Source of the DNA: Fidelibacterota bacterium
Lineage (GTDB): Bacteria > Fidelibacterota > UBA2242
Direction of reading: 5' to 3'
DNA: 64,000 bases
Assembly: GCA_016782645.1 (NCBI GenBank)
Contig: JADHYC010000002.1
Span: 20,324 to 84,323 of the forward strand
This document shows, one piece after another, positions 1 through 64,000 of the stretch. The translations under genes and the position numbers were made by a program. How positions within the stretch are numbered: the stretch's first letter is position 1; each line of letters starts with the position of its first letter. Below the pieces are notes generated by a model. The model did no database searches, was not told where the DNA came from, and saw nothing but the letters and a program-made list of their open reading frames with translations.

Positions 1-48
1 GTTCATTAAAAGATATATAAACACGATATTAACATTACGTTTAACAAT

Positions 49-1308
49 CTATAAGCTGGATTTTATATCAATGTAGAATTGAGATTTAAGATCATTAATC
101 CATTTTTGGTACAATTTAGATTTTTTATATTCTAAAGCCCATTGTTCAATAATTACCCATGTATCGTCATATACATTATTTAGTTTTAAAATATGAAAAC
201 CAAGGTCTGTTTTGAATACAGAACTTAATTGTCCAACTTCGAGGTTATCTAAAACAGATAAAAAAACAGGGTTTTGTATTTGGTTTTTTGGTATTCGTTC
301 AATACGTCCTTTATTTGTTTTAGAATCTTTATCATCGCTGTATCTAACAGCGGCAGAATCAAAAGTAATTGAACCGTTAATTATGTTTTGATGAATATCA
401 TTAGATAATTTTTCAGAATCTAAAATATTCTGATCAGAAATTTTTGGTGTTATTAGTATATGACGAACATTTATTTTTTCTCCTTTTCGATCAACTTGCT
501 GAATTATATGATATCCAAAATCTGTTTTAACGATACCGCTTATTTCATCTTTATGAAGAGAAAAAGCAACCTTTTCGAAACTTTTGATGAATCCACCTCT
601 GTTGATATAACCAAGATTACCGCCTTCAGTTGCACTACCTGGATCGTTAGAATATAAACGAGCTAACCTCCCAAAATCTTCGCCACTTTTAAGTAAGTTT
701 AGAATAGAATCAGCTTTTTCTTTAGTTTCGTTTTCTTCTTTTTCTCCAGGAGAGATATCTATGAGAATATGGCTAAAATCTAAAGATGGTGGAACTTCAG
801 GAAGACTGTCTTTGAAAACGTTGTAGAAATCATTTACTTCACGCCTGGATACAGTGATATTTTTGAACTTTTCCGAACGAAGTGTCTCCACTATTAATCT
901 CTTTTTTATAATGGGACGGTAGTCTCTCTTGATTTTAAAAATTGGACTTCCTAACATTTCCTCAGCTCTTTCTCTCGAACCGGCTTGCGTTATCATTTCT
1001 TGTATCTGATTCTCGAGCATATTTTCGACGTCACGGTCTTTGACTTCAATGCTCTCGATCTTTGCCTCTTCAAGAAGAATATTTTCTTCAATAAGAACAT
1101 TAAGTGATTTATTTACGAGTTCTATATACTTATCTTGGTCGCGTATAGGGTCAATTTTCATTTGAGATGCATTTATACGAGCGAATTGTTCTAAATCACT
1201 TCTAAGAATTGCATTATCACCTACAACTGCTACTATTCCGTCAATTAATTCTTGTGAATGAGTTAACAAGACAAGTAATAAGAGAGAGAAAATTGATTGT
1301 TTGATCAT
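49..1308 (-). CDS. surA: SurA-like periplasmic chaperone / parvulin peptidyl-prolyl isomerase
   Basis: Signal peptide; SurA N-domain start (IDGIVAVVGDNAILRSDL); rotamase motifs SHILI, YSNDPGSATEGGNLG, TDFGYHII; second rotamase domain. Confidence 0.85.
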   Translation of the reverse strand: MIKQSIFSLLLLVLLTHSQELIDGIVAVVGDNAILRSDLEQFARINASQMKIDPIRDQDKYIELVNKSLNVLIEENILLEEAKIESIEVKDRDVENMLENQIQEMITQAGSRERAEEMLGSPIFKIKRDYRPIIKKRLIVETLRSEKFKNITVSRREVNDFYNVFKDSLPEVPPSLDFSHILIDISPGEKEENETKEKADSILNLLKSGEDFGRLARLYSNDPGSATEGGNLGYINRGGFIKSFEKVAFSLHKDEISGIVKTDFGYHIIQQVDRKGEKINVRHILITPKISDQNILDSEKLSNDIHQNIINGSITFDSAAVRYSDDKDSKTNKGRIERIPKNQIQNPVFLSVLDNLEVGQLSSVFKTDLGFHILKLNNVYDDTWVIIEQWALEYKKSKLYQKWINDLKSQFYIDIKSSL

Positions 1309-2123
1309 TGAATACTCAAGAAATTTAACAAGTTGTCATCGTTTATTTCATAATCGCTTGATAAAATTAAACTGTCTACCAGAGAGTTGTAACTCTCCTG
1401 AATTTTTTTCTGTGTTAATCTCTGCGTAATCTCATCGCGAACTTCATCAATAGGTCTTATGGAACCTTTTCTATATCTTGCAAGAACTTGAATAATATGA
1501 AACCCATAATCCGAAGCAATAGGTCCAAGAATGTTTCGGTGTGCTGTCTCGAAAATAGTTTTATCAAGTTCCCTTAAGGACTCTCCTTTACGTATTATTT
1601 TAGTTTCAAATTTATACTTAGAGAAGAGTTTATCAAGTTCTTTATGGTTACGAGAATGAAGAGTGTTTTTGATTTTTTTTGTTTCGTTAAAATCTTGAAC
1701 AACGATATGAGAGACCTTTGCTTCTTCCATATCTCGAATAAAACACCTTCTATTCTTAAGATAATAATCTTTTATTTCTTGCTCGCTGATTGATACATTT
1801 GTTTGCAGGTAATACTTCACGTATGAATTTATGGTGAGGTCTTTAAAAAAATTATTAACTTCTATTTTTAATCCTTTGTCTTTATCAAAGTGATATTCTT
1901 TTGCTTTTTGGAAGAGGACTTCTTTTTTAATCCAGGAAAAAACGGTAGAATTCAAATAATCTTTATTTAGGGGTTTTATGCCATTTGATTCAGGTATCAG
2001 ACTTGACAAATCTTCCTTAGTTAAATGGATGTTTCCAACGCGGGCTATATAGTCATTGTTATCAGTTGTAGAACTGCATGATAAAAAAAAGATAATAAAG
2101 AGGATAATTAAAAACAAACGCAT
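1305..2123 (-). CDS. PpiC-type peptidyl-prolyl isomerase, probable lipoprotein
   Basis: Lipobox-like FFLSC; AKVSHIVV and GPIASDYGFHIIQV rotamase motifs. Confidence 0.8.
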   Translation of the reverse strand: MRLFLIILFIIFFLSCSSTTDNNDYIARVGNIHLTKEDLSSLIPESNGIKPLNKDYLNSTVFSWIKKEVLFQKAKEYHFDKDKGLKIEVNNFFKDLTINSYVKYYLQTNVSISEQEIKDYYLKNRRCFIRDMEEAKVSHIVVQDFNETKKIKNTLHSRNHKELDKLFSKYKFETKIIRKGESLRELDKTIFETAHRNILGPIASDYGFHIIQVLARYRKGSIRPIDEVRDEITQRLTQKKIQESYNSLVDSLILSSDYEINDDNLLNFLSIQ

Positions 2124-3856
2124 TAACCGATCTCGCTACTATCAGTTTTCATATTTACGGTTTTCCAGTAGATTTTTAAGTTATATTTGTTTTGCAAATT
2201 CTTAAATAGTTCTGATTCAATTCGAGATCGCTCGGACCTTGAATAGTCGGAACGAACTTTTGATTTTGTTGATTCAAATGGTTTTGGTTCAGATGGACGT
2301 TTATCTAGAACCTTGATGATAGAAAAGCCTTTACCGGAGGGAATTAAATCATTATAGACGGTGCCGGGTTCAAGGTTTTGTGCAATTTTTCCAACAGCTC
2401 CATATTGCTTATCTGTAATAAAGCCAAGGTAGCCCTTGTTAGATTTTTTTGTGTGTCGTGTGGTGTGTTTAGATGAAAGTGAAGCAAAGTCCTCACCTTT
2501 AAGTGCTCGAGTTAATATCTCTTTTGAGGTGTTTTTATTTTTCAGATATATTTCGTGTACTTCAGAGGCTTTCGGGTCCATGTAATGTTTATTTTTATTT
2601 TCTTCATAATAATTTCTTAGTGCTTCTTCATTAAGTACAACCTTGTCTGATATTTCAGCAGATGTGTATTTATCAAAAACCACCTGGTTCTTATAGTTGT
2701 CAATAACGCTGACAACATCTTTATCTTTATCAAGTCCCATTTCAAGTGATTTTTTAATGAAGAGATCTCCCAATATGATATTTAATAGAAAGTCACCGAG
2801 AGTTGAGACATTACTAAAATTCCGTGGAACTGTGTTGGGATGTTTATCAAGTTGTGCAATTAGCCATTCTTTATCAAAGACTTCATTTTTATAAGAGATA
2901 AGAACCTCATTTAAAGGAAAGCTTTTCAGAATAATAGTAGGACTTATTTTCTGTTTCTTGTCACGGGTTAAATTTTTCTTATTTTTATTGAAATTTATAA
3001 TTAGTCTGTTTATATCTTCGTTGTGTAAGGTAACGTCATAATCCTTTTTCGTTTTTTCCAATAACTTCATATATGAACTTTGTAGTTCTTGTCTATACGA
3101 GCGGATAGACTGTCTTTTTAGATTCTCTTTCATTTCTTTATAAGAGGGAATATCCTTGTTTCTCCGGTCTGTAACTTTTATGATATGGTAACCAAACCTT
3201 GTAAGAACAGGCTCTGAGATTTCTCCTACTTTCATGGAAAAGGCGGTTTCTTGGAATTCAGGAGCCATTCTCCCCCAGCTAAAGTAACCTAAATCACCGG
3301 TTTTGGAGGTGTTTTTATCAGCAGAATTTTCCTTCGCTAATTCTTCGAAAGGGGTCCCGGAGACAGCTGTTTTATATACTTCCAGGGCTTTTTTATATGC
3401 TATGTCCTTTGAGGGCTCCTGAGATGCTGATTTTTTATCCAGCGGTATAAGTATATGGCTTGCTTTTACTTCAACCCCCAAGTTTTTATAAAGATCAATT
3501 AACATTTTTTCTGTAATAATCGAATCGAGAATTGTACGGTCGAGATAGAACCGTTTAAGGGTCTCGGATTTAAAGTTATTTACCTTTTCAATTATGTCCT
3601 TTCTTTTGTGGTAGCCCTTTTTAAAAGCGTCGTATTTCATTAATTCTTTTTTTGCAAAGGATAGAACTTTATCTCTCTTCTGGTCTTCTGTTAGATTAAC
3701 AAACCTTTTTGGAGGAATGGACTTATAAAATTTGTCAACACTTATGTATTTTGAGTCAATTTTTAAGAGAGTATCAGGTTCAGGCTTACGGCTACATAAT
3801 GAAAAGATTATTACAAGAAATGCTGTTAAGAATTGCAAGAATGATTTTTTGCTCAT
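2123..3856 (-). CDS. Two-domain parvulin PPIase (PrsA/PpiD-like foldase)
   Basis: VKASHILI...GDLGYFSWGRMAPEFQETAF...TRFGYHIIKV; second domain GYLGFIT...GFSIIKV. Confidence 0.85.
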   Translation of the reverse strand: MSKKSFLQFLTAFLVIIFSLCSRKPEPDTLLKIDSKYISVDKFYKSIPPKRFVNLTEDQKRDKVLSFAKKELMKYDAFKKGYHKRKDIIEKVNNFKSETLKRFYLDRTILDSIITEKMLIDLYKNLGVEVKASHILIPLDKKSASQEPSKDIAYKKALEVYKTAVSGTPFEELAKENSADKNTSKTGDLGYFSWGRMAPEFQETAFSMKVGEISEPVLTRFGYHIIKVTDRRNKDIPSYKEMKENLKRQSIRSYRQELQSSYMKLLEKTKKDYDVTLHNEDINRLIINFNKNKKNLTRDKKQKISPTIILKSFPLNEVLISYKNEVFDKEWLIAQLDKHPNTVPRNFSNVSTLGDFLLNIILGDLFIKKSLEMGLDKDKDVVSVIDNYKNQVVFDKYTSAEISDKVVLNEEALRNYYEENKNKHYMDPKASEVHEIYLKNKNTSKEILTRALKGEDFASLSSKHTTRHTKKSNKGYLGFITDKQYGAVGKIAQNLEPGTVYNDLIPSGKGFSIIKVLDKRPSEPKPFESTKSKVRSDYSRSERSRIESELFKNLQNKYNLKIYWKTVNMKTDSSEIG

Positions 3857-3882
3857 GAAGAATCCTTTCTATTTAAATAACC

Positions 3883-6800
3883 TTATAAATTAATTGTCTC
3901 AATAAGGAGATACAAGAAATGTTTTATAGTATCTATAGGAGATTTATTATTATAAAAAAGAATTAACTGGAGTTCACTACCAGGAAGAAACTTGTAAAAC
4001 ACACCAATTCTGCCGGAAGACATTTTAATTAAACTTGTAAGTCGCTCGGTGCTTTTAAAAGGGTTCAAATCAGTTATAAATATGTGAGCAGAATTTTTAG
4101 AAAAGATTATCTTTGAGATTCCTAAAGTAATGCTAAGGATGCGAATACGGCTGATTTCAAAAAGCGAGATGCCTTCAGGAGGAATTTTTCCAAATCGATC
4201 TTTTAACTCTAATTCAATTTCATCAACTTTTGAAGAATCATCAGATTCAGACAGCCTACGATAGAAATCTAACCTGATAGAGGAAGATGATATATAGTAA
4301 TCAGGAAAATACGAAGGGTAATGATAAACTATTTCTACATCTTCTAGTCTTATTGGTTTTATATTCTGGGAGGCGCCTTCATCTTGATTTAACTCTTCAA
4401 GGGACTCTTTTAGTATTTTTGCGTAAAGGTCATAACCGATAGACTGGATGTATCCGCTTTGCTCTAAACCAAAAATATTACCTGCGCCACGTAGTTCAAG
4501 ATCTTTAATAGCTATTGAATATCCAGAACCAAGCGATGTATATCTCTGAATATTTTGGAGTCTTTTTATTGCTTTTTGGTTTAGGCGACCCATATGAGGA
4601 ACAATTAGATATGCATAAGCCCTTCTATTAGCACGACCCACGCGCCCCCGAAGTTGATAAAGTTGGGCAAGCCCTAGGTTATGAGCTCTGTTTATGAATA
4701 TAGTGTTAACATTTGGAATGTCTATTCCGGATTCTATAATCGTAGTTGTAACAAGAAGATCAATGTTGCGGTTTATAAAGCTGTTCATTATTGGCTCTAT
4801 CTCTCTTTCACGCATCTGTCCGTGAGCATAACCTATTCTAATATCAGGACAAAGGTCTTTTAATTTAGATGTAATAGATGCTATGCTTTTAATCTCATTA
4901 TGAACAAAATATATTTGACCACCTCGTGAAATTTCTCTGTTAACAGCGGCTCTGACAATTTCTTTGTTATATGTAATAATCTCAGTATAAATAGGAAGAC
5001 GTGATTTTGGTGGAGTATTAATATTTGAAAAATCTCTAGCTCCAATAAGCGAGAATTGAAGAGTTCTTGGTATAGGAGTAGCCGAAAGCGAAAGAATGTC
5101 AATGTTAGATCGAAGATTTTTAATTTTATCTTTGTGTTTTACACCAAATCGTTGTTCTTCATCTATTATAAGAAGCCCAAGGTCTTTGAAGTGAACGTCT
5201 TCAGAAAAAAGACGATGAGTGCCGATAACTATATCAGCAGAACCTTCAGCAAGCTCCTTAAGGACTTTATGTTGATTTTTTTTGCTAATAAATCTTGAAA
5301 GAAGAGAGATATTAATAGGATAATTCTTTAATCGTTCAAAGAAAGTATTGTAATGTTGATCAGCTAAAATGGTTGTAGGAACTAAAATTGCTACCTGTTT
5401 AGAGTTGGAAACAGCTTTAAATGCAGCTCTGATTGTAACCTCTGTTTTGCCAAAACCTACATCACCACAGAGGAGCCTGTCCATAGGGCGTGGAGCCTCC
5501 ATATCTTTTTTAATTTCCTTTGTTGCAGTAATTTGGTCGGGAGTTTCATAGTAAATGAATTCTGATTCCATTTCAATTTGTAAATCAGAATCGCAATCAA
5601 AAGGGAACCCTTTGGATCGCATACGTAAAGCATACAAACGGATGATTTCTTTGGTAATTTTTTCCAAAGAGCGGCTGGTTTTTAATTTATTTTTTTCCCA
5701 TTCGCTACTCCCTAATTTGTTAAGAACAGGAGTAAAACCATTCGCTGCCCGGTATTTCTGAACGTTTTTTATTTTTTCTAGGGGAACATAAACCTTATCA
5801 CCTCCATGATATTCAAGAGAGAGGCATTCCCTTACAGAATCGAAAGCGTGAATTTTTTCGAGACCTAAATATTTACCAATGCCGTAATTTATGTGAACCA
5901 TAGTATCGCCTGGATCAATTCTCTCAGCCTCTATGTGTTGGATGGGAATATCCTTGGAGAGTTTTTTAAAAGTATTTGTCTTTCTGCTGCGAGAATATAT
6001 GTCGTGCTCAGCATATATATAAATGCTAATGTCATGAAATTCTATGCTTTGTGATATGAAACCCTCCACAATTCTCAAATCAAGGTCACCTAAAAGAGCC
6101 CTTAAGCGCTCAGCCTGGCTTTGATTGCTACAAATTAAATAAAATAGTGGTGTGCGTATTTTTGGTTTAATTAAAGAGAGATGTTTTCTAAATGCGGATA
6201 TTTTACCCTCAGAAAAGATGGGATAATCAACACGAAAATACAGATCAGATTTGATGTAATCGTGTAGATTAATGCGTTTGTATTGAGATAGTTCTTGCAA
6301 ATGAGGATGATTTTTAGGAAGAGAATCGTTAATAATTTCATAATGGGAGGTGATTAAAATTGAGCCAGCGTCAAGATATGAAAGTATGCTCGCAGTATCC
6401 TTTTCATCAAATTTTGGGTTAGAGGGGGGCGTAATAGTTAGAGATCTGATTTGTTTAATAGATAGCTGATCTTCAGTATTAAAAGAGCGAATAGATTCGA
6501 TTGTATTATCATAAAACTCTATGCGATACGGATTAATAGAGTTTGGAGGATAAAAGTCTACTATCCCGCCTTTAATGCTGAATTCAAGCGGATATTCTAT
6601 AGTTATTTCGCGGTTATAACCAAAATTCATTAAAAGTTGGATAAAGAGATCTCGATCGAAAGGCTTATTCACTTCAAGTTTTATTGTATTTGACGTTGAG
6701 AATTCTGGAGAAGGAAGTTTTGCAGATAACCCTCTTACGGTAGAAACAATAACGGGATTAATATTGCTGGTTATCTTGGAAACGGCGTCATTATAAAAAT

Positions 6801-7122
6801 ATGTTGATATTGAATTGAGATTTGTGAAAAGGGTTTTATGGCACTCTGGATCTGGTAAAAAGCAAACCATAGATTCACCAAGGAAAAAATCCAAATCATC
6901 ACGAATATCTTCGGCTTCTTTAATGTTATCAAATAGTAAAAATATGGATTTGGAGATCGTCTTGCTTAGCGAGGATGTGAAAAGACTTAGGAATGAGCCA
7001 GATAATCCTGAAATGGAAAAAGGATTTGTATAGTTTTCAAGAAGTGCAAGAGTTTTTAAAAAGGATTTGTGACAGGAAAACCTTTTATGGAAAACATCTA
7101 AAAAGTTTATTGAATGTTTCAT
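3883..7122 (-). CDS. mfd: Transcription-repair coupling factor
   Basis: CarD/RID domain (VHINYGIGKYLG), MDRLLCGDVGFGKTEV, DEEQRFGV, QLRGRVGR, C-terminal TRCF domain. Confidence 0.97.
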   Translation of the reverse strand: MKHSINFLDVFHKRFSCHKSFLKTLALLENYTNPFSISGLSGSFLSLFTSSLSKTISKSIFLLFDNIKEAEDIRDDLDFFLGESMVCFLPDPECHKTLFTNLNSISTYFYNDAVSKITSNINPVIVSTVRGLSAKLPSPEFSTSNTIKLEVNKPFDRDLFIQLLMNFGYNREITIEYPLEFSIKGGIVDFYPPNSINPYRIEFYDNTIESIRSFNTEDQLSIKQIRSLTITPPSNPKFDEKDTASILSYLDAGSILITSHYEIINDSLPKNHPHLQELSQYKRINLHDYIKSDLYFRVDYPIFSEGKISAFRKHLSLIKPKIRTPLFYLICSNQSQAERLRALLGDLDLRIVEGFISQSIEFHDISIYIYAEHDIYSRSRKTNTFKKLSKDIPIQHIEAERIDPGDTMVHINYGIGKYLGLEKIHAFDSVRECLSLEYHGGDKVYVPLEKIKNVQKYRAANGFTPVLNKLGSSEWEKNKLKTSRSLEKITKEIIRLYALRMRSKGFPFDCDSDLQIEMESEFIYYETPDQITATKEIKKDMEAPRPMDRLLCGDVGFGKTEVTIRAAFKAVSNSKQVAILVPTTILADQHYNTFFERLKNYPINISLLSRFISKKNQHKVLKELAEGSADIVIGTHRLFSEDVHFKDLGLLIIDEEQRFGVKHKDKIKNLRSNIDILSLSATPIPRTLQFSLIGARDFSNINTPPKSRLPIYTEIITYNKEIVRAAVNREISRGGQIYFVHNEIKSIASITSKLKDLCPDIRIGYAHGQMREREIEPIMNSFINRNIDLLVTTTIIESGIDIPNVNTIFINRAHNLGLAQLYQLRGRVGRANRRAYAYLIVPHMGRLNQKAIKRLQNIQRYTSLGSGYSIAIKDLELRGAGNIFGLEQSGYIQSIGYDLYAKILKESLEELNQDEGASQNIKPIRLEDVEIVYHYPSYFPDYYISSSSIRLDFYRRLSESDDSSKVDEIELELKDRFGKIPPEGISLFEISRIRILSITLGISKIIFSKNSAHIFITDLNPFKSTERLTSLIKMSSGRIGVFYKFLPGSELQLILFYNNKSPIDTIKHFLYLLIETINL

Positions 7123-7130
7123 GTGAAACA
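7115..7130. other. parS site (1 mismatch)
   Basis: TGTTTCATGTGAAACA vs consensus TGTTTCACGTGAAACA; overlaps the mfd ATG. Confidence 0.85.
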
Positions 7131-7135
7131 GCCAC

Positions 7136-9010
7136 TTAGTTCTTTAGCAAGATCATAAGAGAAGTAACATCAGCAGGGGAAACTCCGGGTATTCTGGATG
7201 CTTGCCCCAATGTTTCCGGCCTGATTTTAGAAAGTTTTTCCCTTGCCTCCTTTGTGATTGAGGAAATCTTTAAATAGTCAGTGTTTTTAGGAATTATAGT
7301 CTCCTCGTGTTTCCTAAGGGAATTGATCGATTTGATCTGTCTGTTAATATAGCCATCATACTTTACATCTGTCTCAATCTGATCATCAAAACGTGGATAC
7401 TTTTTAATCTTATTTAGAATATAAGAAGGCAAGTATTTTTCAATGTCACTGAAATTTACATTCCGCCTACAGAGGATTTTAAACAATGAGATACCGGATT
7501 GAATGTTATTTTCACTTAAACTAGAGAGGATAGAGTTTGCTTCTGAAGGAGATAAGTGGGTTTTATTTATAAAGGAAATGGCTTCTTCCGAAATAAGTCG
7601 TTTACTTTTGGAAGAATCGGAAAAGCACTTAGGAAGCAAACCGATTTCACCGCCCTTTGGGGAGAGCCGGATATCAGCATTATCGAACCTTAAAAGGAGT
7701 CGGTACTCAGCACTTGATGTAAACATACGGTATGGTTCATCGGGGCTTTTTGTGATGAGATCGTCAATTAGAACACCGATGTATGCTTCTGAACGATTCA
7801 GAATAAAGGGTTTATCGCCCCTGATTTTTAAGGAGGCGTTAATCCCTGCAATTAAGCCAAGAGCGGCTGCCTCTTCATAACCGGAAGTGCCGTTTACCTG
7901 CCCGGCAATATAAAGGCATTCAATTTTTTTTGTTTCTAAGGTTCTGTAAAGCTGGCAAGAGGGGAAGTAATCATATTCAATTGCGTATCCAGGACGGATT
8001 ATTTCTGCATTATCCAGACCAGGGATTGAATGGATAGCTTTGGTTTGTATGTCAACAGGAAGGCTTGTGGCAAATCCATTTACATAGGTTTCATCAGAAT
8101 CTTTCCACTCGGGCTCGAGAAAGATTTGGTGAGAATTTCTTTCCTTAAATCTAACAATTTTATCTTCAATGCTTGGACAATATCTGGGACCTATGCCCTT
8201 GATAACTCCTGTGTATAGTGGAGAGCGGTCAAGTCCATTGAACAGTACGCTATGTGTTGTCGGATTAGTATGAGTAATATGGCAGGGGATGTTGATGGGG
8301 TTAAAATGTGTGGTCTGAAAGGAGAAGGGAACAGGGTGTTCATCTCCATATTGTGGCGTTGTTTTCTCGAAGTCTATAGAGGAGGTTTTTAAACGAGGAG
8401 GGGTTCCTGTTTTGAGTCTTCCTGAAAATATCCCGATTTCTGCTAAAGACTTGGTTAGCCCAAAAGCGCCTCTCTCCCCCAGGCGGCCCCCAGAAAAGTG
8501 ACAAAGACCAATATGTATAAGCCCGTTTAAAAATGTGCCACACGTGATAATTAGAGATTTACAACTTATTGAAGAGTTTTTTTCAGTTAATACGCCGGTA
8601 ACTATTGATCCCTTTATAATGACTCCAGTAGCACAATCTTCGAGAACGGAGAGATTTTCTTCCGAATCTATACACCTACGCATTTCCTCGGGATATGCTA
8701 TTTTATCTGCCTGTGCCCTGGGCGACCATACAGCTCTGCCCTTCGACCTGTTTAACATTTTGAACTGTATCCCAGTTTTATCTATAACTTTTGCCATCTC
8801 TCCACCGAGGGCATCAATTTCACAGACCAAATGACCCTTAGCTAGCCCACCAATTGCCGGGTTACATGACATTCTTGAGATAGCGGATTTTTCAAGAGTT
8901 ATAAGAAGAGTTGACATACCCATCCTAGCGGCGGCTAAAGAGGCTTCAGCCCCGGCGTGTCCCCCTCCAACAACTATTATGTCATAATCTGTATGTTTCA
9001 CGTGAAACAT
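7136..9010 (-). CDS. mnmG: tRNA uridine-5-carboxymethylaminomethyl modification enzyme MnmG (GidA)
   Basis: YDIIVVGGGHAGAEA, MSCNPAIGGLAKG, GPRYCPSIEDK, AGQVNGTSGYEEAAA. Confidence 0.98.
   Translation of the reverse strand: MFHVKHTDYDIIVVGGGHAGAEASLAAARMGMSTLLITLEKSAISRMSCNPAIGGLAKGHLVCEIDALGGEMAKVIDKTGIQFKMLNRSKGRAVWSPRAQADKIAYPEEMRRCIDSEENLSVLEDCATGVIIKGSIVTGVLTEKNSSISCKSLIITCGTFLNGLIHIGLCHFSGGRLGERGAFGLTKSLAEIGIFSGRLKTGTPPRLKTSSIDFEKTTPQYGDEHPVPFSFQTTHFNPINIPCHITHTNPTTHSVLFNGLDRSPLYTGVIKGIGPRYCPSIEDKIVRFKERNSHQIFLEPEWKDSDETYVNGFATSLPVDIQTKAIHSIPGLDNAEIIRPGYAIEYDYFPSCQLYRTLETKKIECLYIAGQVNGTSGYEEAAALGLIAGINASLKIRGDKPFILNRSEAYIGVLIDDLITKSPDEPYRMFTSSAEYRLLLRFDNADIRLSPKGGEIGLLPKCFSDSSKSKRLISEEAISFINKTHLSPSEANSILSSLSENNIQSGISLFKILCRRNVNFSDIEKYLPSYILNKIKKYPRFDDQIETDVKYDGYINRQIKSINSLRKHEETIIPKNTDYLKISSITKEAREKLSKIRPETLGQASRIPGVSPADVTSLMILLKN
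8994..9009. other. parS site (perfect)
   Basis: Exact 16-bp palindrome TGTTTCACGTGAAACA within the first codons of mnmG. Confidence 0.93.
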
Positions 9011-10378
9011 CTATTTTCCTATGCAGAAATTACTGAAGATTGTGTTTAAAATATCCTCATTTGTTGTTTTTCCAAGGATTTCGTCTAGTGCTTCAAGAGC
9101 AATTCTCAGATCAACTACAACGATTTCTGAAGAATGTTCGTTTTTAGCGTTATCGAGAGATTCGATAATTGAGTTTAATGCCTTAGATAGGGCGTCTCGA
9201 TGTCGTTTTCTTGTTATAATTACGTTCTCTGCTTTTGGAGCCTTAGATTTTGCAGTTAATACCATTATATCTGCTATTTCATGAATACCATAGTGCTTTT
9301 TAGCTGATGTCATAACCATATCTTGTTTTTGAAAGTATGTTGTCATTGCATTTATTTGTTTTTCTGACGCTATGTCAATTTTATTTATTACTATAATAGT
9401 ATTATTAGCATTTTTTGGAAAATAGGGGAGAAATTCAATTACAGGTCTTGTGACATCAATAACAAAAAGAATTATATCAGCATTGTCGATGTTATCCAGA
9501 GTTCTGGAAATTCCCAAGCCTTCAATTGAATCATCTGTTTTTCTCAGCCCTGCAGTGTCGATAAGTCGAAATTGAAAACCACCTTTTTGAAAAGATTCTT
9601 CTATTGTGTCTCTTGTGGTACCTGGATGTGGTGAAACGATAACCCTTTCTTCTTGTAGGAAGGCATTTAACAAACTGGATTTTCCGCTGTTCGGGGGCCC
9701 TACAATCGGAACTAATAAGCCCTGTTTTACCATTTTACCATAATTGTATGATTGTACAAGTCTACTTATCTCTTCTGTGAGTCCAGAAAGAGTGGAAATA
9801 ATTTTACTGACAGGAGTAAATTCAATTTCTTCCTCAGAAAAATCTAATTCTAATTCAAGGAGTGCAATAGTATCAATTAAGGTTTTTCTGCAATACTTAA
9901 TTGCTTGCCCTGTTTTTCCTTCAAGAAGATTTATAGATGCTTTATGTGAAGCTTTAGTTAGGGAAAAAATTAAATCTGCCGTGCCCTCTGCTTGAATTAA
10001 ATCGATCTTGCCATTTAAAAAGGCTCGTTTTGTAAACTCGCCTGGATCAGCTAATCGAGCTCCTGATTTTATACAAAGAGCCGCTATGTGTTCAGTGATA
10101 TATGGGCTTCCGTGACAGCTGATTTCTATTATATCTTCGCCCGTATATGAGTGAGGTGCCTTAAAATATGTTACAACAGAAGAATCAAGATGACTATTAT
10201 CTTCTAAATCATAAATTTGACCAAAAGTGGCGCGACAATGCTTTATTTCTCTGGAGGAGGCAAAGATTTTTTTTATTATATCAAGGGAATTGCTTCCGGA
10301 TAGCCTTACTACGGATAAGCCACCAAAACCTTGGGGGGTTGACAGAGCTACAATTGTGGAATTGTTTTTTGAGAACAT
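9011..10378 (-). CDS. mnmE: tRNA modification GTPase MnmE (TrmE)
   Basis: TIVALSTPQG, PHSYTGEDIIEISCHG, GPPNSGKSSL, PGTTRD, DTAGLR, terminal FSNFCIGK. Confidence 0.98.
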   Translation of the reverse strand: MFSKNNSTIVALSTPQGFGGLSVVRLSGSNSLDIIKKIFASSREIKHCRATFGQIYDLEDNSHLDSSVVTYFKAPHSYTGEDIIEISCHGSPYITEHIAALCIKSGARLADPGEFTKRAFLNGKIDLIQAEGTADLIFSLTKASHKASINLLEGKTGQAIKYCRKTLIDTIALLELELDFSEEEIEFTPVSKIISTLSGLTEEISRLVQSYNYGKMVKQGLLVPIVGPPNSGKSSLLNAFLQEERVIVSPHPGTTRDTIEESFQKGGFQFRLIDTAGLRKTDDSIEGLGISRTLDNIDNADIILFVIDVTRPVIEFLPYFPKNANNTIIVINKIDIASEKQINAMTTYFQKQDMVMTSAKKHYGIHEIADIMVLTAKSKAPKAENVIITRKRHRDALSKALNSIIESLDNAKNEHSSEIVVVDLRIALEALDEILGKTTNEDILNTIFSNFCIGK

Positions 10379-10392
10379 TTTTCATATAAGAA

Positions 10393-12141
10393 TTATTTTC
10401 TTTTGTCTTTAGACTGTAATTCTCGAAATTTTTGGATAGCAGTTTTCTTTACTTTTTTAGGTTTAGACTTTGGCGGTAGATATTTTTGCTGAAGGATGGA
10501 AAGAATATTGAACAAAGTGTAGTAAAGATTTAGCCCAGACGGAAATTGATTGAATATAAAGAACATCATAATAGGCATAAAATACATCATCATTTTCTGT
10601 TGAGGGTTTCCGGAGGCTGTAGCGGTTGTGAGCTTCTGTTGAAGTATAGTAGTGAGAGCCATTATTAATGGAAGAACGTTTACATATTGACCATAAATAG
10701 GAATTGTAAAGGGCAGCGTAAAGATAGTATCAGGAGCTGAAAGGTCTGTTATCCAAAGTATAAATGGTGCGTGACGGAGCTCAATCGTTGAGCGGAAAAT
10801 GGAAAAGAGGGCAATAAAAATTGGCATTTGTAACAGTAATGGCAAACAACCGCCCATTGGGTTGACACCATGCTCTTTATATAATTTCATTGTAGCGGTA
10901 TTTATTTTCTGAGGATCCTTTTGGTATTTCTCTTTTAAGGCATCAATTTTTGGCTTTAGGTTCTGCATCTCCTTCATTGATCGCGTAGATTTGTTAGTAA
11001 GGGGAGAAAGGACAATCTTTACTAATATCGAGAAAATAATAAGAACCCAGCCGTAATTAGGAATGAGTGTATTGAGTTTTATGAATGTCCATAGAATGCC
11101 CTTGCTTATTGGTTGAATTAATTTAAACCCGAAAGTCATGATATGTTCAAGGTGGACAGATAAACCTTTGATGATCGAATATTCAAGTGGACCGATAAAA
11201 ATAGTGGTATTTGAGGGTAAATTTAAAGGAAGCATTAAATGCATTGTAAAAATTTTCTGAAACTCTTTTTCATTTAAAGGAATTCCTTCTCCGGTAAGTT
11301 TATAACCAAGCCCGGGATTTTCAGGTATAAAAGATGCTGCAAAATATTTTGTTCTTATTGCTGTCCAGCGGGTTGAGCCCTCGGACTTAGATTGTCCTTT
11401 TTTACCGGATTTTATATTGAGGTTTTCAAATTCTCCACCGCTATATGCGTATGCCTTTGAATAGTAAATATCATCCTTAAGGAAAGATTCTGTATACGAC
11501 AACCCTCCATCCCAGGACAATTCATAAAAATTTGTAGCAAGATCATCCTGAATGCCGGTTAGATCAGTTTCAAGATCAATAGTGTATTTATTTCCGTGGA
11601 ATATGAAAGTCTTTTTTACTAATACAGAATTTTGGTTTGTTAAAACAAATGACATTGTAATAGAATTATCTCCAGAAACAGAGAAATAGCCTTTGCTCAC
11701 AGGCTCCATGCCCACATAATCAAGTTTAAAATTCTGGTTAAGTTCAATAGAATCCCCGTCAATTGAAATATAGCTAATTAAAAGAGGGGGTTTTCTGTTA
11801 CCGTTTATAAGTTGTACTAATGTAGTATCTCTGTCTTTTCTCACCTCATAATTTTTTAGAATGAAGCTTTTAATAGTTCCTCCACCCTCTGATGAAATAG
11901 TCGCTTTATATAGATCTGTTTCTATCGTGTATATCCTTATAGTGCTGGTATCTATGGGGGATCTCTTTGTTAGAACGGGTTGTTTTTCGGTGATCAGTTT
12001 GGCAGTCTCTTCTTTGGCTTCGTGTTTAATGGCTTGTTGTGGTTCTTGCTGAGCATTTTTATTTATCAGCTTAAAGTAGGGTTGTATTAAAATGATTATT
12101 ATAAATATTAGTATAAAACCGAGAATTGATTTTTTATCCAT
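10393..12141 (-). CDS. yidC: Membrane protein insertase YidC
   Basis: N-terminal TM, large periplasmic domain, NYGWVLIIFSILVK, GVNPMGGCLPLLLQMPIF, WITDLSAPD, PSGLNLYY. Confidence 0.97.
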   Translation of the reverse strand: MDKKSILGFILIFIIIILIQPYFKLINKNAQQEPQQAIKHEAKEETAKLITEKQPVLTKRSPIDTSTIRIYTIETDLYKATISSEGGGTIKSFILKNYEVRKDRDTTLVQLINGNRKPPLLISYISIDGDSIELNQNFKLDYVGMEPVSKGYFSVSGDNSITMSFVLTNQNSVLVKKTFIFHGNKYTIDLETDLTGIQDDLATNFYELSWDGGLSYTESFLKDDIYYSKAYAYSGGEFENLNIKSGKKGQSKSEGSTRWTAIRTKYFAASFIPENPGLGYKLTGEGIPLNEKEFQKIFTMHLMLPLNLPSNTTIFIGPLEYSIIKGLSVHLEHIMTFGFKLIQPISKGILWTFIKLNTLIPNYGWVLIIFSILVKIVLSPLTNKSTRSMKEMQNLKPKIDALKEKYQKDPQKINTATMKLYKEHGVNPMGGCLPLLLQMPIFIALFSIFRSTIELRHAPFILWITDLSAPDTIFTLPFTIPIYGQYVNVLPLIMALTTILQQKLTTATASGNPQQKMMMYFMPIMMFFIFNQFPSGLNLYYTLFNILSILQQKYLPPKSKPKKVKKTAIQKFRELQSKDKRK

Positions 12142-12146
12142 ATTTA

Positions 12147-12377
12147 TTATTCCTTAATATGGGGTAGTGGATCGTACCCACCTGGATTAAAAGGGTGGCA
12201 CTTTAGAATTCTTTTTATTGATAAGTATACCGCTTGATGCAATCTATATTTTTTAAAAGCTTCAAGCGCGTAATTTGAACAGGTCGGATAGAACCGGCAA
12301 GATTTTGGGAGAAAGGGAGTTATTATTAATTGGTATGTTTTTATAATTGCGATAAAAATGTTGTTTAGTATATTCAT
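12147..12377 (-). CDS. yidD: Membrane protein insertion efficiency factor YidD
   Basis: CRFYPTCSNYA...RILKCHPFNPGGYDP. Confidence 0.96.
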   Translation of the reverse strand: MNILNNIFIAIIKTYQLIITPFLPKSCRFYPTCSNYALEAFKKYRLHQAVYLSIKRILKCHPFNPGGYDPLPHIKE

Positions 12378-12757
12378 TTATTATTAACGAGATTTTCTAT
12401 TATGACAGCTTGCAATTCATGATAAGACAACTTTTTTGGATTTGATTTGACCGTGAACAGCACCGCCATAGGTTTAGAAAAAAATGGTTTAGTGGTGCGA
12501 TATACTTCACGAATGATTCTCTTTATCCTATTTCTTTTATAAGCTCCTTTAACATTTTTTTTTATCACAATTGATAATTCCCATTTGTCCCGAGGAAAAG
12601 CAGATATTAATATAGAATCGTATTTTATTGGTTTTATACGTGAAATAGCTAAAAAGTGTTTTTTCCAATCAACCAGCCTTTCACTCTTTCGAAGCTTAAG
12701 CTGAAAGCGCTTTTCTTCCTTTTGCTCGTCTTCTGGCGAGTATCTTTCTGCCGCCAT
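12374..12757 (-). CDS. rnpA: Ribonuclease P protein component (N-terminus overlaps rpmH)
   Basis: LRKSERL start motif, RNR motif [16 protein letters not shown]; position between rpmH and yidD. Confidence 0.88.
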
Positions 12758-12830
12758 TTGTGCTCATTCTTTCTCTAAAACCGTGTTTGTTTTTTCTTTT
12801 TCTATTACTCGGTTGATATGTTCTTTTCAT
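12696..12830 (-). CDS. rpmH: 50S ribosomal protein L34 (not in the ORF track)
   Basis: Manual translation [44 protein letters not shown]; GAGGT SD upstream. Confidence 0.97.
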
Positions 12831-13240
12831 TTAGTACCTCAATAGTTTTTCAAATCCGCCTAATTTAAGTTATTTTAATAAACTATCAATATGTTTATTA
12901 CCGTTTATTTAGGCAAAGTTATTGATTTTTAAACCTTTTTCTTGACATTTTCTTGATACAGATTATTTTATAGTGTAGAGAAAGAGAGGGGTGTTGATAA
13001 GTGGTTAACAATTCGATCCAATGTGTGTATTTCTGCTTGGCTTTTAATGACTTCTATAGCCCATCTATGAAAAATCTTTATATTAAAAGAGCAATTTATT
13101 TTTCTAAACTATTGATTTTTCAAGTTGTTGCGAACTAGCGAGAGATGTGAGAGCGTTTTTTTCGCTTTGAAAATTTGCTCTTTCTGTTATTTTTTGCTTT
13201 TATTTTAAACGTTAAATAAGGTTGTTGATAACTTGGATAA
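12831..13240. other. Probable oriC / dnaA regulatory region
   Basis: rpmH-dnaA divergent gap; DnaA-box variants TGTTGATAA (12992-13000, 13223-13231) each followed by a 2-mismatch box; IHF-consensus TAAACTATTGATT (13105-13117); AT-rich; gene orientation switches here; parS nearby. Confidence 0.7.
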
Positions 13241-14642
13241 TGAAGGCTCTTTAAATACTGTTCAGAATTTAGATTGTCAAGCTGTTTGGAACAATTGCCT
13301 TGATTATATAAGGCCAAAAGTTCCTACTCAAACATTTGATACATGGTTTAGACCAATTAAAGCAATTTCGCTAACAGACGAGGAGCTTTTTCTTCAGGTT
13401 CCAAACAAATTTTTCTATGATTGGATAGATAGCCATTACAAAGAAATTCTACACAGAACTCTAAGAGAGTTAATGGGAAGTGGCTTGTTAATAAAATATA
13501 CAGTGCTTTTGGCAGAAGACACCGAGGAGAAACACGATTTGGTTAAATCGTCTCTTAATGAGCCTTCCCTTGCTAATGAAGTTGTTGTTAAGACCGGGAT
13601 GCTTGAAAAGGGAACAAGGATTAATGAGGGCTATATTTTTGACAATTTTGTTGTAGGGAGTTGTAATCAGTTTGCAAAAGCCGCTGCTGTGGCGGTTGCA
13701 AACGCACCGGGGAGAACATCATTTAATCCACTGGTTATATATGGTGGCACCGGGCTTGGGAAGACACATCTCTTACAAGCTATAGGAAATGAAACGCTTT
13801 CTACGGGTAGAGCAAGGAAAGTTACATACGTATCCAGTGATACTTTTACACTAGATTTTATCGCAGCAATTCAGAAGAACAAAACAACAGATTTTTCGAG
13901 ATATTATAGAAGCTTTGACATGCTACTCCTGGATGACATTCAATTTTTTCAAGGTAAGGAGCAAACACAGGAACAGTTCTTTCATATATTTAATGATCTT
14001 TATCAGCGCCGCAGGCAAATTGTTCTAACTACAGACAGACAGCCAATGGAATTGCGCGGTTTGCAGGAAAGGTTGCTTTCACGTTTTCAATCTGCGCTTA
14101 CAGTGGATATTCAGCCACCTGATTTAGAAACAAGAATAGCAATTCTTCAGCAAAAGGCAATGCACGACGGACTGGATATTCCATACGAAATCATTGAGTA
14201 TCTTGCCACTAATATTCGTTCGAATATAAGGGAATTAGAAGGGGCAATGATCCGACTTTTGGCTTATTCATCTCTATTGCAGGTTGACATTGATCTGGGC
14301 TTGGCACAAAAAGTACTTAGAGAATTTATAGGTTCTGGACATGCTTCTTTAATATCCATTGAAAGCATTCAAGGGGTGGTAAGTAGTTCTTATAAAGTAA
14401 ATTTAGATCAAATGATCGGGAAGATCCGGACAAAAGAAGTTGCCGAAGCACGAATGGTGGCGATGTATTTCGCTAGAGAGTATACCAATTTATCATTAAA
14501 AACCATTGGTCTTTACTTTGGCGGACGTGATCATTCAACAGTTGTACATGCCTGTAAATGGGTTGAGTCTAAAGTTGCAGAAGAGCCTCAGTTTTCACAG
14601 CGATTTTCCTTTATGAAGAATAAAATAGAATCTACTATATAA
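13233..14642 (+). CDS. dnaA: Chromosomal replication initiator DnaA
   Basis: TFDTWF N-domain, YIFDNFVVG, FNPLVIYGGTGLGKTHLL, LLLDDIQF, domain IV GGRDHSTVVHA; TTG start. Confidence 0.98.
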   Translation: MDNEGSLNTVQNLDCQAVWNNCLDYIRPKVPTQTFDTWFRPIKAISLTDEELFLQVPNKFFYDWIDSHYKEILHRTLRELMGSGLLIKYTVLLAEDTEEKHDLVKSSLNEPSLANEVVVKTGMLEKGTRINEGYIFDNFVVGSCNQFAKAAAVAVANAPGRTSFNPLVIYGGTGLGKTHLLQAIGNETLSTGRARKVTYVSSDTFTLDFIAAIQKNKTTDFSRYYRSFDMLLLDDIQFFQGKEQTQEQFFHIFNDLYQRRRQIVLTTDRQPMELRGLQERLLSRFQSALTVDIQPPDLETRIAILQQKAMHDGLDIPYEIIEYLATNIRSNIRELEGAMIRLLAYSSLLQVDIDLGLAQKVLREFIGSGHASLISIESIQGVVSSSYKVNLDQMIGKIRTKEVAEARMVAMYFAREYTNLSLKTIGLYFGGRDHSTVVHACKWVESKVAEEPQFSQRFSFMKNKIESTI

Positions 14643-14746
14643 TCATAAATTACGATGAAGTTTTCAGTCTGAATTTCTTTATTGTTTTTTGTTCGCCTTT
14701 TATTTATCTTTTGTTCATGTGTTGTATACTATAAAAGGAGGTGAGC

Positions 14747-15352
14747 ATGTATCTAACAAAAAGGCAGCGCGAAATTTTAGATTTTTTGAAAATTTACATC
14801 TCGAAACATGGCTATTCTCCAACATTTCAAGAAATAGCCAAACAGTTTAATTTCAGCTCAAAGGGCACTGTTTATAAACACCTGTTGAATCTCAAAGAAA
14901 AGGGTTTTATTACGAAAAGTTGGAACAAATCGAGATCAATAGAGCTGACATCAGATATTGCTGAAATGGCAATAGTACAATTACCATTGCTTGGCTATGT
15001 AAAAGCTGGTCAACCTATAGAAGCGATTACTGAATATAACACTATGGCGGTTCCCTCTGATTTAGTTAGGAAAGGACGGCACTATGTTTTAATGGTTAAA
15101 GGTGATTCGATGATAGAGGAGCATATAAGAGATGGAGATTTTGTTATTGTTAAAGAACAACAAGCTGCTGAAAATGGTGAGGTTGTTATTGCCTTAGTTG
15201 GGGGTACAGAGGTTACAATAAAGAAATTTTATAGAGAGAATGGATCAGTTCGACTGCAGCCTGCTAATGCAGATCTTGAGCCCCTCATTTTGCCAGAAGA
15301 GTCTGTTGCAGTACAAGGCATTGTAGTTGGTATTTTAAGAAAATTCATTTAA
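14747..15352 (+). CDS. lexA: SOS repressor LexA
   Basis: LTKRQREILDF...SPTFQEIA winged helix, Ala-Gly cleavage site (VKAGQP), VKGDSM Ser, VTIKKF Lys; ATG 14747 follows AGGAGGTG SD (track starts at GTG 14741). Confidence 0.96.
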   Translation: MYLTKRQREILDFLKIYISKHGYSPTFQEIAKQFNFSSKGTVYKHLLNLKEKGFITKSWNKSRSIELTSDIAEMAIVQLPLLGYVKAGQPIEAITEYNTMAVPSDLVRKGRHYVLMVKGDSMIEEHIRDGDFVIVKEQQAAENGEVVIALVGGTEVTIKKFYRENGSVRLQPANADLEPLILPEESVAVQGIVVGILRKFI

Positions 15353-15635
15353 AATGAAAAATTTAATACATACCATAAGTAAGTATCTAACAATTATAGA
15401 TTAGCTCATATATGCCGATTTTATTTATATAGGAACTTTTTTTATTGTTATATGATATATGCAAAGATTCTGAATCTGATTTATTTCGCGATGATAGGAA
15501 ATTGAAGATTTTCGATCACGTTCCAATTTTAATGATTCTCTATATAGTAAGATAAGAAAGAATACTACTTAGGAGAAGAGATGTTTTTTAATATAGAAAG
15601 TTATCGGGTTTAATGGTTTGTTTAAAAAACATATA

Positions 15636-15664
15636 TTGACAATTAGACATTCTTTTTGTATAAT
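15636..15664 (+). promoter_or_regulatory. Consensus sigma70 promoter for ssb
   Basis: TTGACA-17 nt-TATAAT, perfect match, 73 nt before the ssb ATG. Confidence 0.85.
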
Positions 15665-15737
15665 AATGGCAAAATACCGCAATTTCGTTAAAAGAGCGGT
15701 GGAGCGTTGTTTATCAATTTAAAAATGGAGGAGGTCT

Positions 15738-16154
15738 ATGTACAGAGGAAGTGTTAACAAGGTAATTCTTGTAGGTCATTTAGGAAAAGATCCTGAAGTA
15801 CGTTACACCCCTGGGGGTGATGCCGTTGCTGATGTTTCTTTAGCTACAAAGGAAGTTTACAAAAACAAAGAAGGGGAGCGTATTGAACGCACAGAGTGGC
15901 ATAATCTTGTCTTATGGCGCGGTCAAGCTGAGTTTGCTAAGGAGTGGTTGAAAAAGGGACAACTCGTTTATGCTGAAGGACGGCTTCAAACCAGAAAATG
16001 GGAGGATAAAGAAGGTCAGAAAAAATATAAAACAGAAATACAGGTTGATCAGATCACAACACTGGGTAGTTTTATCGGCCGTTCTAAAGATGAGGGTGTA
16101 CCTAAGACTGAAAAGGAATCTGAAAAAGAAGTTGACGAAGAGATCCCTTTTTGA
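15738..16154 (+). CDS. ssb: Single-stranded DNA-binding protein
   Basis: [36 protein letters not shown], acidic tail DEEIPF; GGAGGAGG SD. Confidence 0.97.
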
Positions 16155-16167
16155 TGTAATTTCCATG

Positions 16168-16190
16168 GGGTGATTTTAATCGCCCTTTTT
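16168..16190 (+). terminator. Intrinsic terminator after ssb
   Basis: GGGTGAT-TTTA-ATCGCCC followed by TTTTT. Confidence 0.7.
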
Positions 16191-16349
16191 AATATCGGAC
16201 TATAGTCATATAATCTGTGTAGATTTTTAGGGATTATTTTCTAAACCCTAAAATTTGCAGTGTGGACTAATACTCCACCAAAGATAAGCTTGTATATTTG
16301 ATTAACGTTATTGCTTTTATTGGGATACGGACACTAAAGATTTTTATTT

Positions 16350-18008
16350 TTAGTAGGTAAAGGAGCTTTTCCCGATGAATTCTCGAAGTATTGAAGTAGG
16401 AGAAATCTCATGGTCATCAATGGGAAGAGAGTATGATAGAAAATCCAACAGCCTTTTAGACTCGGGATAACTGCTGTCATCTTCTGGGACTTTATTAAGT
16501 GCTTCTTCAGCATATTTCTTCAAAACCCCGAATTCATAAGCGAGAGAAGAATTAAACATTATATTAGATTCTTCCTGAAAGGGAAAGATATATTTCTTTT
16601 CTCCTAAAACAACATTTTGCCACATTTTTATTGTTTCAGAGGCAGAATAGCCACGATATTTGTAGTCGCGGACAATTCTACGTATTAACCTTGCATCATG
16701 AGTTGATATTCTATTTGAATTGTCAAAATTAAGGTGAGTTAGTGCACTTATGTATATTTTGTATTTATATGAATCGTCAATATTGTTAGTTAGTCCCGGA
16801 TTTAGCCCGTGTATTCCCTCTATAATAAAGAGGGTCTTTTTATTGGCAATTATTTCATTATTTCCCCAGTTCTTTTTACCGAGTTTGAAATCGTATTTTG
16901 GTAGAAATACAGGCTTTCCGCTTAAAAGTTGGGAGAGGTGGGAATTCAACAAATCAAGATCAATAGCCTCTAAAACTTCGTAGTTTATATTTTTTCTTTG
17001 CTTATTGATTATTTCGTCTCTGTTTAAAAAGTAGTTATCCAAAGATAATGTAACTGCTTTATACCCCAGGACCCGCAGTTGTATATAAAGTCTCATCATA
17101 AAGGTTGTTTTTCCCGAAGAAGAAGGTCCGGCAATAAAAATGAGTCTGCGATCATTGTTCTGTTTAGCAATAGAGTCAGCAATTATTGCTATTTTTTTCT
17201 CATGTAAGGCTTCCGATATCTTTATCATGTCTGATATTTTTTTATTTACAATAAGTCTGTTTACATGACTGATATCCGTTGTTTCTAAGATCTCACCCCA
17301 CCTCTCAGCTTCGTTGAATATTTGACATAACCGATTCTGCTTTACAAAGGCAGGTAGTCTTTCGGGCTCTGGTTCTATTGGATACTTTAGTACGAAACCA
17401 GTCGAGTAAGTTTGTAAAGCAAATAATTTTATCAGCCCAGTATTTGGAGCTGGCGGACTTGAAAGCCAAGATTTTTTATCTTCAATAGAGTAAAGTAAGG
17501 CGTTTTTTCTATTGGAATATTTGAGAAGTTCTGCAGAGTCGTTTCTCCCAATTTGTTTGAAATATTTTATGGCTTTTAATCGCGATGTAATAAAGGGCTT
17601 TATTTCAAGATTTTTTTTAATAATGTCATTGAAAGCATTAATTAGCTTTTGAACAGTTTCGTCGTCTATGGATTTTTTCTTGTAAAATTTACAAAACAGA
17701 CCTTCACAAATACTATGTGAAATAATTAGTTTTTCTTCAGGAAATATTTGTTGAGCAGCGTGTGTGAGAATTAATGCTGCAGTATTTTCATATGCCCTTT
17801 TTAATGGCTCGTCATAATCCCTAATGGTCACAATTTTTGTGTCTTCTTCAATTTTAGTGTTAAGAGAAGCCATCTGCCCATTTGAAATTACCAAGTATTG
17901 TGAATATGTGTTTGAAGGAACGTGCTCTTTTAGAATTTCTTTAACGCTTCTTCCTTTCCGCTCCTTCAGTTTTACAGTGTCGTTGATTGTGATATTAACA
18001 GCTTCCAT
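16350..18008 (-). CDS. Nucleoside/uridine kinase family protein with N-terminal ThrRS-like (TGS/editing) region
   Basis: N-half resembles ThrRS N-terminus (AYENTAALILTHAAQQIFP, AIKYFKQIG); C-half IAGPSSSGKTT, LSLDNYF, IIEGIHGLNP, RLIRRIVRD. Confidence 0.82.
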   Translation of the reverse strand: MEAVNITINDTVKLKERKGRSVKEILKEHVPSNTYSQYLVISNGQMASLNTKIEEDTKIVTIRDYDEPLKRAYENTAALILTHAAQQIFPEEKLIISHSICEGLFCKFYKKKSIDDETVQKLINAFNDIIKKNLEIKPFITSRLKAIKYFKQIGRNDSAELLKYSNRKNALLYSIEDKKSWLSSPPAPNTGLIKLFALQTYSTGFVLKYPIEPEPERLPAFVKQNRLCQIFNEAERWGEILETTDISHVNRLIVNKKISDMIKISEALHEKKIAIIADSIAKQNNDRRLIFIAGPSSSGKTTFMMRLYIQLRVLGYKAVTLSLDNYFLNRDEIINKQRKNINYEVLEAIDLDLLNSHLSQLLSGKPVFLPKYDFKLGKKNWGNNEIIANKKTLFIIEGIHGLNPGLTNNIDDSYKYKIYISALTHLNFDNSNRISTHDARLIRRIVRDYKYRGYSASETIKMWQNVVLGEKKYIFPFQEESNIMFNSSLAYEFGVLKKYAEEALNKVPEDDSSYPESKRLLDFLSYSLPIDDHEISPTSILREFIGKSSFTY

Positions 18009-18758
18009 TGGCAGGGAAATTATATAAATATTTGTAAAAAATAAAGGATTGTGTTTTCAACCAAATTCCGATATTATAGTTGAAGATAACCTCGTATCAA
18101 AGAGATCACAGGGATAAATAATGAAATTACAAGAAAATAAGGAGTAAAAACGAAATCACATATAAGTTGAAAAAATGATTGATAGAATATCTTCCTTTTT
18201 AGTTACTAAATTAAAAGAATAATCAACTGATTATGGCTAATGCAATCTATTTTACTATTGATATGTTAACTTAAAAATTTTGTCAAATTGATTCAAATGT
18301 TAATATTACCCAAACATTGGTTAAAGCAAACTATCGCTTTAAACGATGAAAAAAACTCAACAAATACCAATGTGATATATTTTTTTGTTTCAATGTCGGA
18401 ATTTGGGCTAAGTATGGGGAATTGATCTGAAAAATTTCTTATGGCATGTTTATAAATTATCTAAGTCCATTTACATTTAGAGCCTCATTTATTCTCTAAA
18501 GCAGTTCTTAGGAACATTGCTTCATCATGGCCGGATTTATTTCTACCCGTAACTGATAAATTACTGTTTCTAACTTTCTCTTGGAATTGCTCCTCTTATT
18601 TATTATTATTCACTTGCTTGAGTTAATTAACATAGCATAACTTATTTGAAAGCAGAATATAAAAAGATTGAATATTCTATTTTTTACCTCATTTTAATAT
18701 AAAACCATTTTTCTTTTAAGACTTAAATATGTAAATGACATAAAATATATAATAGATA

Positions 18759-19823
18759 ATGAGTATAATATCGAATAATTTATTTGTAAAAAAATTAGCA
18801 GAAAATAGTATCTGGCTATTTGCGTTCGGATATTTCGCCTGTTATGTACCCTATAGTTTTATGACAAAAGTTTTGAGTAAAGGTTTAATTCCTAGTCTCA
18901 ACGGTCAAAGTTTAGCCGGTTTTTCAATTCTTCCTGTAACGGGAATTGCTACCTTAATAACAATGTTGATTTTCATTACATTGATGGGTTGGTGGAAATA
19001 TGCTTCACATACAAAGATCATGGGTTTGAATATTCCTCACCCGACACGCTGGACTTTCCTATCAGGGCTATGTACTTCACTTATTATCGGAACTACTACT
19101 CTTGCCTATACTTTCGAAGGCGTAAGCATTTTATTTGCTATGTTTCTGATGCGTGGCGGTGTTCTTATAATCGCACCTATCATTGATGCTATATCAAAAC
19201 GACATGTGCGATGGTTCGCCTGGGCGGGACTGGTTGGCGCTATGTGTGCCTTGCTTGTCAGTTTACTCGATACCGATGGTTATAATATTCCATTTCTTTG
19301 TGTAATAGTCATTTCTATTTACATTGCAAGTTATTTTATACGGTTTCAATTCATGAGCAAACTAGCTAAAACTGAAAAGAAAGGTACGAACCTGCGTTAC
19401 TTCGTCGAAGAACAGATTGTATCTACACCAACCCTGGTTATTATACTTGTACTCACAGCTATTTTGGGAAGAGGAGAAATTTCTGATGCAGTCCGATGCG
19501 GTTTCTCAGCACATTGGTGTATGCCTTATCTATGGGCAATCATAATTGTTGGTGTTTTTTCGCAGGGCACTGGAATATTTGGCACACTAGTATTTCTTGA
19601 CAAAAGTGAGAACACCTACTGCATTCCCATTAACCGTGCTTCGAGCATATTAGCCGGTGTCATCGCAATGTATCTTCTAACAATGTACCCAAATCAACAT
19701 GCACCGCAGACAAGTCAGCTCATTGGTGCCAGTTTCATTGTCATTTCCATACTTTTTATGAGCATACCTCCAATGCTGGCCAATCGAGAAACCTGCCTAC
19801 AACATACAGAACAAAGTAAATAA
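18759..19823 (+). CDS. Uncharacterised polytopic membrane protein (about 10 TM; DMT/EamA-like)
   Basis: Repeated hydrophobic segments arranged as two halves; no recognised catalytic motif. Confidence 0.6.
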   Translation: MSIISNNLFVKKLAENSIWLFAFGYFACYVPYSFMTKVLSKGLIPSLNGQSLAGFSILPVTGIATLITMLIFITLMGWWKYASHTKIMGLNIPHPTRWTFLSGLCTSLIIGTTTLAYTFEGVSILFAMFLMRGGVLIIAPIIDAISKRHVRWFAWAGLVGAMCALLVSLLDTDGYNIPFLCVIVISIYIASYFIRFQFMSKLAKTEKKGTNLRYFVEEQIVSTPTLVIILVLTAILGRGEISDAVRCGFSAHWCMPYLWAIIIVGVFSQGTGIFGTLVFLDKSENTYCIPINRASSILAGVIAMYLLTMYPNQHAPQTSQLIGASFIVISILFMSIPPMLANRETCLQHTEQSK

Positions 19824-20018
19824 AGATTTATATTCTACAGACAAAGAATATTTTAGTAAAGGAGAAAGAAAAAAATAAGAAAATTACTTAAGGACGGACT
19901 CGGAACCCTGCGACGCATTGCTCCTTGCCATTGGCTCGTTCATATAAAAGCGGGCTATTTATCCTTAGCAAATAGAAGAGAGAATTCACACAGATAGTAA
20001 TTATAAACTTCAAGAGAT

Positions 20019-20768
20019 GTGTTTATGAGCAAGAATATTTTTGACATAATTGTTTTAAATGGTAGACCGGCATCAGGAAAGTCGGAAGTAATTGAATATT
20101 TAAAAATGGCAACTCAAGAAGAAAGAGAAAAAAGATTTCATATTGGAAAGTTTGATGAGATCGATGATTTCCCTATGCTGTGGACATGGTTCGAAGAAGA
20201 CGCAATTTTAGAAAAATTATTTCATAAACCGAGGATTCATTCTGACAATGACGGTTATTTTCTACATGAATACTTGTGGCACCTTTTGATAGAAAGAATT
20301 TCTATGGATTATGGAAAGAAAATACGTGAGGATTCCAATTATCACGATCACACTACGACAATTGTAGAATTTTCGCGTGGCTCGGAACATGGCGGATATA
20401 AAGAGGCATATAAATATCTATCTGATGATATATTAAGGAAAGCAGCAATATTTTATGTAGATGTCTCTTTTGAAGAATCGTTGAGAAAGAACCAGAAAAG
20501 ATTTAATCCCGAAAAACCCGACAGCATTCTCGAACACGGGTTGCCCGACAGGAAGTTAAAAAGACTTTATAGTGATGTTGATTGGGAAGAATTTAAAGGT
20601 GATGACCCTGAATATATTAAAATTAAGGGTCACAAAGTTCCTTATATCGTTTTTCATAATGAGCCTGATATCACTACTGAAAGGGGCGAAGAACTGGGTA
20701 TGGTGATTGAAGAGCTCTTCAGTAAATTATGGGAACTTAATCTCTTAAACGATAGGCAGCAGAGATAA
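20019..20768 (+). CDS. Uncharacterised P-loop NTPase/kinase-fold protein
   Basis: N-terminal Walker A IIVLNGRPASGKS; IVEFSRG; IFYVDVSFEESLRKN lid-like motif typical of NMP/sugar kinases. Confidence 0.7.
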   Translation: MFMSKNIFDIIVLNGRPASGKSEVIEYLKMATQEEREKRFHIGKFDEIDDFPMLWTWFEEDAILEKLFHKPRIHSDNDGYFLHEYLWHLLIERISMDYGKKIREDSNYHDHTTTIVEFSRGSEHGGYKEAYKYLSDDILRKAAIFYVDVSFEESLRKNQKRFNPEKPDSILEHGLPDRKLKRLYSDVDWEEFKGDDPEYIKIKGHKVPYIVFHNEPDITTERGEELGMVIEELFSKLWELNLLNDRQQR

Positions 20769-20852
20769 GTGCCGCAGGCATGATGGCTGTACGCTGATTG
20801 TTATAATATATTGAAGTGCTTTGTAGAAAACGCCGCAGTTTAGTTACATTTT

Positions 20853-21278
20853 TTACTTAGGACTTTTTTCTTTAATAAAATCTAATATTTTTTTCCTCAA
20901 AATATTTCTTGTAATTCGGAATGCCATCAGGCGCCTTTCTTCATCACCTAAAACACGGATTGGGTCCTCTATGAACCAATTCAATCTCTCGTTTTTACCT
21001 GGAAATACTGGACAGCTTAAAGCTGCTACTTCGCAAAGCGGAATAACGTAATCAAACTCTTTGTCTTTGTACTCGTTCAGATTTTTAGACCGATGACCAT
21101 CCATTGAAAATCCAATTTCATTCATAACTGTGATAGTGTGTTTATGAACGCCTGCGGGAGTTGTGCCTGCGCTAAATACATTAAATTTATTTCCGCCAAG
21201 ATTGCGCAGTAACGCCTCTGCCATCTGGCTTCTTACGGAATTTCCGGTACATACGAAAAGCACATTTTCTTTTTCCAT
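20853..21278 (-). CDS. arsC: Thioredoxin-coupled arsenate reductase / LMW-PTP family
   Basis: FVCTGNSVRSQMAEA P-loop, distal pair LCEVAALSCPVFPG, WFIEDP. Confidence 0.85.
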   Translation of the reverse strand: MEKENVLFVCTGNSVRSQMAEALLRNLGGNKFNVFSAGTTPAGVHKHTITVMNEIGFSMDGHRSKNLNEYKDKEFDYVIPLCEVAALSCPVFPGKNERLNWFIEDPIRVLGDEERRLMAFRITRNILRKKILDFIKEKSPK

Positions 21279-21472
21279 TGTTAATCCTCAATTATTTCTC
21301 CCAATATTACCTTTTTAAACTGATTTATACAATTTTAATTTAAAGAATATTTATGGTTTTCCTGTTACTATTGGGGTGTGTTAGGTTAATTTAAGTTGCG
21401 GGACCAGTTCGGGTTGTGACAATACCGCTTTATTGTAGTTATTAAGGAGCCCGCTTATTTATTGCTAATAAA

Positions 21473-22387
21473 ATGTTATCGTCAAAAGATTTAATAAAAA
21501 TTTCTTTGGATCAAGGTTTCGTAGCGGCAGGAATATCATCACCGTTCTTAGTTACGAAAAGTGATGTATATTTAAAAAATTGGATAAGATCCGGCTATCA
21601 TGCAGAAATGCAATGGATGACAAAGAATGTAGAAATTCGAACTAACGTATTGAAATACTATCCGTGGGTAAAGTCAATATTGGTCGTGGCAGATAATTAT
21701 TACTTAAATCACAGGAGAGAAAAGGGAGTGTTGAAAATATCTCGTTATGCATGGGGATCAGATTATCACAAAATAGTGAAATATAAGTTAAAAGATGTCC
21801 TAAATAAGTTAAAAATTTCCGATTCACAGATTGAGGGAAGAATATTTGTTGATACCGGCCCCATACTTGAAAAAGCTTTTGCCGTGCAAGCTGGTCTTGG
21901 TTGGCAGGGGAAAAATACGAATGTAGTAATTAAAGATTTTGGCTCTTTTTGTTTTTTAGGTGTTCTGCTTTTAAATGCTCCCTTTGAGTTTAATTCACCA
22001 GTAAAAAACAGGTGCGGTGATTGTACATCTTGTATTGGCGATTGTCCATCAGGCGCTCTTGTTAATCCGTATGTCCTGGATTCAAGAAGGTGTATTTCTT
22101 ACTTAACCATTGAAAAAAGGGGTGAATTCTCCGCAGATGAACTTAATTGGTTAAGTAATTGGCTGTATGGTTGCGATATATGCCAGGAGGTTTGTCCGTG
22201 GAACCATAAGTGGGCAAAAAATACCGGAGATACAAGATATTACGATAGGTTAAAACAGCTTGAGCGGTCTCCTAAGGAATGGATGGGGTTAACAGAGCAT
22301 AGATTTCAAGAACTCTTCAAAAGAAGTGCTGTTAAGAGGTTAAAATTTGACAGATTGCGTAGGAATTTGTTGGCGATTATTAGATGA
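21473..22387 (+). CDS. queG: Epoxyqueuosine reductase
   Basis: ISRYAWGSDYH, FVDTGPILEKAFA, CGDCTSCIGDCP, CISYLTIE, GCDICQEVCPWN. Confidence 0.95.
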   Translation: MLSSKDLIKISLDQGFVAAGISSPFLVTKSDVYLKNWIRSGYHAEMQWMTKNVEIRTNVLKYYPWVKSILVVADNYYLNHRREKGVLKISRYAWGSDYHKIVKYKLKDVLNKLKISDSQIEGRIFVDTGPILEKAFAVQAGLGWQGKNTNVVIKDFGSFCFLGVLLLNAPFEFNSPVKNRCGDCTSCIGDCPSGALVNPYVLDSRRCISYLTIEKRGEFSADELNWLSNWLYGCDICQEVCPWNHKWAKNTGDTRYYDRLKQLERSPKEWMGLTEHRFQELFKRSAVKRLKFDRLRRNLLAIIR

Positions 22388-22512
22388 GAGGGACACAAAA
22401 GAAAAGGATAAAAGCCTGGGCAACTGTTTCTACTACCGATGGCAAATAAACTTACTTGCGTGCCATGGAACAGTAGTTTAAATTTCTGTGCGATTTTTTT
22501 GTAGTAGGCAGT

Positions 22513-23424
22513 GTGATACTAAAAACCAACAATCTCAGTAAAAGATTTAAACATAGATTGGTAGTTTCCGATCTAAATCTTGAAGTAGAGAAAGGACAGA
22601 TATTTGGCTTTTTAGGACCTAACGGTGCTGGTAAAAGCACAACAATCCGCATGCTCCTTTCGCTTATTGCCCCAACAAGCGGTAATTTTGAACTTTTCGG
22701 AGGGGATTGGAAGACACAAGATAAAAAAGTTTATTCTAAGGTAGGCGCACTTGTAGAGGCTCCAGATTTTTACCTATATCTTTCTGCTGAGCGTAACCTT
22801 AAGATTCTTGGTGAGTTAAACGGATGGATTTCGCGTAACCGTATATACGAGGTTCTTGATATTGTTAGGTTGAAAGACAGGGCTCGTGATAAAGTTAAAA
22901 GCTTTTCACATGGAATGAGGCAGCGGCTCGGTATAGCACAAGCAATTATGTGCAAGCCGGAGTTGATTATTCTTGACGAACCGACATCCGGACTTGACCC
23001 TGAAGGAATTAAAGAAATAAGAAATTTGATCGTTAGCTTGTCAAAAGATCTTGAATGTACAGTGTTTCTTTCATCGCATTTATTACATGAGATAGAGCAG
23101 GTGTGTACTCATATGGGAATTATTGATCATGGAAAGCTCATTGTACAGGGCGAGGTTCAGAAGCTATTGAGAGAAACAGATTTCTTCGTAACAGAAGTAA
23201 GTACGGACAAGCCGCAGAAAGCTTTGGATCTTTTGCAATCTGAGCCGTGGGTTAAGAAAGTTGCTCTTTCGGATGAAATATTAAAAGTTCATCTTTCAGC
23301 TGAGTGTAGACCGAAGCTAGCCGAATGTCTTATCAGGAATAAAATCAGAGTCTCCTCTATTATACCACGAACTTCATTGGAAGACTATTATTTATCATTG
23401 GTAAAAAGAGAGAGCGAGAAGTAG
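22513..23424 (+). CDS. ABC transporter ATP-binding protein (ABC-2/BcrA-like)
   Basis: GPNGAGKST, FSHGMRQRLGIA, ILDEPTSGLDP, SSHLLHE. Confidence 0.95.
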   Translation: MILKTNNLSKRFKHRLVVSDLNLEVEKGQIFGFLGPNGAGKSTTIRMLLSLIAPTSGNFELFGGDWKTQDKKVYSKVGALVEAPDFYLYLSAERNLKILGELNGWISRNRIYEVLDIVRLKDRARDKVKSFSHGMRQRLGIAQAIMCKPELIILDEPTSGLDPEGIKEIRNLIVSLSKDLECTVFLSSHLLHEIEQVCTHMGIIDHGKLIVQGEVQKLLRETDFFVTEVSTDKPQKALDLLQSEPWVKKVALSDEILKVHLSAECRPKLAECLIRNKIRVSSIIPRTSLEDYYLSLVKRESEK

Positions 23425-23428
23425 AGAG

Positions 23429-24274
23429 ATGTTTTTGACTCTAAAGGCGTTCTATTGGGAATCAGTTAAGATATTCAGCAAATTGCGCACGTATATTGGA
23501 TTTATTACTATTGCAATTTTAATTCCTATGATTATGTTACTTGTAAGAAAGTACGGCTTTGATGTCCAGAGCACCGCCTTTAGGTCGCTGGAAAATTCGT
23601 TCTTTTTTGTTGGGACATTGATAAACGGCTTACTTATCTCTTATTATCTTATGAATGTACTTTGGGTACATTTCCCGTTTTTTATTGTATTGGTTGCCGG
23701 AGATGTGATGGCTGGTGAGGGGGCAGCTGGTACTTTTAGAATGTTGCTAACCCGACCTATTTCCCGCTTTCAGGTTGTAACATCAAAGTTTTTAGCTACA
23801 TTTTTATATACAGCGGCGATAGTACTTTTTCTTGGAATATGTAGCGTTGGTGTTGGAATTCTTGTTATTGGCGGTGGAGACCTGTTTGTTTTCGACAAAG
23901 GCATTCTAATTTTGGTACAGAGAGAAGCCCTTTTCAGGTTTCTCCTGGCATATATTCTGGCTGTTTGGGTACAGACAACGGTTGCTGCTTTAGCCTTTCT
24001 TTTTTCTACTATTTCAAATAATTCGGTTGGTCCTATTATTGGCACTTATGCAGTGATTGTTGTTTCTCTGGTTTTATCTGTGCTAAGGATAGATGCGCTT
24101 GAATCTATTAAGCCCTATCTTTTTACATCATATTTTGAGGTGTATTTTGCACCTTTCAGCGACCCTATTCCTTGGCATGAAATTTTAAGCGATGTTATTC
24201 ATCTTGGTGCTTTTATATTGATTTTTTATCTTATTAGCGTTGTGATTTTTATGAGGAAAGATATATGTACTTAG
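23429..24274 (+). CDS. ABC-2 family permease
   Basis: Six TM segments; AGEGAAGTFRMLLTRPISRFQVVTSKF motif. Confidence 0.9.
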   Translation: MFLTLKAFYWESVKIFSKLRTYIGFITIAILIPMIMLLVRKYGFDVQSTAFRSLENSFFFVGTLINGLLISYYLMNVLWVHFPFFIVLVAGDVMAGEGAAGTFRMLLTRPISRFQVVTSKFLATFLYTAAIVLFLGICSVGVGILVIGGGDLFVFDKGILILVQREALFRFLLAYILAVWVQTTVAALAFLFSTISNNSVGPIIGTYAVIVVSLVLSVLRIDALESIKPYLFTSYFEVYFAPFSDPIPWHEILSDVIHLGAFILIFYLISVVIFMRKDICT

Positions 24275-25008
24275 CACAAAAGGTGTGGTTATATAATAGA
24301 TTGCTGTTCTGTTTGTTAACATTAATATTTTTTATGTTTTTTGGATATCGTGTCGTACTATCTAATGAGCCTGATCCGAGATACATTTTAAACAAGGTGC
24401 AGGAAAAATATGATGGTATCGAGGATTATTCCACTGCGATGAAAGTAGAAGTGGATATTCCTAATTTTCGCATACCGCAAAAGGAGATTAAAATTTACTA
24501 TAAAAAGCCTGATAAGTTATCAATGAAAACATCTGGCTTTGCAATTTTACCTAGGTGGGGTGTTCTCCCTCTACCATCAGATTTTCTTAAAGAAGGTGCC
24601 AAGTTAGAATACAATTGCCGTGAAAAGATTGGTGGAGTTTCATATCATGTTGTTGATATAATTTCAGTAGAAAAGAAACAGCCGGAGGTTGATATTTCCA
24701 TTTGGGTTAATTCCAAGCGTTGGACTATTGACAAAGTCGTTTCTTCTAACAGAGCAGGTAAGTTCGAAATGAAATTTTCCTATGTGAAGATTGACAATTT
24801 TTGGCTTCCGGATACAACGATTATAGAAATAAATTTTACAAAAGGTATTCCTGAAATGCACCGACCGAGCATGAGAGGCTCTTTTGAGAGAGATTTGAAG
24901 AATAATATAACTAAAGAAGGTGATATTAATGGAAGAGTGGTAGTTACTTTTTCAAATTTTTTAGTTAACATCGGATTAGATGACACGTTATTTGAAGGTA
25001 AAAAGTAA
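24265..25008 (+). CDS. Exported LolA-like / lipoprotein-sorting fold protein
   Basis: N-terminal hydrophobic signal; ILNKVQEKYDGIEDYST...IYYKKPDKL pattern typical of LolA-like proteins. Confidence 0.6.
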   Translation: MYLAQKVWLYNRLLFCLLTLIFFMFFGYRVVLSNEPDPRYILNKVQEKYDGIEDYSTAMKVEVDIPNFRIPQKEIKIYYKKPDKLSMKTSGFAILPRWGVLPLPSDFLKEGAKLEYNCREKIGGVSYHVVDIISVEKKQPEVDISIWVNSKRWTIDKVVSSNRAGKFEMKFSYVKIDNFWLPDTTIIEINFTKGIPEMHRPSMRGSFERDLKNNITKEGDINGRVVVTFSNFLVNIGLDDTLFEGKK

Positions 25009-25039
25009 TTTTAAAGTATATTTTTAATAAATAACAAGA

Positions 25040-25564
25040 GTGAAATGTATGACGCTGCTTGAACTAACTATTTTAGGTATTGTCACTGAGGGAGCTTGTC
25101 ATGCTTACAATGTCGAGAAGGTTATTAAAAAGCGTGGAATACGCGAGAGGTTGGACATTGGATTTTCAACTATCTATTCAACTTTGAAAAAGATGGAAAA
25201 TGGAGATCTCCTCGAAAGCGAGTATGCACCGCAAGAAAAACTTCCCGGGCGACGGGTTTATTCTATCACATTAAAAGGTAAACAAGTTCTGTGTGAGGAA
25301 TTGAAGAAAGCTCTTTCACAACCCCAGAGAGCACCGTCACTCTTCGAAATAGGATTGGATTTCGGAAAATTTCTTAGTCATAGTGAGCTGAAAGAATCAT
25401 TGTCGCTATACGATGTGGAAATTGGCAGATTGATTCAACTAAAAGTTCGTGAAATAACAGGACTTGATAATAAAGATGCATTAAAAAGAGCATTACTGAG
25501 CCGCCCTTTAGCGCTATGGCGAGCTGAGCGCAAGTGGATCAGAGAACTGATGTCGCTACTATAG
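25040..25564 (+). CDS. PadR-family transcriptional regulator
   Basis: ILGIVTEGACHAYNV...STIYSTLKKME...RRVYSITLKG. Confidence 0.9.
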   Translation: MKCMTLLELTILGIVTEGACHAYNVEKVIKKRGIRERLDIGFSTIYSTLKKMENGDLLESEYAPQEKLPGRRVYSITLKGKQVLCEELKKALSQPQRAPSLFEIGLDFGKFLSHSELKESLSLYDVEIGRLIQLKVREITGLDNKDALKRALLSRPLALWRAERKWIRELMSLL

Positions 25565-25674
25565 AAGAACGGGACAGAAAATGTTTTTCTTGAAACTCAT
25601 TTTTTCTACTGCTATTTTGTTTTATGTCTTGGTATGTTGATGGTTATTAATTTCAGAAAAGATGGAGGAATTAT

Positions 25675-26019
25675 ATGAGCAGCTGGGTAGATTATCTTGT
25701 GGCTAATCCTGTAATAGCATTATCTATGGTGATTGTACTTATTCTATTTATTTTTATGGTGCTTCGGAAGTTGATCAAGTGGGCAATTGTCTCTTTTGTT
25801 ATTTTAGCGCTTACTATTGGAGTAACATATAAAGATTCGCAGAAACCTGATGTTATAGATGTTATAAAGGAGTTAGAGAAGAAAAAAGAGAAAGTAATAG
25901 AAAGCGTTAGAAAGCAAGCTAAAGAGGTTATTAAAAGAGGCAAAAAAGAGACAGCAAAAGCCACCGAGAAAGCGATAAATAAAATTAAAGATAATGTGAA
26001 TGAAAAATTGGATAAGTAA
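25675..26019 (+). CDS. Hypothetical membrane protein (2 TM + Lys/Glu-rich helix)
   Basis: GGAGG SD; two hydrophobic segments then charged tail. Confidence 0.65.
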   Translation: MSSWVDYLVANPVIALSMVIVLILFIFMVLRKLIKWAIVSFVILALTIGVTYKDSQKPDVIDVIKELEKKKEKVIESVRKQAKEVIKRGKKETAKATEKAINKIKDNVNEKLDK

Positions 26020-26217
26020 TAACTTAGTATTTGTCTATATTAATTAGAGAATTAACAGGCTATTATATTCTACTCGTTAGAAAATTGATTAAAACAATTA
26101 TCTTCATCCGATTTATGTTATTTCGTTATAACGGGTGGTTAATGATTTGCTTTTCTGTTTAAAGCATAAATATTATGCAAATATAATTTATGAAATTTAA
26201 AAAGTGGAGTAAATAAT

Positions 26218-27600
26218 ATGCCTAATTATCTCCCGGAACCATTTAGAATTAAAGTTGTAGAGCCTATTCACATGATAACCCTTGAAGAGAGAAGGAGGAT
26301 TCTGGAAAAAGCGGGCTATAATGTTTTCAATATACCCTCGGATAAAATTTATATTGACCTTCTCACGGATAGTGGCACGGGTGCTATGAGCGATCGACAG
26401 TGGGCCGGTTTGAATTTAGGCGATGAGTCTTATGCACATTGTAGAAACTGGTTTCACTTTGAGAAGGCAATTCGTGAATTGACAGGCTTGAAATACATAA
26501 TTCCGACACATCAGGGAAGAGCTGCTGAAAACCTGCTTTTTTCAACAGTTGCTAAAGATGGTATGATAATTCCCAATAATAATCACTTTGATACAACTCG
26601 TGCGAATATTATAGCAAACGGAGGCGTACCGCTTGATTTAGTAATTGATGAAGGGAAAGATCCTTCTCTTGAGTATCCATTCAAGGGTAATGTGAATATT
26701 ACAAAACTGGAAAACGTGATTAAAGAGTATGGAAAAGAAAATATTCCTGTGATGATGTTGACCATTACAAATAATTCCGGTGGCGGTCAGCCTGTTTCTA
26801 TAAAAAACATAAAAGATGTAAAAGAGGTGGTTTCGAGATATGGAATTCCCCTGTTTTTTGATGCATGTCGGTTTGCCGAGAATGCGTACTTTATTAAAAT
26901 CCGCGAAGAGGGACACGGCAACACATCCGTAAAAGAGATTGTTAAGGAAATGTTTTCGTATGCAGATGGCTGCACGATGAGTGCTAAAAAGGACGGTTTG
27001 GCAAACATTGGAGGTTTTATTGCATTGAATAATGATTCCTTGGCAGAAAGGATTAAAGAGCGTCTTATTCTAATTGAAGGTTTTTTAACGTATGGAGGTA
27101 TGGCTGGTAGAGACTTAGAAGCAGTAGCGAGGGGGTTAGAGGAGGTTATGGATGAGGATTATCTTGCATATCGTATCTCTCAAGTTAAGTTTCTTGGAGA
27201 TCTTTTAGAAGAAGCGGGTGTTCCGATATTGAAACCGACCGGTGGACATGCCGTATATATTGATGCAAGAAAATTTATGGAACACATTCCACAGAGTCAG
27301 TTTCCCGGTCAGTCTCTTGTTGTTAGTATATATTTGCAGGCTGGAATCAGGACTGTAGAAATTGGTAGTTTGATGTTTGCTCATAAAGACCCTAGGTCAG
27401 GAGAAATCGTATATCCTGATCTTGATCTTGTCAGATTGGCGCTTCCCCGGCGGGTATATACAAGCGCTCATCTACGATATGTGGCAGATTCTATTATTAA
27501 AAGTTACAATAATAGGAAAAACCTGAGAGGGATGAAAATCGTTGAACATGGAGAATCGAACTTAAGACATTTTATTGCACGTCTATACTTTGTAGACTAA
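26218..27600 (+). CDS. tnaA: Tryptophanase (beta-eliminating lyase)
   Basis: PEPFRIKVVEPI, IDLLTDSGTGAMS, PTHQGRAAE, PLP lysine motif MSAKKD (TnaA-like; tyrosine phenol-lyase has MSGKKD), RLALPRRVY. Confidence 0.85.
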   Translation: MPNYLPEPFRIKVVEPIHMITLEERRRILEKAGYNVFNIPSDKIYIDLLTDSGTGAMSDRQWAGLNLGDESYAHCRNWFHFEKAIRELTGLKYIIPTHQGRAAENLLFSTVAKDGMIIPNNNHFDTTRANIIANGGVPLDLVIDEGKDPSLEYPFKGNVNITKLENVIKEYGKENIPVMMLTITNNSGGGQPVSIKNIKDVKEVVSRYGIPLFFDACRFAENAYFIKIREEGHGNTSVKEIVKEMFSYADGCTMSAKKDGLANIGGFIALNNDSLAERIKERLILIEGFLTYGGMAGRDLEAVARGLEEVMDEDYLAYRISQVKFLGDLLEEAGVPILKPTGGHAVYIDARKFMEHIPQSQFPGQSLVVSIYLQAGIRTVEIGSLMFAHKDPRSGEIVYPDLDLVRLALPRRVYTSAHLRYVADSIIKSYNNRKNLRGMKIVEHGESNLRHFIARLYFVD

Positions 27601-28283
27601 ATTGCTAGTTAATAATATTTAATTTCTCTTCTAAAAATTGTAATATATCTGCAAACCTGAATGATACTAAGTGTACAAATATTGAAAATAAGGTTATTTT
27701 TATTTGTCAATATGAATTTATTACTACAACGAGTTTTTTCATTGGTAGCAAAACAACATTAACAAGAACATCAATTTAATTGCCGATATTGGCTTTGAGT
27801 ATAGATGATTAGACCCCTTTTATAAAATTTTATTGCGAAAATGCTCAACATCCATTCAATGGTTGATTATTCTCTAAAAAGAATATAAACTTTTAAAAAG
27901 TAAAAATTTTTAACACAATGTTTTATAGAAAGCGTTTTGATTTATGGATTAATAAGAACCGGTTTTCAATTGAAATGTATTTCTGATATAAGAGTATATA
28001 TTAATAGAGCTGAAGTAAATTGAAAATTGAGGAAAAGGCTCGAAGTAAGCTAATTCAGCACGATTATTATTAATCTATTTTTATTTAATAATCATAATGA
28101 GTGTTCATTCATAAGTAAATCTGTGTCTGAAATAAACGTAAGGTAAATCTGAATTACTGAAGAGGATTTTGTTAATTGTTAAAGACAGGATGAACAAATG
28201 GTATACAACGCCAAAGTATAGGATTGTTAATTGAACATTTAACTGGTTTGTATAACTATTACAATGTCCGGATTTTGGAAGGC

Positions 28284-28388
28284 TTAAGAAATTTCTTTTA
28301 CGATGCGCTCAGTCTCCATTGCAATAACTATCTCTTCATTCGTTGGTATAATAAAAACCTTTACTTTGGAGTTAATTGCACTAATCAT
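28284..28388 (-). pseudogene. ackA: Acetate kinase C-terminal remnant
   Basis: MISAINSKVKVFIIPTNEEIVIAMETERIVKEIS* matches the conserved AckA terminus (SKVxVxVIPTNEExxIA); the rest of the gene is absent. Confidence 0.8.
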
Positions 28389-28452
28389 TATGAATTTTTT
28401 ATCTATATACAATGAAAACGTTACTTTCACAAGGCTATTTAAAGAGATGTAA

Positions 28453-29452
28453 ATGAATATTGATAAAGAAATTGCTATAGGTATAGACTTAGGTGGAACG
28501 AAGATTCTGGCTGTATTAGTGAAGAGCAATGGAAATATAATTGAAAGAGTAAAAACCCAAACTATATTTAGAAAAAGCAATAAAGAGGTTTTAGATAAGA
28601 TAATAGTTACCATAGATAAGGTTTTAGAGAGGTCAAATTGTAGTATTATTGAAATATCTTCAATAGGAATAGGGGCTGCTGGTCTTGTTAATCCTGATGC
28701 TGGGGTTATATACAAGGCGCCAAACCTGAAAGTTTTAGATAATTTCAACTTAAGAGCGCCAATTGAGGAAAAGCTCAGGATACATGTTTTCATTGAGAAC
28801 GATGTGAATGTCGGGACATTTGGAGAGTATGTCCTGGGTGCAGGAAGAGGAACATAAATTCTTATTGGTGTTTTTATTGGTACCGGTATAGGTGGGGGAA
28901 TAATAATTAATGGAAATATTTATCACGGCTTCAGTAAAACAGCAGGAGAGATCGGACACATTGTTATAAAATTTGATTGAAAGATGCATCCATATAGCAC
29001 TGCCCCTCGTGGCACTCTCGAGGCATATGCTGGTCGTTTGGCTATCGGGCGAAAGAAATTAGACGATATATTGAATGTAGAGAAATTAGTATCATTCCTG
29101 AGCTTATTGGGAATAATTGGTCATCTCTGAAATCCGGTGTGCTTAAAAAAGCGTTAAAATGGGAGATAGGGTTGTCGCAAAGGTTTTGGATGAAACCGCA
29201 AGATATGTTGGTATTGGCATAGCCTCAATAGCAAACATATTGAGCCCTTAGATGGTTGTATTTGGAGGCGGTGTAATTGAAGCTGTTGGGTATTATTTAT
29301 TGCCAAAAATTATGGAAGAAGTAAAATTAAGAAGCCTGGAAAGTTCAATTAAAGGAATGAAAATTGTTGAATCCGATTTGAAGGATGATTCAATAATTCT
29401 TGGAGCGGCAATGATGGCTTTTAGCAGCTTAAGAAAAAAAATTGGGATGTAA
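28453..29452 (+). pseudogene. ROK-family sugar kinase (glucokinase) pseudogene
   Basis: IGIDLGGTK, IENDVNVG, then TAA(28855), [23 protein letters not shown](28978), frameshifts, ETARYVGIGIASIANILSP-TAG-MVVFGGG, IILGAA. Confidence 0.92.
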
Positions 29453-29698
29453 ATGTTCCAAAAGTAGTTTTTTGAAGTAGGTTGTGCTTTTGGTGTATTC
29501 AAAAAATAGCGCAACATAAAGTATAGGAATATTATTAAAACACAACATTTTGACTCTTTATTATATTTGATCGGTGCTGCTAATCAATGTCTTGCTTTTA
29601 ACGTATTTCTTTAAATGCATCTTGTAACGTACATTGTTTCAATTAAATTTAATATTTTTTCGTTACATATTATGTTACTTTTTGCTTGATTTTTAGAG

Positions 29699-29740
29699 AA
29701 GGTGCAAATATATTGAATTCAGATGTAAGGTGCAAATATA
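29699..29740 (+). repeat. 14-bp direct repeat AAGGTGCAAATATA x2
   Basis: Exact copies at 29699-29712 and 29727-29740. Confidence 0.85.
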
Positions 29741-29764
29741 GTTTAACTTATATGAAAGAGAACC

Positions 29765-32700
29765 ATGAGACTTAAAAAACTAACTTTTTTGATAGTGCTT
29801 TTTCTGGTTTATTTTGGTTTTGTCGGGTCTAATTTTGCTCAGCTTAGAGAACCAACAATTTTTCCATTTAAGCAAAAGGATATAACATTGGTCAGGACGG
29901 CAGGGGGTTTTAATTTTGATAATGATGATTATTTTGATATTGTCGGGATTGCATCACTTGTTGACTCCAAAGGCTCTAAAATGCCAAGAACGACATATTT
30001 AGTGCACTTTGAGGAATCTGTTACCGGTGATTTTAATATTCTCTGGAAGTTCAATATTCCAGGTAATGTACACGGTGATTTTACTGATGTTGTGGTTACC
30101 GATATTGACGGTGATGGAATGCAAGAAATTGTAGCCGTAATCAATATTTCCGAGGTGATTTCCGGTAAGTCTCCAAGCTGGTTATACATTTTTGAGTACT
30201 CAGACGGATTTGATACAGAACCTACAGCTACAATGAGCTTAACGGGAAGCCTGCCAGCCTGGCCAAGACCGATATATTTAGACAAAGGTGATATTGATGG
30301 AGATGGTAGAAATGATCTTGTGATTTCATCGAGCGGTCCGGGAAGAGGCGTATCAATTGTTTCATCAGAAGGTGATGTTTTAACCGAGAATTTAGGGTTT
30401 TTGTCGCAATTATTTGCCCCCGAAATATTGCATGGTATTTTACCTTTCCGGGCAGTGGCTGCGGATATTGATACTTTTCCCGGTTGCGAACTGCTTATTT
30501 TTGGTGGTAAGGAAGAATTTAAAACAGATGTATATAGTTTAAATCAGAAGTTAGAACATGTTTTATCTTACGCTTTTACAAATATAGAGAGAGGCGATTT
30601 TGATATTTCTAATATATCAATTGGGGATTTAGATGGCGATGGATTTTCCGAGGTGATCATTCCTCTTAAGAGTGGTGGTGCGCAGCTTTTATGGCGGGAA
30701 GAAGGATGCTTGAGAACAAGTTGTTTATTCCCTGATAATATTAATATTGAGACGTTGTCTATTTTAGATCTTAATTCTAATGGGTTAGACGAAATTATTA
30801 TACATCAACCCGCAACTTCAATAATAACCCAATTTGAATTTGATGTATCAGGTCCTATCTCGGATATTAACTCTTATAGGCAGACCGTCTACGTAAACCC
30901 ACTTTTAGAAAATGTGATTTACATAGATATTGTACCCGTGTTATCTGCTTCGAGTCGGTTTACCGGTTCTATTGTTATTCCGTTTATTCACCCCGATTTT
31001 TACCAACACGGATTGTGTTACTGGCAATTAGAGGATATTGCTCCCCTTGCGGATAGAGGGTTAGTTGAAGAAGTTTTGGAGGAGGTGGATGCAGCTTTAG
31101 CAGTAAAAGATACGTTAAAATTGGAGATTGTGGAACCACCATTTTCTGAGATGGATGCACTTGTTAGCAAATATAGCGGAATAGAGGGAGAAGAAGTTTC
31201 TTTACCCGCTTTACCCACTCAAGAGGGTGTTGTCGCAACTGCTTTTCCACATCGCGAGGTGATTAAACCCGATCTTTTAGTGCATCCGGGAGATAAAGTT
31301 ATACATCCTATACAGATTCCAGGCTTGCCTCTTGATAATTTGAAGGATTTAAATGTAAATGTTGAAACTCCTCCAGGTATGAAGTTTGATCTTGCGAAAA
31401 AATCATTTTCCTGGGTTCCAGTTGACTCACAGCTTGGTCTTCATAAAGTAAAAGCATCGTTTTTTTGGGAAGGCGAGAAGGCGATACAATCTTTTAGTAT
31501 ATATGTTAATTTCCCTCCTAAAATATTGTCGTCCATTCCAATTAGGGATATTATACAAATTGGTGAAACATTCAGATTTCAGTTGGAAATCAGAGATGAC
31601 AATGAGGACGCTTTTATAACTTATAAATTAATCGAATATCCATCTGGAGCGAACATTAATTCTGCTGGTGAAATATTGTGGAAACCGTCTTTTGATCAGG
31701 CGGATTGGCACGATTTCATTGTAGAAGTATCTGACGGATTTGATGCTGATAAAATTGAATTTGCATTATTTGTAAACCACCCGATGAGTATAGAATCTTC
31801 AGCTCCAAACCTAACATTTATCGGCAAAGACTACAGATACAATCCCGTAATCAAAGATAAAAACAAGGGATTTTATGTTTCCAGATACTCTGTTTCCCCA
31901 AGAATTACAGATTGGAAAACTACTGGAATTTATGAGATTAAGATTTTAGATGATAAAATAAGAAGAAATCTGAGTAAAATCGCAACTCGCTATAAGAAAT
32001 CGTTTTTATCTGGATCAATGAAAATTAAATCAAACCCGATTCAGGATGCTTTTGCGGACAAAGGGAAGTTAGTTCTTCTGTATACCCTGGATAAGAAAAG
32101 GCCAATCTCATCTTCCAATCTATTAAGCAAATTTTTTAAAAGTTTAAGTTTGAACATACCGAAACATTCCAAACCGATAAGGTGCTATTTATATAGATAT
32201 AATCTAAAGGAAGCACCCAACGGGATGAAAATGTATCCACAGGGCAAAGTTCGATGGGTACCCAGTCGTTCACAATTTGACTTTCAATCACTTTCATATA
32301 CAGTTTCCGACGGATATTTTTCAGCAGAGGAACATGCACAAATATATGTTAATTGCCCACCTTCAATCGTATCAATCCCGGATACAAATGCAATTGTAAA
32401 CGGTTTATGGCAGTATGAAGTAGAAGTCTCTGATTTAAACACTGACAGTAGAATTAAATATAAACTTACCCAAGCTCCCGAGGGCATGGTAATTTCTACT
32501 AAGGGAGTTATATCCTGGCGACCAACGAACCTTCAGCTTAATGGGCATACGTTCATCGTTAAAGTGTCTGATGGAATGGCGGAAGATATTCAGAAGGGAC
32601 GAGTGTTTGTAAATGTTAAGCCGCGAATATTGTCAATACCCAAACCAGTCGCTCTTACCGGATTGAAATATGAATATCTATTAGATGCCGAGGACCCCAA

Positions 32701-32971
32701 TGGGGATCCAATGGTTTATAAGGCAGTCAGAATTCCAAAATACGCTAAATTTGATCCCGCTACCGGGGAGCTTGTCTGGCAGCCTAAAAAATCGCAGAAA
32801 GGTGTTAATGATATTGTTTTTGAAGTTGTAGACTCGCACGGATGGAGTACAATTCAGGAATTCCAGGTTCATGTTTTTCACAATCCGGGGACGAAAAGAA
32901 TATCATTCATTCGCAGTACGATTATTCTGTTGGCTTTGGTCGGTGTTATTATTGCAGTTCAAATGTTATAA
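29765..32971 (+). CDS. Large surface protein: FG-GAP/VCBS-like repeats + tandem putative Ig (He_PIG/cadherin-like) domains + C-terminal TM
   Basis: Signal peptide; about six DxDGDG-type loops; repeats of type Y.L..AP.GM.I...G.I.W.P; hydrophobic C-terminus. Confidence 0.8.
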   Translation: MRLKKLTFLIVLFLVYFGFVGSNFAQLREPTIFPFKQKDITLVRTAGGFNFDNDDYFDIVGIASLVDSKGSKMPRTTYLVHFEESVTGDFNILWKFNIPGNVHGDFTDVVVTDIDGDGMQEIVAVINISEVISGKSPSWLYIFEYSDGFDTEPTATMSLTGSLPAWPRPIYLDKGDIDGDGRNDLVISSSGPGRGVSIVSSEGDVLTENLGFLSQLFAPEILHGILPFRAVAADIDTFPGCELLIFGGKEEFKTDVYSLNQKLEHVLSYAFTNIERGDFDISNISIGDLDGDGFSEVIIPLKSGGAQLLWREEGCLRTSCLFPDNINIETLSILDLNSNGLDEIIIHQPATSIITQFEFDVSGPISDINSYRQTVYVNPLLENVIYIDIVPVLSASSRFTGSIVIPFIHPDFYQHGLCYWQLEDIAPLADRGLVEEVLEEVDAALAVKDTLKLEIVEPPFSEMDALVSKYSGIEGEEVSLPALPTQEGVVATAFPHREVIKPDLLVHPGDKVIHPIQIPGLPLDNLKDLNVNVETPPGMKFDLAKKSFSWVPVDSQLGLHKVKASFFWEGEKAIQSFSIYVNFPPKILSSIPIRDIIQIGETFRFQLEIRDDNEDAFITYKLIEYPSGANINSAGEILWKPSFDQADWHDFIVEVSDGFDADKIEFALFVNHPMSIESSAPNLTFIGKDYRYNPVIKDKNKGFYVSRYSVSPRITDWKTTGIYEIKILDDKIRRNLSKIATRYKKSFLSGSMKIKSNPIQDAFADKGKLVLLYTLDKKRPISSSNLLSKFFKSLSLNIPKHSKPIRCYLYRYNLKEAPNGMKMYPQGKVRWVPSRSQFDFQSLSYTVSDGYFSAEEHAQIYVNCPPSIVSIPDTNAIVNGLWQYEVEVSDLNTDSRIKYKLTQAPEGMVISTKGVISWRPTNLQLNGHTFIVKVSDGMAEDIQKGRVFVNVKPRILSIPKPVALTGLKYEYLLDAEDPNGDPMVYKAVRIPKYAKFDPATGELVWQPKKSQKGVNDIVFEVVDSHGWSTIQEFQVHVFHNPGTKRISFIRSTIILLALVGVIIAVQML

Positions 32972-33326
32972 ACCTGAAAGGTTTTACTATTAAAGTTAAT
33001 TCATTTGATCTGTACGCCGATAGGCAGGTCTATCTGTAGATTGAGTAAATGCTGTGTTAATTTATTTTGGATTTTTTGAAAATTTTTCTTTAGTATTTTT
33101 TACTGGAACTTCTTTCATCCACAGTATTTATTCCCGTTTACCCAATACGCTATTCGATATCTTAAATATACTCCTCCTTTTTATGAGGGAAAGTGAAAAA
33201 TAGACATCAATATGTTATTAACAAGAATTAGTACGTCCATTGAATTAATAAAACAGTACGATGCCGAATTAGAAATTAACACCAAATATAAAGGTGCTTT
33301 TTTAAATTGAAAGTCACAAAATTGAA

Positions 33327-34703
33327 TTGAAAAAAATGTATAAGACCAAAATCCTAATAGCCGATGACGAACCAGATGTATGCAAGTTTCTGGAAGATAT
33401 TTTAAGTGATGAGGGCTACATATTGAATTCAGTCTATAATGGTGAAGCGGCAGTTGAAAAATTCAGTCAAGATTTCTATGATCTTGTATTGTTAGACATC
33501 GGAATGCCGGGAATGAATGGAATACAGGTTTTGAGAAAGTTAAAAAAGTTAGACTCTAATGTCACTGTGATAATGGTGACTGCTTTAGTTGAAGTCGAGA
33601 CCGTGGTGGAAGCAATGAAGTTGGGGGCAGAAAACTACATTGTGAAGCCCTTTAGGGATATTGTTTTAATTAAAACGGCTATTCAAAGTGCTCTTAAAAT
33701 TAAAGAAATTAAAGATGAGAATAAGTACCTCAAAAGCTGTCTGAATTTCCGGTATGTAGGTAAACATATCGTCGGAAATTGTCCAAAGATGCGGGAACTA
33801 TATTCAATGATTGAAAAGGTAGCGCCTCTATTAACCACAATTTTACTAATTGGGGAGACTGGCACAGGAAAAGAGCTGATTGCACGGGCTATACATGACC
33901 TTAGTCTCTGTAAAGGCGAAAAGTTTGTTAGTATTAATTGTGGTGGAATTCCTGAGACTCTGCTAGAATCTACTCTCTTCGGGTATGAAAAAGGTGCTTT
34001 TACAGGAGCATATAAAAGGACAAAAGGAGTTTTTGAAGAAGCTGACGGAGGAACGCTTTTTTTAGATGAAATCGGAGAGACAAGTCACGCATTGCAGGTA
34101 AAGCTTCTTAGAGTATTACAGGACAATAAATTTCAACGCGTTGGAGGAACAGAAGAGGTAAGCGTAGATGTCCGCATTATATCGGCAACGAACAAAGATC
34201 TTGCTACGGAAGTAAAAAACAAGAAGTTTAGGGAAGACCTGTATTATAGAATCAATGTTATTACACTTTTTATACCTCCTCTGCATGAGCGAATAGATGA
34301 TATTCCCCTGTTGGTTAAATTTTTCGTGGATAAACACTCTTCATCTAATAAAAAAGACGTAAATGGTTTCGATCAGGAATCCATTAAAATTATGAAGAAG
34401 TATCCCTGGCCTGGAAATATTCGTGAATTGGAAAATGTAGTAGAACGAGCTGTTGCACTCGCAGAAAACCCCATAATATCTAAAAACGAACTTCCGGATG
34501 TTTTAAAAAGAGAATTGATTTTAGACGTTGACCGTAAGTCTCTAAAGCCTTTTGCCGTAGCAAAGCAACAGTTCGAAAAAAGATATCTGTCTATTATCTT
34601 AGAACGTAATAATTGGAATGTCACGAAAGCTGCAGCCGAATCAGGCATTCCTCGCCAAAACGTATATTTAAAAATAAAAAAATACCAAATAAATAAATCC
34701 TGA
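33327..34703 (+). CDS. Sigma54-dependent response regulator (NtrC/AtoC family)
   Basis: Receiver (IADDEP, LLDIGMP, KP), AAA+ GETGTGKE, intact GAFTGA, FLDEIGE, WPGNIRELEN, Fis-type HTH. Confidence 0.95.
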   Translation: MKKMYKTKILIADDEPDVCKFLEDILSDEGYILNSVYNGEAAVEKFSQDFYDLVLLDIGMPGMNGIQVLRKLKKLDSNVTVIMVTALVEVETVVEAMKLGAENYIVKPFRDIVLIKTAIQSALKIKEIKDENKYLKSCLNFRYVGKHIVGNCPKMRELYSMIEKVAPLLTTILLIGETGTGKELIARAIHDLSLCKGEKFVSINCGGIPETLLESTLFGYEKGAFTGAYKRTKGVFEEADGGTLFLDEIGETSHALQVKLLRVLQDNKFQRVGGTEEVSVDVRIISATNKDLATEVKNKKFREDLYYRINVITLFIPPLHERIDDIPLLVKFFVDKHSSSNKKDVNGFDQESIKIMKKYPWPGNIRELENVVERAVALAENPIISKNELPDVLKRELILDVDRKSLKPFAVAKQQFEKRYLSIILERNNWNVTKAAAESGIPRQNVYLKIKKYQINKS

Positions 34704-34714
34704 CCTTTAAAACA

Positions 34715-34732
34715 TGTAACAAATTTGTTACA
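34715..34732. promoter_or_regulatory. Perfect 18-bp palindrome TGTAACAAATTTGTTACA (candidate enhancer site 1)
   Basis: Exact dyad, TGT-N12-ACA. Confidence 0.6.
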
Positions 34733-34790
34733 CGTATAATTTTTGTGATAATTGTAAATCTAAAGAGATCGCAATTATTATTGTATTGGT

Positions 34791-34808
34791 TGTCATAATA
34801 ATATGACA
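34791..34808. promoter_or_regulatory. 18-bp palindrome TGTCATAATAATATGACA (candidate enhancer site 2)
   Basis: 8 of 9 dyad pairs, TGT-N12-ACA. Confidence 0.55.
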
Positions 34809-34896
34809 TAATTATAAAAACGAATCCCTTTAATATAGACATACTAACATTATTATAAATAGCAGTTTATGTATTTTATATTATAGTGCCATTTTC

Positions 34897-34913
34897 TTGG
34901 TATATAGTTTGAA
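34897..34913 (+). promoter_or_regulatory. Possible sigma54 -24/-12 promoter (imperfect)
   Basis: TTGGTATATAGTTTGAA: GG-N10-GA instead of GG-N10-GC. Confidence 0.3.
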
Positions 34914-34947
34914 ATAGTACAATTTGGATGTTTTAAGAAAGGTGATC

Positions 34948-35169
34948 ATGTTCGATACGGTAAAAATAACTGCGACCTGTCCCTTTTGTTCAAAAACACA
35001 CGCATATGTTCCCTTTGAATATGAAGGTGAATATTTAGTCTGTAAATCATGTGGAAGTATTATCAATCTAAATGATGTCTTCACAAAATTAAATCCAAGA
35101 AGCCAGACAATCCTCAAACAAAATTACATAACCAAACATTTCCTGCGTAAATCCGATATAGAGGAATGA
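34948..35169 (+). CDS. Small Zn-ribbon protein (CPFC...CKSC)
   Basis: Two CxxC motifs; AAGGTG SD before ATG 34948 (track starts at TTG 34924). Confidence 0.7.
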   Translation: MFDTVKITATCPFCSKTHAYVPFEYEGEYLVCKSCGSIINLNDVFTKLNPRSQTILKQNYITKHFLRKSDIEE

Positions 35170-35213
35170 TTCTATAAGGGGTATATACATTTCAAAGGCA
35201 AAGGCTTTAAATA

Positions 35214-36848
35214 GTGTTTAAAATTAAAAATAAGACGCAAAATATCGGTAACAATTTAAAAGTTAAAGACGGACTAATAGGCAAAAGCATTGAAAAAAAT
35301 TCTTTAGAAAGGCGTATCGAAAAATTTGTTCGAATTGCAGAAATTCCAAAGACAGATCTTAATAGTCTTGGATTTATAGATCCTAACACTGTATCGTTAA
35401 TTCCTGAAGAAGTAGCAAGGCGGTTTGCGGTAGTAGCTATCTGTCAAAAAGATAGTCAGATATCTGTTGTAATGTCGAATCCTTTTGATCCGATTGCAAT
35501 TGATACAATTAAAGCCATAACTAGGTATAAATTAGACATCTCTTACGCTTCCCACAATCAAATAGTAGAAGAGATAGAAAAAGTGTACGCCCAGAAAGCA
35601 AATATAGAAGAAAGCATGAAGGAGCTTGTTGACTTTGAGGTCGAGGAAGAAAAGGAGGAAGAAGATGAAGAGTTACTGCGAATTCAAGCGGAAGATGCCC
35701 CTGCGATAAGATTTGTCAATTTGTTGCTTCTTCAGGCTGTTCAAGATAGAGCTAGCGACATTCACATTGAACCACAGGAAAAGGAACTAAAAATTCGACT
35801 TCGGGTTGACGGTATCCTGAGGGAAATAACACCTCCACCTAAGAGAATGCAATCCGGAATAATTTCACGGATAAAAATTTTAGGTAATTTAGATATTGCT
35901 GAACGTAGAGTTCCCCAGGATGGTAGAACGAAAATCAAGATTATGGGGCGACAGATCGATATTAGAATATCCACACTTCCTATAATTTATGGCGAAAAAG
36001 TAGTAATGAGAATCCTGGATAAAGGTAGTGTCTCTTTAAATATTGACGATATCGGTTTCGAACCTCAACTGATGCAGAAATTTAAAGAAATATTGACCCA
36101 GGCTCATGGTATGATTCTGGTTACCGGTCCAACAGGTAGTGGTAAAACAACAACGCTTTACTCTTCATTGAACTTTGTTAATTCACCGGATAAAAACATT
36201 ATCACTGTCGAGGATCCGGTTGAGTATAGATTGAAAGGTATAAACCAGATACAAGCTCGTCCAAAGGTTGGGCTTACTTTTGCTGCTGGTTTGAGGTCTA
36301 TTCTTCGTCAAGATCCCGACATTGTGATGGTCGGAGAAATTCGAGATAAAGAGACAGCAGAAATTGCGATACAGGCTGCTCTTACCGGTCATTTAGTCTT
36401 ATCAACCCTTCATACCAATGACGCTGTTGCAACAATTATCCGATTGCTCAATATGGGCATTGATAAATATTTAATCTGTTCCTCCCTTTCTCTTGTTATT
36501 GCTCAGAGGCTTGCAAGACGAACATGTCTTCATTGCAGAGATCAATATACGCCAGATATAGATATCCAAAATAGGCTTAAATCACTGGGAGTTGATCAAA
36601 AGGAGATAACCTTCTACAAGGGTAAAGGATGCGATCATTGTGCGGGTTCAGGCTTTTGGGGAAGGGTCGCAGTTTATGAATTTTTTCTCTTATACAAAGA
36701 GATCAAAGAAATGATTATCAGTGATGCCTCAGAAGATGAAATGAGACAAAAAGGGCAGGAATTGGGCATGGAATCATTGTTACAAAATGGTTTAAAAAAA
36801 GTAAGAGAGGGCTTAACAACCATTGATGAAGTATTAAGGATTGTATGA
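35214..36848 (+). CDS. pilB: Type IV filament assembly ATPase (PilB/GspE)
   Basis: T2SSE_N domain, RASDIHIEP, ERRVPQDGR, GPTGSGKTTTL, LRQDPDIVMVGEIRD, tetracysteine CLHC...CDHC. Confidence 0.95.
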   Translation: MFKIKNKTQNIGNNLKVKDGLIGKSIEKNSLERRIEKFVRIAEIPKTDLNSLGFIDPNTVSLIPEEVARRFAVVAICQKDSQISVVMSNPFDPIAIDTIKAITRYKLDISYASHNQIVEEIEKVYAQKANIEESMKELVDFEVEEEKEEEDEELLRIQAEDAPAIRFVNLLLLQAVQDRASDIHIEPQEKELKIRLRVDGILREITPPPKRMQSGIISRIKILGNLDIAERRVPQDGRTKIKIMGRQIDIRISTLPIIYGEKVVMRILDKGSVSLNIDDIGFEPQLMQKFKEILTQAHGMILVTGPTGSGKTTTLYSSLNFVNSPDKNIITVEDPVEYRLKGINQIQARPKVGLTFAAGLRSILRQDPDIVMVGEIRDKETAEIAIQAALTGHLVLSTLHTNDAVATIIRLLNMGIDKYLICSSLSLVIAQRLARRTCLHCRDQYTPDIDIQNRLKSLGVDQKEITFYKGKGCDHCAGSGFWGRVAVYEFFLLYKEIKEMIISDASEDEMRQKGQELGMESLLQNGLKKVREGLTTIDEVLRIV

Positions 36849-36849
36849 T

Positions 36850-38082
36850 ATGGCTCAATTCAATTATATCGCGGTTGATTCAAATGGGAAAAAGATAAAA
36901 GGTTCTTCAGAAGCTGAAAACTCTTTTACTTTAGCCGCCCGGCTTAGAAAACAGTCTATCACTATCATATCAGCCGAACGTATAGAAGAAAAGCGAATTA
37001 AGAAGGATAAAAAACCCGGTAACTCTTTTTTTTCTCTAACAAAAAGAATAACGACTGAAGACCTTGTAATTTTCTACCGGCAGCTATCAACAATGGTTGA
37101 CGCCGGAGTGCAGTTAGTGGATAGCCTTGATGTTTTAGCCGATCAAGCGGGGAACCCTACATTCCAGAAGGTGCTTAAGGATGTAAAACGAAATATAGAA
37201 GCCGGAGAGAGTTTTTCGTCGGCATTAGCCCGTTATTCTCATATCTTCCCGGTTCTCGGGATTTCAATGATCAAAGCCGCAGAGATAGGCGGAAACCTCG
37301 GTAATATTCTCAGCCAATTAGCGACTTACGTCGAGGATAAGGATAAAATAGATAAGAAGATAAAATCGGCGACGTCCTATCCCCGGTTTATTTTGATATT
37401 CTTTGGTCTGGTTCTTTCCGGGGTTGTATTTGGATTGATACCAAAATTTAAAGACATCTTTGAATCTTTCGGAGCCGATTTACCGGGTATCACTCTGGTG
37501 ATGATTGCCATAAGTGATTTTGCGAAAAATAACATTCTCTATGAGATCATTTTGATAATAGGATTAATAGCAGGATTTAAAGTATTCGCTCGCAGCGATC
37601 GGGGACGCCACTTTATTGACGGCATGAAATTTAAAATCCCTGTTTTCGGAAAAATGGCAGTGAAATCCACTATAGCCCGCTTCTGCAAAACTTTGGGTAC
37701 ATTGACCAAAAACAGCGTACAGCTGGTGGACGCTCTTATTATTTCTGCGGAAACGGCTAATAATGTTGTCATTCAGGAAATCGTGGAAGATGTGAAGAAG
37801 AATGTAACCGGTGGAGCATCTCTTGCCGGATCGATGCAAAATCACGCAATCTTTCCGGTTATGATGGTTAAAATGATAGCGGTGGGAGAACAGTCCGGCG
37901 CTATGGAAATCATGCTGGAAAAGGTCTCTGAGTTTTACGACAGGCAGTTTAACTCTTCAATTGACGGTCTTACCTCAATTATAGAGCCGGTGTTAATGAT
38001 CGGACTCGGAGCTATAGCGCTGATTGTAGTTCTTGCCGTGTATCTCCCCATTTTCCAAATGTCGGGAATGATTGGTGGGTAG
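36850..38082 (+). CDS. pilC: Type IV filament platform protein (PilC/GspF)
   Basis: MAQFNYIAVD start, FYRQLSTMVDAGV, two T2SSF repeats, AVGEQSGAME, IEPVLMI...YLPIFQM. Confidence 0.95.
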   Translation: MAQFNYIAVDSNGKKIKGSSEAENSFTLAARLRKQSITIISAERIEEKRIKKDKKPGNSFFSLTKRITTEDLVIFYRQLSTMVDAGVQLVDSLDVLADQAGNPTFQKVLKDVKRNIEAGESFSSALARYSHIFPVLGISMIKAAEIGGNLGNILSQLATYVEDKDKIDKKIKSATSYPRFILIFFGLVLSGVVFGLIPKFKDIFESFGADLPGITLVMIAISDFAKNNILYEIILIIGLIAGFKVFARSDRGRHFIDGMKFKIPVFGKMAVKSTIARFCKTLGTLTKNSVQLVDALIISAETANNVVIQEIVEDVKKNVTGGASLAGSMQNHAIFPVMMVKMIAVGEQSGAMEIMLEKVSEFYDRQFNSSIDGLTSIIEPVLMIGLGAIALIVVLAVYLPIFQMSGMIGG

Positions 38083-38090
38083 TGTCGAAT

Positions 38091-38129
38091 AAGCCTTCCG
38101 GGGAATAAAAATCATCCTCCGGAAGGCTT
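38091..38129 (+). terminator. Strong hairpin between pilC and the major pilin
   Basis: AAGCCTTCCGG...CCGGAAGGCTT, perfect 11-bp stem; no clear U-tract. Confidence 0.6.
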
Positions 38130-38193
38130 GAAAATTGAGTTAAACAAATCGACTTCAAAAAATTCATGAAGTTGAAAAAAGGAGGAAAGTAAA

Positions 38194-38604
38194 ATGAAGA
38201 AATTCTTCAGAAACCAAAAAGGTTTCACCCTTGTCGAGTTGATGATTGTCATCGTCATCGTTGGTATATTGGCTGCGGTAGCCGTGCCTATCTACACAGC
38301 CAATATCAGAAAAGCGAAAATGTCGGAATGCGACGCCGCGCTCGGAACTGTCCGAACGGCGCTGCGGGTCTATTATGCGACTGCCGATCCGATACCTAAA
38401 TATCCTACAGCGGCAGCAGGCACTCAAGTATCTGCTGTTAGTGGTTTGGATATCGATGCAGCCGACCTGGCTGGAAAATATTTCATCGCCACCAATTACA
38501 CTCTGACTTCCGCAGACACATTCTACACGATTAAATGCGACAATGCTTTACTAACTACTCCTCGCGAGCTTAATGAAATAGGCGTTTTCAGTGGCGGTTT
38601 ATAA
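38194..38604 (+). CDS. pilA: Major type IV pilin
   Basis: Class III signal KG|FTLVELMIVIVIVGILAAVAVP; strong AGGAGG SD. Confidence 0.92.
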   Translation: MKKFFRNQKGFTLVELMIVIVIVGILAAVAVPIYTANIRKAKMSECDAALGTVRTALRVYYATADPIPKYPTAAAGTQVSAVSGLDIDAADLAGKYFIATNYTLTSADTFYTIKCDNALLTTPRELNEIGVFSGGL

Positions 38605-38630
38605 CAGGTGATTACAAAAGAGGGGGCAAC

Positions 38631-39104
38631 ATGTCCCCTCTTTTCTTTTTTAAGATTATGATGGCAAGATTTAGCAATATCAGAAAATTTTTAGTCGACG
38701 AATCCGGCACGACACTTGTGGAAATGATGGTGGCTATTGTCATAACTACTATTATCATGATCGGGGGGTTGCAATTTTTCTATGGGGGTAAACTCTTTTT
38801 GAATCACGGCAAAAGCAGGCGTATCGCACTCGCCATTGCCGAGCAAAGAATGGAGACGATTCTGCGCTATCCATATAATCAAATGGCGGACAGCCTATCT
38901 GAAGTAAACACGGTAATAGGCGGCAAGTGGACGAGAAGCACAACATTCAGCGGCGTAGATGACGCAACTGACGGTCTCGGAGCAGGAGATAGCGATGGAA
39001 ATACCGACGATTACCGGGAGATTACAATTACGGTAGATTGGGGAGAATCGTCAAACAAAAGTATCTCAATAAAAAATTACATTAGCGAATACGGTCAGCA
39101 ATAA
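38631..39104 (+). CDS. Minor pilin (PilV-like)
   Basis: SG|TTLVEMMVAIVI class III signal; ITITVDW C-terminal strand. Confidence 0.8.
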   Translation: MSPLFFFKIMMARFSNIRKFLVDESGTTLVEMMVAIVITTIIMIGGLQFFYGGKLFLNHGKSRRIALAIAEQRMETILRYPYNQMADSLSEVNTVIGGKWTRSTTFSGVDDATDGLGAGDSDGNTDDYREITITVDWGESSNKSISIKNYISEYGQQ

Positions 39105-39119
39105 GACAATAGAAACGAT

Positions 39120-39641
39120 ATGGTCAAAACAAAATATACAGGACTTTCGCAGAATGGATTTACATTAATTGAGTTAATGATAACCATACTCATTTCATCC
39201 ATAGTCGCAATCGTCGTCGGGACTATAGTATTTACAGCCCAAAAATCTTTTATAGATGGATCCAAACAGGTCCGGTTGCAGCGCGATTACTCGCTTATTG
39301 TTGAATTTCTTTCAAGCGATATACGCTCCGGTATAGCCGATTCATCTTATATTTATACCGATTCCTCGACTGTAGACACCGGACCCGCTGTTAATGGCGG
39401 CAGATGTCTTAAAGTAGGATTGAGCGCAACGGAAAAGCAGCTGTTTTTTCAAGGCGGCAAAGATTTTGTTATTGTTACACCAAGCGGAACGAAGACTCGA
39501 CTCGTTACAGGAGTTATAGATACATTATGGTTTTATTATGACAATGGACCTGATTCCAATCGATATGTCAATTTCGATCTGGCAATGAGCAAAAAAGATC
39601 AAAAGATTTCAACCAACCACAGTTTTTTTTTTCGTAATTAG
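39120..39641 (+). CDS. Minor pilin (PilW-like)
   Basis: NG|FTLIELMITILI class III signal. Confidence 0.82.
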   Translation: MVKTKYTGLSQNGFTLIELMITILISSIVAIVVGTIVFTAQKSFIDGSKQVRLQRDYSLIVEFLSSDIRSGIADSSYIYTDSSTVDTGPAVNGGRCLKVGLSATEKQLFFQGGKDFVIVTPSGTKTRLVTGVIDTLWFYYDNGPDSNRYVNFDLAMSKKDQKISTNHSFFFRN

Positions 39642-39644
39642 AGA

Positions 39645-40448
39645 ATGCTTATGTTTATTAAACTTATACTATTCTGCATCGGGGCAATAATCGGGAGTTT
39701 CCTAAATGTCGTTATTTACCGCTTGCCTCGACATGAGTCTCTTTTATTTCCCGATTCCCACTGCCCGCAGTGCGGAGAAAAAATAGACTGGTTCGACAAT
39801 ATTCCCATTCTCAGTTTTTTCATACTCGGGAGAAAATGCCGGCACTGCAAATTACCCATCCCTGCAAGATACCCGATAGTGGAGATATTGTCAGCCGTTT
39901 TATTAGTAATTATTTACCATGTTTACGGGTTCAGCTATGAATTTCTTCTTTACGTAACATTATCGGCCCTGTTACTGACGGTTACATTCACCGATTTGGA
40001 AAAGAGGGAAATTCCAAACACTGTGATTTTGATTGGAGCGATTGCAGGACTTTGCATGTCGCTGATTTTTTGGCCTGTCTGCGTCCCGCCCAGCTGGACA
40101 GGCTGTCCTTTGAATTTTATCAACTCTTTGATTGCCTTTTTAGCTGGCGGCGGCATAATGATATTCTGGACAGTAATAGGAAAACTACTGTTTAAAAAAG
40201 AGGGTATCGGCGCCGGAGATATTAAGTTAGTTGCCATGACAAGTATCTTTCTGGGACTTCAGAACACATTGATGGCGCTGTTTTTAAGCTTTTTATTAGC
40301 GACTATCGTAGGGATATCTATGATTCTAATAAAAAAAGCACGTATGGACAGCAGTATTCCCTTTGCCCCGTTTCTTGCTTCCGGCGCTTTAATAAGTTTA
40401 ATGTGCGGCAGTCAGGTCTTTTCATGGTATTTCAATATAATGAGGTAA
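39645..40448 (+). CDS. pilD: Prepilin peptidase/N-methyltransferase
   Basis: IGSFLNVVIYRLP, SHCPQC, NIPILSF..GRKCRHC, TDLEKREIPN, GAGDIKL, IPFAPFL. Confidence 0.96.
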   Translation: MLMFIKLILFCIGAIIGSFLNVVIYRLPRHESLLFPDSHCPQCGEKIDWFDNIPILSFFILGRKCRHCKLPIPARYPIVEILSAVLLVIIYHVYGFSYEFLLYVTLSALLLTVTFTDLEKREIPNTVILIGAIAGLCMSLIFWPVCVPPSWTGCPLNFINSLIAFLAGGGIMIFWTVIGKLLFKKEGIGAGDIKLVAMTSIFLGLQNTLMALFLSFLLATIVGISMILIKKARMDSSIPFAPFLASGALISLMCGSQVFSWYFNIMR

Positions 40449-40451
40449 AAA

Positions 40452-41396
40452 ATGGGCGCTTTTAGAAATATTATCAAATCCGAAGACGGAAGTATTCTGG
40501 GAATGGTTTTAATTTTCTTTCTTTTTCTGACCATTATTGGCACGGCGTTTCTTTCCCTGGCTGCGCAGGAAGGGAAATTAAGCATACGAAGCGTGCAGAG
40601 AACGCAGGCTTTGGCATCCGCCGAGAGCGGAATCAACATCGGTTTGTGGCGCTTAAATTACGGACCCGATTCCCAGGGGACTTTCTCAAATGGTTCGATG
40701 TCGGTTACTTACGACTCGGTTGCCCAAATCCTGACGTCAACCGGAACATCGGTATCGGCATACAAAACGGTATCTGTAGAATTGTGGAAGGATCATCCGT
40801 TTAACCACATTGTCGCCTATAAGACCCAGTTGGATACCAGCAATTATACCTTAAATCATCTGAAAGGTCGCGGAATCAAACATTTCGATCCGTTGCCCGG
40901 AGCAGATAGCACATATTATGATTCTATTGCCGATTTTCATCATATTGGAGATACAAGCTTTAGCGCTCCGCTGAATAGCGGAATTCATTATATAGATGGC
41001 AACGTAACTATGAAAAACGGCAGCATTCTAATCGGCACTCTCTTCGTCACAGGCGGCATAAAGTTTCTAGGAACTGTTTTAATAGAAGCTCAACAGATGC
41101 CCGACAGCTCGCTTTATTATCCAGCCGTAGTTGTCGGCGATACCGCTGAGACAGATATACTCGGAACTCCCCTGCTGATAATAAAAGGGGCGGTATTCTC
41201 GACAGGCTATGTGAATTTCAAAGGAGACACACTGACCGGACCAATTGTGGCAAACAAAGTAGTGCTCAAAAGCGGCGTTGTAATCACAGATTACGGAAAT
41301 GAAAAATATTACAAATATCCACCCGGATTCTTAGGTCCGGATATTTATGATTGGGAAAAATTTATTAAGAAAGGCAGCTGGGCAAACAGCAACTGA
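40452..41396 (+). CDS. PilX/GspK-like minor pilin
   Basis: DG|SILGMVL hydrophobic N-terminus lacking Glu5; QALASAESGI motif. Confidence 0.75.
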   Translation: MGAFRNIIKSEDGSILGMVLIFFLFLTIIGTAFLSLAAQEGKLSIRSVQRTQALASAESGINIGLWRLNYGPDSQGTFSNGSMSVTYDSVAQILTSTGTSVSAYKTVSVELWKDHPFNHIVAYKTQLDTSNYTLNHLKGRGIKHFDPLPGADSTYYDSIADFHHIGDTSFSAPLNSGIHYIDGNVTMKNGSILIGTLFVTGGIKFLGTVLIEAQQMPDSSLYYPAVVVGDTAETDILGTPLLIIKGAVFSTGYVNFKGDTLTGPIVANKVVLKSGVVITDYGNEKYYKYPPGFLGPDIYDWEKFIKKGSWANSN

Positions 41397-41402
41397 GCAG
41401 AT

Positions 41403-42473
41403 ATGTTGATCAAAGAAAAAAAATCAGTCGGTGTCGACATCGGGAGCAACGTGATCAAAATGATCGGATTGCGCCGAAAAAAGAAGATCAAGATCGAATT
41501 CATTAAGCTGACAGACCTTTATATAAGCAGAAATGCTAAACGACCCGAAGATTTAAGCGACACCCTGTTAGTCCAGGTAATTCGTGGACTAAACGGTGAA
41601 ATAAAGGGCGGTGTAAGAAAAGTTAAGACAAGCGTTTCCGGGCCAAACGCGCTGGTGCGCAGCATGGAATTACCTAATTTATCCGAAAATGAAATCTTAT
41701 CGGCAATCAGATGGAAACTTGGTAGCATTATTCCTTTCAATATCGACGATGTGGAAATCGATTTCCAGGTACTGAACATCAATAATGATAGCAATATGCA
41801 GACTGTTCTTATCGGAATAGTTTCTACAAATAAAATGAAGAAACATCTGGACATCTTAACACGGGCACATCTTGAACCGGAGATTGTTGAGATTGATACG
41901 CTTGCAATCTACAACTGCTTTATAACTCTGCAGGGTTTGCATCCTGATAAAACCGTTGCAATATTTAATATTGGCGCCGAGTGTGCCACATTGATTATAA
42001 TGCACCCGGACCACGATCCCTTTTTTAAATCTATCGCAATCGGCGGAAATACGCTTACCCGGGATATCGAAAGAACGCTTCATATATCATTTATAGACGC
42101 GGAACAACAGAAAATTGAAATGAACTACCAACCATCCCATAATACTGATAATACTAACGATTATAAAGATATCGGCTGGAAAGGTCCCCTGCTTTCGATG
42201 GTCGCTAAATTAGCGGAAGAGCTCAAGAAAGCGGATATATATTACCAAATTTTGTACGGTGAAGAAGGGCTCAAGTGTATTTATCTAACTGGTGGCGGTG
42301 CGAAATTAAAAAACCTCGATTACTTGTTGGCAGACGCTGTGAAAGTCCCTGTAACTCTCTGGAATCCGTTAAAATCGGAAAAACTTGAGTACAATCAGGA
42401 AATCGGAAATATTGACGATCTGGGACTGCACTTTGCCACTTCGTTAGGACTTGCATTGCGAGATGAGTTATGA
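41403..42473 (+). CDS. pilM: PilM (FtsA/actin-like)
   Basis: VGVDIGSNVIK, IGGNTLTRDI, YLTGGGAKL. Confidence 0.9.
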   Translation: MLIKEKKSVGVDIGSNVIKMIGLRRKKKIKIEFIKLTDLYISRNAKRPEDLSDTLLVQVIRGLNGEIKGGVRKVKTSVSGPNALVRSMELPNLSENEILSAIRWKLGSIIPFNIDDVEIDFQVLNINNDSNMQTVLIGIVSTNKMKKHLDILTRAHLEPEIVEIDTLAIYNCFITLQGLHPDKTVAIFNIGAECATLIIMHPDHDPFFKSIAIGGNTLTRDIERTLHISFIDAEQQKIEMNYQPSHNTDNTNDYKDIGWKGPLLSMVAKLAEELKKADIYYQILYGEEGLKCIYLTGGGAKLKNLDYLLADAVKVPVTLWNPLKSEKLEYNQEIGNIDDLGLHFATSLGLALRDEL

Positions 42474-43063
42474 AAAAGATAACGATAGATCTTCTCGGAA
42501 AAGCCACAATTAGAAAAAAGCAGAAAAGAATTAGATATCTTATTGCTTTTCTCTACGTAGTGGTCTGGGTTTTTTCCCTGCTCACACTTTTTTATGTCCA
42601 CAAAACAAATTTATTTATCTCCTCAGTATATCAAAAGGAGATCAATAAAATCGCAACTGAAGTGGAATTGCAAAGCCCGAAACTCGAGAGAATAAAAAAA
42701 CTATATGAAGAAAAAAAAGAGATCGAATCAAAAAAAAGAATCTACCTTCAAAGTTATCACAGACCCGGTAACTGGCTAAGTAAAATGGTATACCTTTCCA
42801 ATGCAATTCCCGGAAACATACGATTAGAGCAAGTTGCCGTAAATGCTAATCCGGCAAAAGGCAAAAGTGAAAAAATGAAGTTAACCGGATATGCTCTCAT
42901 TGATACAGATAAACAGGATCAAAACCAGTTGAATATTTTTAAACAGGCGATTGATAAACAAGATAGGTTCATGGAAGAATTTAAAAGAGTAGATATGTTG
43001 GAAAATCGAATAGGAAAAAAGGGGAACGATCCCATTATGTCCTTTACGATAGGGATCTATTAG
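42470..43063 (+). CDS. pilN: PilN-like bitopic protein
   Basis: IDLL N-terminal motif, one TM, coiled coil, IPGNIRLEQV ferredoxin-like start; follows pilM. Confidence 0.75.
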   Translation: MKKITIDLLGKATIRKKQKRIRYLIAFLYVVVWVFSLLTLFYVHKTNLFISSVYQKEINKIATEVELQSPKLERIKKLYEEKKEIESKKRIYLQSYHRPGNWLSKMVYLSNAIPGNIRLEQVAVNANPAKGKSEKMKLTGYALIDTDKQDQNQLNIFKQAIDKQDRFMEEFKRVDMLENRIGKKGNDPIMSFTIGIY

Positions 43064-43065
43064 AT

Positions 43066-43644
43066 ATGGATAAAAGCCAACTAAAAAAGACGTCATTGCT
43101 AAAAAACCTATTCAAGCTTCACTGGATGTTGCTGGCAATATTCATCTATTCGGGCACTATTGCCGGCGGTAATTTTTTCATCATTAAGCCACAATTAATA
43201 AGATACAATGACCTAAAGGAACAGAAGAAAAATCTCGATAATATTTATCTTAAAATCCGCTCTGCCGATATCGAACAGGCTTTAAATAATCTCGATACAA
43301 AATTGAAAATTTGTCAGTCACTCAAAAGTTCGTTTGAATCCCGCGTTGCAAATGAAAAAGAGTTTTCCGCTCTGCTCGGTGAATTGAACTACATAGTAAA
43401 GAAATCAGAACTCCGTCTCAATTCCATCGCTCCTATGAAAAAAGGAGAGAAAATATTCGGCAAATATTACAAGCAACCTATCAATATCAAATTCCGCGGT
43501 TCTTATTCGAGATTTTTATCTTTTCTGAATAATCTCGAAAATTCCCGTTACTGGCTGCTGATCGATTCATTTAGCATATCGCCCGATTCCCGAGATCCGG
43601 CAAACTATAACTTTGACGTTGTAATTTTTTCAATAGTGATTTAA
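43066..43644 (+). CDS. pilO: PilO-like protein
   Basis: TM + coiled coil, PINIKFRGSYSRFLSFLNNLEN. Confidence 0.8.
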   Translation: MDKSQLKKTSLLKNLFKLHWMLLAIFIYSGTIAGGNFFIIKPQLIRYNDLKEQKKNLDNIYLKIRSADIEQALNNLDTKLKICQSLKSSFESRVANEKEFSALLGELNYIVKKSELRLNSIAPMKKGEKIFGKYYKQPINIKFRGSYSRFLSFLNNLENSRYWLLIDSFSISPDSRDPANYNFDVVIFSIVI

Positions 43645-44169
43645 ATGAAAAACAAAAAAAACAAGATCATTATTTTAATAGTACTTGTACTATCTTTAAC
43701 TCTCCTGGGAATATTCCAATTAAAAAGAACGGGAAAACGGGAGTATAACGCGCACATGGTACAAATCAACTTTGATCAGAAAGATGACTTCACCCAAGTC
43801 GAAAATATTATAAAAGAGATTTTAGACGAAGTAGTAAAGGAAATTGACGAGTCGCATTTTGATTCAATTGACTCCAAATATAAAAGTTTTAAACAATTGA
43901 GAGACCCGTTTATTTTTGTTAAAGCCAGGATGCCGGCTTCCAAAAGTAAAATAGCCGGGAAAAAGCAAAAAACCAGAAACAGTGTGCCTAGACTCGAGCT
44001 CAAAGGCATTATCTTTGATAAAGAAAACCCCATGGCGATAATAAACGGAGAGGTTTATAAAGAAGGAGATTTAATTAAAAGTTTCCGGGTCGTGCGTATT
44101 ACAAAAGACGGCGTCAAATTGGTTTCAAGAAATAATCAGATTTATTTAAAGGCACCGGAGTTTGATTAA
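43645..44169 (+). CDS. PilP/GspB/GspC-like protein
   Basis: TM, LRDPF motif, LELKGIIFD..MAIINGEVYKEGD beta-domain. Confidence 0.65.
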   Translation: MKNKKNKIIILIVLVLSLTLLGIFQLKRTGKREYNAHMVQINFDQKDDFTQVENIIKEILDEVVKEIDESHFDSIDSKYKSFKQLRDPFIFVKARMPASKSKIAGKKQKTRNSVPRLELKGIIFDKENPMAIINGEVYKEGDLIKSFRVVRITKDGVKLVSRNNQIYLKAPEFD

Positions 44170-44527
44170 GGATGAGAAAATGATATCAAAGAAAAAATTA
44201 TGGACTAAATTTTTGATTCTTTTTATCACGCTCCTGATTGTTCCAATTTTTATTTTCGAATTCATAATGATCTCGAAAAACACCGAATCCATTCATCGCA
44301 ATATAAACCTTAAACGCCTTTTTGAAGATAAACTTAATACGATTTTGGTTAAAAAAAGGGCGGAATTTTCTCTTACGGAATTGCTCTCTGCCACAGACGG
44401 ACAAATAAAAAAAGGAGACGTCTTCCTGAATTATAAAGTTGCAGAATATGACTCCAATACAATTGTGCTTAAAAAAGTGAATATTAAAAAATTAGAAACA
44501 GAAGAGATATTTAAACTGGAAAGGTAA
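44162..44527 (+). CDS. Hypothetical bitopic protein in pilus cluster
   Basis: One TM near N-terminus; overlaps neighbours (start may be ATG 44180). Confidence 0.6.
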   Translation: MIKDEKMISKKKLWTKFLILFITLLIVPIFIFEFIMISKNTESIHRNINLKRLFEDKLNTILVKKRAEFSLTELLSATDGQIKKGDVFLNYKVAEYDSNTIVLKKVNIKKLETEEIFKLER

Positions 44528-44538
44528 AAGAATAAATT

Positions 44539-45162
44539 ATGAAAAAATCAATAATATCCTTTATAATAATTTTTATCCTGGTGATGTTAAGTTGCGACAA
44601 AGATATATTAAAACCGAAGAGCATAACCCTGGCAACTTTGAAAGGAAATGTAATAGAATCAGTAAAACAAACTCCTTTATCCGGGGTTACGGTGAGCGTT
44701 TTTGACCATACCGAGTCTATACAAACCGATTCAATGGGACAATATACCTTACAAGTGGAATTAGAAACCTCCACTTCTTCGGAGCAGGTAACGCTAATAA
44801 CCCAAAAAGTCGGTTATAATTCTTCTCAAGTTGGCAACCTAACACTTAAAGCTAACGAAACAGTGACTGTACCTACGATTTCACTGGTCCCTGAAACCTG
44901 TATAGCCGATATAGAAGGTATGGTTATAGACACTACCGGTTCAGCCGTTGATTCCGTATTGATATCGATCTCTAATCATGCAGCAACTGGATTCACCAAC
45001 GAATCAGGAGCATTCAGTTTTTCTGTTGAAATCAGCAACCCTACCGAAAATGTAACGGTCAGCGCCACGAAACCGTTCTACCAGGAGGCACAATACAGTG
45101 TTTCTCTGGAATACGATCAAACTACCGTCGTTCCAACCTTCGTATTAAAGTTATTACCCTAA
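44539..45162 (+). CDS. Lipoprotein with two carboxypeptidase-regulatory-like beta-sandwich repeats
   Basis: Lipobox MLSC (Cys19); repeats LKGNVIES...TDSMGQYTL and IEGMVIDT...TNESGAFSF. Confidence 0.72.
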   Translation: MKKSIISFIIIFILVMLSCDKDILKPKSITLATLKGNVIESVKQTPLSGVTVSVFDHTESIQTDSMGQYTLQVELETSTSSEQVTLITQKVGYNSSQVGNLTLKANETVTVPTISLVPETCIADIEGMVIDTTGSAVDSVLISISNHAATGFTNESGAFSFSVEISNPTENVTVSATKPFYQEAQYSVSLEYDQTTVVPTFVLKLLP

Positions 45163-45169
45163 TTAATAA

Positions 45170-46591
45170 TTGAGAGTAATTATGAAAAGGATCAATCATA
45201 TTTTAAAATATCTTCTGATAATCTCCATTGTTTTTCTTACTGAATCTTTTTGGTACGAGACTCCGACCCGGCTACTAGCTCAGACTAAAGAAGAGGGATT
45301 AATCTCCATAAATCTGAAATATGCTTCTGTAAATAATGTTTTAAAAGTGTTGGGAGAAAAAACCGGCATTAAATTCGTCGTTGACCCGGCTATTCAAAAC
45401 CGCCGGATTACCGTAAACATTAACGATGTGTTACCCGATGACGCAATTTCGGTCATCATGGAATCAAACGGACTTGGTTATCGAAGTATAGAGGGCGTGG
45501 ATGTTTACATGGTCAGTGATCTGAGTAAAATAATGTCTCGCACCGTAGTAAAACGAGTTTCATGTCAGTTTGCCGAAGCCGTGAAATTGCGGGATATTCT
45601 AAACAAAATCGTTACGCCGGGAATCGGAGCAGTTTTGGCAGACGAACGGACGAATTCGCTGATTATCAAAGAAAATCCGGAAGTAATTGATAGATTGGAG
45701 GCGCTAATAGATGAATTAGACCAAACGACGCCACAGATATATATTCAGGCGGCTATTGCCGAAATATCCTTGACAAAAAACAAAGAAGCTGGTCTCGAAT
45801 GGTTGTGGAAAGACCCAAACCTGTTGAGTTCCACCGATAGAGTGGGAACAAGATTCGATTTGCGTCAAACAAAAACCGGTGGTGCTGGAGGACAGGGACA
45901 ATCCCAATATACGGACGGCGAAGGCAATCCCTTTCCATTTTCGCTTCCCATAGGTCAAGGGCTTGGAATCGGAATCATAAACATTCATATTGACGCCGTA
46001 CTTCGTTCTATTCAGACAGACTACGATTTAAATATTCTCTCTCGCCCACATTTGGTAACCCTTGATAACCAGGAAGCAACTATAGAGGTTGGCGACCAAA
46101 TCCCATACAAAGTTTTAAGTCAATACGGAATAACATCATACGAATTTAAATCGGCAACCGTAAAACTACTTGTAAAACCACATATTAACAACGATAGGAC
46201 AATCACTATAGAATTAAAACCAAGTGCCGATTTCCAGAACGGTCAGACACCGGATGGTATTCCTATTATTGCTACCCGAAAGGCTGATACTAAGGTAAAA
46301 GTGGCTAATGGTAAAACGATTGTTATCGGAGGACTCATGCGGGACTCAGATGTTCAAACTATCAATAAAGTTCCTATACTGGGGTCAATTCCCATCCTGG
46401 GTGCTTTGTTTCGAAGCAAGATAAACATAAAAGAGAAAACAGAACTTGTGATTTTCATTACTCCCACTATTATTACTGATGAAATCAGTGAAGAGATACT
46501 AAGACCGGAGAAATCTCTTTCGGAAAAAGCCATGAAAAAGTTGGATAAACTTATTAAGAGTAAAACTGATGAAAAACGTACCGGACATTAA
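45170..46591 (+). CDS. pilQ: Secretin (PilQ/GspD family)
   Basis: STN/N domain, ADERTNSLII, QIYIQAAIAEI, LSRPHLVTLDNQEATIEVG, KVPILGSIPILGALF, TELVIFITPTI. Confidence 0.93.
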   Translation: MRVIMKRINHILKYLLIISIVFLTESFWYETPTRLLAQTKEEGLISINLKYASVNNVLKVLGEKTGIKFVVDPAIQNRRITVNINDVLPDDAISVIMESNGLGYRSIEGVDVYMVSDLSKIMSRTVVKRVSCQFAEAVKLRDILNKIVTPGIGAVLADERTNSLIIKENPEVIDRLEALIDELDQTTPQIYIQAAIAEISLTKNKEAGLEWLWKDPNLLSSTDRVGTRFDLRQTKTGGAGGQGQSQYTDGEGNPFPFSLPIGQGLGIGIINIHIDAVLRSIQTDYDLNILSRPHLVTLDNQEATIEVGDQIPYKVLSQYGITSYEFKSATVKLLVKPHINNDRTITIELKPSADFQNGQTPDGIPIIATRKADTKVKVANGKTIVIGGLMRDSDVQTINKVPILGSIPILGALFRSKINIKEKTELVIFITPTIITDEISEEILRPEKSLSEKAMKKLDKLIKSKTDEKRTGH

Positions 46592-46761
46592 TTTCAATTT
46601 GCTTGAGGAAGTATTTTGCAGGCATACGCTTGTTTTAATTGTAGCGAACGTATTTCAAGTTACAATCAAAACTGTTAATCAGTATTTTCTCTCGACAAAA
46701 AACAAAAAGTAATTATGAAAATTATGCGGATGATAATTATTTTAAAAAGAGGTGTTAAATT

Positions 46762-47169
46762 ATGACAACAAGCCCAAGAATGAAAGTTTTGGTTGTAGAT
46801 GATAATCATGAAATACTAAGTATTTTCAGCGAAATCTTCAAGGATTCGGATTTATCTATCTTTACTACGGATAACGGACAGAGTGCAATTTTGGAAATGA
46901 GAAACGAAGAATATGATATAGCTTTCATTGACGTATATATGCCCAATATGAACGGGTTGGCCACATTAAAGGAATTAAAAAAAATCAATCCTGACCTGAT
47001 AGCAGTAATGATTTCAGGCTATAAAAACGAAAGTATGCTGGAAGAAGCCTTGAAAATTGGCGCTGACGAATATCTGTTCAAACCACTCGATATTCAGAGT
47101 ATTATGAGTACTGTCGTAAAATGTGCAAAAAAGATGGGAATCGATGAACATCTGGAAATAATCCAGTGA
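46762..47169 (+). CDS. Single-domain response regulator (receiver)
   Basis: VLVVDD, IAFIDVYMPNMNG, MISG, LFKP. Confidence 0.9.
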   Translation: MTTSPRMKVLVVDDNHEILSIFSEIFKDSDLSIFTTDNGQSAILEMRNEEYDIAFIDVYMPNMNGLATLKELKKINPDLIAVMISGYKNESMLEEALKIGADEYLFKPLDIQSIMSTVVKCAKKMGIDEHLEIIQ

Positions 47170-47179
47170 TACACATTAG

Positions 47180-47203
47180 TCGAATTAAAAATCCTTAATT
47201 CGA
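47180..47203. terminator. Hairpin after receiver gene
   Basis: TCGAATTAA-AAATCC-TTAATTCGA 9-bp stem. Confidence 0.45.
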
Positions 47204-47627
47204 TAATAATTGCCTTGGTTCCATTGGATATTATTTCATCAACCCCTCTTCAATGAGTACGAACTCGATGGTATTTCACATATAACCAGAACATGAATAA
47301 TATTTTTTCTACTGCTACTTTTTCTATTGAATGTCTGCTAATTATTCTACCGGGAGTAAATGCAGTAAAGCGATTTATAAGACTTTAAATTTTCAGAGTT
47401 CTCTGGAGGTAATTCTATTACCGTCTATTTTAAGATGATATTAAGCACTCAGGTTTCATAGTGGTTGTACTTATAATAGTCTTACTTTACTTCCTAAAAG
47501 GGGACTTATAAAGTTATTTCCAATATTTAGTTTTCGCTGAATATTTAAATACTTCGTGAAAATCACGCGGTGTTTTTTATGGATATAGTAAGTCAAATTA
47601 TATAAGAATAGAATATTATTTTCAGCC

Positions 47628-48671
47628 CTATAGCTGTGAAATAATTGTACTTATTTCCTTTTTAAGATTTTCCTCAATCTCAAGTGAAATACCAATCAGC
47701 AATAGATTATCTATTTTGGGCAATCCTTCGGGAAAGTTTATCGAATCTTTCTCCGTTGTTATCAAGTATCCGCAATTGTTAGATTTTGCATCTTCGATTA
47801 ATGAAGCTATCTCCTTTTCATTGTATTTATGATGGTCGTGAAATTTTTTTGTGATAGGTTTTGAAGAATTAAATATATTTACGGTGTCAAAAAACTGCTG
47901 TGGATTTCCTAATCCACAAAAAGCAAAAATGGAGAGTTCTTTCAAATCCTCAAGATTCAGCGTGTTTCCGCTTGATGCAATCACAATTTTTTCAATAGAA
48001 ATAGGGGAACAATACTGTTTTAAATCCGGGCGTTTCTCCCTGAAAAAACGTTTATAATTATCCGGAATTGTATCAGTTCTTGTAAACACCAATAGCGAGG
48101 CTCTTTTTAGTCCATGCAACGATTCACGCAATTTCCCTGCTGGCAGGACTTTTTCTTTATATGGATTAGAATAAGAATCCCAGAGTAGAATATTAACGTC
48201 TCTTGATAGACGCCTGTGTTGATATCCATCATCTATAATTAGAATTGCGCAGTTATATTTCTCAATTGCTGTTTTTCCTGCAGCTACTTTATCCCTATCA
48301 GCAATTATCACGGCATCTTTTGTTTTACAAGCAATGAGCTGCGGTTCATCTCCAGAGATATGTGGAGATACTAATGGACCTTTTCCAGTAGAAACTATGA
48401 TCTGATCTTTCCCCTTTCTTCTATAACCGCGTGATATAATGCCCACTTTATAGCCCGAATTCTGGAGAAATATAGAGAGGCTGATTACAAAGGGGGTTTT
48501 ACCCGTTCCACCGGCTGTGATGTTGCCCACAGAAATTACCGGAACGGAGAGTTTTTCTGCTTTCAAGATGTTTTTATCGTAGAGCCAATTTATTATTGAG
48601 GTGGCTATCATGTAAGGGAATGCGATAATGGGAAGAAACAATTTAAAGATCGCTTTAATGCTTAACCTCAT
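47628..48671 (-). CDS. lpxK: Tetraacyldisaccharide 4'-kinase
   Basis: PVISVGNITAGGTGKTP, ISRGY, SGDEP, IIDDGYQHRRL, PAGKLRE, FHDHHKY. Confidence 0.96.
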   Translation of the reverse strand: MRLSIKAIFKLFLPIIAFPYMIATSIINWLYDKNILKAEKLSVPVISVGNITAGGTGKTPFVISLSIFLQNSGYKVGIISRGYRRKGKDQIIVSTGKGPLVSPHISGDEPQLIACKTKDAVIIADRDKVAAGKTAIEKYNCAILIIDDGYQHRRLSRDVNILLWDSYSNPYKEKVLPAGKLRESLHGLKRASLLVFTRTDTIPDNYKRFFREKRPDLKQYCSPISIEKIVIASSGNTLNLEDLKELSIFAFCGLGNPQQFFDTVNIFNSSKPITKKFHDHHKYNEKEIASLIEDAKSNNCGYLITTEKDSINFPEGLPKIDNLLLIGISLEIEENLKKEISTIISQL

Positions 48672-49320
48672 ATTCTGCTTGTTCTTGTGCTAAGTTAATC
48701 TTTTCAGAAATTTGCTCGGAGAGATCGTCTAAGTTGTAATCAATATTCTTATATAATTTAATAGGTTCGCCAAATACCATAGCAATTTTAGAGAATATTT
48801 TTGGTTGGTGGAACTTATCCCAGCTGTTGAATATTCTGTTTCTTGAAGCAGAAGCACCCAGAGGAATTATTGAGGTGCCCGCTTTTTGTATGATTTTTAG
48901 AGTGCTAATCTTGACCTTTTTTAATGGACCGCGAGGACCATCGGGTGTTATCCAAATAATCTTGCCGGGCTGCTTTATTGTCCAGAGAAGTTCAGCAGTT
49001 ACTGCAAAGGCTCGTCTATTACTGGACCCCCTTAGCTGTTGACTATAACCAAGTTTTTTAGCAACTAGTGATGCTGTTTCAGCATCGGAATGAGTCCCAA
49101 TCAAGGGAATGATATTTTTCATTCTAAGGTAGTAGTAGGGAATAACCCAATATCCATGCCAGAACATCAGAATCGCACTGGTTGATCCCCTTTTAACATT
49201 ATTAAGATGATGGGTTCCAAGCTCTTTATACTTGCATGTTGAGAAAAGTATTCGGAGAAAGATGTGACCATAAGTTGAAGCAACCTGCTTCAGCGCTAAT
49301 TTTTTCTTTTTGTTAATCAT
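48655..49320 (-). CDS. DUF374 / lysophospholipid acyltransferase-like protein
   Basis: ILMFWHG, LRGSSNR, WITPDGPRGP, FNSWDKFHQPK..SKIAMVFGEPI. Confidence 0.8.
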   Translation of the reverse strand: MINKKKKLALKQVASTYGHIFLRILFSTCKYKELGTHHLNNVKRGSTSAILMFWHGYWVIPYYYLRMKNIIPLIGTHSDAETASLVAKKLGYSQQLRGSSNRRAFAVTAELLWTIKQPGKIIWITPDGPRGPLKKVKISTLKIIQKAGTSIIPLGASASRNRIFNSWDKFHQPKIFSKIAMVFGEPIKLYKNIDYNLDDLSEQISEKINLAQEQAEYEVKH

Positions 49321-50455
49321 TTATTGAGTGGATGTGACTAATGATTATCTTGCTTGCTTTCTTTGTTGCTCCCGGTCTGCCCAATTTTGATGATACGTCT
49401 TTTAAAAAATTTTTAATTTTGTGCCTGATTTCTGGATTAGCAAGAACTCTTTCGGCTTCTGTGGCAATATTTTGAGGAGAAGCTTTTTTCTGAATCAGCT
49501 CCGGCACGCCTCGGATACCGGCGATTAGATTTGCCATAGCTATAAACGGTATACGTATAAATATCTTTCCCAGAAGGTAGGATATTGGTGAAAGACGGTA
49601 GATGACCACCATGGGGACTTGGTTTATTGCTGCCTCCACAGTTACAGTTCCAGATGATAATATCAGCAGGTCAGATTGAAGCATTATTTCATCATTTCTA
49701 CCTCTTATCCAGTGAAGCCATATATGAGGAAAAGCTCTTTTGTATTTGTCGAAATTTATGTCTGGAGCGATAGCGACAACTGCTTCCAAATTTTTATGCT
49801 TTTCTCGAAGTATTTCAGCAGAGCGTATCAATATTTTGAGGTGTCTATTAACCTCTTGTTTACGGCTACCAGGAAATAATCCTATGAGGTGTGATGCGTT
49901 TTTTGTTTTTATTTTGGGAGGAGGTTTGGGGATCTTGTGCTTGCTGCTTTTAATGTCAAGTAGTGGATGACCAACAAATGTTGCATTCACTCCGCGTTCT
50001 CTATACCATGATTCCTCGAAAGGAAAAATACAAAGGACTTCTTTTGTGTGCCTTTTAAGATTTTTTATGCGTGATTGATGCCATGCCCAAACTTGAGGAC
50101 TAATATAATATATGACGGGGATTCCTCTTTTATGTGCGGCACGAGCTAATCGAAGGTTGAATCCGGGATAATCTATGAGTATGATAAGATCGGGTTTCTC
50201 TTTATCAATGAAGTTAAGAGTGTGTCGCCAAATATTTTTTATTACAGATAGATGTTTTATAACTTCGACAAAGCCCATAAATGCAGTGTCTCGAATATGA
50301 TACAGAAGCTTGGCACCGTAGCGAGCCATATTATCACCGCCAATAGCAGATATTGATATGTTTGGCTCTAGTTTTTTTATCTCTTTAATGAGATTTCCGC
50401 CGTGGACGTCGCCGGATAGTTCCCCGGCTGAGATAAATATTTTATTTGATGACAT
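49313..50455 (-). CDS. lpxB: Lipid-A-disaccharide synthase
   Basis: ISAGELSGDVHG, ILIDYPGFN, YYISPQVWAW, FVGHPL, LFPGSRKQE, SGTVTVE. Confidence 0.97.
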   Translation of the reverse strand: MSSNKIFISAGELSGDVHGGNLIKEIKKLEPNISISAIGGDNMARYGAKLLYHIRDTAFMGFVEVIKHLSVIKNIWRHTLNFIDKEKPDLIILIDYPGFNLRLARAAHKRGIPVIYYISPQVWAWHQSRIKNLKRHTKEVLCIFPFEESWYRERGVNATFVGHPLLDIKSSKHKIPKPPPKIKTKNASHLIGLFPGSRKQEVNRHLKILIRSAEILREKHKNLEAVVAIAPDINFDKYKRAFPHIWLHWIRGRNDEIMLQSDLLILSSGTVTVEAAINQVPMVVIYRLSPISYLLGKIFIRIPFIAMANLIAGIRGVPELIQKKASPQNIATEAERVLANPEIRHKIKNFLKDVSSKLGRPGATKKASKIIISHIHSIND

Positions 50456-51038
50456 GGAGTATATTTATTAGAATTTCTTTACTTATAATAATAGTAATGA
50501 CTACAATGAAGGACTGAAGAGTTCTTCTTTCAGTGCGAAAAACTTTTTTCCAGGGGAGTTTCTTTACAGCCTGTTGCTTTTTCCAGGGAGTCAGCCTTGG
50601 AAATAATCTTGGAACGTTAGAGCAATACTCTTCATATTGTTTGCCGAAAATGTTTTTTAACACTTTTTCTTCAAGAGATATTATGAGACCGTATTGTATG
50701 GAGAAATACAAAAATGCTATTATGAAAAGAGGTAACACCCATGAACCACCTGCAAATAGAGCCACGCCTGCATATATCATAATATTGCCTAAGTAGAGCG
50801 GGTTGCGGACATAGGCAAAGGGTCCCCCAGTCGAAAGCTTTTTAGCGCCAACGTTTCTTGTTCTTGTTCTCCCACCAGCCACACTGACTCCATTTAACCG
50901 AATCCACTCCCCACTGAGAGCTAGTATTGAGCCCGAAATTACACCCCAATAGGTCATATTAGATTGGTATAATAAAACAAAGAGAAATGGTATGGGAGTG
51001 TATCCACGGTATTTGAAAATTATTTTTCTAATGTACAT
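50442..51038 (-). CDS. ICMT/PEMT-family membrane methyltransferase (LmtA-like candidate)
   Basis: GPFAYVRNPLYLGN, EEKVL...YEEYCSNVPRLFP; overlaps lpxB start. Confidence 0.8.
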   Translation of the reverse strand: MYIRKIIFKYRGYTPIPFLFVLLYQSNMTYWGVISGSILALSGEWIRLNGVSVAGGRTRTRNVGAKKLSTGGPFAYVRNPLYLGNIMIYAGVALFAGGSWVLPLFIIAFLYFSIQYGLIISLEEKVLKNIFGKQYEEYCSNVPRLFPRLTPWKKQQAVKKLPWKKVFRTERRTLQSFIVVITIIISKEILINILHVIK

Positions 51039-52081
51039 TATATCAGTGTCTTAAAACTTGACTTTATCTGTTTCTCTATCTGAATGGCAACTTCAAGCGC
51101 TTTTTTACCTTCTTCACCAGTAACAGGTGGAGGGGTACCATTTTTAATTGAGTTGACAAAGGCTCTTAACTCTTCCAACATGGCGTTAGATTTGTCAGTT
51201 TGTAGCTGCTCGTAGAAAATTTTTCGCTTTTTATTATTTTTCGTTTTTAATTCAGTAATTGGAATTGAATTTTTATTTGTGATTTCGTCTTCAATTGATA
51301 ACGAAAAGACCTCTGTAAGATTCTTAAGAAAATCTATAGAGATATATGCGTTTCTCTGGAATATTCGGATTTTCCGCATACTTTTATTTGATACTCTGCT
51401 AGCAGTTATATTTGCGACACAGCCGTTTTTAAACTTAATCCTGGCATTAGCTATATCAATGTTATCAGTCAGTATCGGTGTACCAGCAGCATCAATCTGG
51501 ATGATAGGAGAATTTACTAGGGAAAGTATTATATCAATGTCATGTATCATCAAATCCAGTATGACAGCAACGTCTGTTCCTCTCAGATTAAATGGGGAGA
51601 TTCTGTGAGATTCGATAAAAAGTGGATTAATCTTGAATTTTTTTATACTGGCAAGTGCAGGATTGAATCTTTCAATGTGCCCGATCTGTAGAACGATGTT
51701 GTTATCCCTTGCCAATTTAATTACTTCATTCGCCTCTTCTATTGTTTGCATAAAAGGTTTTTCACAGAATATATGGACTTTTTTCTTTATAGCGGAAAGT
51801 GCAACATCATAATGTGTAAATGTTGGGACTACGATTGATACCCCGTCGCATTGTTCTAATAGAGTATTAAGAGAATTAAAAGACAGGGTGTTTAGTTCTT
51901 TTGAAATCTCCTTTGAACGCTTTTTATCTGAATCATAAAATCCAACGAAATCTATTTCTGGAAGATTTTTGAGATTTTTTATGTGCATTTTCCCAAGGTG
52001 ACCGGCACCAACAACTCCAATTTTTATCATCTCGTCTCCCATAACCTTTTGTGAATATAACTCCTGGAGAACAATTTTCAA
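51038..52081 (-). CDS. Gfo/Idh/MocA oxidoreductase (GnnA-like candidate)
   Basis: IGVVGAGHLG, IFCEKP, QIGHIERFNPA, VILDLMIHDIDI; true start probably ATG 52030 or 52042. Confidence 0.85.
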   Translation of the reverse strand: MKIVLQELYSQKVMGDEMIKIGVVGAGHLGKMHIKNLKNLPEIDFVGFYDSDKKRSKEISKELNTLSFNSLNTLLEQCDGVSIVVPTFTHYDVALSAIKKKVHIFCEKPFMQTIEEANEVIKLARDNNIVLQIGHIERFNPALASIKKFKINPLFIESHRISPFNLRGTDVAVILDLMIHDIDIILSLVNSPIIQIDAAGTPILTDNIDIANARIKFKNGCVANITASRVSNKSMRKIRIFQRNAYISIDFLKNLTEVFSLSIEDEITNKNSIPITELKTKNNKKRKIFYEQLQTDKSNAMLEELRAFVNSIKNGTPPPVTGEEGKKALEVAIQIEKQIKSSFKTLI

Positions 52082-52375
52082 AAGATAAGGTAGAAAAATA
52101 GATTATTTACTTGTAACGACAAGCTTCTAAATGAGGCGAGTGAGATGGTAATCCCTCAGTTATAGGTTCTATTTGTACCACGAAGATCTGCTTCGGAAAT
52201 CTTTTTTTAAAGGTATCTCTATACTTTCAAAACAGAGATTCGCGGTACAGGTATCCGTTTTAAGCTGTAATTTACGTATTACGTGAGATTTGTTGAAAAT
52301 CTTGATTTTACCATACTATATACTGAAATTGAATTGTATATAAACATATAAATGTTTTAGAAGAGGAGGCAGGAG

Positions 52376-53872
52376 TTGAAAAAAGAGAAATTATTAACAT
52401 TTATAATTGCAACAATTATTGCTTATTGGTCTGTAACCTTTTCTGCACAACCGGAAGAGACGGTAATAATTCATTGGAATGATTTTCATACCGCAAATAT
52501 TCCATACAAGCCGTTCTATGAAAATCCTGGAGGTATCTTTGTGGGTGGGTATGCTAATCTTGCGGGTTATATTGATTCTTTGAAGGGTGAATACTCCGAT
52601 GCGATTACATTAAATGCCGGCGATGATTATCAGGGCTCGCCCATTTCTTCAATTACAAAAGGTATGTCGCAAATTTTGATTCTTAACAAAGTTATGCCTA
52701 CAGTCTTTACTCTGGGGAATCACGAGTTTGATTATGGTGTTGATAATCTAAAAAATGCTTTGAATACAGCAAAATTTCATGTTGTTTCTTCAAATATATA
52801 TGATTCGACTAAAAGTGACTTATTAGTTGATCCTTACGTTATTGTATATTCCGGGAAGGTTCGAATAGCGGTTATCGGATTTATCCTTAAAGATTTAAAA
52901 CAGAGCGTATTACAAGGAGCAGTTAAAGGAATGGGAATATTAGACCCATTGGAAACAGTAAATAAATATATTGAAGAGGTTAATGATAAGTCTGACCTTA
53001 TTGTAGTCTTAAGTCACAACGGTTTCGAAAGCGATTCGCTTCTTGCACTTCAATTATCGGGAGTAGATTTAATAATTGGCGGACATTCTCATACAATTTT
53101 ACACCAGCCAGTTGTGGTGAATAATATTTTAATTTGCCAGGCAGGATCACATGGAAGATTTGTTGGTTTGCTGGATGCCCAGGTTAATATTGAGAAAAAA
53201 AAGATAGAATCATATGAATATAAACTTATTGAGACCGAGCTTGGAAAAGTAAGACCGTCAAAACCTGTTGCTCATGTAGTTGATTCACTTGAAGCTACGA
53301 TTGAGAAGGAAATGAATAAAACTATCGGGACACTAAAAACCCCATGGATAAGAAATAGTCGGGGCGAATCAAATGTTGGGAATTGGGTAACAGATGTGAT
53401 GAGAAATAGTTTTGATGCTGATATAGCATTTCAGAATAGCGGTGGCATAAGAAAAGGTCTTGGTGCTGGTCCTATCAAGGTTCGGGACATCTGGGAAATT
53501 TCACCATTTGATAACACAATAATGAAAGTTACAGTAACGGGTTCTCAGTTAAAGAATTTGTTGCAGTGGCGGATCAAAAACCCGAGAGACCTGTTACAAG
53601 TTTCCGGATTAAGTGTCGTTTATAATAGTAGAACTAAAAAGCTAATCAGCACTAAGGTGAATGGTAAGCCTATTAAGAATAAAAGAAAATATACGTTTGT
53701 TACTAATAGCTATGTTGTCGGGCATTTTAGAAGATTTTTTGGAATAAGACCGGAAGATGTTAAAATTGAATCAACCGGAATTATCGGTAGGGAGCCACTA
53801 ATACGGGCTGTTAAAAATCAAGGTATTATTGAAAGCTCTCTTGAGGACCGTTTGGTTGATATAGCAAAATAG
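52376..53872 (+). CDS. Periplasmic 5'-nucleotidase / UDP-sugar hydrolase (UshA-like)
   Basis: Signal peptide, HWNDFH, NAGDDYQG, LGNHEFDYG, LSHNG, IGGHSH, NSGGIR, ISPFDN. Confidence 0.9.
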   Translation: MKKEKLLTFIIATIIAYWSVTFSAQPEETVIIHWNDFHTANIPYKPFYENPGGIFVGGYANLAGYIDSLKGEYSDAITLNAGDDYQGSPISSITKGMSQILILNKVMPTVFTLGNHEFDYGVDNLKNALNTAKFHVVSSNIYDSTKSDLLVDPYVIVYSGKVRIAVIGFILKDLKQSVLQGAVKGMGILDPLETVNKYIEEVNDKSDLIVVLSHNGFESDSLLALQLSGVDLIIGGHSHTILHQPVVVNNILICQAGSHGRFVGLLDAQVNIEKKKIESYEYKLIETELGKVRPSKPVAHVVDSLEATIEKEMNKTIGTLKTPWIRNSRGESNVGNWVTDVMRNSFDADIAFQNSGGIRKGLGAGPIKVRDIWEISPFDNTIMKVTVTGSQLKNLLQWRIKNPRDLLQVSGLSVVYNSRTKKLISTKVNGKPIKNKRKYTFVTNSYVVGHFRRFFGIRPEDVKIESTGIIGREPLIRAVKNQGIIESSLEDRLVDIAK

Positions 53873-53918
53873 TGTAATTTCGCTGGAACACTAAGATTGT
53901 AAAATAAAAGGAGATTTT

Positions 53919-54329
53919 ATGACATCAAAAACCAGGTTGATTATTGGATATATTATTCTTGGTATGGGATTGGTAGGTTTTATAATAGCTGCGGTTGTAG
54001 GATCGTTTTATACCGGATCAATTGCCCTGCTAATATCGCTTATTTTATGGCTGATTGTTTTGAATGTTGGTGCTATCGATGGAATGTGCGGAGTAATCGG
54101 AAGTGTATTGATCTTTTTTGGAGTGATTATAAGCGTTGCCGTGTTTTTATCTGTAGGTGTTCATCTAAATATTTTTGGCAGTCAGGAGATAAACCTCGAG
54201 GGTGTTTTCAAATCACTATTACTCTTATTTCTCTTTATTATGGCTGGGTTTGTATTTGTCTTTTTTAACAATTTAGAGAAAAAGGTAGAAGCACTAAAAA
54301 GAGAGATAGATAAATTAAATATTCAATGA
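53919..54329 (+). CDS. Hypothetical 4-TM membrane protein
   Basis: AAGGAG SD; four hydrophobic segments and short coiled coil. Confidence 0.6.
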   Translation: MTSKTRLIIGYIILGMGLVGFIIAAVVGSFYTGSIALLISLILWLIVLNVGAIDGMCGVIGSVLIFFGVIISVAVFLSVGVHLNIFGSQEINLEGVFKSLLLLFLFIMAGFVFVFFNNLEKKVEALKREIDKLNIQ

Positions 54330-54661
54330 TGGGGTTTTGGTAATAAAATAATCCGATTTTTTTTCTTTATCTATTTGGTTGTCGGTGAGTAAAATATTCA
54401 GGGATCCTATAACTCAGACAGAGAGCATATTACGTCTGATCTTGAGATAGTTATACTGACAATCTTTCTGTTATTACTGCTGTTGTGTAAAAGTTAAGTT
54501 TTTAATAGCCCAAGTCTGTTATATAATTTTTTTATGCAGATTTTTTGGGGGTTTAAACGTTTGACTTTTATTACTTACAATATCTAAATTATTTGGCTTT
54601 TTGTAGAATGAGCTTGTGTTGAAATGTGCAGTCCTCTATTTAATACTTTTGAGTGATAGAT

Positions 54662-54735
54662 GGTGGGTGTAGCTCAGTTGGTAGAGCGACAGGTTGTGGC
54701 CCTGTTGGCCGCGGGTTCAAATCCCGTCACTCACC
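54662..54735 (+). tRNA. tRNA-His(GTG)
   Basis: Cloverleaf; stem ACAGG/CCTGT around loop TTGTGGC; encoded G-1 and C73; CCA not encoded. Confidence 0.95.
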
Positions 54736-54749
54736 CGGATTTCTAATAT

Positions 54750-54821
54750 GGCGCTATCGTCTAGTGGTTAGGACACAGGATTTTCATTCCTGTAACCGGG
54801 GTTCAATTCCCCGTGGCGCTA
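54750..54821 (+). tRNA. tRNA-Glu(TTC)
   Basis: GGCGCTA/TGGCGCT acceptor, CAGGA-TTTTCAT-TCCTG anticodon arm, GGTTCAATTCC T-arm; CCA not encoded. Confidence 0.95.
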
Positions 54822-55050
54822 CTATATCTTCTCAAGGTTGAATATTGTTATAGAGCAAAATTTATAATTATAGTTACCTTTTTTCCAAATTTACAATTTA
54901 CTACTTTTGCATGATATTTCATGAAAGAATCTGTAAAGTGCAATACCACGACTAATTTAATAGTTGAAAATCATATCAAAAGAGTGTATTATTCTAAAGA
55001 GATGATATTCGTTATTAAAAACCCCATTATTTTGTCAATAAGGTAATTAA

Positions 55051-55659
55051 ATGACAAATTTTTCGCGATCTAAGGTTGCTGTTTTAGTCCCGCAAGTTAT
55101 TTCGGTAGTTTTTCATCCACTTATAATTGCACCTCTGACTTTTGGGATGATATTTTTTTCCAACCTGTATAAGACTTCCAAGATGTGGGAATATTTTATT
55201 ATTTCAATTGCTGCTACGCTATTGGCGCCCATAATTCACGTGTCTTTAATGAAGAAGCAAGGGAAAACATCAGGTTTAGATGTTCCTGAGAGAGAGATGC
55301 GCAAGAGCCCTTTCATCTCAGGTATAATTTCATATTTAATAGCCCTGTTTATATTTTGGATGCTTAAAGCGCCAGAGCCTGCTCTGGTACTTATGTGGGC
55401 GTATGCTTTTAATTCAACTGTTGCTACATTGATTACTCACTACTGGAAGATTAGTATTCATGGCATGGCAGTGGGAGGACCTACAGCTGCTTTAGGATAT
55501 GCTCTTTCTTCCAATTTTTATTTACTCTTATTAGCGCTACCTTTAATAGTTTATTCACGTGTAAGTTTAAAGGCACATACTCCCATGCAGGTTATTGCAG
55601 GATTTGCGCTGGGATTTATATTTACAATATCACATTTTAAAATTTTGATGCCGCTTTGA
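55051..55659 (+). CDS. PAP2-like membrane protein
   Basis: Multi-TM; WKISIHG and YSRVSLKAHT motifs resemble PAP2 domains 2 and 3. Confidence 0.65.
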   Translation: MTNFSRSKVAVLVPQVISVVFHPLIIAPLTFGMIFFSNLYKTSKMWEYFIISIAATLLAPIIHVSLMKKQGKTSGLDVPEREMRKSPFISGIISYLIALFIFWMLKAPEPALVLMWAYAFNSTVATLITHYWKISIHGMAVGGPTAALGYALSSNFYLLLLALPLIVYSRVSLKAHTPMQVIAGFALGFIFTISHFKILMPL

Positions 55660-56897
55660 AGTCGAATGGAATTCTGGCTGTAGTTCTCGGTGGAGGTAAG
55701 GGTGCTCGTCTATATCCTCTAACAAAGTATCGGGCAAAACCTGCCGTTCCTATAGCTGGTAAGTTCAGAATAATAGATATTGCCATTAGCAACTGCCTGA
55801 ATAGCGATATCAAAAAGATATTTATATTGACACAATTTAATACACATTCACTACACAGACACATTTATGATACTTATAGATTTGGTCGGCTTTCTCGTGG
55901 ATTTGTGGAGATTTTGGCAGCACAGCAAACATCTGAGAATATGAACTGGTATCAAGGGACAGCTGATGCCGTTCGACAGAACATCTCTTTCATAACTGAT
56001 ATAGATGCTGATTATACTCTTGTACTTTCTGGTGACCACCTCTACAGAATGGACTATAGAGAATTCTTAAAAACGCATGTTGAAAAGAAGGCTGATATTA
56101 CGATTTCTGTAAAACCGGTATCGCGTGAAGAAGCGTCGAGTTTTGGAATTCTTCAGACAGACAGGAAGGGTCGTATACTCAGATTTATTGAAAAGCCTGA
56201 TAATGATGTGTTGAAATCAGTTATGTCGCCGGGGCTTCCAGATAAAAAGCCATTTCTTGCTTCTATGGGAGTTTATATGTTCGCAACTGAATTTCTATTT
56301 AAAGTTTTAGAAGAAAACCCGAGTGATGATTTTGGGAAACATATTATTCCCTCTGCTATTGAATCACATAAAGTATATGCGCATCATTTTAAAGGCTATT
56401 GGAAAGATATTGGAACAGTAAAAGCATTCTTTGATGCTAATCTTGAATTGGCATCAATCAATCCACCGTTTGCTTTCTATGACGAGAACGCCCCTGTTTA
56501 TACCCGTCCACGCTTCTTACCTGGCTCCCGTATGGAAGATTGTCAAATAAACCGTGCTCTTTTGGGAGAAGGCTGCTATGTAAGGAAAAGCGTTATTAGT
56601 AATGCCATTATTGGAATACGTACAATAATCGGTTGTTATGCTAATATAGAGAACTGTGTAATTATGGGTGCAGATTATTATGAATCAATTCCACCGGAAG
56701 GGTTAATCCCAATTGGTATTGGTAATAATTGTGTAGTAAAGAATGCCATAATTGACAAGAATGTAAGAATTGGGAATGGTGTTCAAATTGTGAACAAAAA
56801 GGGTATAAAAGAAATAGAAACCGAAAGGTATTCTATAAGAGATGGAATTATTGTTATTCCAAAGAATGTCGTTATTGAGAATGGCTTTATAATTTAG
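55656..56897 (+). CDS. glgC: Glucose-1-phosphate adenylyltransferase
   Basis: GGGKGARLYPLTKYRAKPAVP, QGTADAVRQ, LSGDHLYRMDY, FIEKP, ASMGVY, YWKDIGT. Confidence 0.96.
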   Translation: MKSNGILAVVLGGGKGARLYPLTKYRAKPAVPIAGKFRIIDIAISNCLNSDIKKIFILTQFNTHSLHRHIYDTYRFGRLSRGFVEILAAQQTSENMNWYQGTADAVRQNISFITDIDADYTLVLSGDHLYRMDYREFLKTHVEKKADITISVKPVSREEASSFGILQTDRKGRILRFIEKPDNDVLKSVMSPGLPDKKPFLASMGVYMFATEFLFKVLEENPSDDFGKHIIPSAIESHKVYAHHFKGYWKDIGTVKAFFDANLELASINPPFAFYDENAPVYTRPRFLPGSRMEDCQINRALLGEGCYVRKSVISNAIIGIRTIIGCYANIENCVIMGADYYESIPPEGLIPIGIGNNCVVKNAIIDKNVRIGNGVQIVNKKGIKEIETERYSIRDGIIVIPKNVVIENGFII

Positions 56898-56932
56898 ATA
56901 GGATATGAAAAGATCAGAATAAAATGTGAAGT

Positions 56933-56997
56933 ATGTATTAGTCAGCAAAGCTCCCGATCCAGAGGGATATCTTGGAGCCTTGCGGCAAATACATTTT
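56933..56997 (+). terminator. Long hairpin after glgC (possible terminator)
   Basis: ATGTATT/AATACAT outer stem, GTCAGCAAAGCTCC/GGAGCCTTGCGGC inner stem, short T-run. Confidence 0.45.
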
Positions 56998-57017
56998 AAA
57001 TATAAGGAAAAAGTTTA

Positions 57018-57827
57018 ATGGACAGAACTTACGACCCTAATCAGACAGTTCTATTTCCAGATCTTTTTGATGATATTACTCTGCCATCTATTACAACGTT
57101 ACCTGACTTTGACCATGCATTAGAAAATTTTGTAAGACTTGCGGATTTTGGTGCATTCATTCAACTGAATTTCAGTGGTATAGATAAATCATTTTCTTTG
57201 AAGCTTAGTGAACTTAAAATACCGAGAAAGTATCTAAGTAAAAGTAGAGCTCTTACATCTCCGGTATTTCACCTTTTCCCGGACGATATACGAAATCAGC
57301 TGAATCGTATGAAATATGAAGTCAGGTCATTTTTTACAAAGAACAATAGTATAAAAACCTCCTTTGGTTATTTTCTTTTCAGGAATTTCTTTCTCAAATG
57401 GGATCTGCACAGAAGGAAAGTTTTGGACGATATCACAGAATTTTTATTGAATGAAATTGGGGCAGAATCCTATAATAGATATTTTGAACGGATCTGGACA
57501 GCTGGCAATCACTGGATAAAATCCAACTTGAACAAAAAAAACCCGTACCTGATTCAGGATTACACCTTCTTAATTATAGAAAAGGACCGAAAGAGACTGG
57601 AGAAAGCGGGTGCAACCTTGTATCATCTAGACAGGAAAGAGCCGGATTTTCTCCTTAACAGCCTTATAATAAAGACACTGCATATTCCTCATACTCTATC
57701 GGATTATGTGAATGGAATTTCTGTTTTTTCTACATTTAAAACGATTTATCTAGAATATCTTAAGACTGTGAAGATTGAATCTATTGAAGATATTAAGAGT
57801 CTTTTTAATTCATTGCAGAGGAAGTGA
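57018..57827 (+). CDS. Hypothetical protein, possibly DUF3150-like
   Basis: 269-aa ORF; pattern GAFIQLNFSG...LFPDDIRNQLNRMKYEVRSFF...FGYFL..F..W recalls DUF3150 (recognised by eye only). Confidence 0.45.
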   Translation: MDRTYDPNQTVLFPDLFDDITLPSITTLPDFDHALENFVRLADFGAFIQLNFSGIDKSFSLKLSELKIPRKYLSKSRALTSPVFHLFPDDIRNQLNRMKYEVRSFFTKNNSIKTSFGYFLFRNFFLKWDLHRRKVLDDITEFLLNEIGAESYNRYFERIWTAGNHWIKSNLNKKNPYLIQDYTFLIIEKDRKRLEKAGATLYHLDRKEPDFLLNSLIIKTLHIPHTLSDYVNGISVFSTFKTIYLEYLKTVKIESIEDIKSLFNSLQRK

Positions 57828-57991
57828 TCTAAAGTGCCTGGAGTGAAAAGTGAAGCGTGAAAATTGCAAAGACAGCTGGCGGAAAATTGATGAATGTGTG
57901 CTAAAGAGCTTTTTAAGTTATGAACAATAAAGAATTATCTAATATTAAATGCGATGACCCTCAAACTTTAGTCACTTTACACTAATAGCGA

Positions 57992-58651
57992 ATGTTAAAA
58001 TCGAATTCCCAAAACGCATTTACAATGGTTGAAGAGCAGATAGTTTCTCGCGGTATTAACGATCAAAAAGTCGTAGATGCAATGAGAGCTGTACCACGGC
58101 ATAATTTCGTGAATAAAAATATGGTACATCTTGCATATACCGACCAACCACTTCCAATTGGACGTAATCAGACGATATCTCAGCCCTATGTTGTTGCATA
58201 TATGACCAGCACTCTTGAATTAAATGAAAAATCCCGTGTTCTTGAGATAGGTACCGGAAGTGGTTATCAAGCTGCTATCCTTGCTGAGATAGCGAAGGAT
58301 GTCTATTCCATTGAAGTGATTGAAGGACTGGCTGAAAAGGCACGAAAAGTTATAAAACAGCTAAATTATAAAAATATAAAAATTAAGATAGGTAATGGTC
58401 GCAAAGGATGGCGAGAATATGCTCCTTATAGCCATATTATTGTTACGGCGGCAAGTGAGGATATTCCAAAAGCTCTTCTTGAGCAGCTCGATATTGACGG
58501 TAGAATGGTCATACCTATTGGGCACAGCAGCTGGACGCAAAACCTTGTACTTGTTGCGAAAACAAAAGATGGTATCCGTAGAGAAAAAATATTACCGGTA
58601 CGCTTTGTACCATTGATACATGAGAAGAAGATAAGTAGGAGAAGAAAATAA
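57992..58651 (+). CDS. pcm: Protein-L-isoaspartate O-methyltransferase
   Basis: AMRAVPRHNFV, QTISQPYVVA, VLEIGTGSGYQAA, APYSHIIVTAA, VRFVPL. Confidence 0.96.
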   Translation: MLKSNSQNAFTMVEEQIVSRGINDQKVVDAMRAVPRHNFVNKNMVHLAYTDQPLPIGRNQTISQPYVVAYMTSTLELNEKSRVLEIGTGSGYQAAILAEIAKDVYSIEVIEGLAEKARKVIKQLNYKNIKIKIGNGRKGWREYAPYSHIIVTAASEDIPKALLEQLDIDGRMVIPIGHSSWTQNLVLVAKTKDGIRREKILPVRFVPLIHEKKISRRRK

Positions 58652-58683
58652 GAGATTAGGAATCTAAAAACAGATAAAGTGCC

Positions 58684-59553
58684 TTGAGCGCACTAAAGTG
58701 TGAAATGACTAAAATCGGAGTAGATATGAAAGAAATTGATCTGGATATTCTTGAAGAATTTGCATCTACATTGGAACATCTGTCTTGTGGTGATTATAAA
58801 GGCAATACTTTTGAAAAGTATATGAGAGTTGGAAACCCAAACATTATAAGGCGGATGGCAACAACTATGGATGACATCTGTAAACAGTTTGAGGCTCGTG
58901 AACATCATCTTAAATTTGCTATTAGAGAACTGAAAGCTACTCGCAGTGAATTTGAAAAGTTTAATGCCCTTCTAGATTCACGTGTTAAAGAAAGAACAAA
59001 AGCGCTGGAAGAGGCAAATACTCTTTTAGAATCACTGTCAACCACTGACCCTCTTACGGGGATTAGCAATAGACGCAACTTCGATTATCTCTTAAAGCAT
59101 GAAACAAACCGTACAAAACGCTATGGCTTGAATTTAAGCTGTTTGATGTTTGATATAGACTTCTTTAAAAAGGTGAATGATACTTATGGGCATCCTTATG
59201 GGGATGAAGTCCTTAGAGAAATCGGGAAAATCTTACGTAACGAATTACGAGGTCATGATATATTTGCACGATACGGCGGTGAAGAATTTGTTGTATTATT
59301 ACCGGAGACAGATGTAAACGCTGCATTTCTTGTAGCTGAAAAGTTAAGGGAGGTAATTGCTAATAGAGATGTTGTTAAAGACGAGATTAAATCAAATGTT
59401 ACAGTCTCTTTTGGTGTAGCTCAGTATGATCCCTCAACGATGACAAGCAGGAATCAACTTGTTGAAGCATCTGATAAAGCACTCTATGAAGCTAAAAGGA
59501 CAGGAAGAAATAAGTCTATCATTTTTGAAGGCTTTGAAACCACGGTATCTTAA
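58684..59553 (+). CDS. Diguanylate cyclase (GGDEF)
   Basis: TDPLTGISNRR, MFDIDFFKKVNDTYGHPYGD, RGHD I-site, GGEEF A-site, ALYEAKRTGRN. Confidence 0.93.
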   Translation: MSALKCEMTKIGVDMKEIDLDILEEFASTLEHLSCGDYKGNTFEKYMRVGNPNIIRRMATTMDDICKQFEAREHHLKFAIRELKATRSEFEKFNALLDSRVKERTKALEEANTLLESLSTTDPLTGISNRRNFDYLLKHETNRTKRYGLNLSCLMFDIDFFKKVNDTYGHPYGDEVLREIGKILRNELRGHDIFARYGGEEFVVLLPETDVNAAFLVAEKLREVIANRDVVKDEIKSNVTVSFGVAQYDPSTMTSRNQLVEASDKALYEAKRTGRNKSIIFEGFETTVS

Positions 59554-59690
59554 GTAAATTAAAGTTATATCTTTCTAAAGCGCCCTATTTTTTTAAATGA
59601 GATAATTTGTATAATTAATAGTTTTACGCCTTTATTTGATTAGAACAGGGTTGTATTTATAATACTGATATGTACTTAAAGAATTGAAAA

Positions 59691-61988
59691 ATGAATCTCT
59701 GTTTATGTATATTTCCCAATGAATTAATAAAGGTTATAATCAATTTTATGAAAAAAATTATTATCTTAAAAATAGCCCTTAGTCTTTTCGCGGTTTCTGT
59801 TTATAGTCAAAATTACATTTGGCCCACAAATGCGAGCAAGTATCTGAGTTCAACTTTTGGCGAATATCGTGAAGGTCACTTCCATTCGGGGATAGACATT
59901 AAAACTAATCATAAAGTCGGTTATCCCGTTTATGCAGTGGATAATGGATACGTCTGGCGAATCCGCACTTCTCCATTTGGTTATGGGAAAGCTGTTTATC
60001 TGAAACTCAATGATGGTAATATTGCGGTTTATGGACATCTTGATAGGTTTGACGATAAACTTTTACCTTATGTTAGGGCAGAGCAATTCAAGCAGAATAG
60101 ATATTCAACAGATATATATTTAAGTGAAAACGAGATTCGTGTTTCAAGGGGAGATATCATAGGATATACAGGAGACACCGGTTCCAAGCACCCACATTTA
60201 CACTTCGAACTGCGTGATACTTCAGGTAAACCGTTCAACCCGCTGAATTCAAACCTGAAGGTCGAAGACCATACTATTCCAACTATAAAAGAGATAGCGA
60301 CTATCCCAATTGGGAAAGAATCTCGCATTAATGGACGTGTGTATATTCAAGTTTTTAAAGTGAAATATTTGGGTGATAGAGAATTTGGTTTGGAAGATAC
60401 AATAAATGTATCAGGACCTGTGGGTATTGAGATTAGGACTTACGATACAGTTCGTGGATTACCAAATAAATATTCTCCTTATGGGATACAAATGTATGTG
60501 GATGATAGTTCGCGGTTTGCTACTCAATACAATAAATTTGATTTTGATGAAACCAGGTTTGTAAACATTGACCGTGATTTTCAGCTGATTCAGGATGAGA
60601 TTGGCTGTTTCAATAGATTATGGATATATGATACTTCAAAGACCATTCCGTTTTATGATAATTCTCAGATAGGTATTTTAAAACTGAAAGAAGGTTATCA
60701 TGATATCAAGATTGAAGTCTATGATCATTATCGTAACACCTCTACGTTAAAATTCACTCTTTTTTCGGGAGCAGATAATAATCCTCTTATTAAAAAATAT
60801 GAATGTAATATAAATGAATATAGAGTATTTATTGAAAGCGACTCTATTCGTTCATACAGAAGTTTTTCTGCCGAGTGGGTAAATAAGTATGGAAATGTAA
60901 TAGGAAGCGCCAGGTTGAATAAAATTGAAACCAATGATGATAATTATATTTTAAAAATCCTCCCTCATCCTCACAAAGATGAAATAATAAAAATTACTGC
61001 TACTCCAAAACAAGGTGGTCAAGTCCTACCTGCTTATCTGAAATTTAGCTCTTTAGGATTATCGGAAGACATGTCAGTAATCTCCTCTTATATTCATAAT
61101 CCCCAAACGTTTCTATGTAATATAACTTTTAACCGTGCAACTGAACAGCCACACTTTTTTCTCCAATCGGAAGAATCAATAAAAGAGATACCATTAATTT
61201 CTGAATCCCCTTTGAAGTTCGTAACCGAACCGGTACCTCTTTGCTGGTGGGAAGAGGCTTTTGCTTACGAAATTCGGATTCCTACCAAACCGGTTAATAT
61301 TATGAGAAAAAAAATAGATTTTAAATGCATTACACCTGATAGGGCAAACACAATTTTCTCTGAGGATAAAGTTCTAACAGCCACCTTCGGTAAAAATAGT
61401 GTATATGATTCGCTTGTAACGTGGGTAGAAAAATCATCACCGATTTCTGTAAAGGGCGGTAAGCTTGTAACAGATTGCTATAGGGTTTTTCCTACTACAC
61501 AACCGCTAAATGATTACATTAAGATTATGCTCAAATATCCGGTCAATCAGGAAAGGATAGAACAAATTGGTCTCTATAGATGGGATGATGAATGGGAATA
61601 TGTTGAAGGAATCTCGAACGATTTGGAGGAAATAATAACAGCCAGATCAGGTAACCTCGGTACTTTTTGCTTAATAAGAGACTTTACTCCACCGGTAATA
61701 ACGCAGATTTTCCCGGGTAATGGAGGAAGTTTCAGAGTGTCGAGTATTAAGGGTTTTAAAGCAGAGGTTGAGGATAAATTGTCCGGAATTAAAGATGATA
61801 CATCTATCCTTGTAGCAATTGACAGCGAACCGATTATTGTAGAATATCACGCTGTTAAAAATTATATACGTTATAAATTGCCCGGTGAACTTACTCCCGG
61901 TCAACATACATTGACAATAACGGTTATTGATAGAGCAATGAATTCAACGACAGCTGTGAGCAAGTTTTTTGTTTTAAGTGATAGATAA
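59691..61988 (+). CDS. M23-family metallopeptidase with long C-terminal extension
   Basis: FGEYREGHFHSGIDI, YGHL, GYTGDTGSKHPHLHFE; likely start ATG 59748 (signal peptide). Confidence 0.88.
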   Translation: MNLCLCIFPNELIKVIINFMKKIIILKIALSLFAVSVYSQNYIWPTNASKYLSSTFGEYREGHFHSGIDIKTNHKVGYPVYAVDNGYVWRIRTSPFGYGKAVYLKLNDGNIAVYGHLDRFDDKLLPYVRAEQFKQNRYSTDIYLSENEIRVSRGDIIGYTGDTGSKHPHLHFELRDTSGKPFNPLNSNLKVEDHTIPTIKEIATIPIGKESRINGRVYIQVFKVKYLGDREFGLEDTINVSGPVGIEIRTYDTVRGLPNKYSPYGIQMYVDDSSRFATQYNKFDFDETRFVNIDRDFQLIQDEIGCFNRLWIYDTSKTIPFYDNSQIGILKLKEGYHDIKIEVYDHYRNTSTLKFTLFSGADNNPLIKKYECNINEYRVFIESDSIRSYRSFSAEWVNKYGNVIGSARLNKIETNDDNYILKILPHPHKDEIIKITATPKQGGQVLPAYLKFSSLGLSEDMSVISSYIHNPQTFLCNITFNRATEQPHFFLQSEESIKEIPLISESPLKFVTEPVPLCWWEEAFAYEIRIPTKPVNIMRKKIDFKCITPDRANTIFSEDKVLTATFGKNSVYDSLVTWVEKSSPISVKGGKLVTDCYRVFPTTQPLNDYIKIMLKYPVNQERIEQIGLYRWDDEWEYVEGISNDLEEIITARSGNLGTFCLIRDFTPPVITQIFPGNGGSFRVSSIKGFKAEVEDKLSGIKDDTSILVAIDSEPIIVEYHAVKNYIRYKLPGELTPGQHTLTITVIDRAMNSTTAVSKFFVLSDR

Positions 61989-62162
61989 TTTCATCATGTT
62001 CTTATTAAAGATTTTGTATGAAAAGTAGGGGCTTTTCAAGAGTGTTTACAATTAGGGGATGTGTATGTAACGCAAATTTCATATATTAAATTCTCAGAAT
62101 GTTGGATTTTTAGTAGGGATTGCATTATTATTAGTGATGGGTCCATATGAAAGGAAAAGACT

Positions 62163-62573
62163 GTGGAAACAACTAAACAGGGAATATTAAAAGAACGCGC
62201 AATTAAAGCTTCTAAATTTGCTCATTCGCCGTATTCAAAATATCCCGTAGGAGCTTCGGTTGAAACGGAGGATGGAAAAATATTTGTCGGTTGCAATGTA
62301 GAATCCAGTTCATATGGATTGAGTGTTTGTGCAGAGAGAAACGCAATAGCAGCTGCAATTGTAAATGGACATAAGCGATTTCATGCTATAGCTGTATATT
62401 CAAGAAATGGTGCTACTCCTTGCGGTGCTTGCCGACAGGTTATATGGGATATATGTGGAGATATCCTTGTTTATGTATTTGATGAAGCAGGCAATGAAAA
62501 AATATATCGGACATCTGAATTATTACCAAATCCATTTGATTGTAGAAAATTGGAGGGGAAAAGAGACAAATGA
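62163..62573 (+). CDS. cdd: Cytidine deaminase (homotetrameric type)
   Basis: AHSPYSKYPVGA, GCNVES, CAERNAI, PCGACRQ. Confidence 0.95.
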   Translation: METTKQGILKERAIKASKFAHSPYSKYPVGASVETEDGKIFVGCNVESSSYGLSVCAERNAIAAAIVNGHKRFHAIAVYSRNGATPCGACRQVIWDICGDILVYVFDEAGNEKIYRTSELLPNPFDCRKLEGKRDK

Positions 62574-63202
62574 AGAATTCAATTCTGATTGGTATTGCAG
62601 GGGGGACAGGCTCTGGTAAAACATCTATGGCAAAGAATATTGTCAAAGATTTCAGTCCGGATCAGGTAGTGATTATTGAGCAAGATTCTTACTATCATGA
62701 TCTTAAAAAGATTCCTATGGATGCAAGAAATCATCATAATTTTGATCACCCGGACGCTTATGATTTTGAGATGCTTAAAAAACAGATGAAGGAATTGTTA
62801 GAGGGAAAATCCGTAAGTGTACCGATTTATGATTATAAAACGCATACAAGAAAAAAGGAAGCGCACCATATTTCAGGTCATAAGATAATTGTTCTTGAGG
62901 GAATAATGGTTCTTGTTGATCCTGAGCTGAGGGACATGACAGATATAAAGATGTATATTCATACAGCTGGCGATATACGTTTTATACGAAGGATGACAAG
63001 GGATATTCATGAACGTGGTCGTTCAATAGATTCTGTAATTCAACAGTATCTGGAAACTGTTCGTCCAATGCACGAGGAATTTGTTGAACCAACCATGCAC
63101 TATGCGGATATAATTATCCCGGAGGGTGGACAAAACAAAGTAGCCGTTGATCTTTTTAAAACCAAGTTGCGCTCACTTTTGCGACACTTAAGGAAAGATT
63201 AA
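62570..63202 (+). CDS. udk: Uridine kinase
   Basis: IGIAGGTGSGKT, QDSYY, NFDHPDA, IVLEGI, RFIRRMTRDIHERGRS. Confidence 0.96.
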   Translation: MKNSILIGIAGGTGSGKTSMAKNIVKDFSPDQVVIIEQDSYYHDLKKIPMDARNHHNFDHPDAYDFEMLKKQMKELLEGKSVSVPIYDYKTHTRKKEAHHISGHKIIVLEGIMVLVDPELRDMTDIKMYIHTAGDIRFIRRMTRDIHERGRSIDSVIQQYLETVRPMHEEFVEPTMHYADIIIPEGGQNKVAVDLFKTKLRSLLRHLRKD

Positions 63203-63247
63203 CACCTTTAATTTTTACATGTTAAACAATAAAAAGAGTAATATAAA

Positions 63248-63856
63248 ATGACCAAGAAATCTATGAGAAGCGCCCCAATGGGCATTGAAGAAGTTGTTGT
63301 AATGTCAGGTAAAGTATGTGGCTGGATTGAAGTCATTTGTGGTAGTATGTTTTCTGGAAAAACTGAGGAGCTGATCAGACGTTTAAGACGTGCAGTTATT
63401 GCTAAACAGAAAGTTGCCATTTTCAAACCGATGATTGATGTTCGTTATAGCGAAGATCATATTGTTTCGCATAATCAGCAAAAAATTTCATCCAGGGCTG
63501 TTAGGAATACAAAGGATATTTTAAAACTTGCCGGTGATGCGCATGTTTTAGGAATCGACGAAGCACAATTTTTTGATAATACCCTTGTTGAGGTGTGTAA
63601 AAAACTTGCTGATTCAGGGAAACGTGTCATTGTCGCAGGTTTAGATAAAGATTACAGAGGAGTATCATTTGAGCCGATGCCACAACTTTTGTGTGAGGCA
63701 GAGTATATTACGAAAACACTTGCAATATGTATGAAATGCGGGAATCCAGCGAATTACACACAGCGAATCACAAAATCGAGTGAGCGAGTTCTTCTTGGTG
63801 CAACAGATATATATGAAGCGCGTTGCCGAAGTTGTTATGAACCGCCAAATGAATAA
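63248..63856 (+). CDS. tdk: Thymidine kinase
   Basis: [38 protein letters not shown]...YEARCRSC. Confidence 0.97.
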
Positions 63857-63941
63857 TATTGACCACAAGATGTTAGGAACATATTATATGCTATAGCCAG
63901 CTACTCAATAATTTAATGCTAATGATTAATAGGGGAATAAT

Positions 63942-64000
63942 ATGAGATTTATCGGCATTCTTGGGATTATTACGCTTCTTGGAATTGCTTATCTTCTTTC
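63942..64000 (+). CDS. nupC: Concentrative nucleoside transporter (NupC-like), 5' partial
   Basis: MRFIGILGIITLLGIAYLLS resembles the CNT N-terminus; context after cdd-udk-tdk; truncated by window edge. Confidence 0.6.
   Translation, partial: MRFIGILGIITLLGIAYLL

Follow-up and report, generated by a model that had tools for sequence, protein, structure and literature searches.

A conserved type IV filament cluster in Marinimicrobia

Judging from its sequence, the gene cluster at positions 33327-47169 of the 64-kb stretch of DNA analysed here (the window) is a predicted complete one-operon machine for a thin type IV pilus-like filament. It likely represents a single operon under sigma-54 control, whose genes specify a complete filament machine of the type IVa lineage in a Marinimicrobia bacterium. 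The cluster consists of 17 co-oriented genes, all on the + strand like the other stranded elements described below, and their family identities were assigned with Pfam and NCBIfam. Gene content and family matches agree with the initial annotation, which had described a clustered type IV filament system that is self-contained and brings its own regulators. Every part that it listed was found in place, whereas its order of three minor pilins followed by PilD is wrong; the pilin gene comes first, and PilD is encoded between the second and the third (PilX-like) minor pilin. In the stretch that runs from pilB to the secretin gene, neighbouring genes overlap or are separated by 0-11 nt, except for three larger spacers (pilC to pilin, 111 nt; pilin to minor pilin 1, 26 nt; minor pilin 1 to minor pilin 2, 15 nt). 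Neither pilY1 nor genes for a pilotin or a sensor kinase were found inside the cluster.

The host is an uncultured marine Marinimicrobia (SAR406) bacterium of the FCB group. This bears out the earlier guess of an FCB-group organism, as the nearest homologues are named Candidatus Marinimicrobia or Neomarinimicrobiota, names that NCBI files under Fidelibacterota within the FCB group. A synteny check in relatives showed the order of 14 of the 17 genes to be kept in at least eight other Marinimicrobia lineages (L005/6, L019, L022 and L024-L028, where L005, L006 and L026 are one organism); it was invariant across the Marinimicrobia loci examined, and looser synteny was seen in one Zhuqueibacterota and one FCB-group bacterium. 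The Zn-ribbon ORF, a 121-aa protein and a lipoprotein are recent additions specific to the lineage. The locus comparison thus narrows what had been called unassigned accessory genes: two of these, together with the Zn-ribbon ORF, are lineage-specific add-ons and do not belong to the core. Upstream of the cluster, large surface or secreted proteins are encoded in two loci; they differ between the loci, and one ends in a T9SS sorting tail.

Assembly ATPase and platform protein

The assembly ATPase (35214-36848; T2SSE, 482 bits) belongs to the PilB/GspE family and carries an MshEN N-domain, Walker A/B motifs and a tetracysteine motif. Its score passes the GspE cutoff marginally (TIGR02533, 636.5; cutoff 630.25) and stays below that of PilB (TIGR02538, 613.9; cutoff 675.65), while the identity of the core is 48-51%, equal to GspE and PilB, and the top matches among solved structures are Myxococcus and Geobacter PilB (~500 bits). 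In a neighbour-joining tree with an unresolved backbone the ATPase falls into a distinct FCB clade that is well supported. This clade lies outside that of proteobacterial GspE (100% support) and is separate from that of the PilB references (96% and 88% support). The inner-membrane platform protein (36841-38082; two T2SSF domains) is of the PilC type, with 35-36% identity to Acinetobacter and Myxococcus PilC versus 26-30% to GspF; in its tree the FCB clade has 100% and an FCB plus T2SS grouping 0% bootstrap support. Both trees are neighbour-joining trees built on a small reference set that included no sequences from Bacteroidetes.

The GspE score, and the name GspE that NCBI gives to relatives, would fit a type II-like secretion system that arose from type IVa pili, an origin already proposed for the "T2SS" of Cytophaga in Bacteroidetes. 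In such a system folded exoproteins (e.g., peptidases or adhesins) would be driven through the secretin by a short pseudopilus, and retraction would be unneeded. The evidence from pilin, secretin and gene content given below makes us regard this reading as unlikely.

Pilin, minor pilins and prepilin peptidase

The major type IVa-like prepilin (38194-38604; N_methyl) has 136 aa with a 10-aa leader and G-1/F+1/E+5, giving a mature protein of ~126 aa. The profile of its family matches Geobacter PilA-N, Neisseria PilE and Myxococcus PilA best, with GspG ranking behind, and against the GspG model the pilin reaches 48 bits (cutoff 88.85); it is thus nearer to T4a pilins than to GspG, which argues against the type II-like reading. 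In Foldseek searches with its AF2 model (pLDDT 88) the sole convincing match was Thermus PilA4 (probability 0.99, TM 0.53; E-value weak at 0.05 or 0.01, the two values found for this and the minor pilin model below). Weak ComP_DUS matches were obtained for all eight pilin orthologues, that of the window pilin lying below the cutoff.

Minor pilin 1 (38631-39104; N_methyl) is GspI/PilV-like, with a weak GspI match, an hhalign E-value of 5e-5 to XcpV over 54 columns and a conserved acidic DDxxDGxGxxDxD loop in the alignment. As its annotated start falls inside a terminator-like hairpin (38616-38644, see below), translation probably starts at Met10/Met11 (~38658). Minor pilin 2 (39120-39641; N_methyl), at the GspJ/PilW position, is present in all related loci and its XcpW match is limited to the N-terminal helix. 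It is followed by PilD (39645-40448; A24_N_bact and Peptidase_A24), a prepilin peptidase of the bifunctional type with CxxC...CxxC and GxGDxK motifs.

The signature gene of the cluster is that of the 314-aa minor pilin at the PilX/GspK position (40452-41396), whose homologues bear the name PilX N-terminal domain protein. It has no Pfam match, does not carry Glu5 and is modelled as an N-terminal helix with a beta-solenoid domain (AF2 pLDDT 86), for which the top Foldseek match is Thermus ComZ (weak, E 0.01). Its orthologues score 234-643 bits in eight related loci, while in L009, the locus of an FCB-group bacterium, an ORF of 129 aa reaches 38 bits only. A role of the protein at the filament tip may be suggested.

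Alignment complex and secretin

PilM (41403-42473; PilM_2, 138 bits), the actin-like cytoplasmic alignment protein, exceeds the TIGR01175 cutoff (140.6 versus 133) and scores merely 16.8 bits with T2SSL. The bitopic PilN-like protein (42470-43063) gave no HMM match and is recognised by position, topology and a conserved N-terminus, whose I-x-LL plus basic motif resembles MNPPINFLPWR of E. coli HofN. PilO (43066-43644) matches its Pfam family (34.3; cutoff 22) and GspM weakly. At the place of PilP a bitopic protein is encoded (43645-44169), whereas PilP is a lipoprotein. It has an RDPF motif, a Lys/Pro linker and a C-terminal GspB/GspC-HR-like beta domain, weakly matches the GspB structure 4wfw and presumably links to the secretin. 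None of its nine orthologues matches the PilP family; all nine weakly match T2SSB, six CdsD_C and two T2SSC.

The next two genes are lineage-specific. The 121-aa bitopic protein (44162-44527) has no family match, is present in the window, L019 and partly L022 only, and aligns with the p174 family over just 22 columns (hhalign E 0.024). The 207-aa lipoprotein (44539-45162; lipobox-like LSC) carries two tandem CarboxypepD_reg beta-sandwich domains; outside the window it occurs in L019, there with at least five repeats, and in L022 only, so that the repeat number varies, and its position suggests that it is possibly secretin-associated.

The short secretin (45170-46591) is of the PilQ/HofQ type, with a weak N0, one Secretin_N and the Secretin domain. 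No AMIN domain was found in it by Pfam, in agreement with the initial annotation. It is collinear with PilQ when aligned to PilQ and XcpQ and matches the PilQ model end to end (TIGR02515, 246 bits, below the cutoff of 284), while the GspD model matches only from its last N-domain. The single N-domain after N0, in place of the N0-N3 vestibule of GspD, is a further point against type II-like secretion, as is the lack of GspL, GspM, GspC and GspH. The bitopic PilP-position protein with its weak GspB/GspC matches would suit that reading, and so would the large proteins encoded upstream in two loci, but these are not the same from locus to locus and one has the T9SS tail.

The collinearity of the secretin also extends, end to end, to HofQ of E. 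coli, with which it shares 27% identity across 405 residues. Together with the resemblances to PilA4, ComZ and ComP_DUS, this could indicate a DNA-uptake pilus (competence or DNA-utilisation) of the Hof/Com or Thermus type. However, each of these resemblances is either weak or generic (Foldseek E 0.01-0.05; window pilin below the ComP_DUS cutoff), HofB groups apart from the cluster ATPase in the tree, and comEA, comEC and dprA were not seen in ~84 kb of the contig; a dedicated DNA-uptake system therefore seems improbable to us.

Regulatory elements

The cluster opens with a sigma-54 activator of the response-regulator type (33327-34703; Pfam Response_reg, Sigma54_activat and HTH_8), i.e., REC, AAA+ sigma-54 interaction domain and Fis-type HTH. 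Its scores are generic for the NtrC/AtoC family, all below equivalog cutoffs, and its sequence suggests a PilR-like role. Across the Marinimicrobia loci the gene keeps its place directly 5' of pilB. The stand-alone receiver (46762-47169; Response_reg), for which a family model search gave no specific family, closes the cluster 3' of the secretin in those Marinimicrobia loci that reach far enough.

Between activator and pilB a predicted sigma-54-type promoter, TGGTAT-N5-TTGA (34898-34912), retains the -24 GG and has TTGA/TTGT at -12 versus the canonical TTGC. The window contains two matches to the pattern TGGYAY-N5-TTGW (1.1 expected), and the pattern lies just 5' of pilB in seven related loci, representing five further distinct lineages, once per locus and at the same place. 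Two palindromes precede it, the candidate UAS1 TGTAACAAATTTGTTACA (34715-34732) 183 bp and the candidate UAS2 TGTCATAATAATATGACA (34791-34808) 107 bp 5' of the -24 element. The palindrome pattern has only six matches in the window, two of them within this 250-bp spacer. Related loci carry paired palindromes at about -160 and -85, with 18-bp UAS1 equivalents at -163 (L019), -161 (L027), -162 (L028) and -150 (L025) and UAS2 equivalents at -84 (L019), -83 (L027) and -96 (L026).

The first gene 3' of the predicted promoter is the Zn-ribbon ORF (34948-35169; 73 aa, CxxC...CxxC), whose probable start codon is the ATG at 34948. Whether it is a genuine gene is uncertain: the Pfam match to Zn_Ribbon_TF is weak and below cutoff, of four copies of the contig only L004 has it among its predicted genes, and it is missing from all related loci compared, even from a relative with p314 90% identical.

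Two RNA hairpins lie in the pilC-pilin spacer (38090-38176; -33.3 kcal/mol, z = -5.2), the first partly kept in L019 and L025; they may be a processing or stability element. Directly 3' of the pilin gene, the intrinsic-terminator-like hairpin (38616-38644; 13 bp and a T-run) is the top terminator match of the region, and partial termination here could raise pilin relative to the downstream genes. The positionally conserved predicted promoter, the two putative upstream sites and the predicted terminator after the pilin gene are new.

Retraction and relation to known systems

Neither the window holds a second ATPase of the PilB/PilT type nor the ~84 kb of contig a pilT, and in ten related loci none was found in the 10 kb on either side of the cluster. 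The description as PilT-less therefore stands for the cluster and its flanks and was overstated for the genome, of which ~84 kb of contig were covered. Many bacteria carry pilT at a site away from pilB, and clustering of the genes of such systems is nothing unusual outside Proteobacteria. An ordinary retractile T4aP with pilT, and possibly pilS, pilY1 and pilotin genes, elsewhere in the genome, as in Pseudomonas, is a serious possibility at somewhat below even chance. The whole set of T4aP-type affinities described above favours it, whereas the missing pilT around the related loci and the distinct ATPase clade speak indirectly against it.

The lack of pilT from cluster and flanks in every locus would likewise suit type II-like secretion, and it is compatible with DNA uptake, since Haemophilus takes up DNA by a PilT-less T4aP (work cited in PMC6668835). 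The T4aP model spans multiple loci (PMC6668835). In Bacteroidetes a clustered PilT-less system has already been described (PMC5553014): the Cytophaga cluster, with parts D, E, F, G and O, minor pseudopilins and PilMNOP-like proteins, affects secretion, and the system branches with T4aP (Denise et al., PMC6668835). It shares its parts list with the Marinimicrobia cluster, a likeness by gene content that would also suit the type II-like reading.

The proposed T4aP/T2SS hybrid was too strong a term because platform protein, pilin, secretin and PilM are T4aP-type, as are the secretin layout and the separate PilM, PilN and PilO; just two T2SS-like traits are present, the marginal GspE score and the bitopic GspB/GspC-like protein. 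Our literature search found no paper describing such a system in Marinimicrobia. The "uncharacterised subtype" thus holds in being undescribed in the phylum and fails as a new kind of system: the cluster, compact and so far undescribed, is related to ordinary type IVa pili and conserved across the phylum.

For this type IVa-lineage machine we propose that an unlinked sensor kinase phosphorylates the activator, which would bind the two palindromes and turn on the operon beginning with the Zn-ribbon ORF and pilB. PilD would remove the leaders of prepilin and minor pilins, a minimal I/J/K-like minor-pilin set including the beta-solenoid PilX-like cap would prime the filament, and a PilB hexamer on PilC would extend it. 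PilM-PilN-PilO and the bitopic PilP-position protein would connect this motor to the secretin, through which the filament would exit the cell. Terminator and hairpins on either side of the pilin gene would keep pilin in large excess over the machinery, and retraction, if any, would be driven by an unlinked PilT or PilB itself. Our best guess is that the cluster provides Marinimicrobia with a thin pilus by which they attach to particles or cells and/or take up DNA, and does not serve bulk protein secretion.

Gene content and genomic setting

The region 33327-47169 of the window contains 17 co-oriented ORFs on the forward strand, which mostly overlap or are spaced by 0-11 nt. By Pfam and NCBIfam the run starts with a sigma-54 activator of the REC-AAA+-HTH type (33327-34703) and, after a small Zn-ribbon ORF with a CxxC...CxxC pattern (34948-35169), continues with a PilB/GspE ATPase (35214-36848), a PilC/GspF platform protein (36841-38082), a prepilin (38194-38604), two more N-methyl pilins and a prepilin peptidase. 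These are followed by a 314-aa protein without family match (40452-41396), PilM, a bitopic protein without family in the position of PilN, PilO, and, in the position of PilP, a bitopic protein of 174 aa that weakly matches the GspB domain (43645-44169). The remaining genes encode a 121-aa bitopic protein (44162-44527), a lipoprotein with two CarboxypepD_reg domains in Pfam (44539-45162), a secretin of 473 aa (45170-46591) and, at the cluster end, a stand-alone receiver (46762-47169). In Pfam the secretin shows a weak N0, one Secretin_N and one Secretin domain and no AMIN domain. From these domain assignments the gene list of the initial annotation is therefore correct apart from one position: all listed parts are present, and PilD precedes the third minor pilin instead of following it.

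The exact ATPase is present on metagenome contigs, one of which, of 94.7 kb, contains the window. Its nearest homologues share 70-99% identity and carry the names Candidatus Marinimicrobia or Neomarinimicrobiota, which equal Fidelibacterota and are placed by NCBI in the FCB group. The closest GTDB genome is a Neomarinimicrobiota MAG, the 314-aa protein of which is 90% identical.

The cluster is flanked by unrelated genes. Directly before the activator gene lies a gene for a 1068-aa FG-GAP/He_PIG (Ig-like) repeat protein (29765-32971), which could be a surface adhesin and is not kept beside the cluster in more distant relatives. Lipid A/envelope genes on the minus strand (lpxK, DUF374, lpxB, a PEMT-like methyltransferase and a GFO/IDH/MocA oxidoreductase; 47628-52081) converge on the end of the pilus operon, and a stand-alone GGDEF (diguanylate cyclase) protein is encoded 11 kb downstream of it (58684-59553). 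The window also includes the chromosomal origin region (12374-14642, plus 49-12141 and 14741-16154) with rnpA, yidC, mnmE, mnmG, mfd and three PPIase genes on the minus strand and dnaA, lexA and ssb on the plus strand; dnaN, recF, gyrB and gyrA adjoin it just outside the window. The 475-bp spacer between rnpA and dnaA (12758-13232) is likely oriC.

Conservation of the cluster in relatives

Related loci were found via homologous ATPases and by a scan of GTDB genomes with the 314-aa protein as marker. The scan used one narrow peptide pattern and returned ten loci, all of the Marinimicrobia type. At least eight further Marinimicrobia lineages carry the cluster with identical gene order. The common order is activator, PilB, PilC, pilin, minor pilin 1, minor pilin 2, PilD and the 314-aa protein, then PilM, PilN, PilO, the 174-aa protein, secretin and receiver. 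Among the compared loci, only the window and its two nearest relatives have the 121-aa protein and the lipoprotein, and only the window's own lineage has the Zn-ribbon ORF. By this distribution all three are recent additions and not core parts. A relation of the 121-aa protein to PilP/GspB as a paralogue was considered and set aside as unproven, as hhalign gave an E-value of 0.024 over 22 columns only.

Looser versions of the cluster were found in a Zhuqueibacterota MAG and in an FCB-group bacterium. In the latter (loci L008/L009) an M6 peptidase of 1306 aa that carries a T9SS sorting tail is encoded upstream of pilB (5613-9533), and a 933-aa DUF7467 protein, which could be a large tip adhesin, is located among the minor pilin genes (13970-16771). 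In the locus of the closest GTDB relative (L019) a MITE-like insertion of ~500 bp with two ~85-bp direct repeats is present in the pilC-pilin spacer (~6440-6960); the conserved hairpin still lies beside the pilin gene.

Members of the ATPase family are frequent in ocean data; one 90%-identity cluster has a member on 169 contigs. In a search of the representative library with the ATPase the family collapses into very few 50% clusters, and the top matches are tandem double ATPases of ~1000 aa and unnamed PilB-like clusters. The double ATPases are library entries P0155-P0167, each with two PilB-like stretches, and represent tandem-fused assembly ATPases. Among the names of the ATPase homologue clusters no Bacteroidetes reference was found. 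A pilus module beside conjugation genes was seen on the Candidatus Manganitrophus plasmid CP114559.1 (L032); it encodes a tandem pair of PilB-like ATPases together with PilC, PilT and two prepilin-type proteins of very large size.

A putative sigma-54-type promoter upstream of the operon

In the spacer between activator and pilB the motif TGG(C/T)A(C/T)-N5-TTG(A/T) stands at the same position in every Marinimicrobia locus compared. In the window this sigma-54-type promoter motif occupies 34898-34912 and precedes the ATG of the Zn-ribbon ORF by 36 nt. The -12 element was relaxed after comparison with the relatives' spacers, and the relaxed pattern has two matches in the window against 1.1 expected. 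The canonical TGGCAC-N5-TTGC with up to two mismatches was discarded: it gave 34 matches against 30.5 expected, none of them in the relevant spacers.

Two 18-bp palindromes of the type TGT(A/C)A(C/T)-N4-6-(A/G)T(G/T)ACA are present in the window at 34715-34732 and 34791-34808. Across the loci such palindromes lie ~85-107 bp and 150-183 bp upstream of the promoter motif, an arrangement that matches the usual enhancer-site layout of an NtrC-type activator. No histidine kinase is linked to the cluster, and the lone receiver is conserved.

A strong terminator-like hairpin directly follows the pilin gene (38616-38644), and two stable hairpins precede it (z = -5.2). Terminator and hairpins fit the need for far more pilin than machinery. 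The putative sigma-54 promoter, the palindromes and the terminator are new in this analysis.

Pilin and minor pilins

The major prepilin has the short leader MKKFFRNQKG|FTLVE with G-1, F+1 and E+5. Its family profile finds the best matches in Geobacter PilA-N, Neisseria PilE and Myxococcus PilA, with GspG behind them, and on the GspG model the pilin reaches 48.2 at a cutoff of 88.85. The structural model is confident (pLDDT 88), and its sole real structural neighbour is the compact Thermus pilin PilA4.

Three minor pilins form a minimal set: minor pilin 1 is GspI/PilV-like, minor pilin 2 has the GspJ/PilW position, and the 314-aa protein lacks Glu5, as do PilX and GspK. The latter is modelled (pLDDT 86) as a long N-terminal helix with a beta-solenoid, and its best structural neighbour, a weak one, is the Thermus competence pilin ComZ. 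An assignment as GspK was rejected since only the N-terminal helix aligns. Prepilin and minor pilins belong to the type IVa set, with only three minor pilins and no PilY1 in the cluster; of the T2SS set with GspG and GspH-I-J-K the cluster shows only the GspI-like N-terminal match and no GspH.

Minor pilin 1 (38631-39104) carries an acidic loop, VDDxxDGxGxxDxDxxxxDY, that is invariant in alignment A3 and looks like a calcium-binding site. At 38616-38661 its longest ORF begins inside the terminator hairpin after the pilin gene. As the orthologues begin ~9-10 codons later than 38631, this start is probably wrong.

Assembly ATPase, platform protein and the search for pilT

In core identity the ATPase reaches 48-51% with GspE and 48-52% with PilB, and by this measure it is equidistant from both. 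On the GspE model TIGR02533 it scores 636.5 (cutoff 630.25), thus 6 bits above, and on the PilB model TIGR02538 it scores 613.9, below the cutoff of 675.65. The best solved-structure matches of ATPase and platform protein are PilB and PilC of Myxococcus and Geobacter.

A neighbour-joining tree of the ATPases was calculated from 457 columns with PilT as outgroup and 300 bootstraps scored as bipartitions. References were annotated T2SS loci of Yersinia, Pseudomonas, E. coli, Sphingomonas and Nitratiruptor, T4P sequences of Acinetobacter, Myxococcus, Geobacter, Thermus, Deinococcus and Acetoanaerobium, and MSH sequences of Legionella and Aeromonas; the comparisons were made without Bacteroidetes sequences. 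Sequence H62, considered as Aeromonas TapB, was ruled out as such, as it groups with Legionella MshE at 100%, and it was used as MSH reference. The window ATPase falls into a separate FCB clade (96% support), outside the proteobacterial GspE clade (100%) and the reference PilB clade (88%), on a backbone without resolution. A grouping of the FCB clade with T2SS received 0% of the 300 bootstraps. The window ATPase is also not of the MshE type, since the Legionella and Aeromonas MshE form a separate clade with 100% support.

The platform protein is 35-36% identical to PilC of Acinetobacter and Myxococcus and 26-30% to GspF. By these values it is clearly nearer to PilC than to GspF and is assigned to the PilC type, with scores below the lineage-specific NCBIfam PilC cutoffs. 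In its tree the FCB clade is supported by 100% and FCB with T2SS by 0%; the protein lies outside the proteobacterial Gsp clade and on the T4P side, a grouping with 40% support only.

To search for pilT, E. coli YggR and a Manganitrophus PilT served as queries against 294 kb, made up of the window, a further 20 kb of the same contig and the related loci. Within these 294 kb the queries match PilB orthologues only, and therefore pilT is never linked to the cluster in the loci searched. The 64-kb window contains no second PilB/PilT-like ORF, and in ten related loci no pilT was found within 10 kb on either side of the cluster. The label PilT-less in the initial annotation is thus shown for the cluster and its flanks.

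Alignment proteins, PilP-position protein and secretin

PilM, PilN and PilO are separate proteins, as in T4aP. PilM scores 140.6 on TIGR01175 (cutoff 133), whereas T2SSL reaches 16.8 bits on PilM, far below PilM_2, and PilO scores 34.3 on Pfam PilO (cutoff 22). PilN is assigned solely from its position and an N-terminal I-x-LL-basic motif, which is shared with HofN.

The 174-aa protein has an N-terminal TM helix, no lipobox and a conserved RDPF motif, and is thus bitopic and not a lipoprotein as PilP is. None of its nine orthologues matches Pfam PilP. The C-terminal domain shows weak matches to T2SSB (GspB) in 9/9, CdsD_C (SctD-C) in 6/9 and T2SSC (GspC) in 2/9 orthologues. The 174-aa protein is the sole clearly non-T4aP element. 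A GspL/GspM/GspC platform is not present in the cluster, where GspC is lacking and only weak GspM and T2SSB/C similarity was found.

The secretin aligns with PilQ over N0, N1 and the secretin domain, in both model and structures, and is collinear end to end with E. coli HofQ. On the PilQ model it reaches 246 bits at a cutoff of 284. It is not a GspD secretin with N0-N3, as alignment to the GspD model and structures begins only at the last N-domain, and its domain layout rules out a hybrid T2SS-type secretin.

Comparison with known systems

Like the T4aP of Myxococcus xanthus and Geobacter, the locus is one cluster with an adjacent PilR-type sigma-54 activator, a PilB-like ATPase, PilC, PilD, PilM/N/O, a PilQ-like secretin and a short-leader type IVa prepilin. 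Unlike these, it has no pilT or pilS in the cluster, an AMIN-less secretin, three minor pilins only and no PilY1, its PilP-position protein is bitopic and GspB/GspC-like, and its ATPase belongs to a separate clade. In addition, the putative sigma-54 promoter here would drive pilB and the operon, not the pilin gene alone. The T4aP of Thermus thermophilus (PilA4 wide pilus, ComZ) shares, in weak matches, the fold of the compact major pilin of ~125 aa and a minor pilin with beta-solenoid. However, the Thermus ATPase PilF has 900 aa and triple N-domains, and this system has two PilT and a secretin with many extra N-domains.

Canonical T2SS (Gsp/Xcp) are likewise clustered without PilT, the ATPase passes the cutoff of the GspE model by a few bits, minor pilin 1 resembles GspI, and the PilP-position protein is bitopic as are GspC and GspB. 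In contrast to T2SS, the locus has no GspL, GspM, GspC or GspH, its secretin lacks the N1-N2 domains, its pilin fails the GspG model, and neither its platform protein nor its ATPase falls into the proteobacterial Gsp clades. The initial annotation had proposed a hybrid of T4aP and T2SS. This goes too far: the locus is not a true chimera, and platform protein, pilin, secretin layout and PilM/O scores all point to T4aP.

The Hof/Com systems of Enterobacteria and Pasteurellaceae (PpdD-HofBC, HofMNOPQ) have a similarly short, AMIN-less and collinear secretin (N0, N1, secretin domain) and small PilM/N/O/P-type proteins, and are PilT-less in Haemophilus. However, they are split into two operons without sigma-54 activator, HofP is a lipoprotein-type PilP, and in the trees HofB and HofC sit on long branches and do not join this locus.

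The "T2SS" of Bacteroidetes, which belong to the FCB group too, is represented by Cytophaga hutchinsonii chu_3191-3201 and Flavobacterium johnsoniae Fjoh_0611-0622. The published gene table of the Cytophaga cluster contains the same parts including PilM/N/O/P-like proteins and no PilT (PMC5553014), and in its parts list, to which this comparison refers, the present locus agrees with one FCB-group cluster holding D, E, F, G, O, minor pilins and PilMNOP-like proteins without PilT. The order differs: Cytophaga has minor pilins, followed by F, G, O, E, D and finally M/N/O/P, whereas the present cluster runs E, F, G, minor pilins, O, the PilX-like gene, M, N, O, P, D. A sigma-54 activator, which the present cluster has, is not reported for that of Cytophaga. 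According to Denise et al. (PMC6668835), the Bacteroidetes "T2SS" branches consistently with T4aP and may represent a secretion system of independent origin. A T4aP-derived secretion role, as proposed for Bacteroidetes, is a live rival for the function of the locus; our preferred reading is a thin pilus that would serve attachment and/or DNA uptake.

Classification and significance

From its sequence the locus can be regarded as a real and complete type IVa-lineage filament operon under putative sigma-54 control, conserved across the phylum. The system lies in the T4aP lineage, yet it fails the strict definitions of both T4aP and T2SS. Its variant features are the own ATPase clade, the AMIN-less secretin, the bitopic GspB/C-like linker, the beta-solenoid PilX-like pilin and the lack of a linked pilT. 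A bolder reading, which we consider rather unlikely, is a distinct PilT-independent type IV filament branch restricted to candidate phyla of the FCB group (Marinimicrobia, Zhuqueibacterota and relatives) with its own ATPase clade, beta-solenoid tip pilin and GspB/C-like secretin linker. Such a branch would serve secretion or DNA uptake and would have arisen from T4aP independently of classical T2SS, in parallel or together with the Bacteroidetes system. No new principle is involved, as every core part has a known counterpart.

Among the uncultured bacteria of the dark ocean, Marinimicrobia (SAR406) belong to the most abundant. To our knowledge their means of contact with particles, other cells or free DNA are not known, and our literature search on pili, pilT or such secretion machinery in Marinimicrobia, SAR406, Marinisomatota and Fidelibacter returned nothing relevant. 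The promoter, activator, pilin and putative tip protein provide handles for metatranscriptomes or for tests in the cultured relative Fidelibacter. The locus adds an FCB-group lineage that has T4aP-type parts, a GspB/C-like linker and no linked pilT, and this lineage is relevant to the suggestion, still open, of repeated origins of secretion systems from T4aP.
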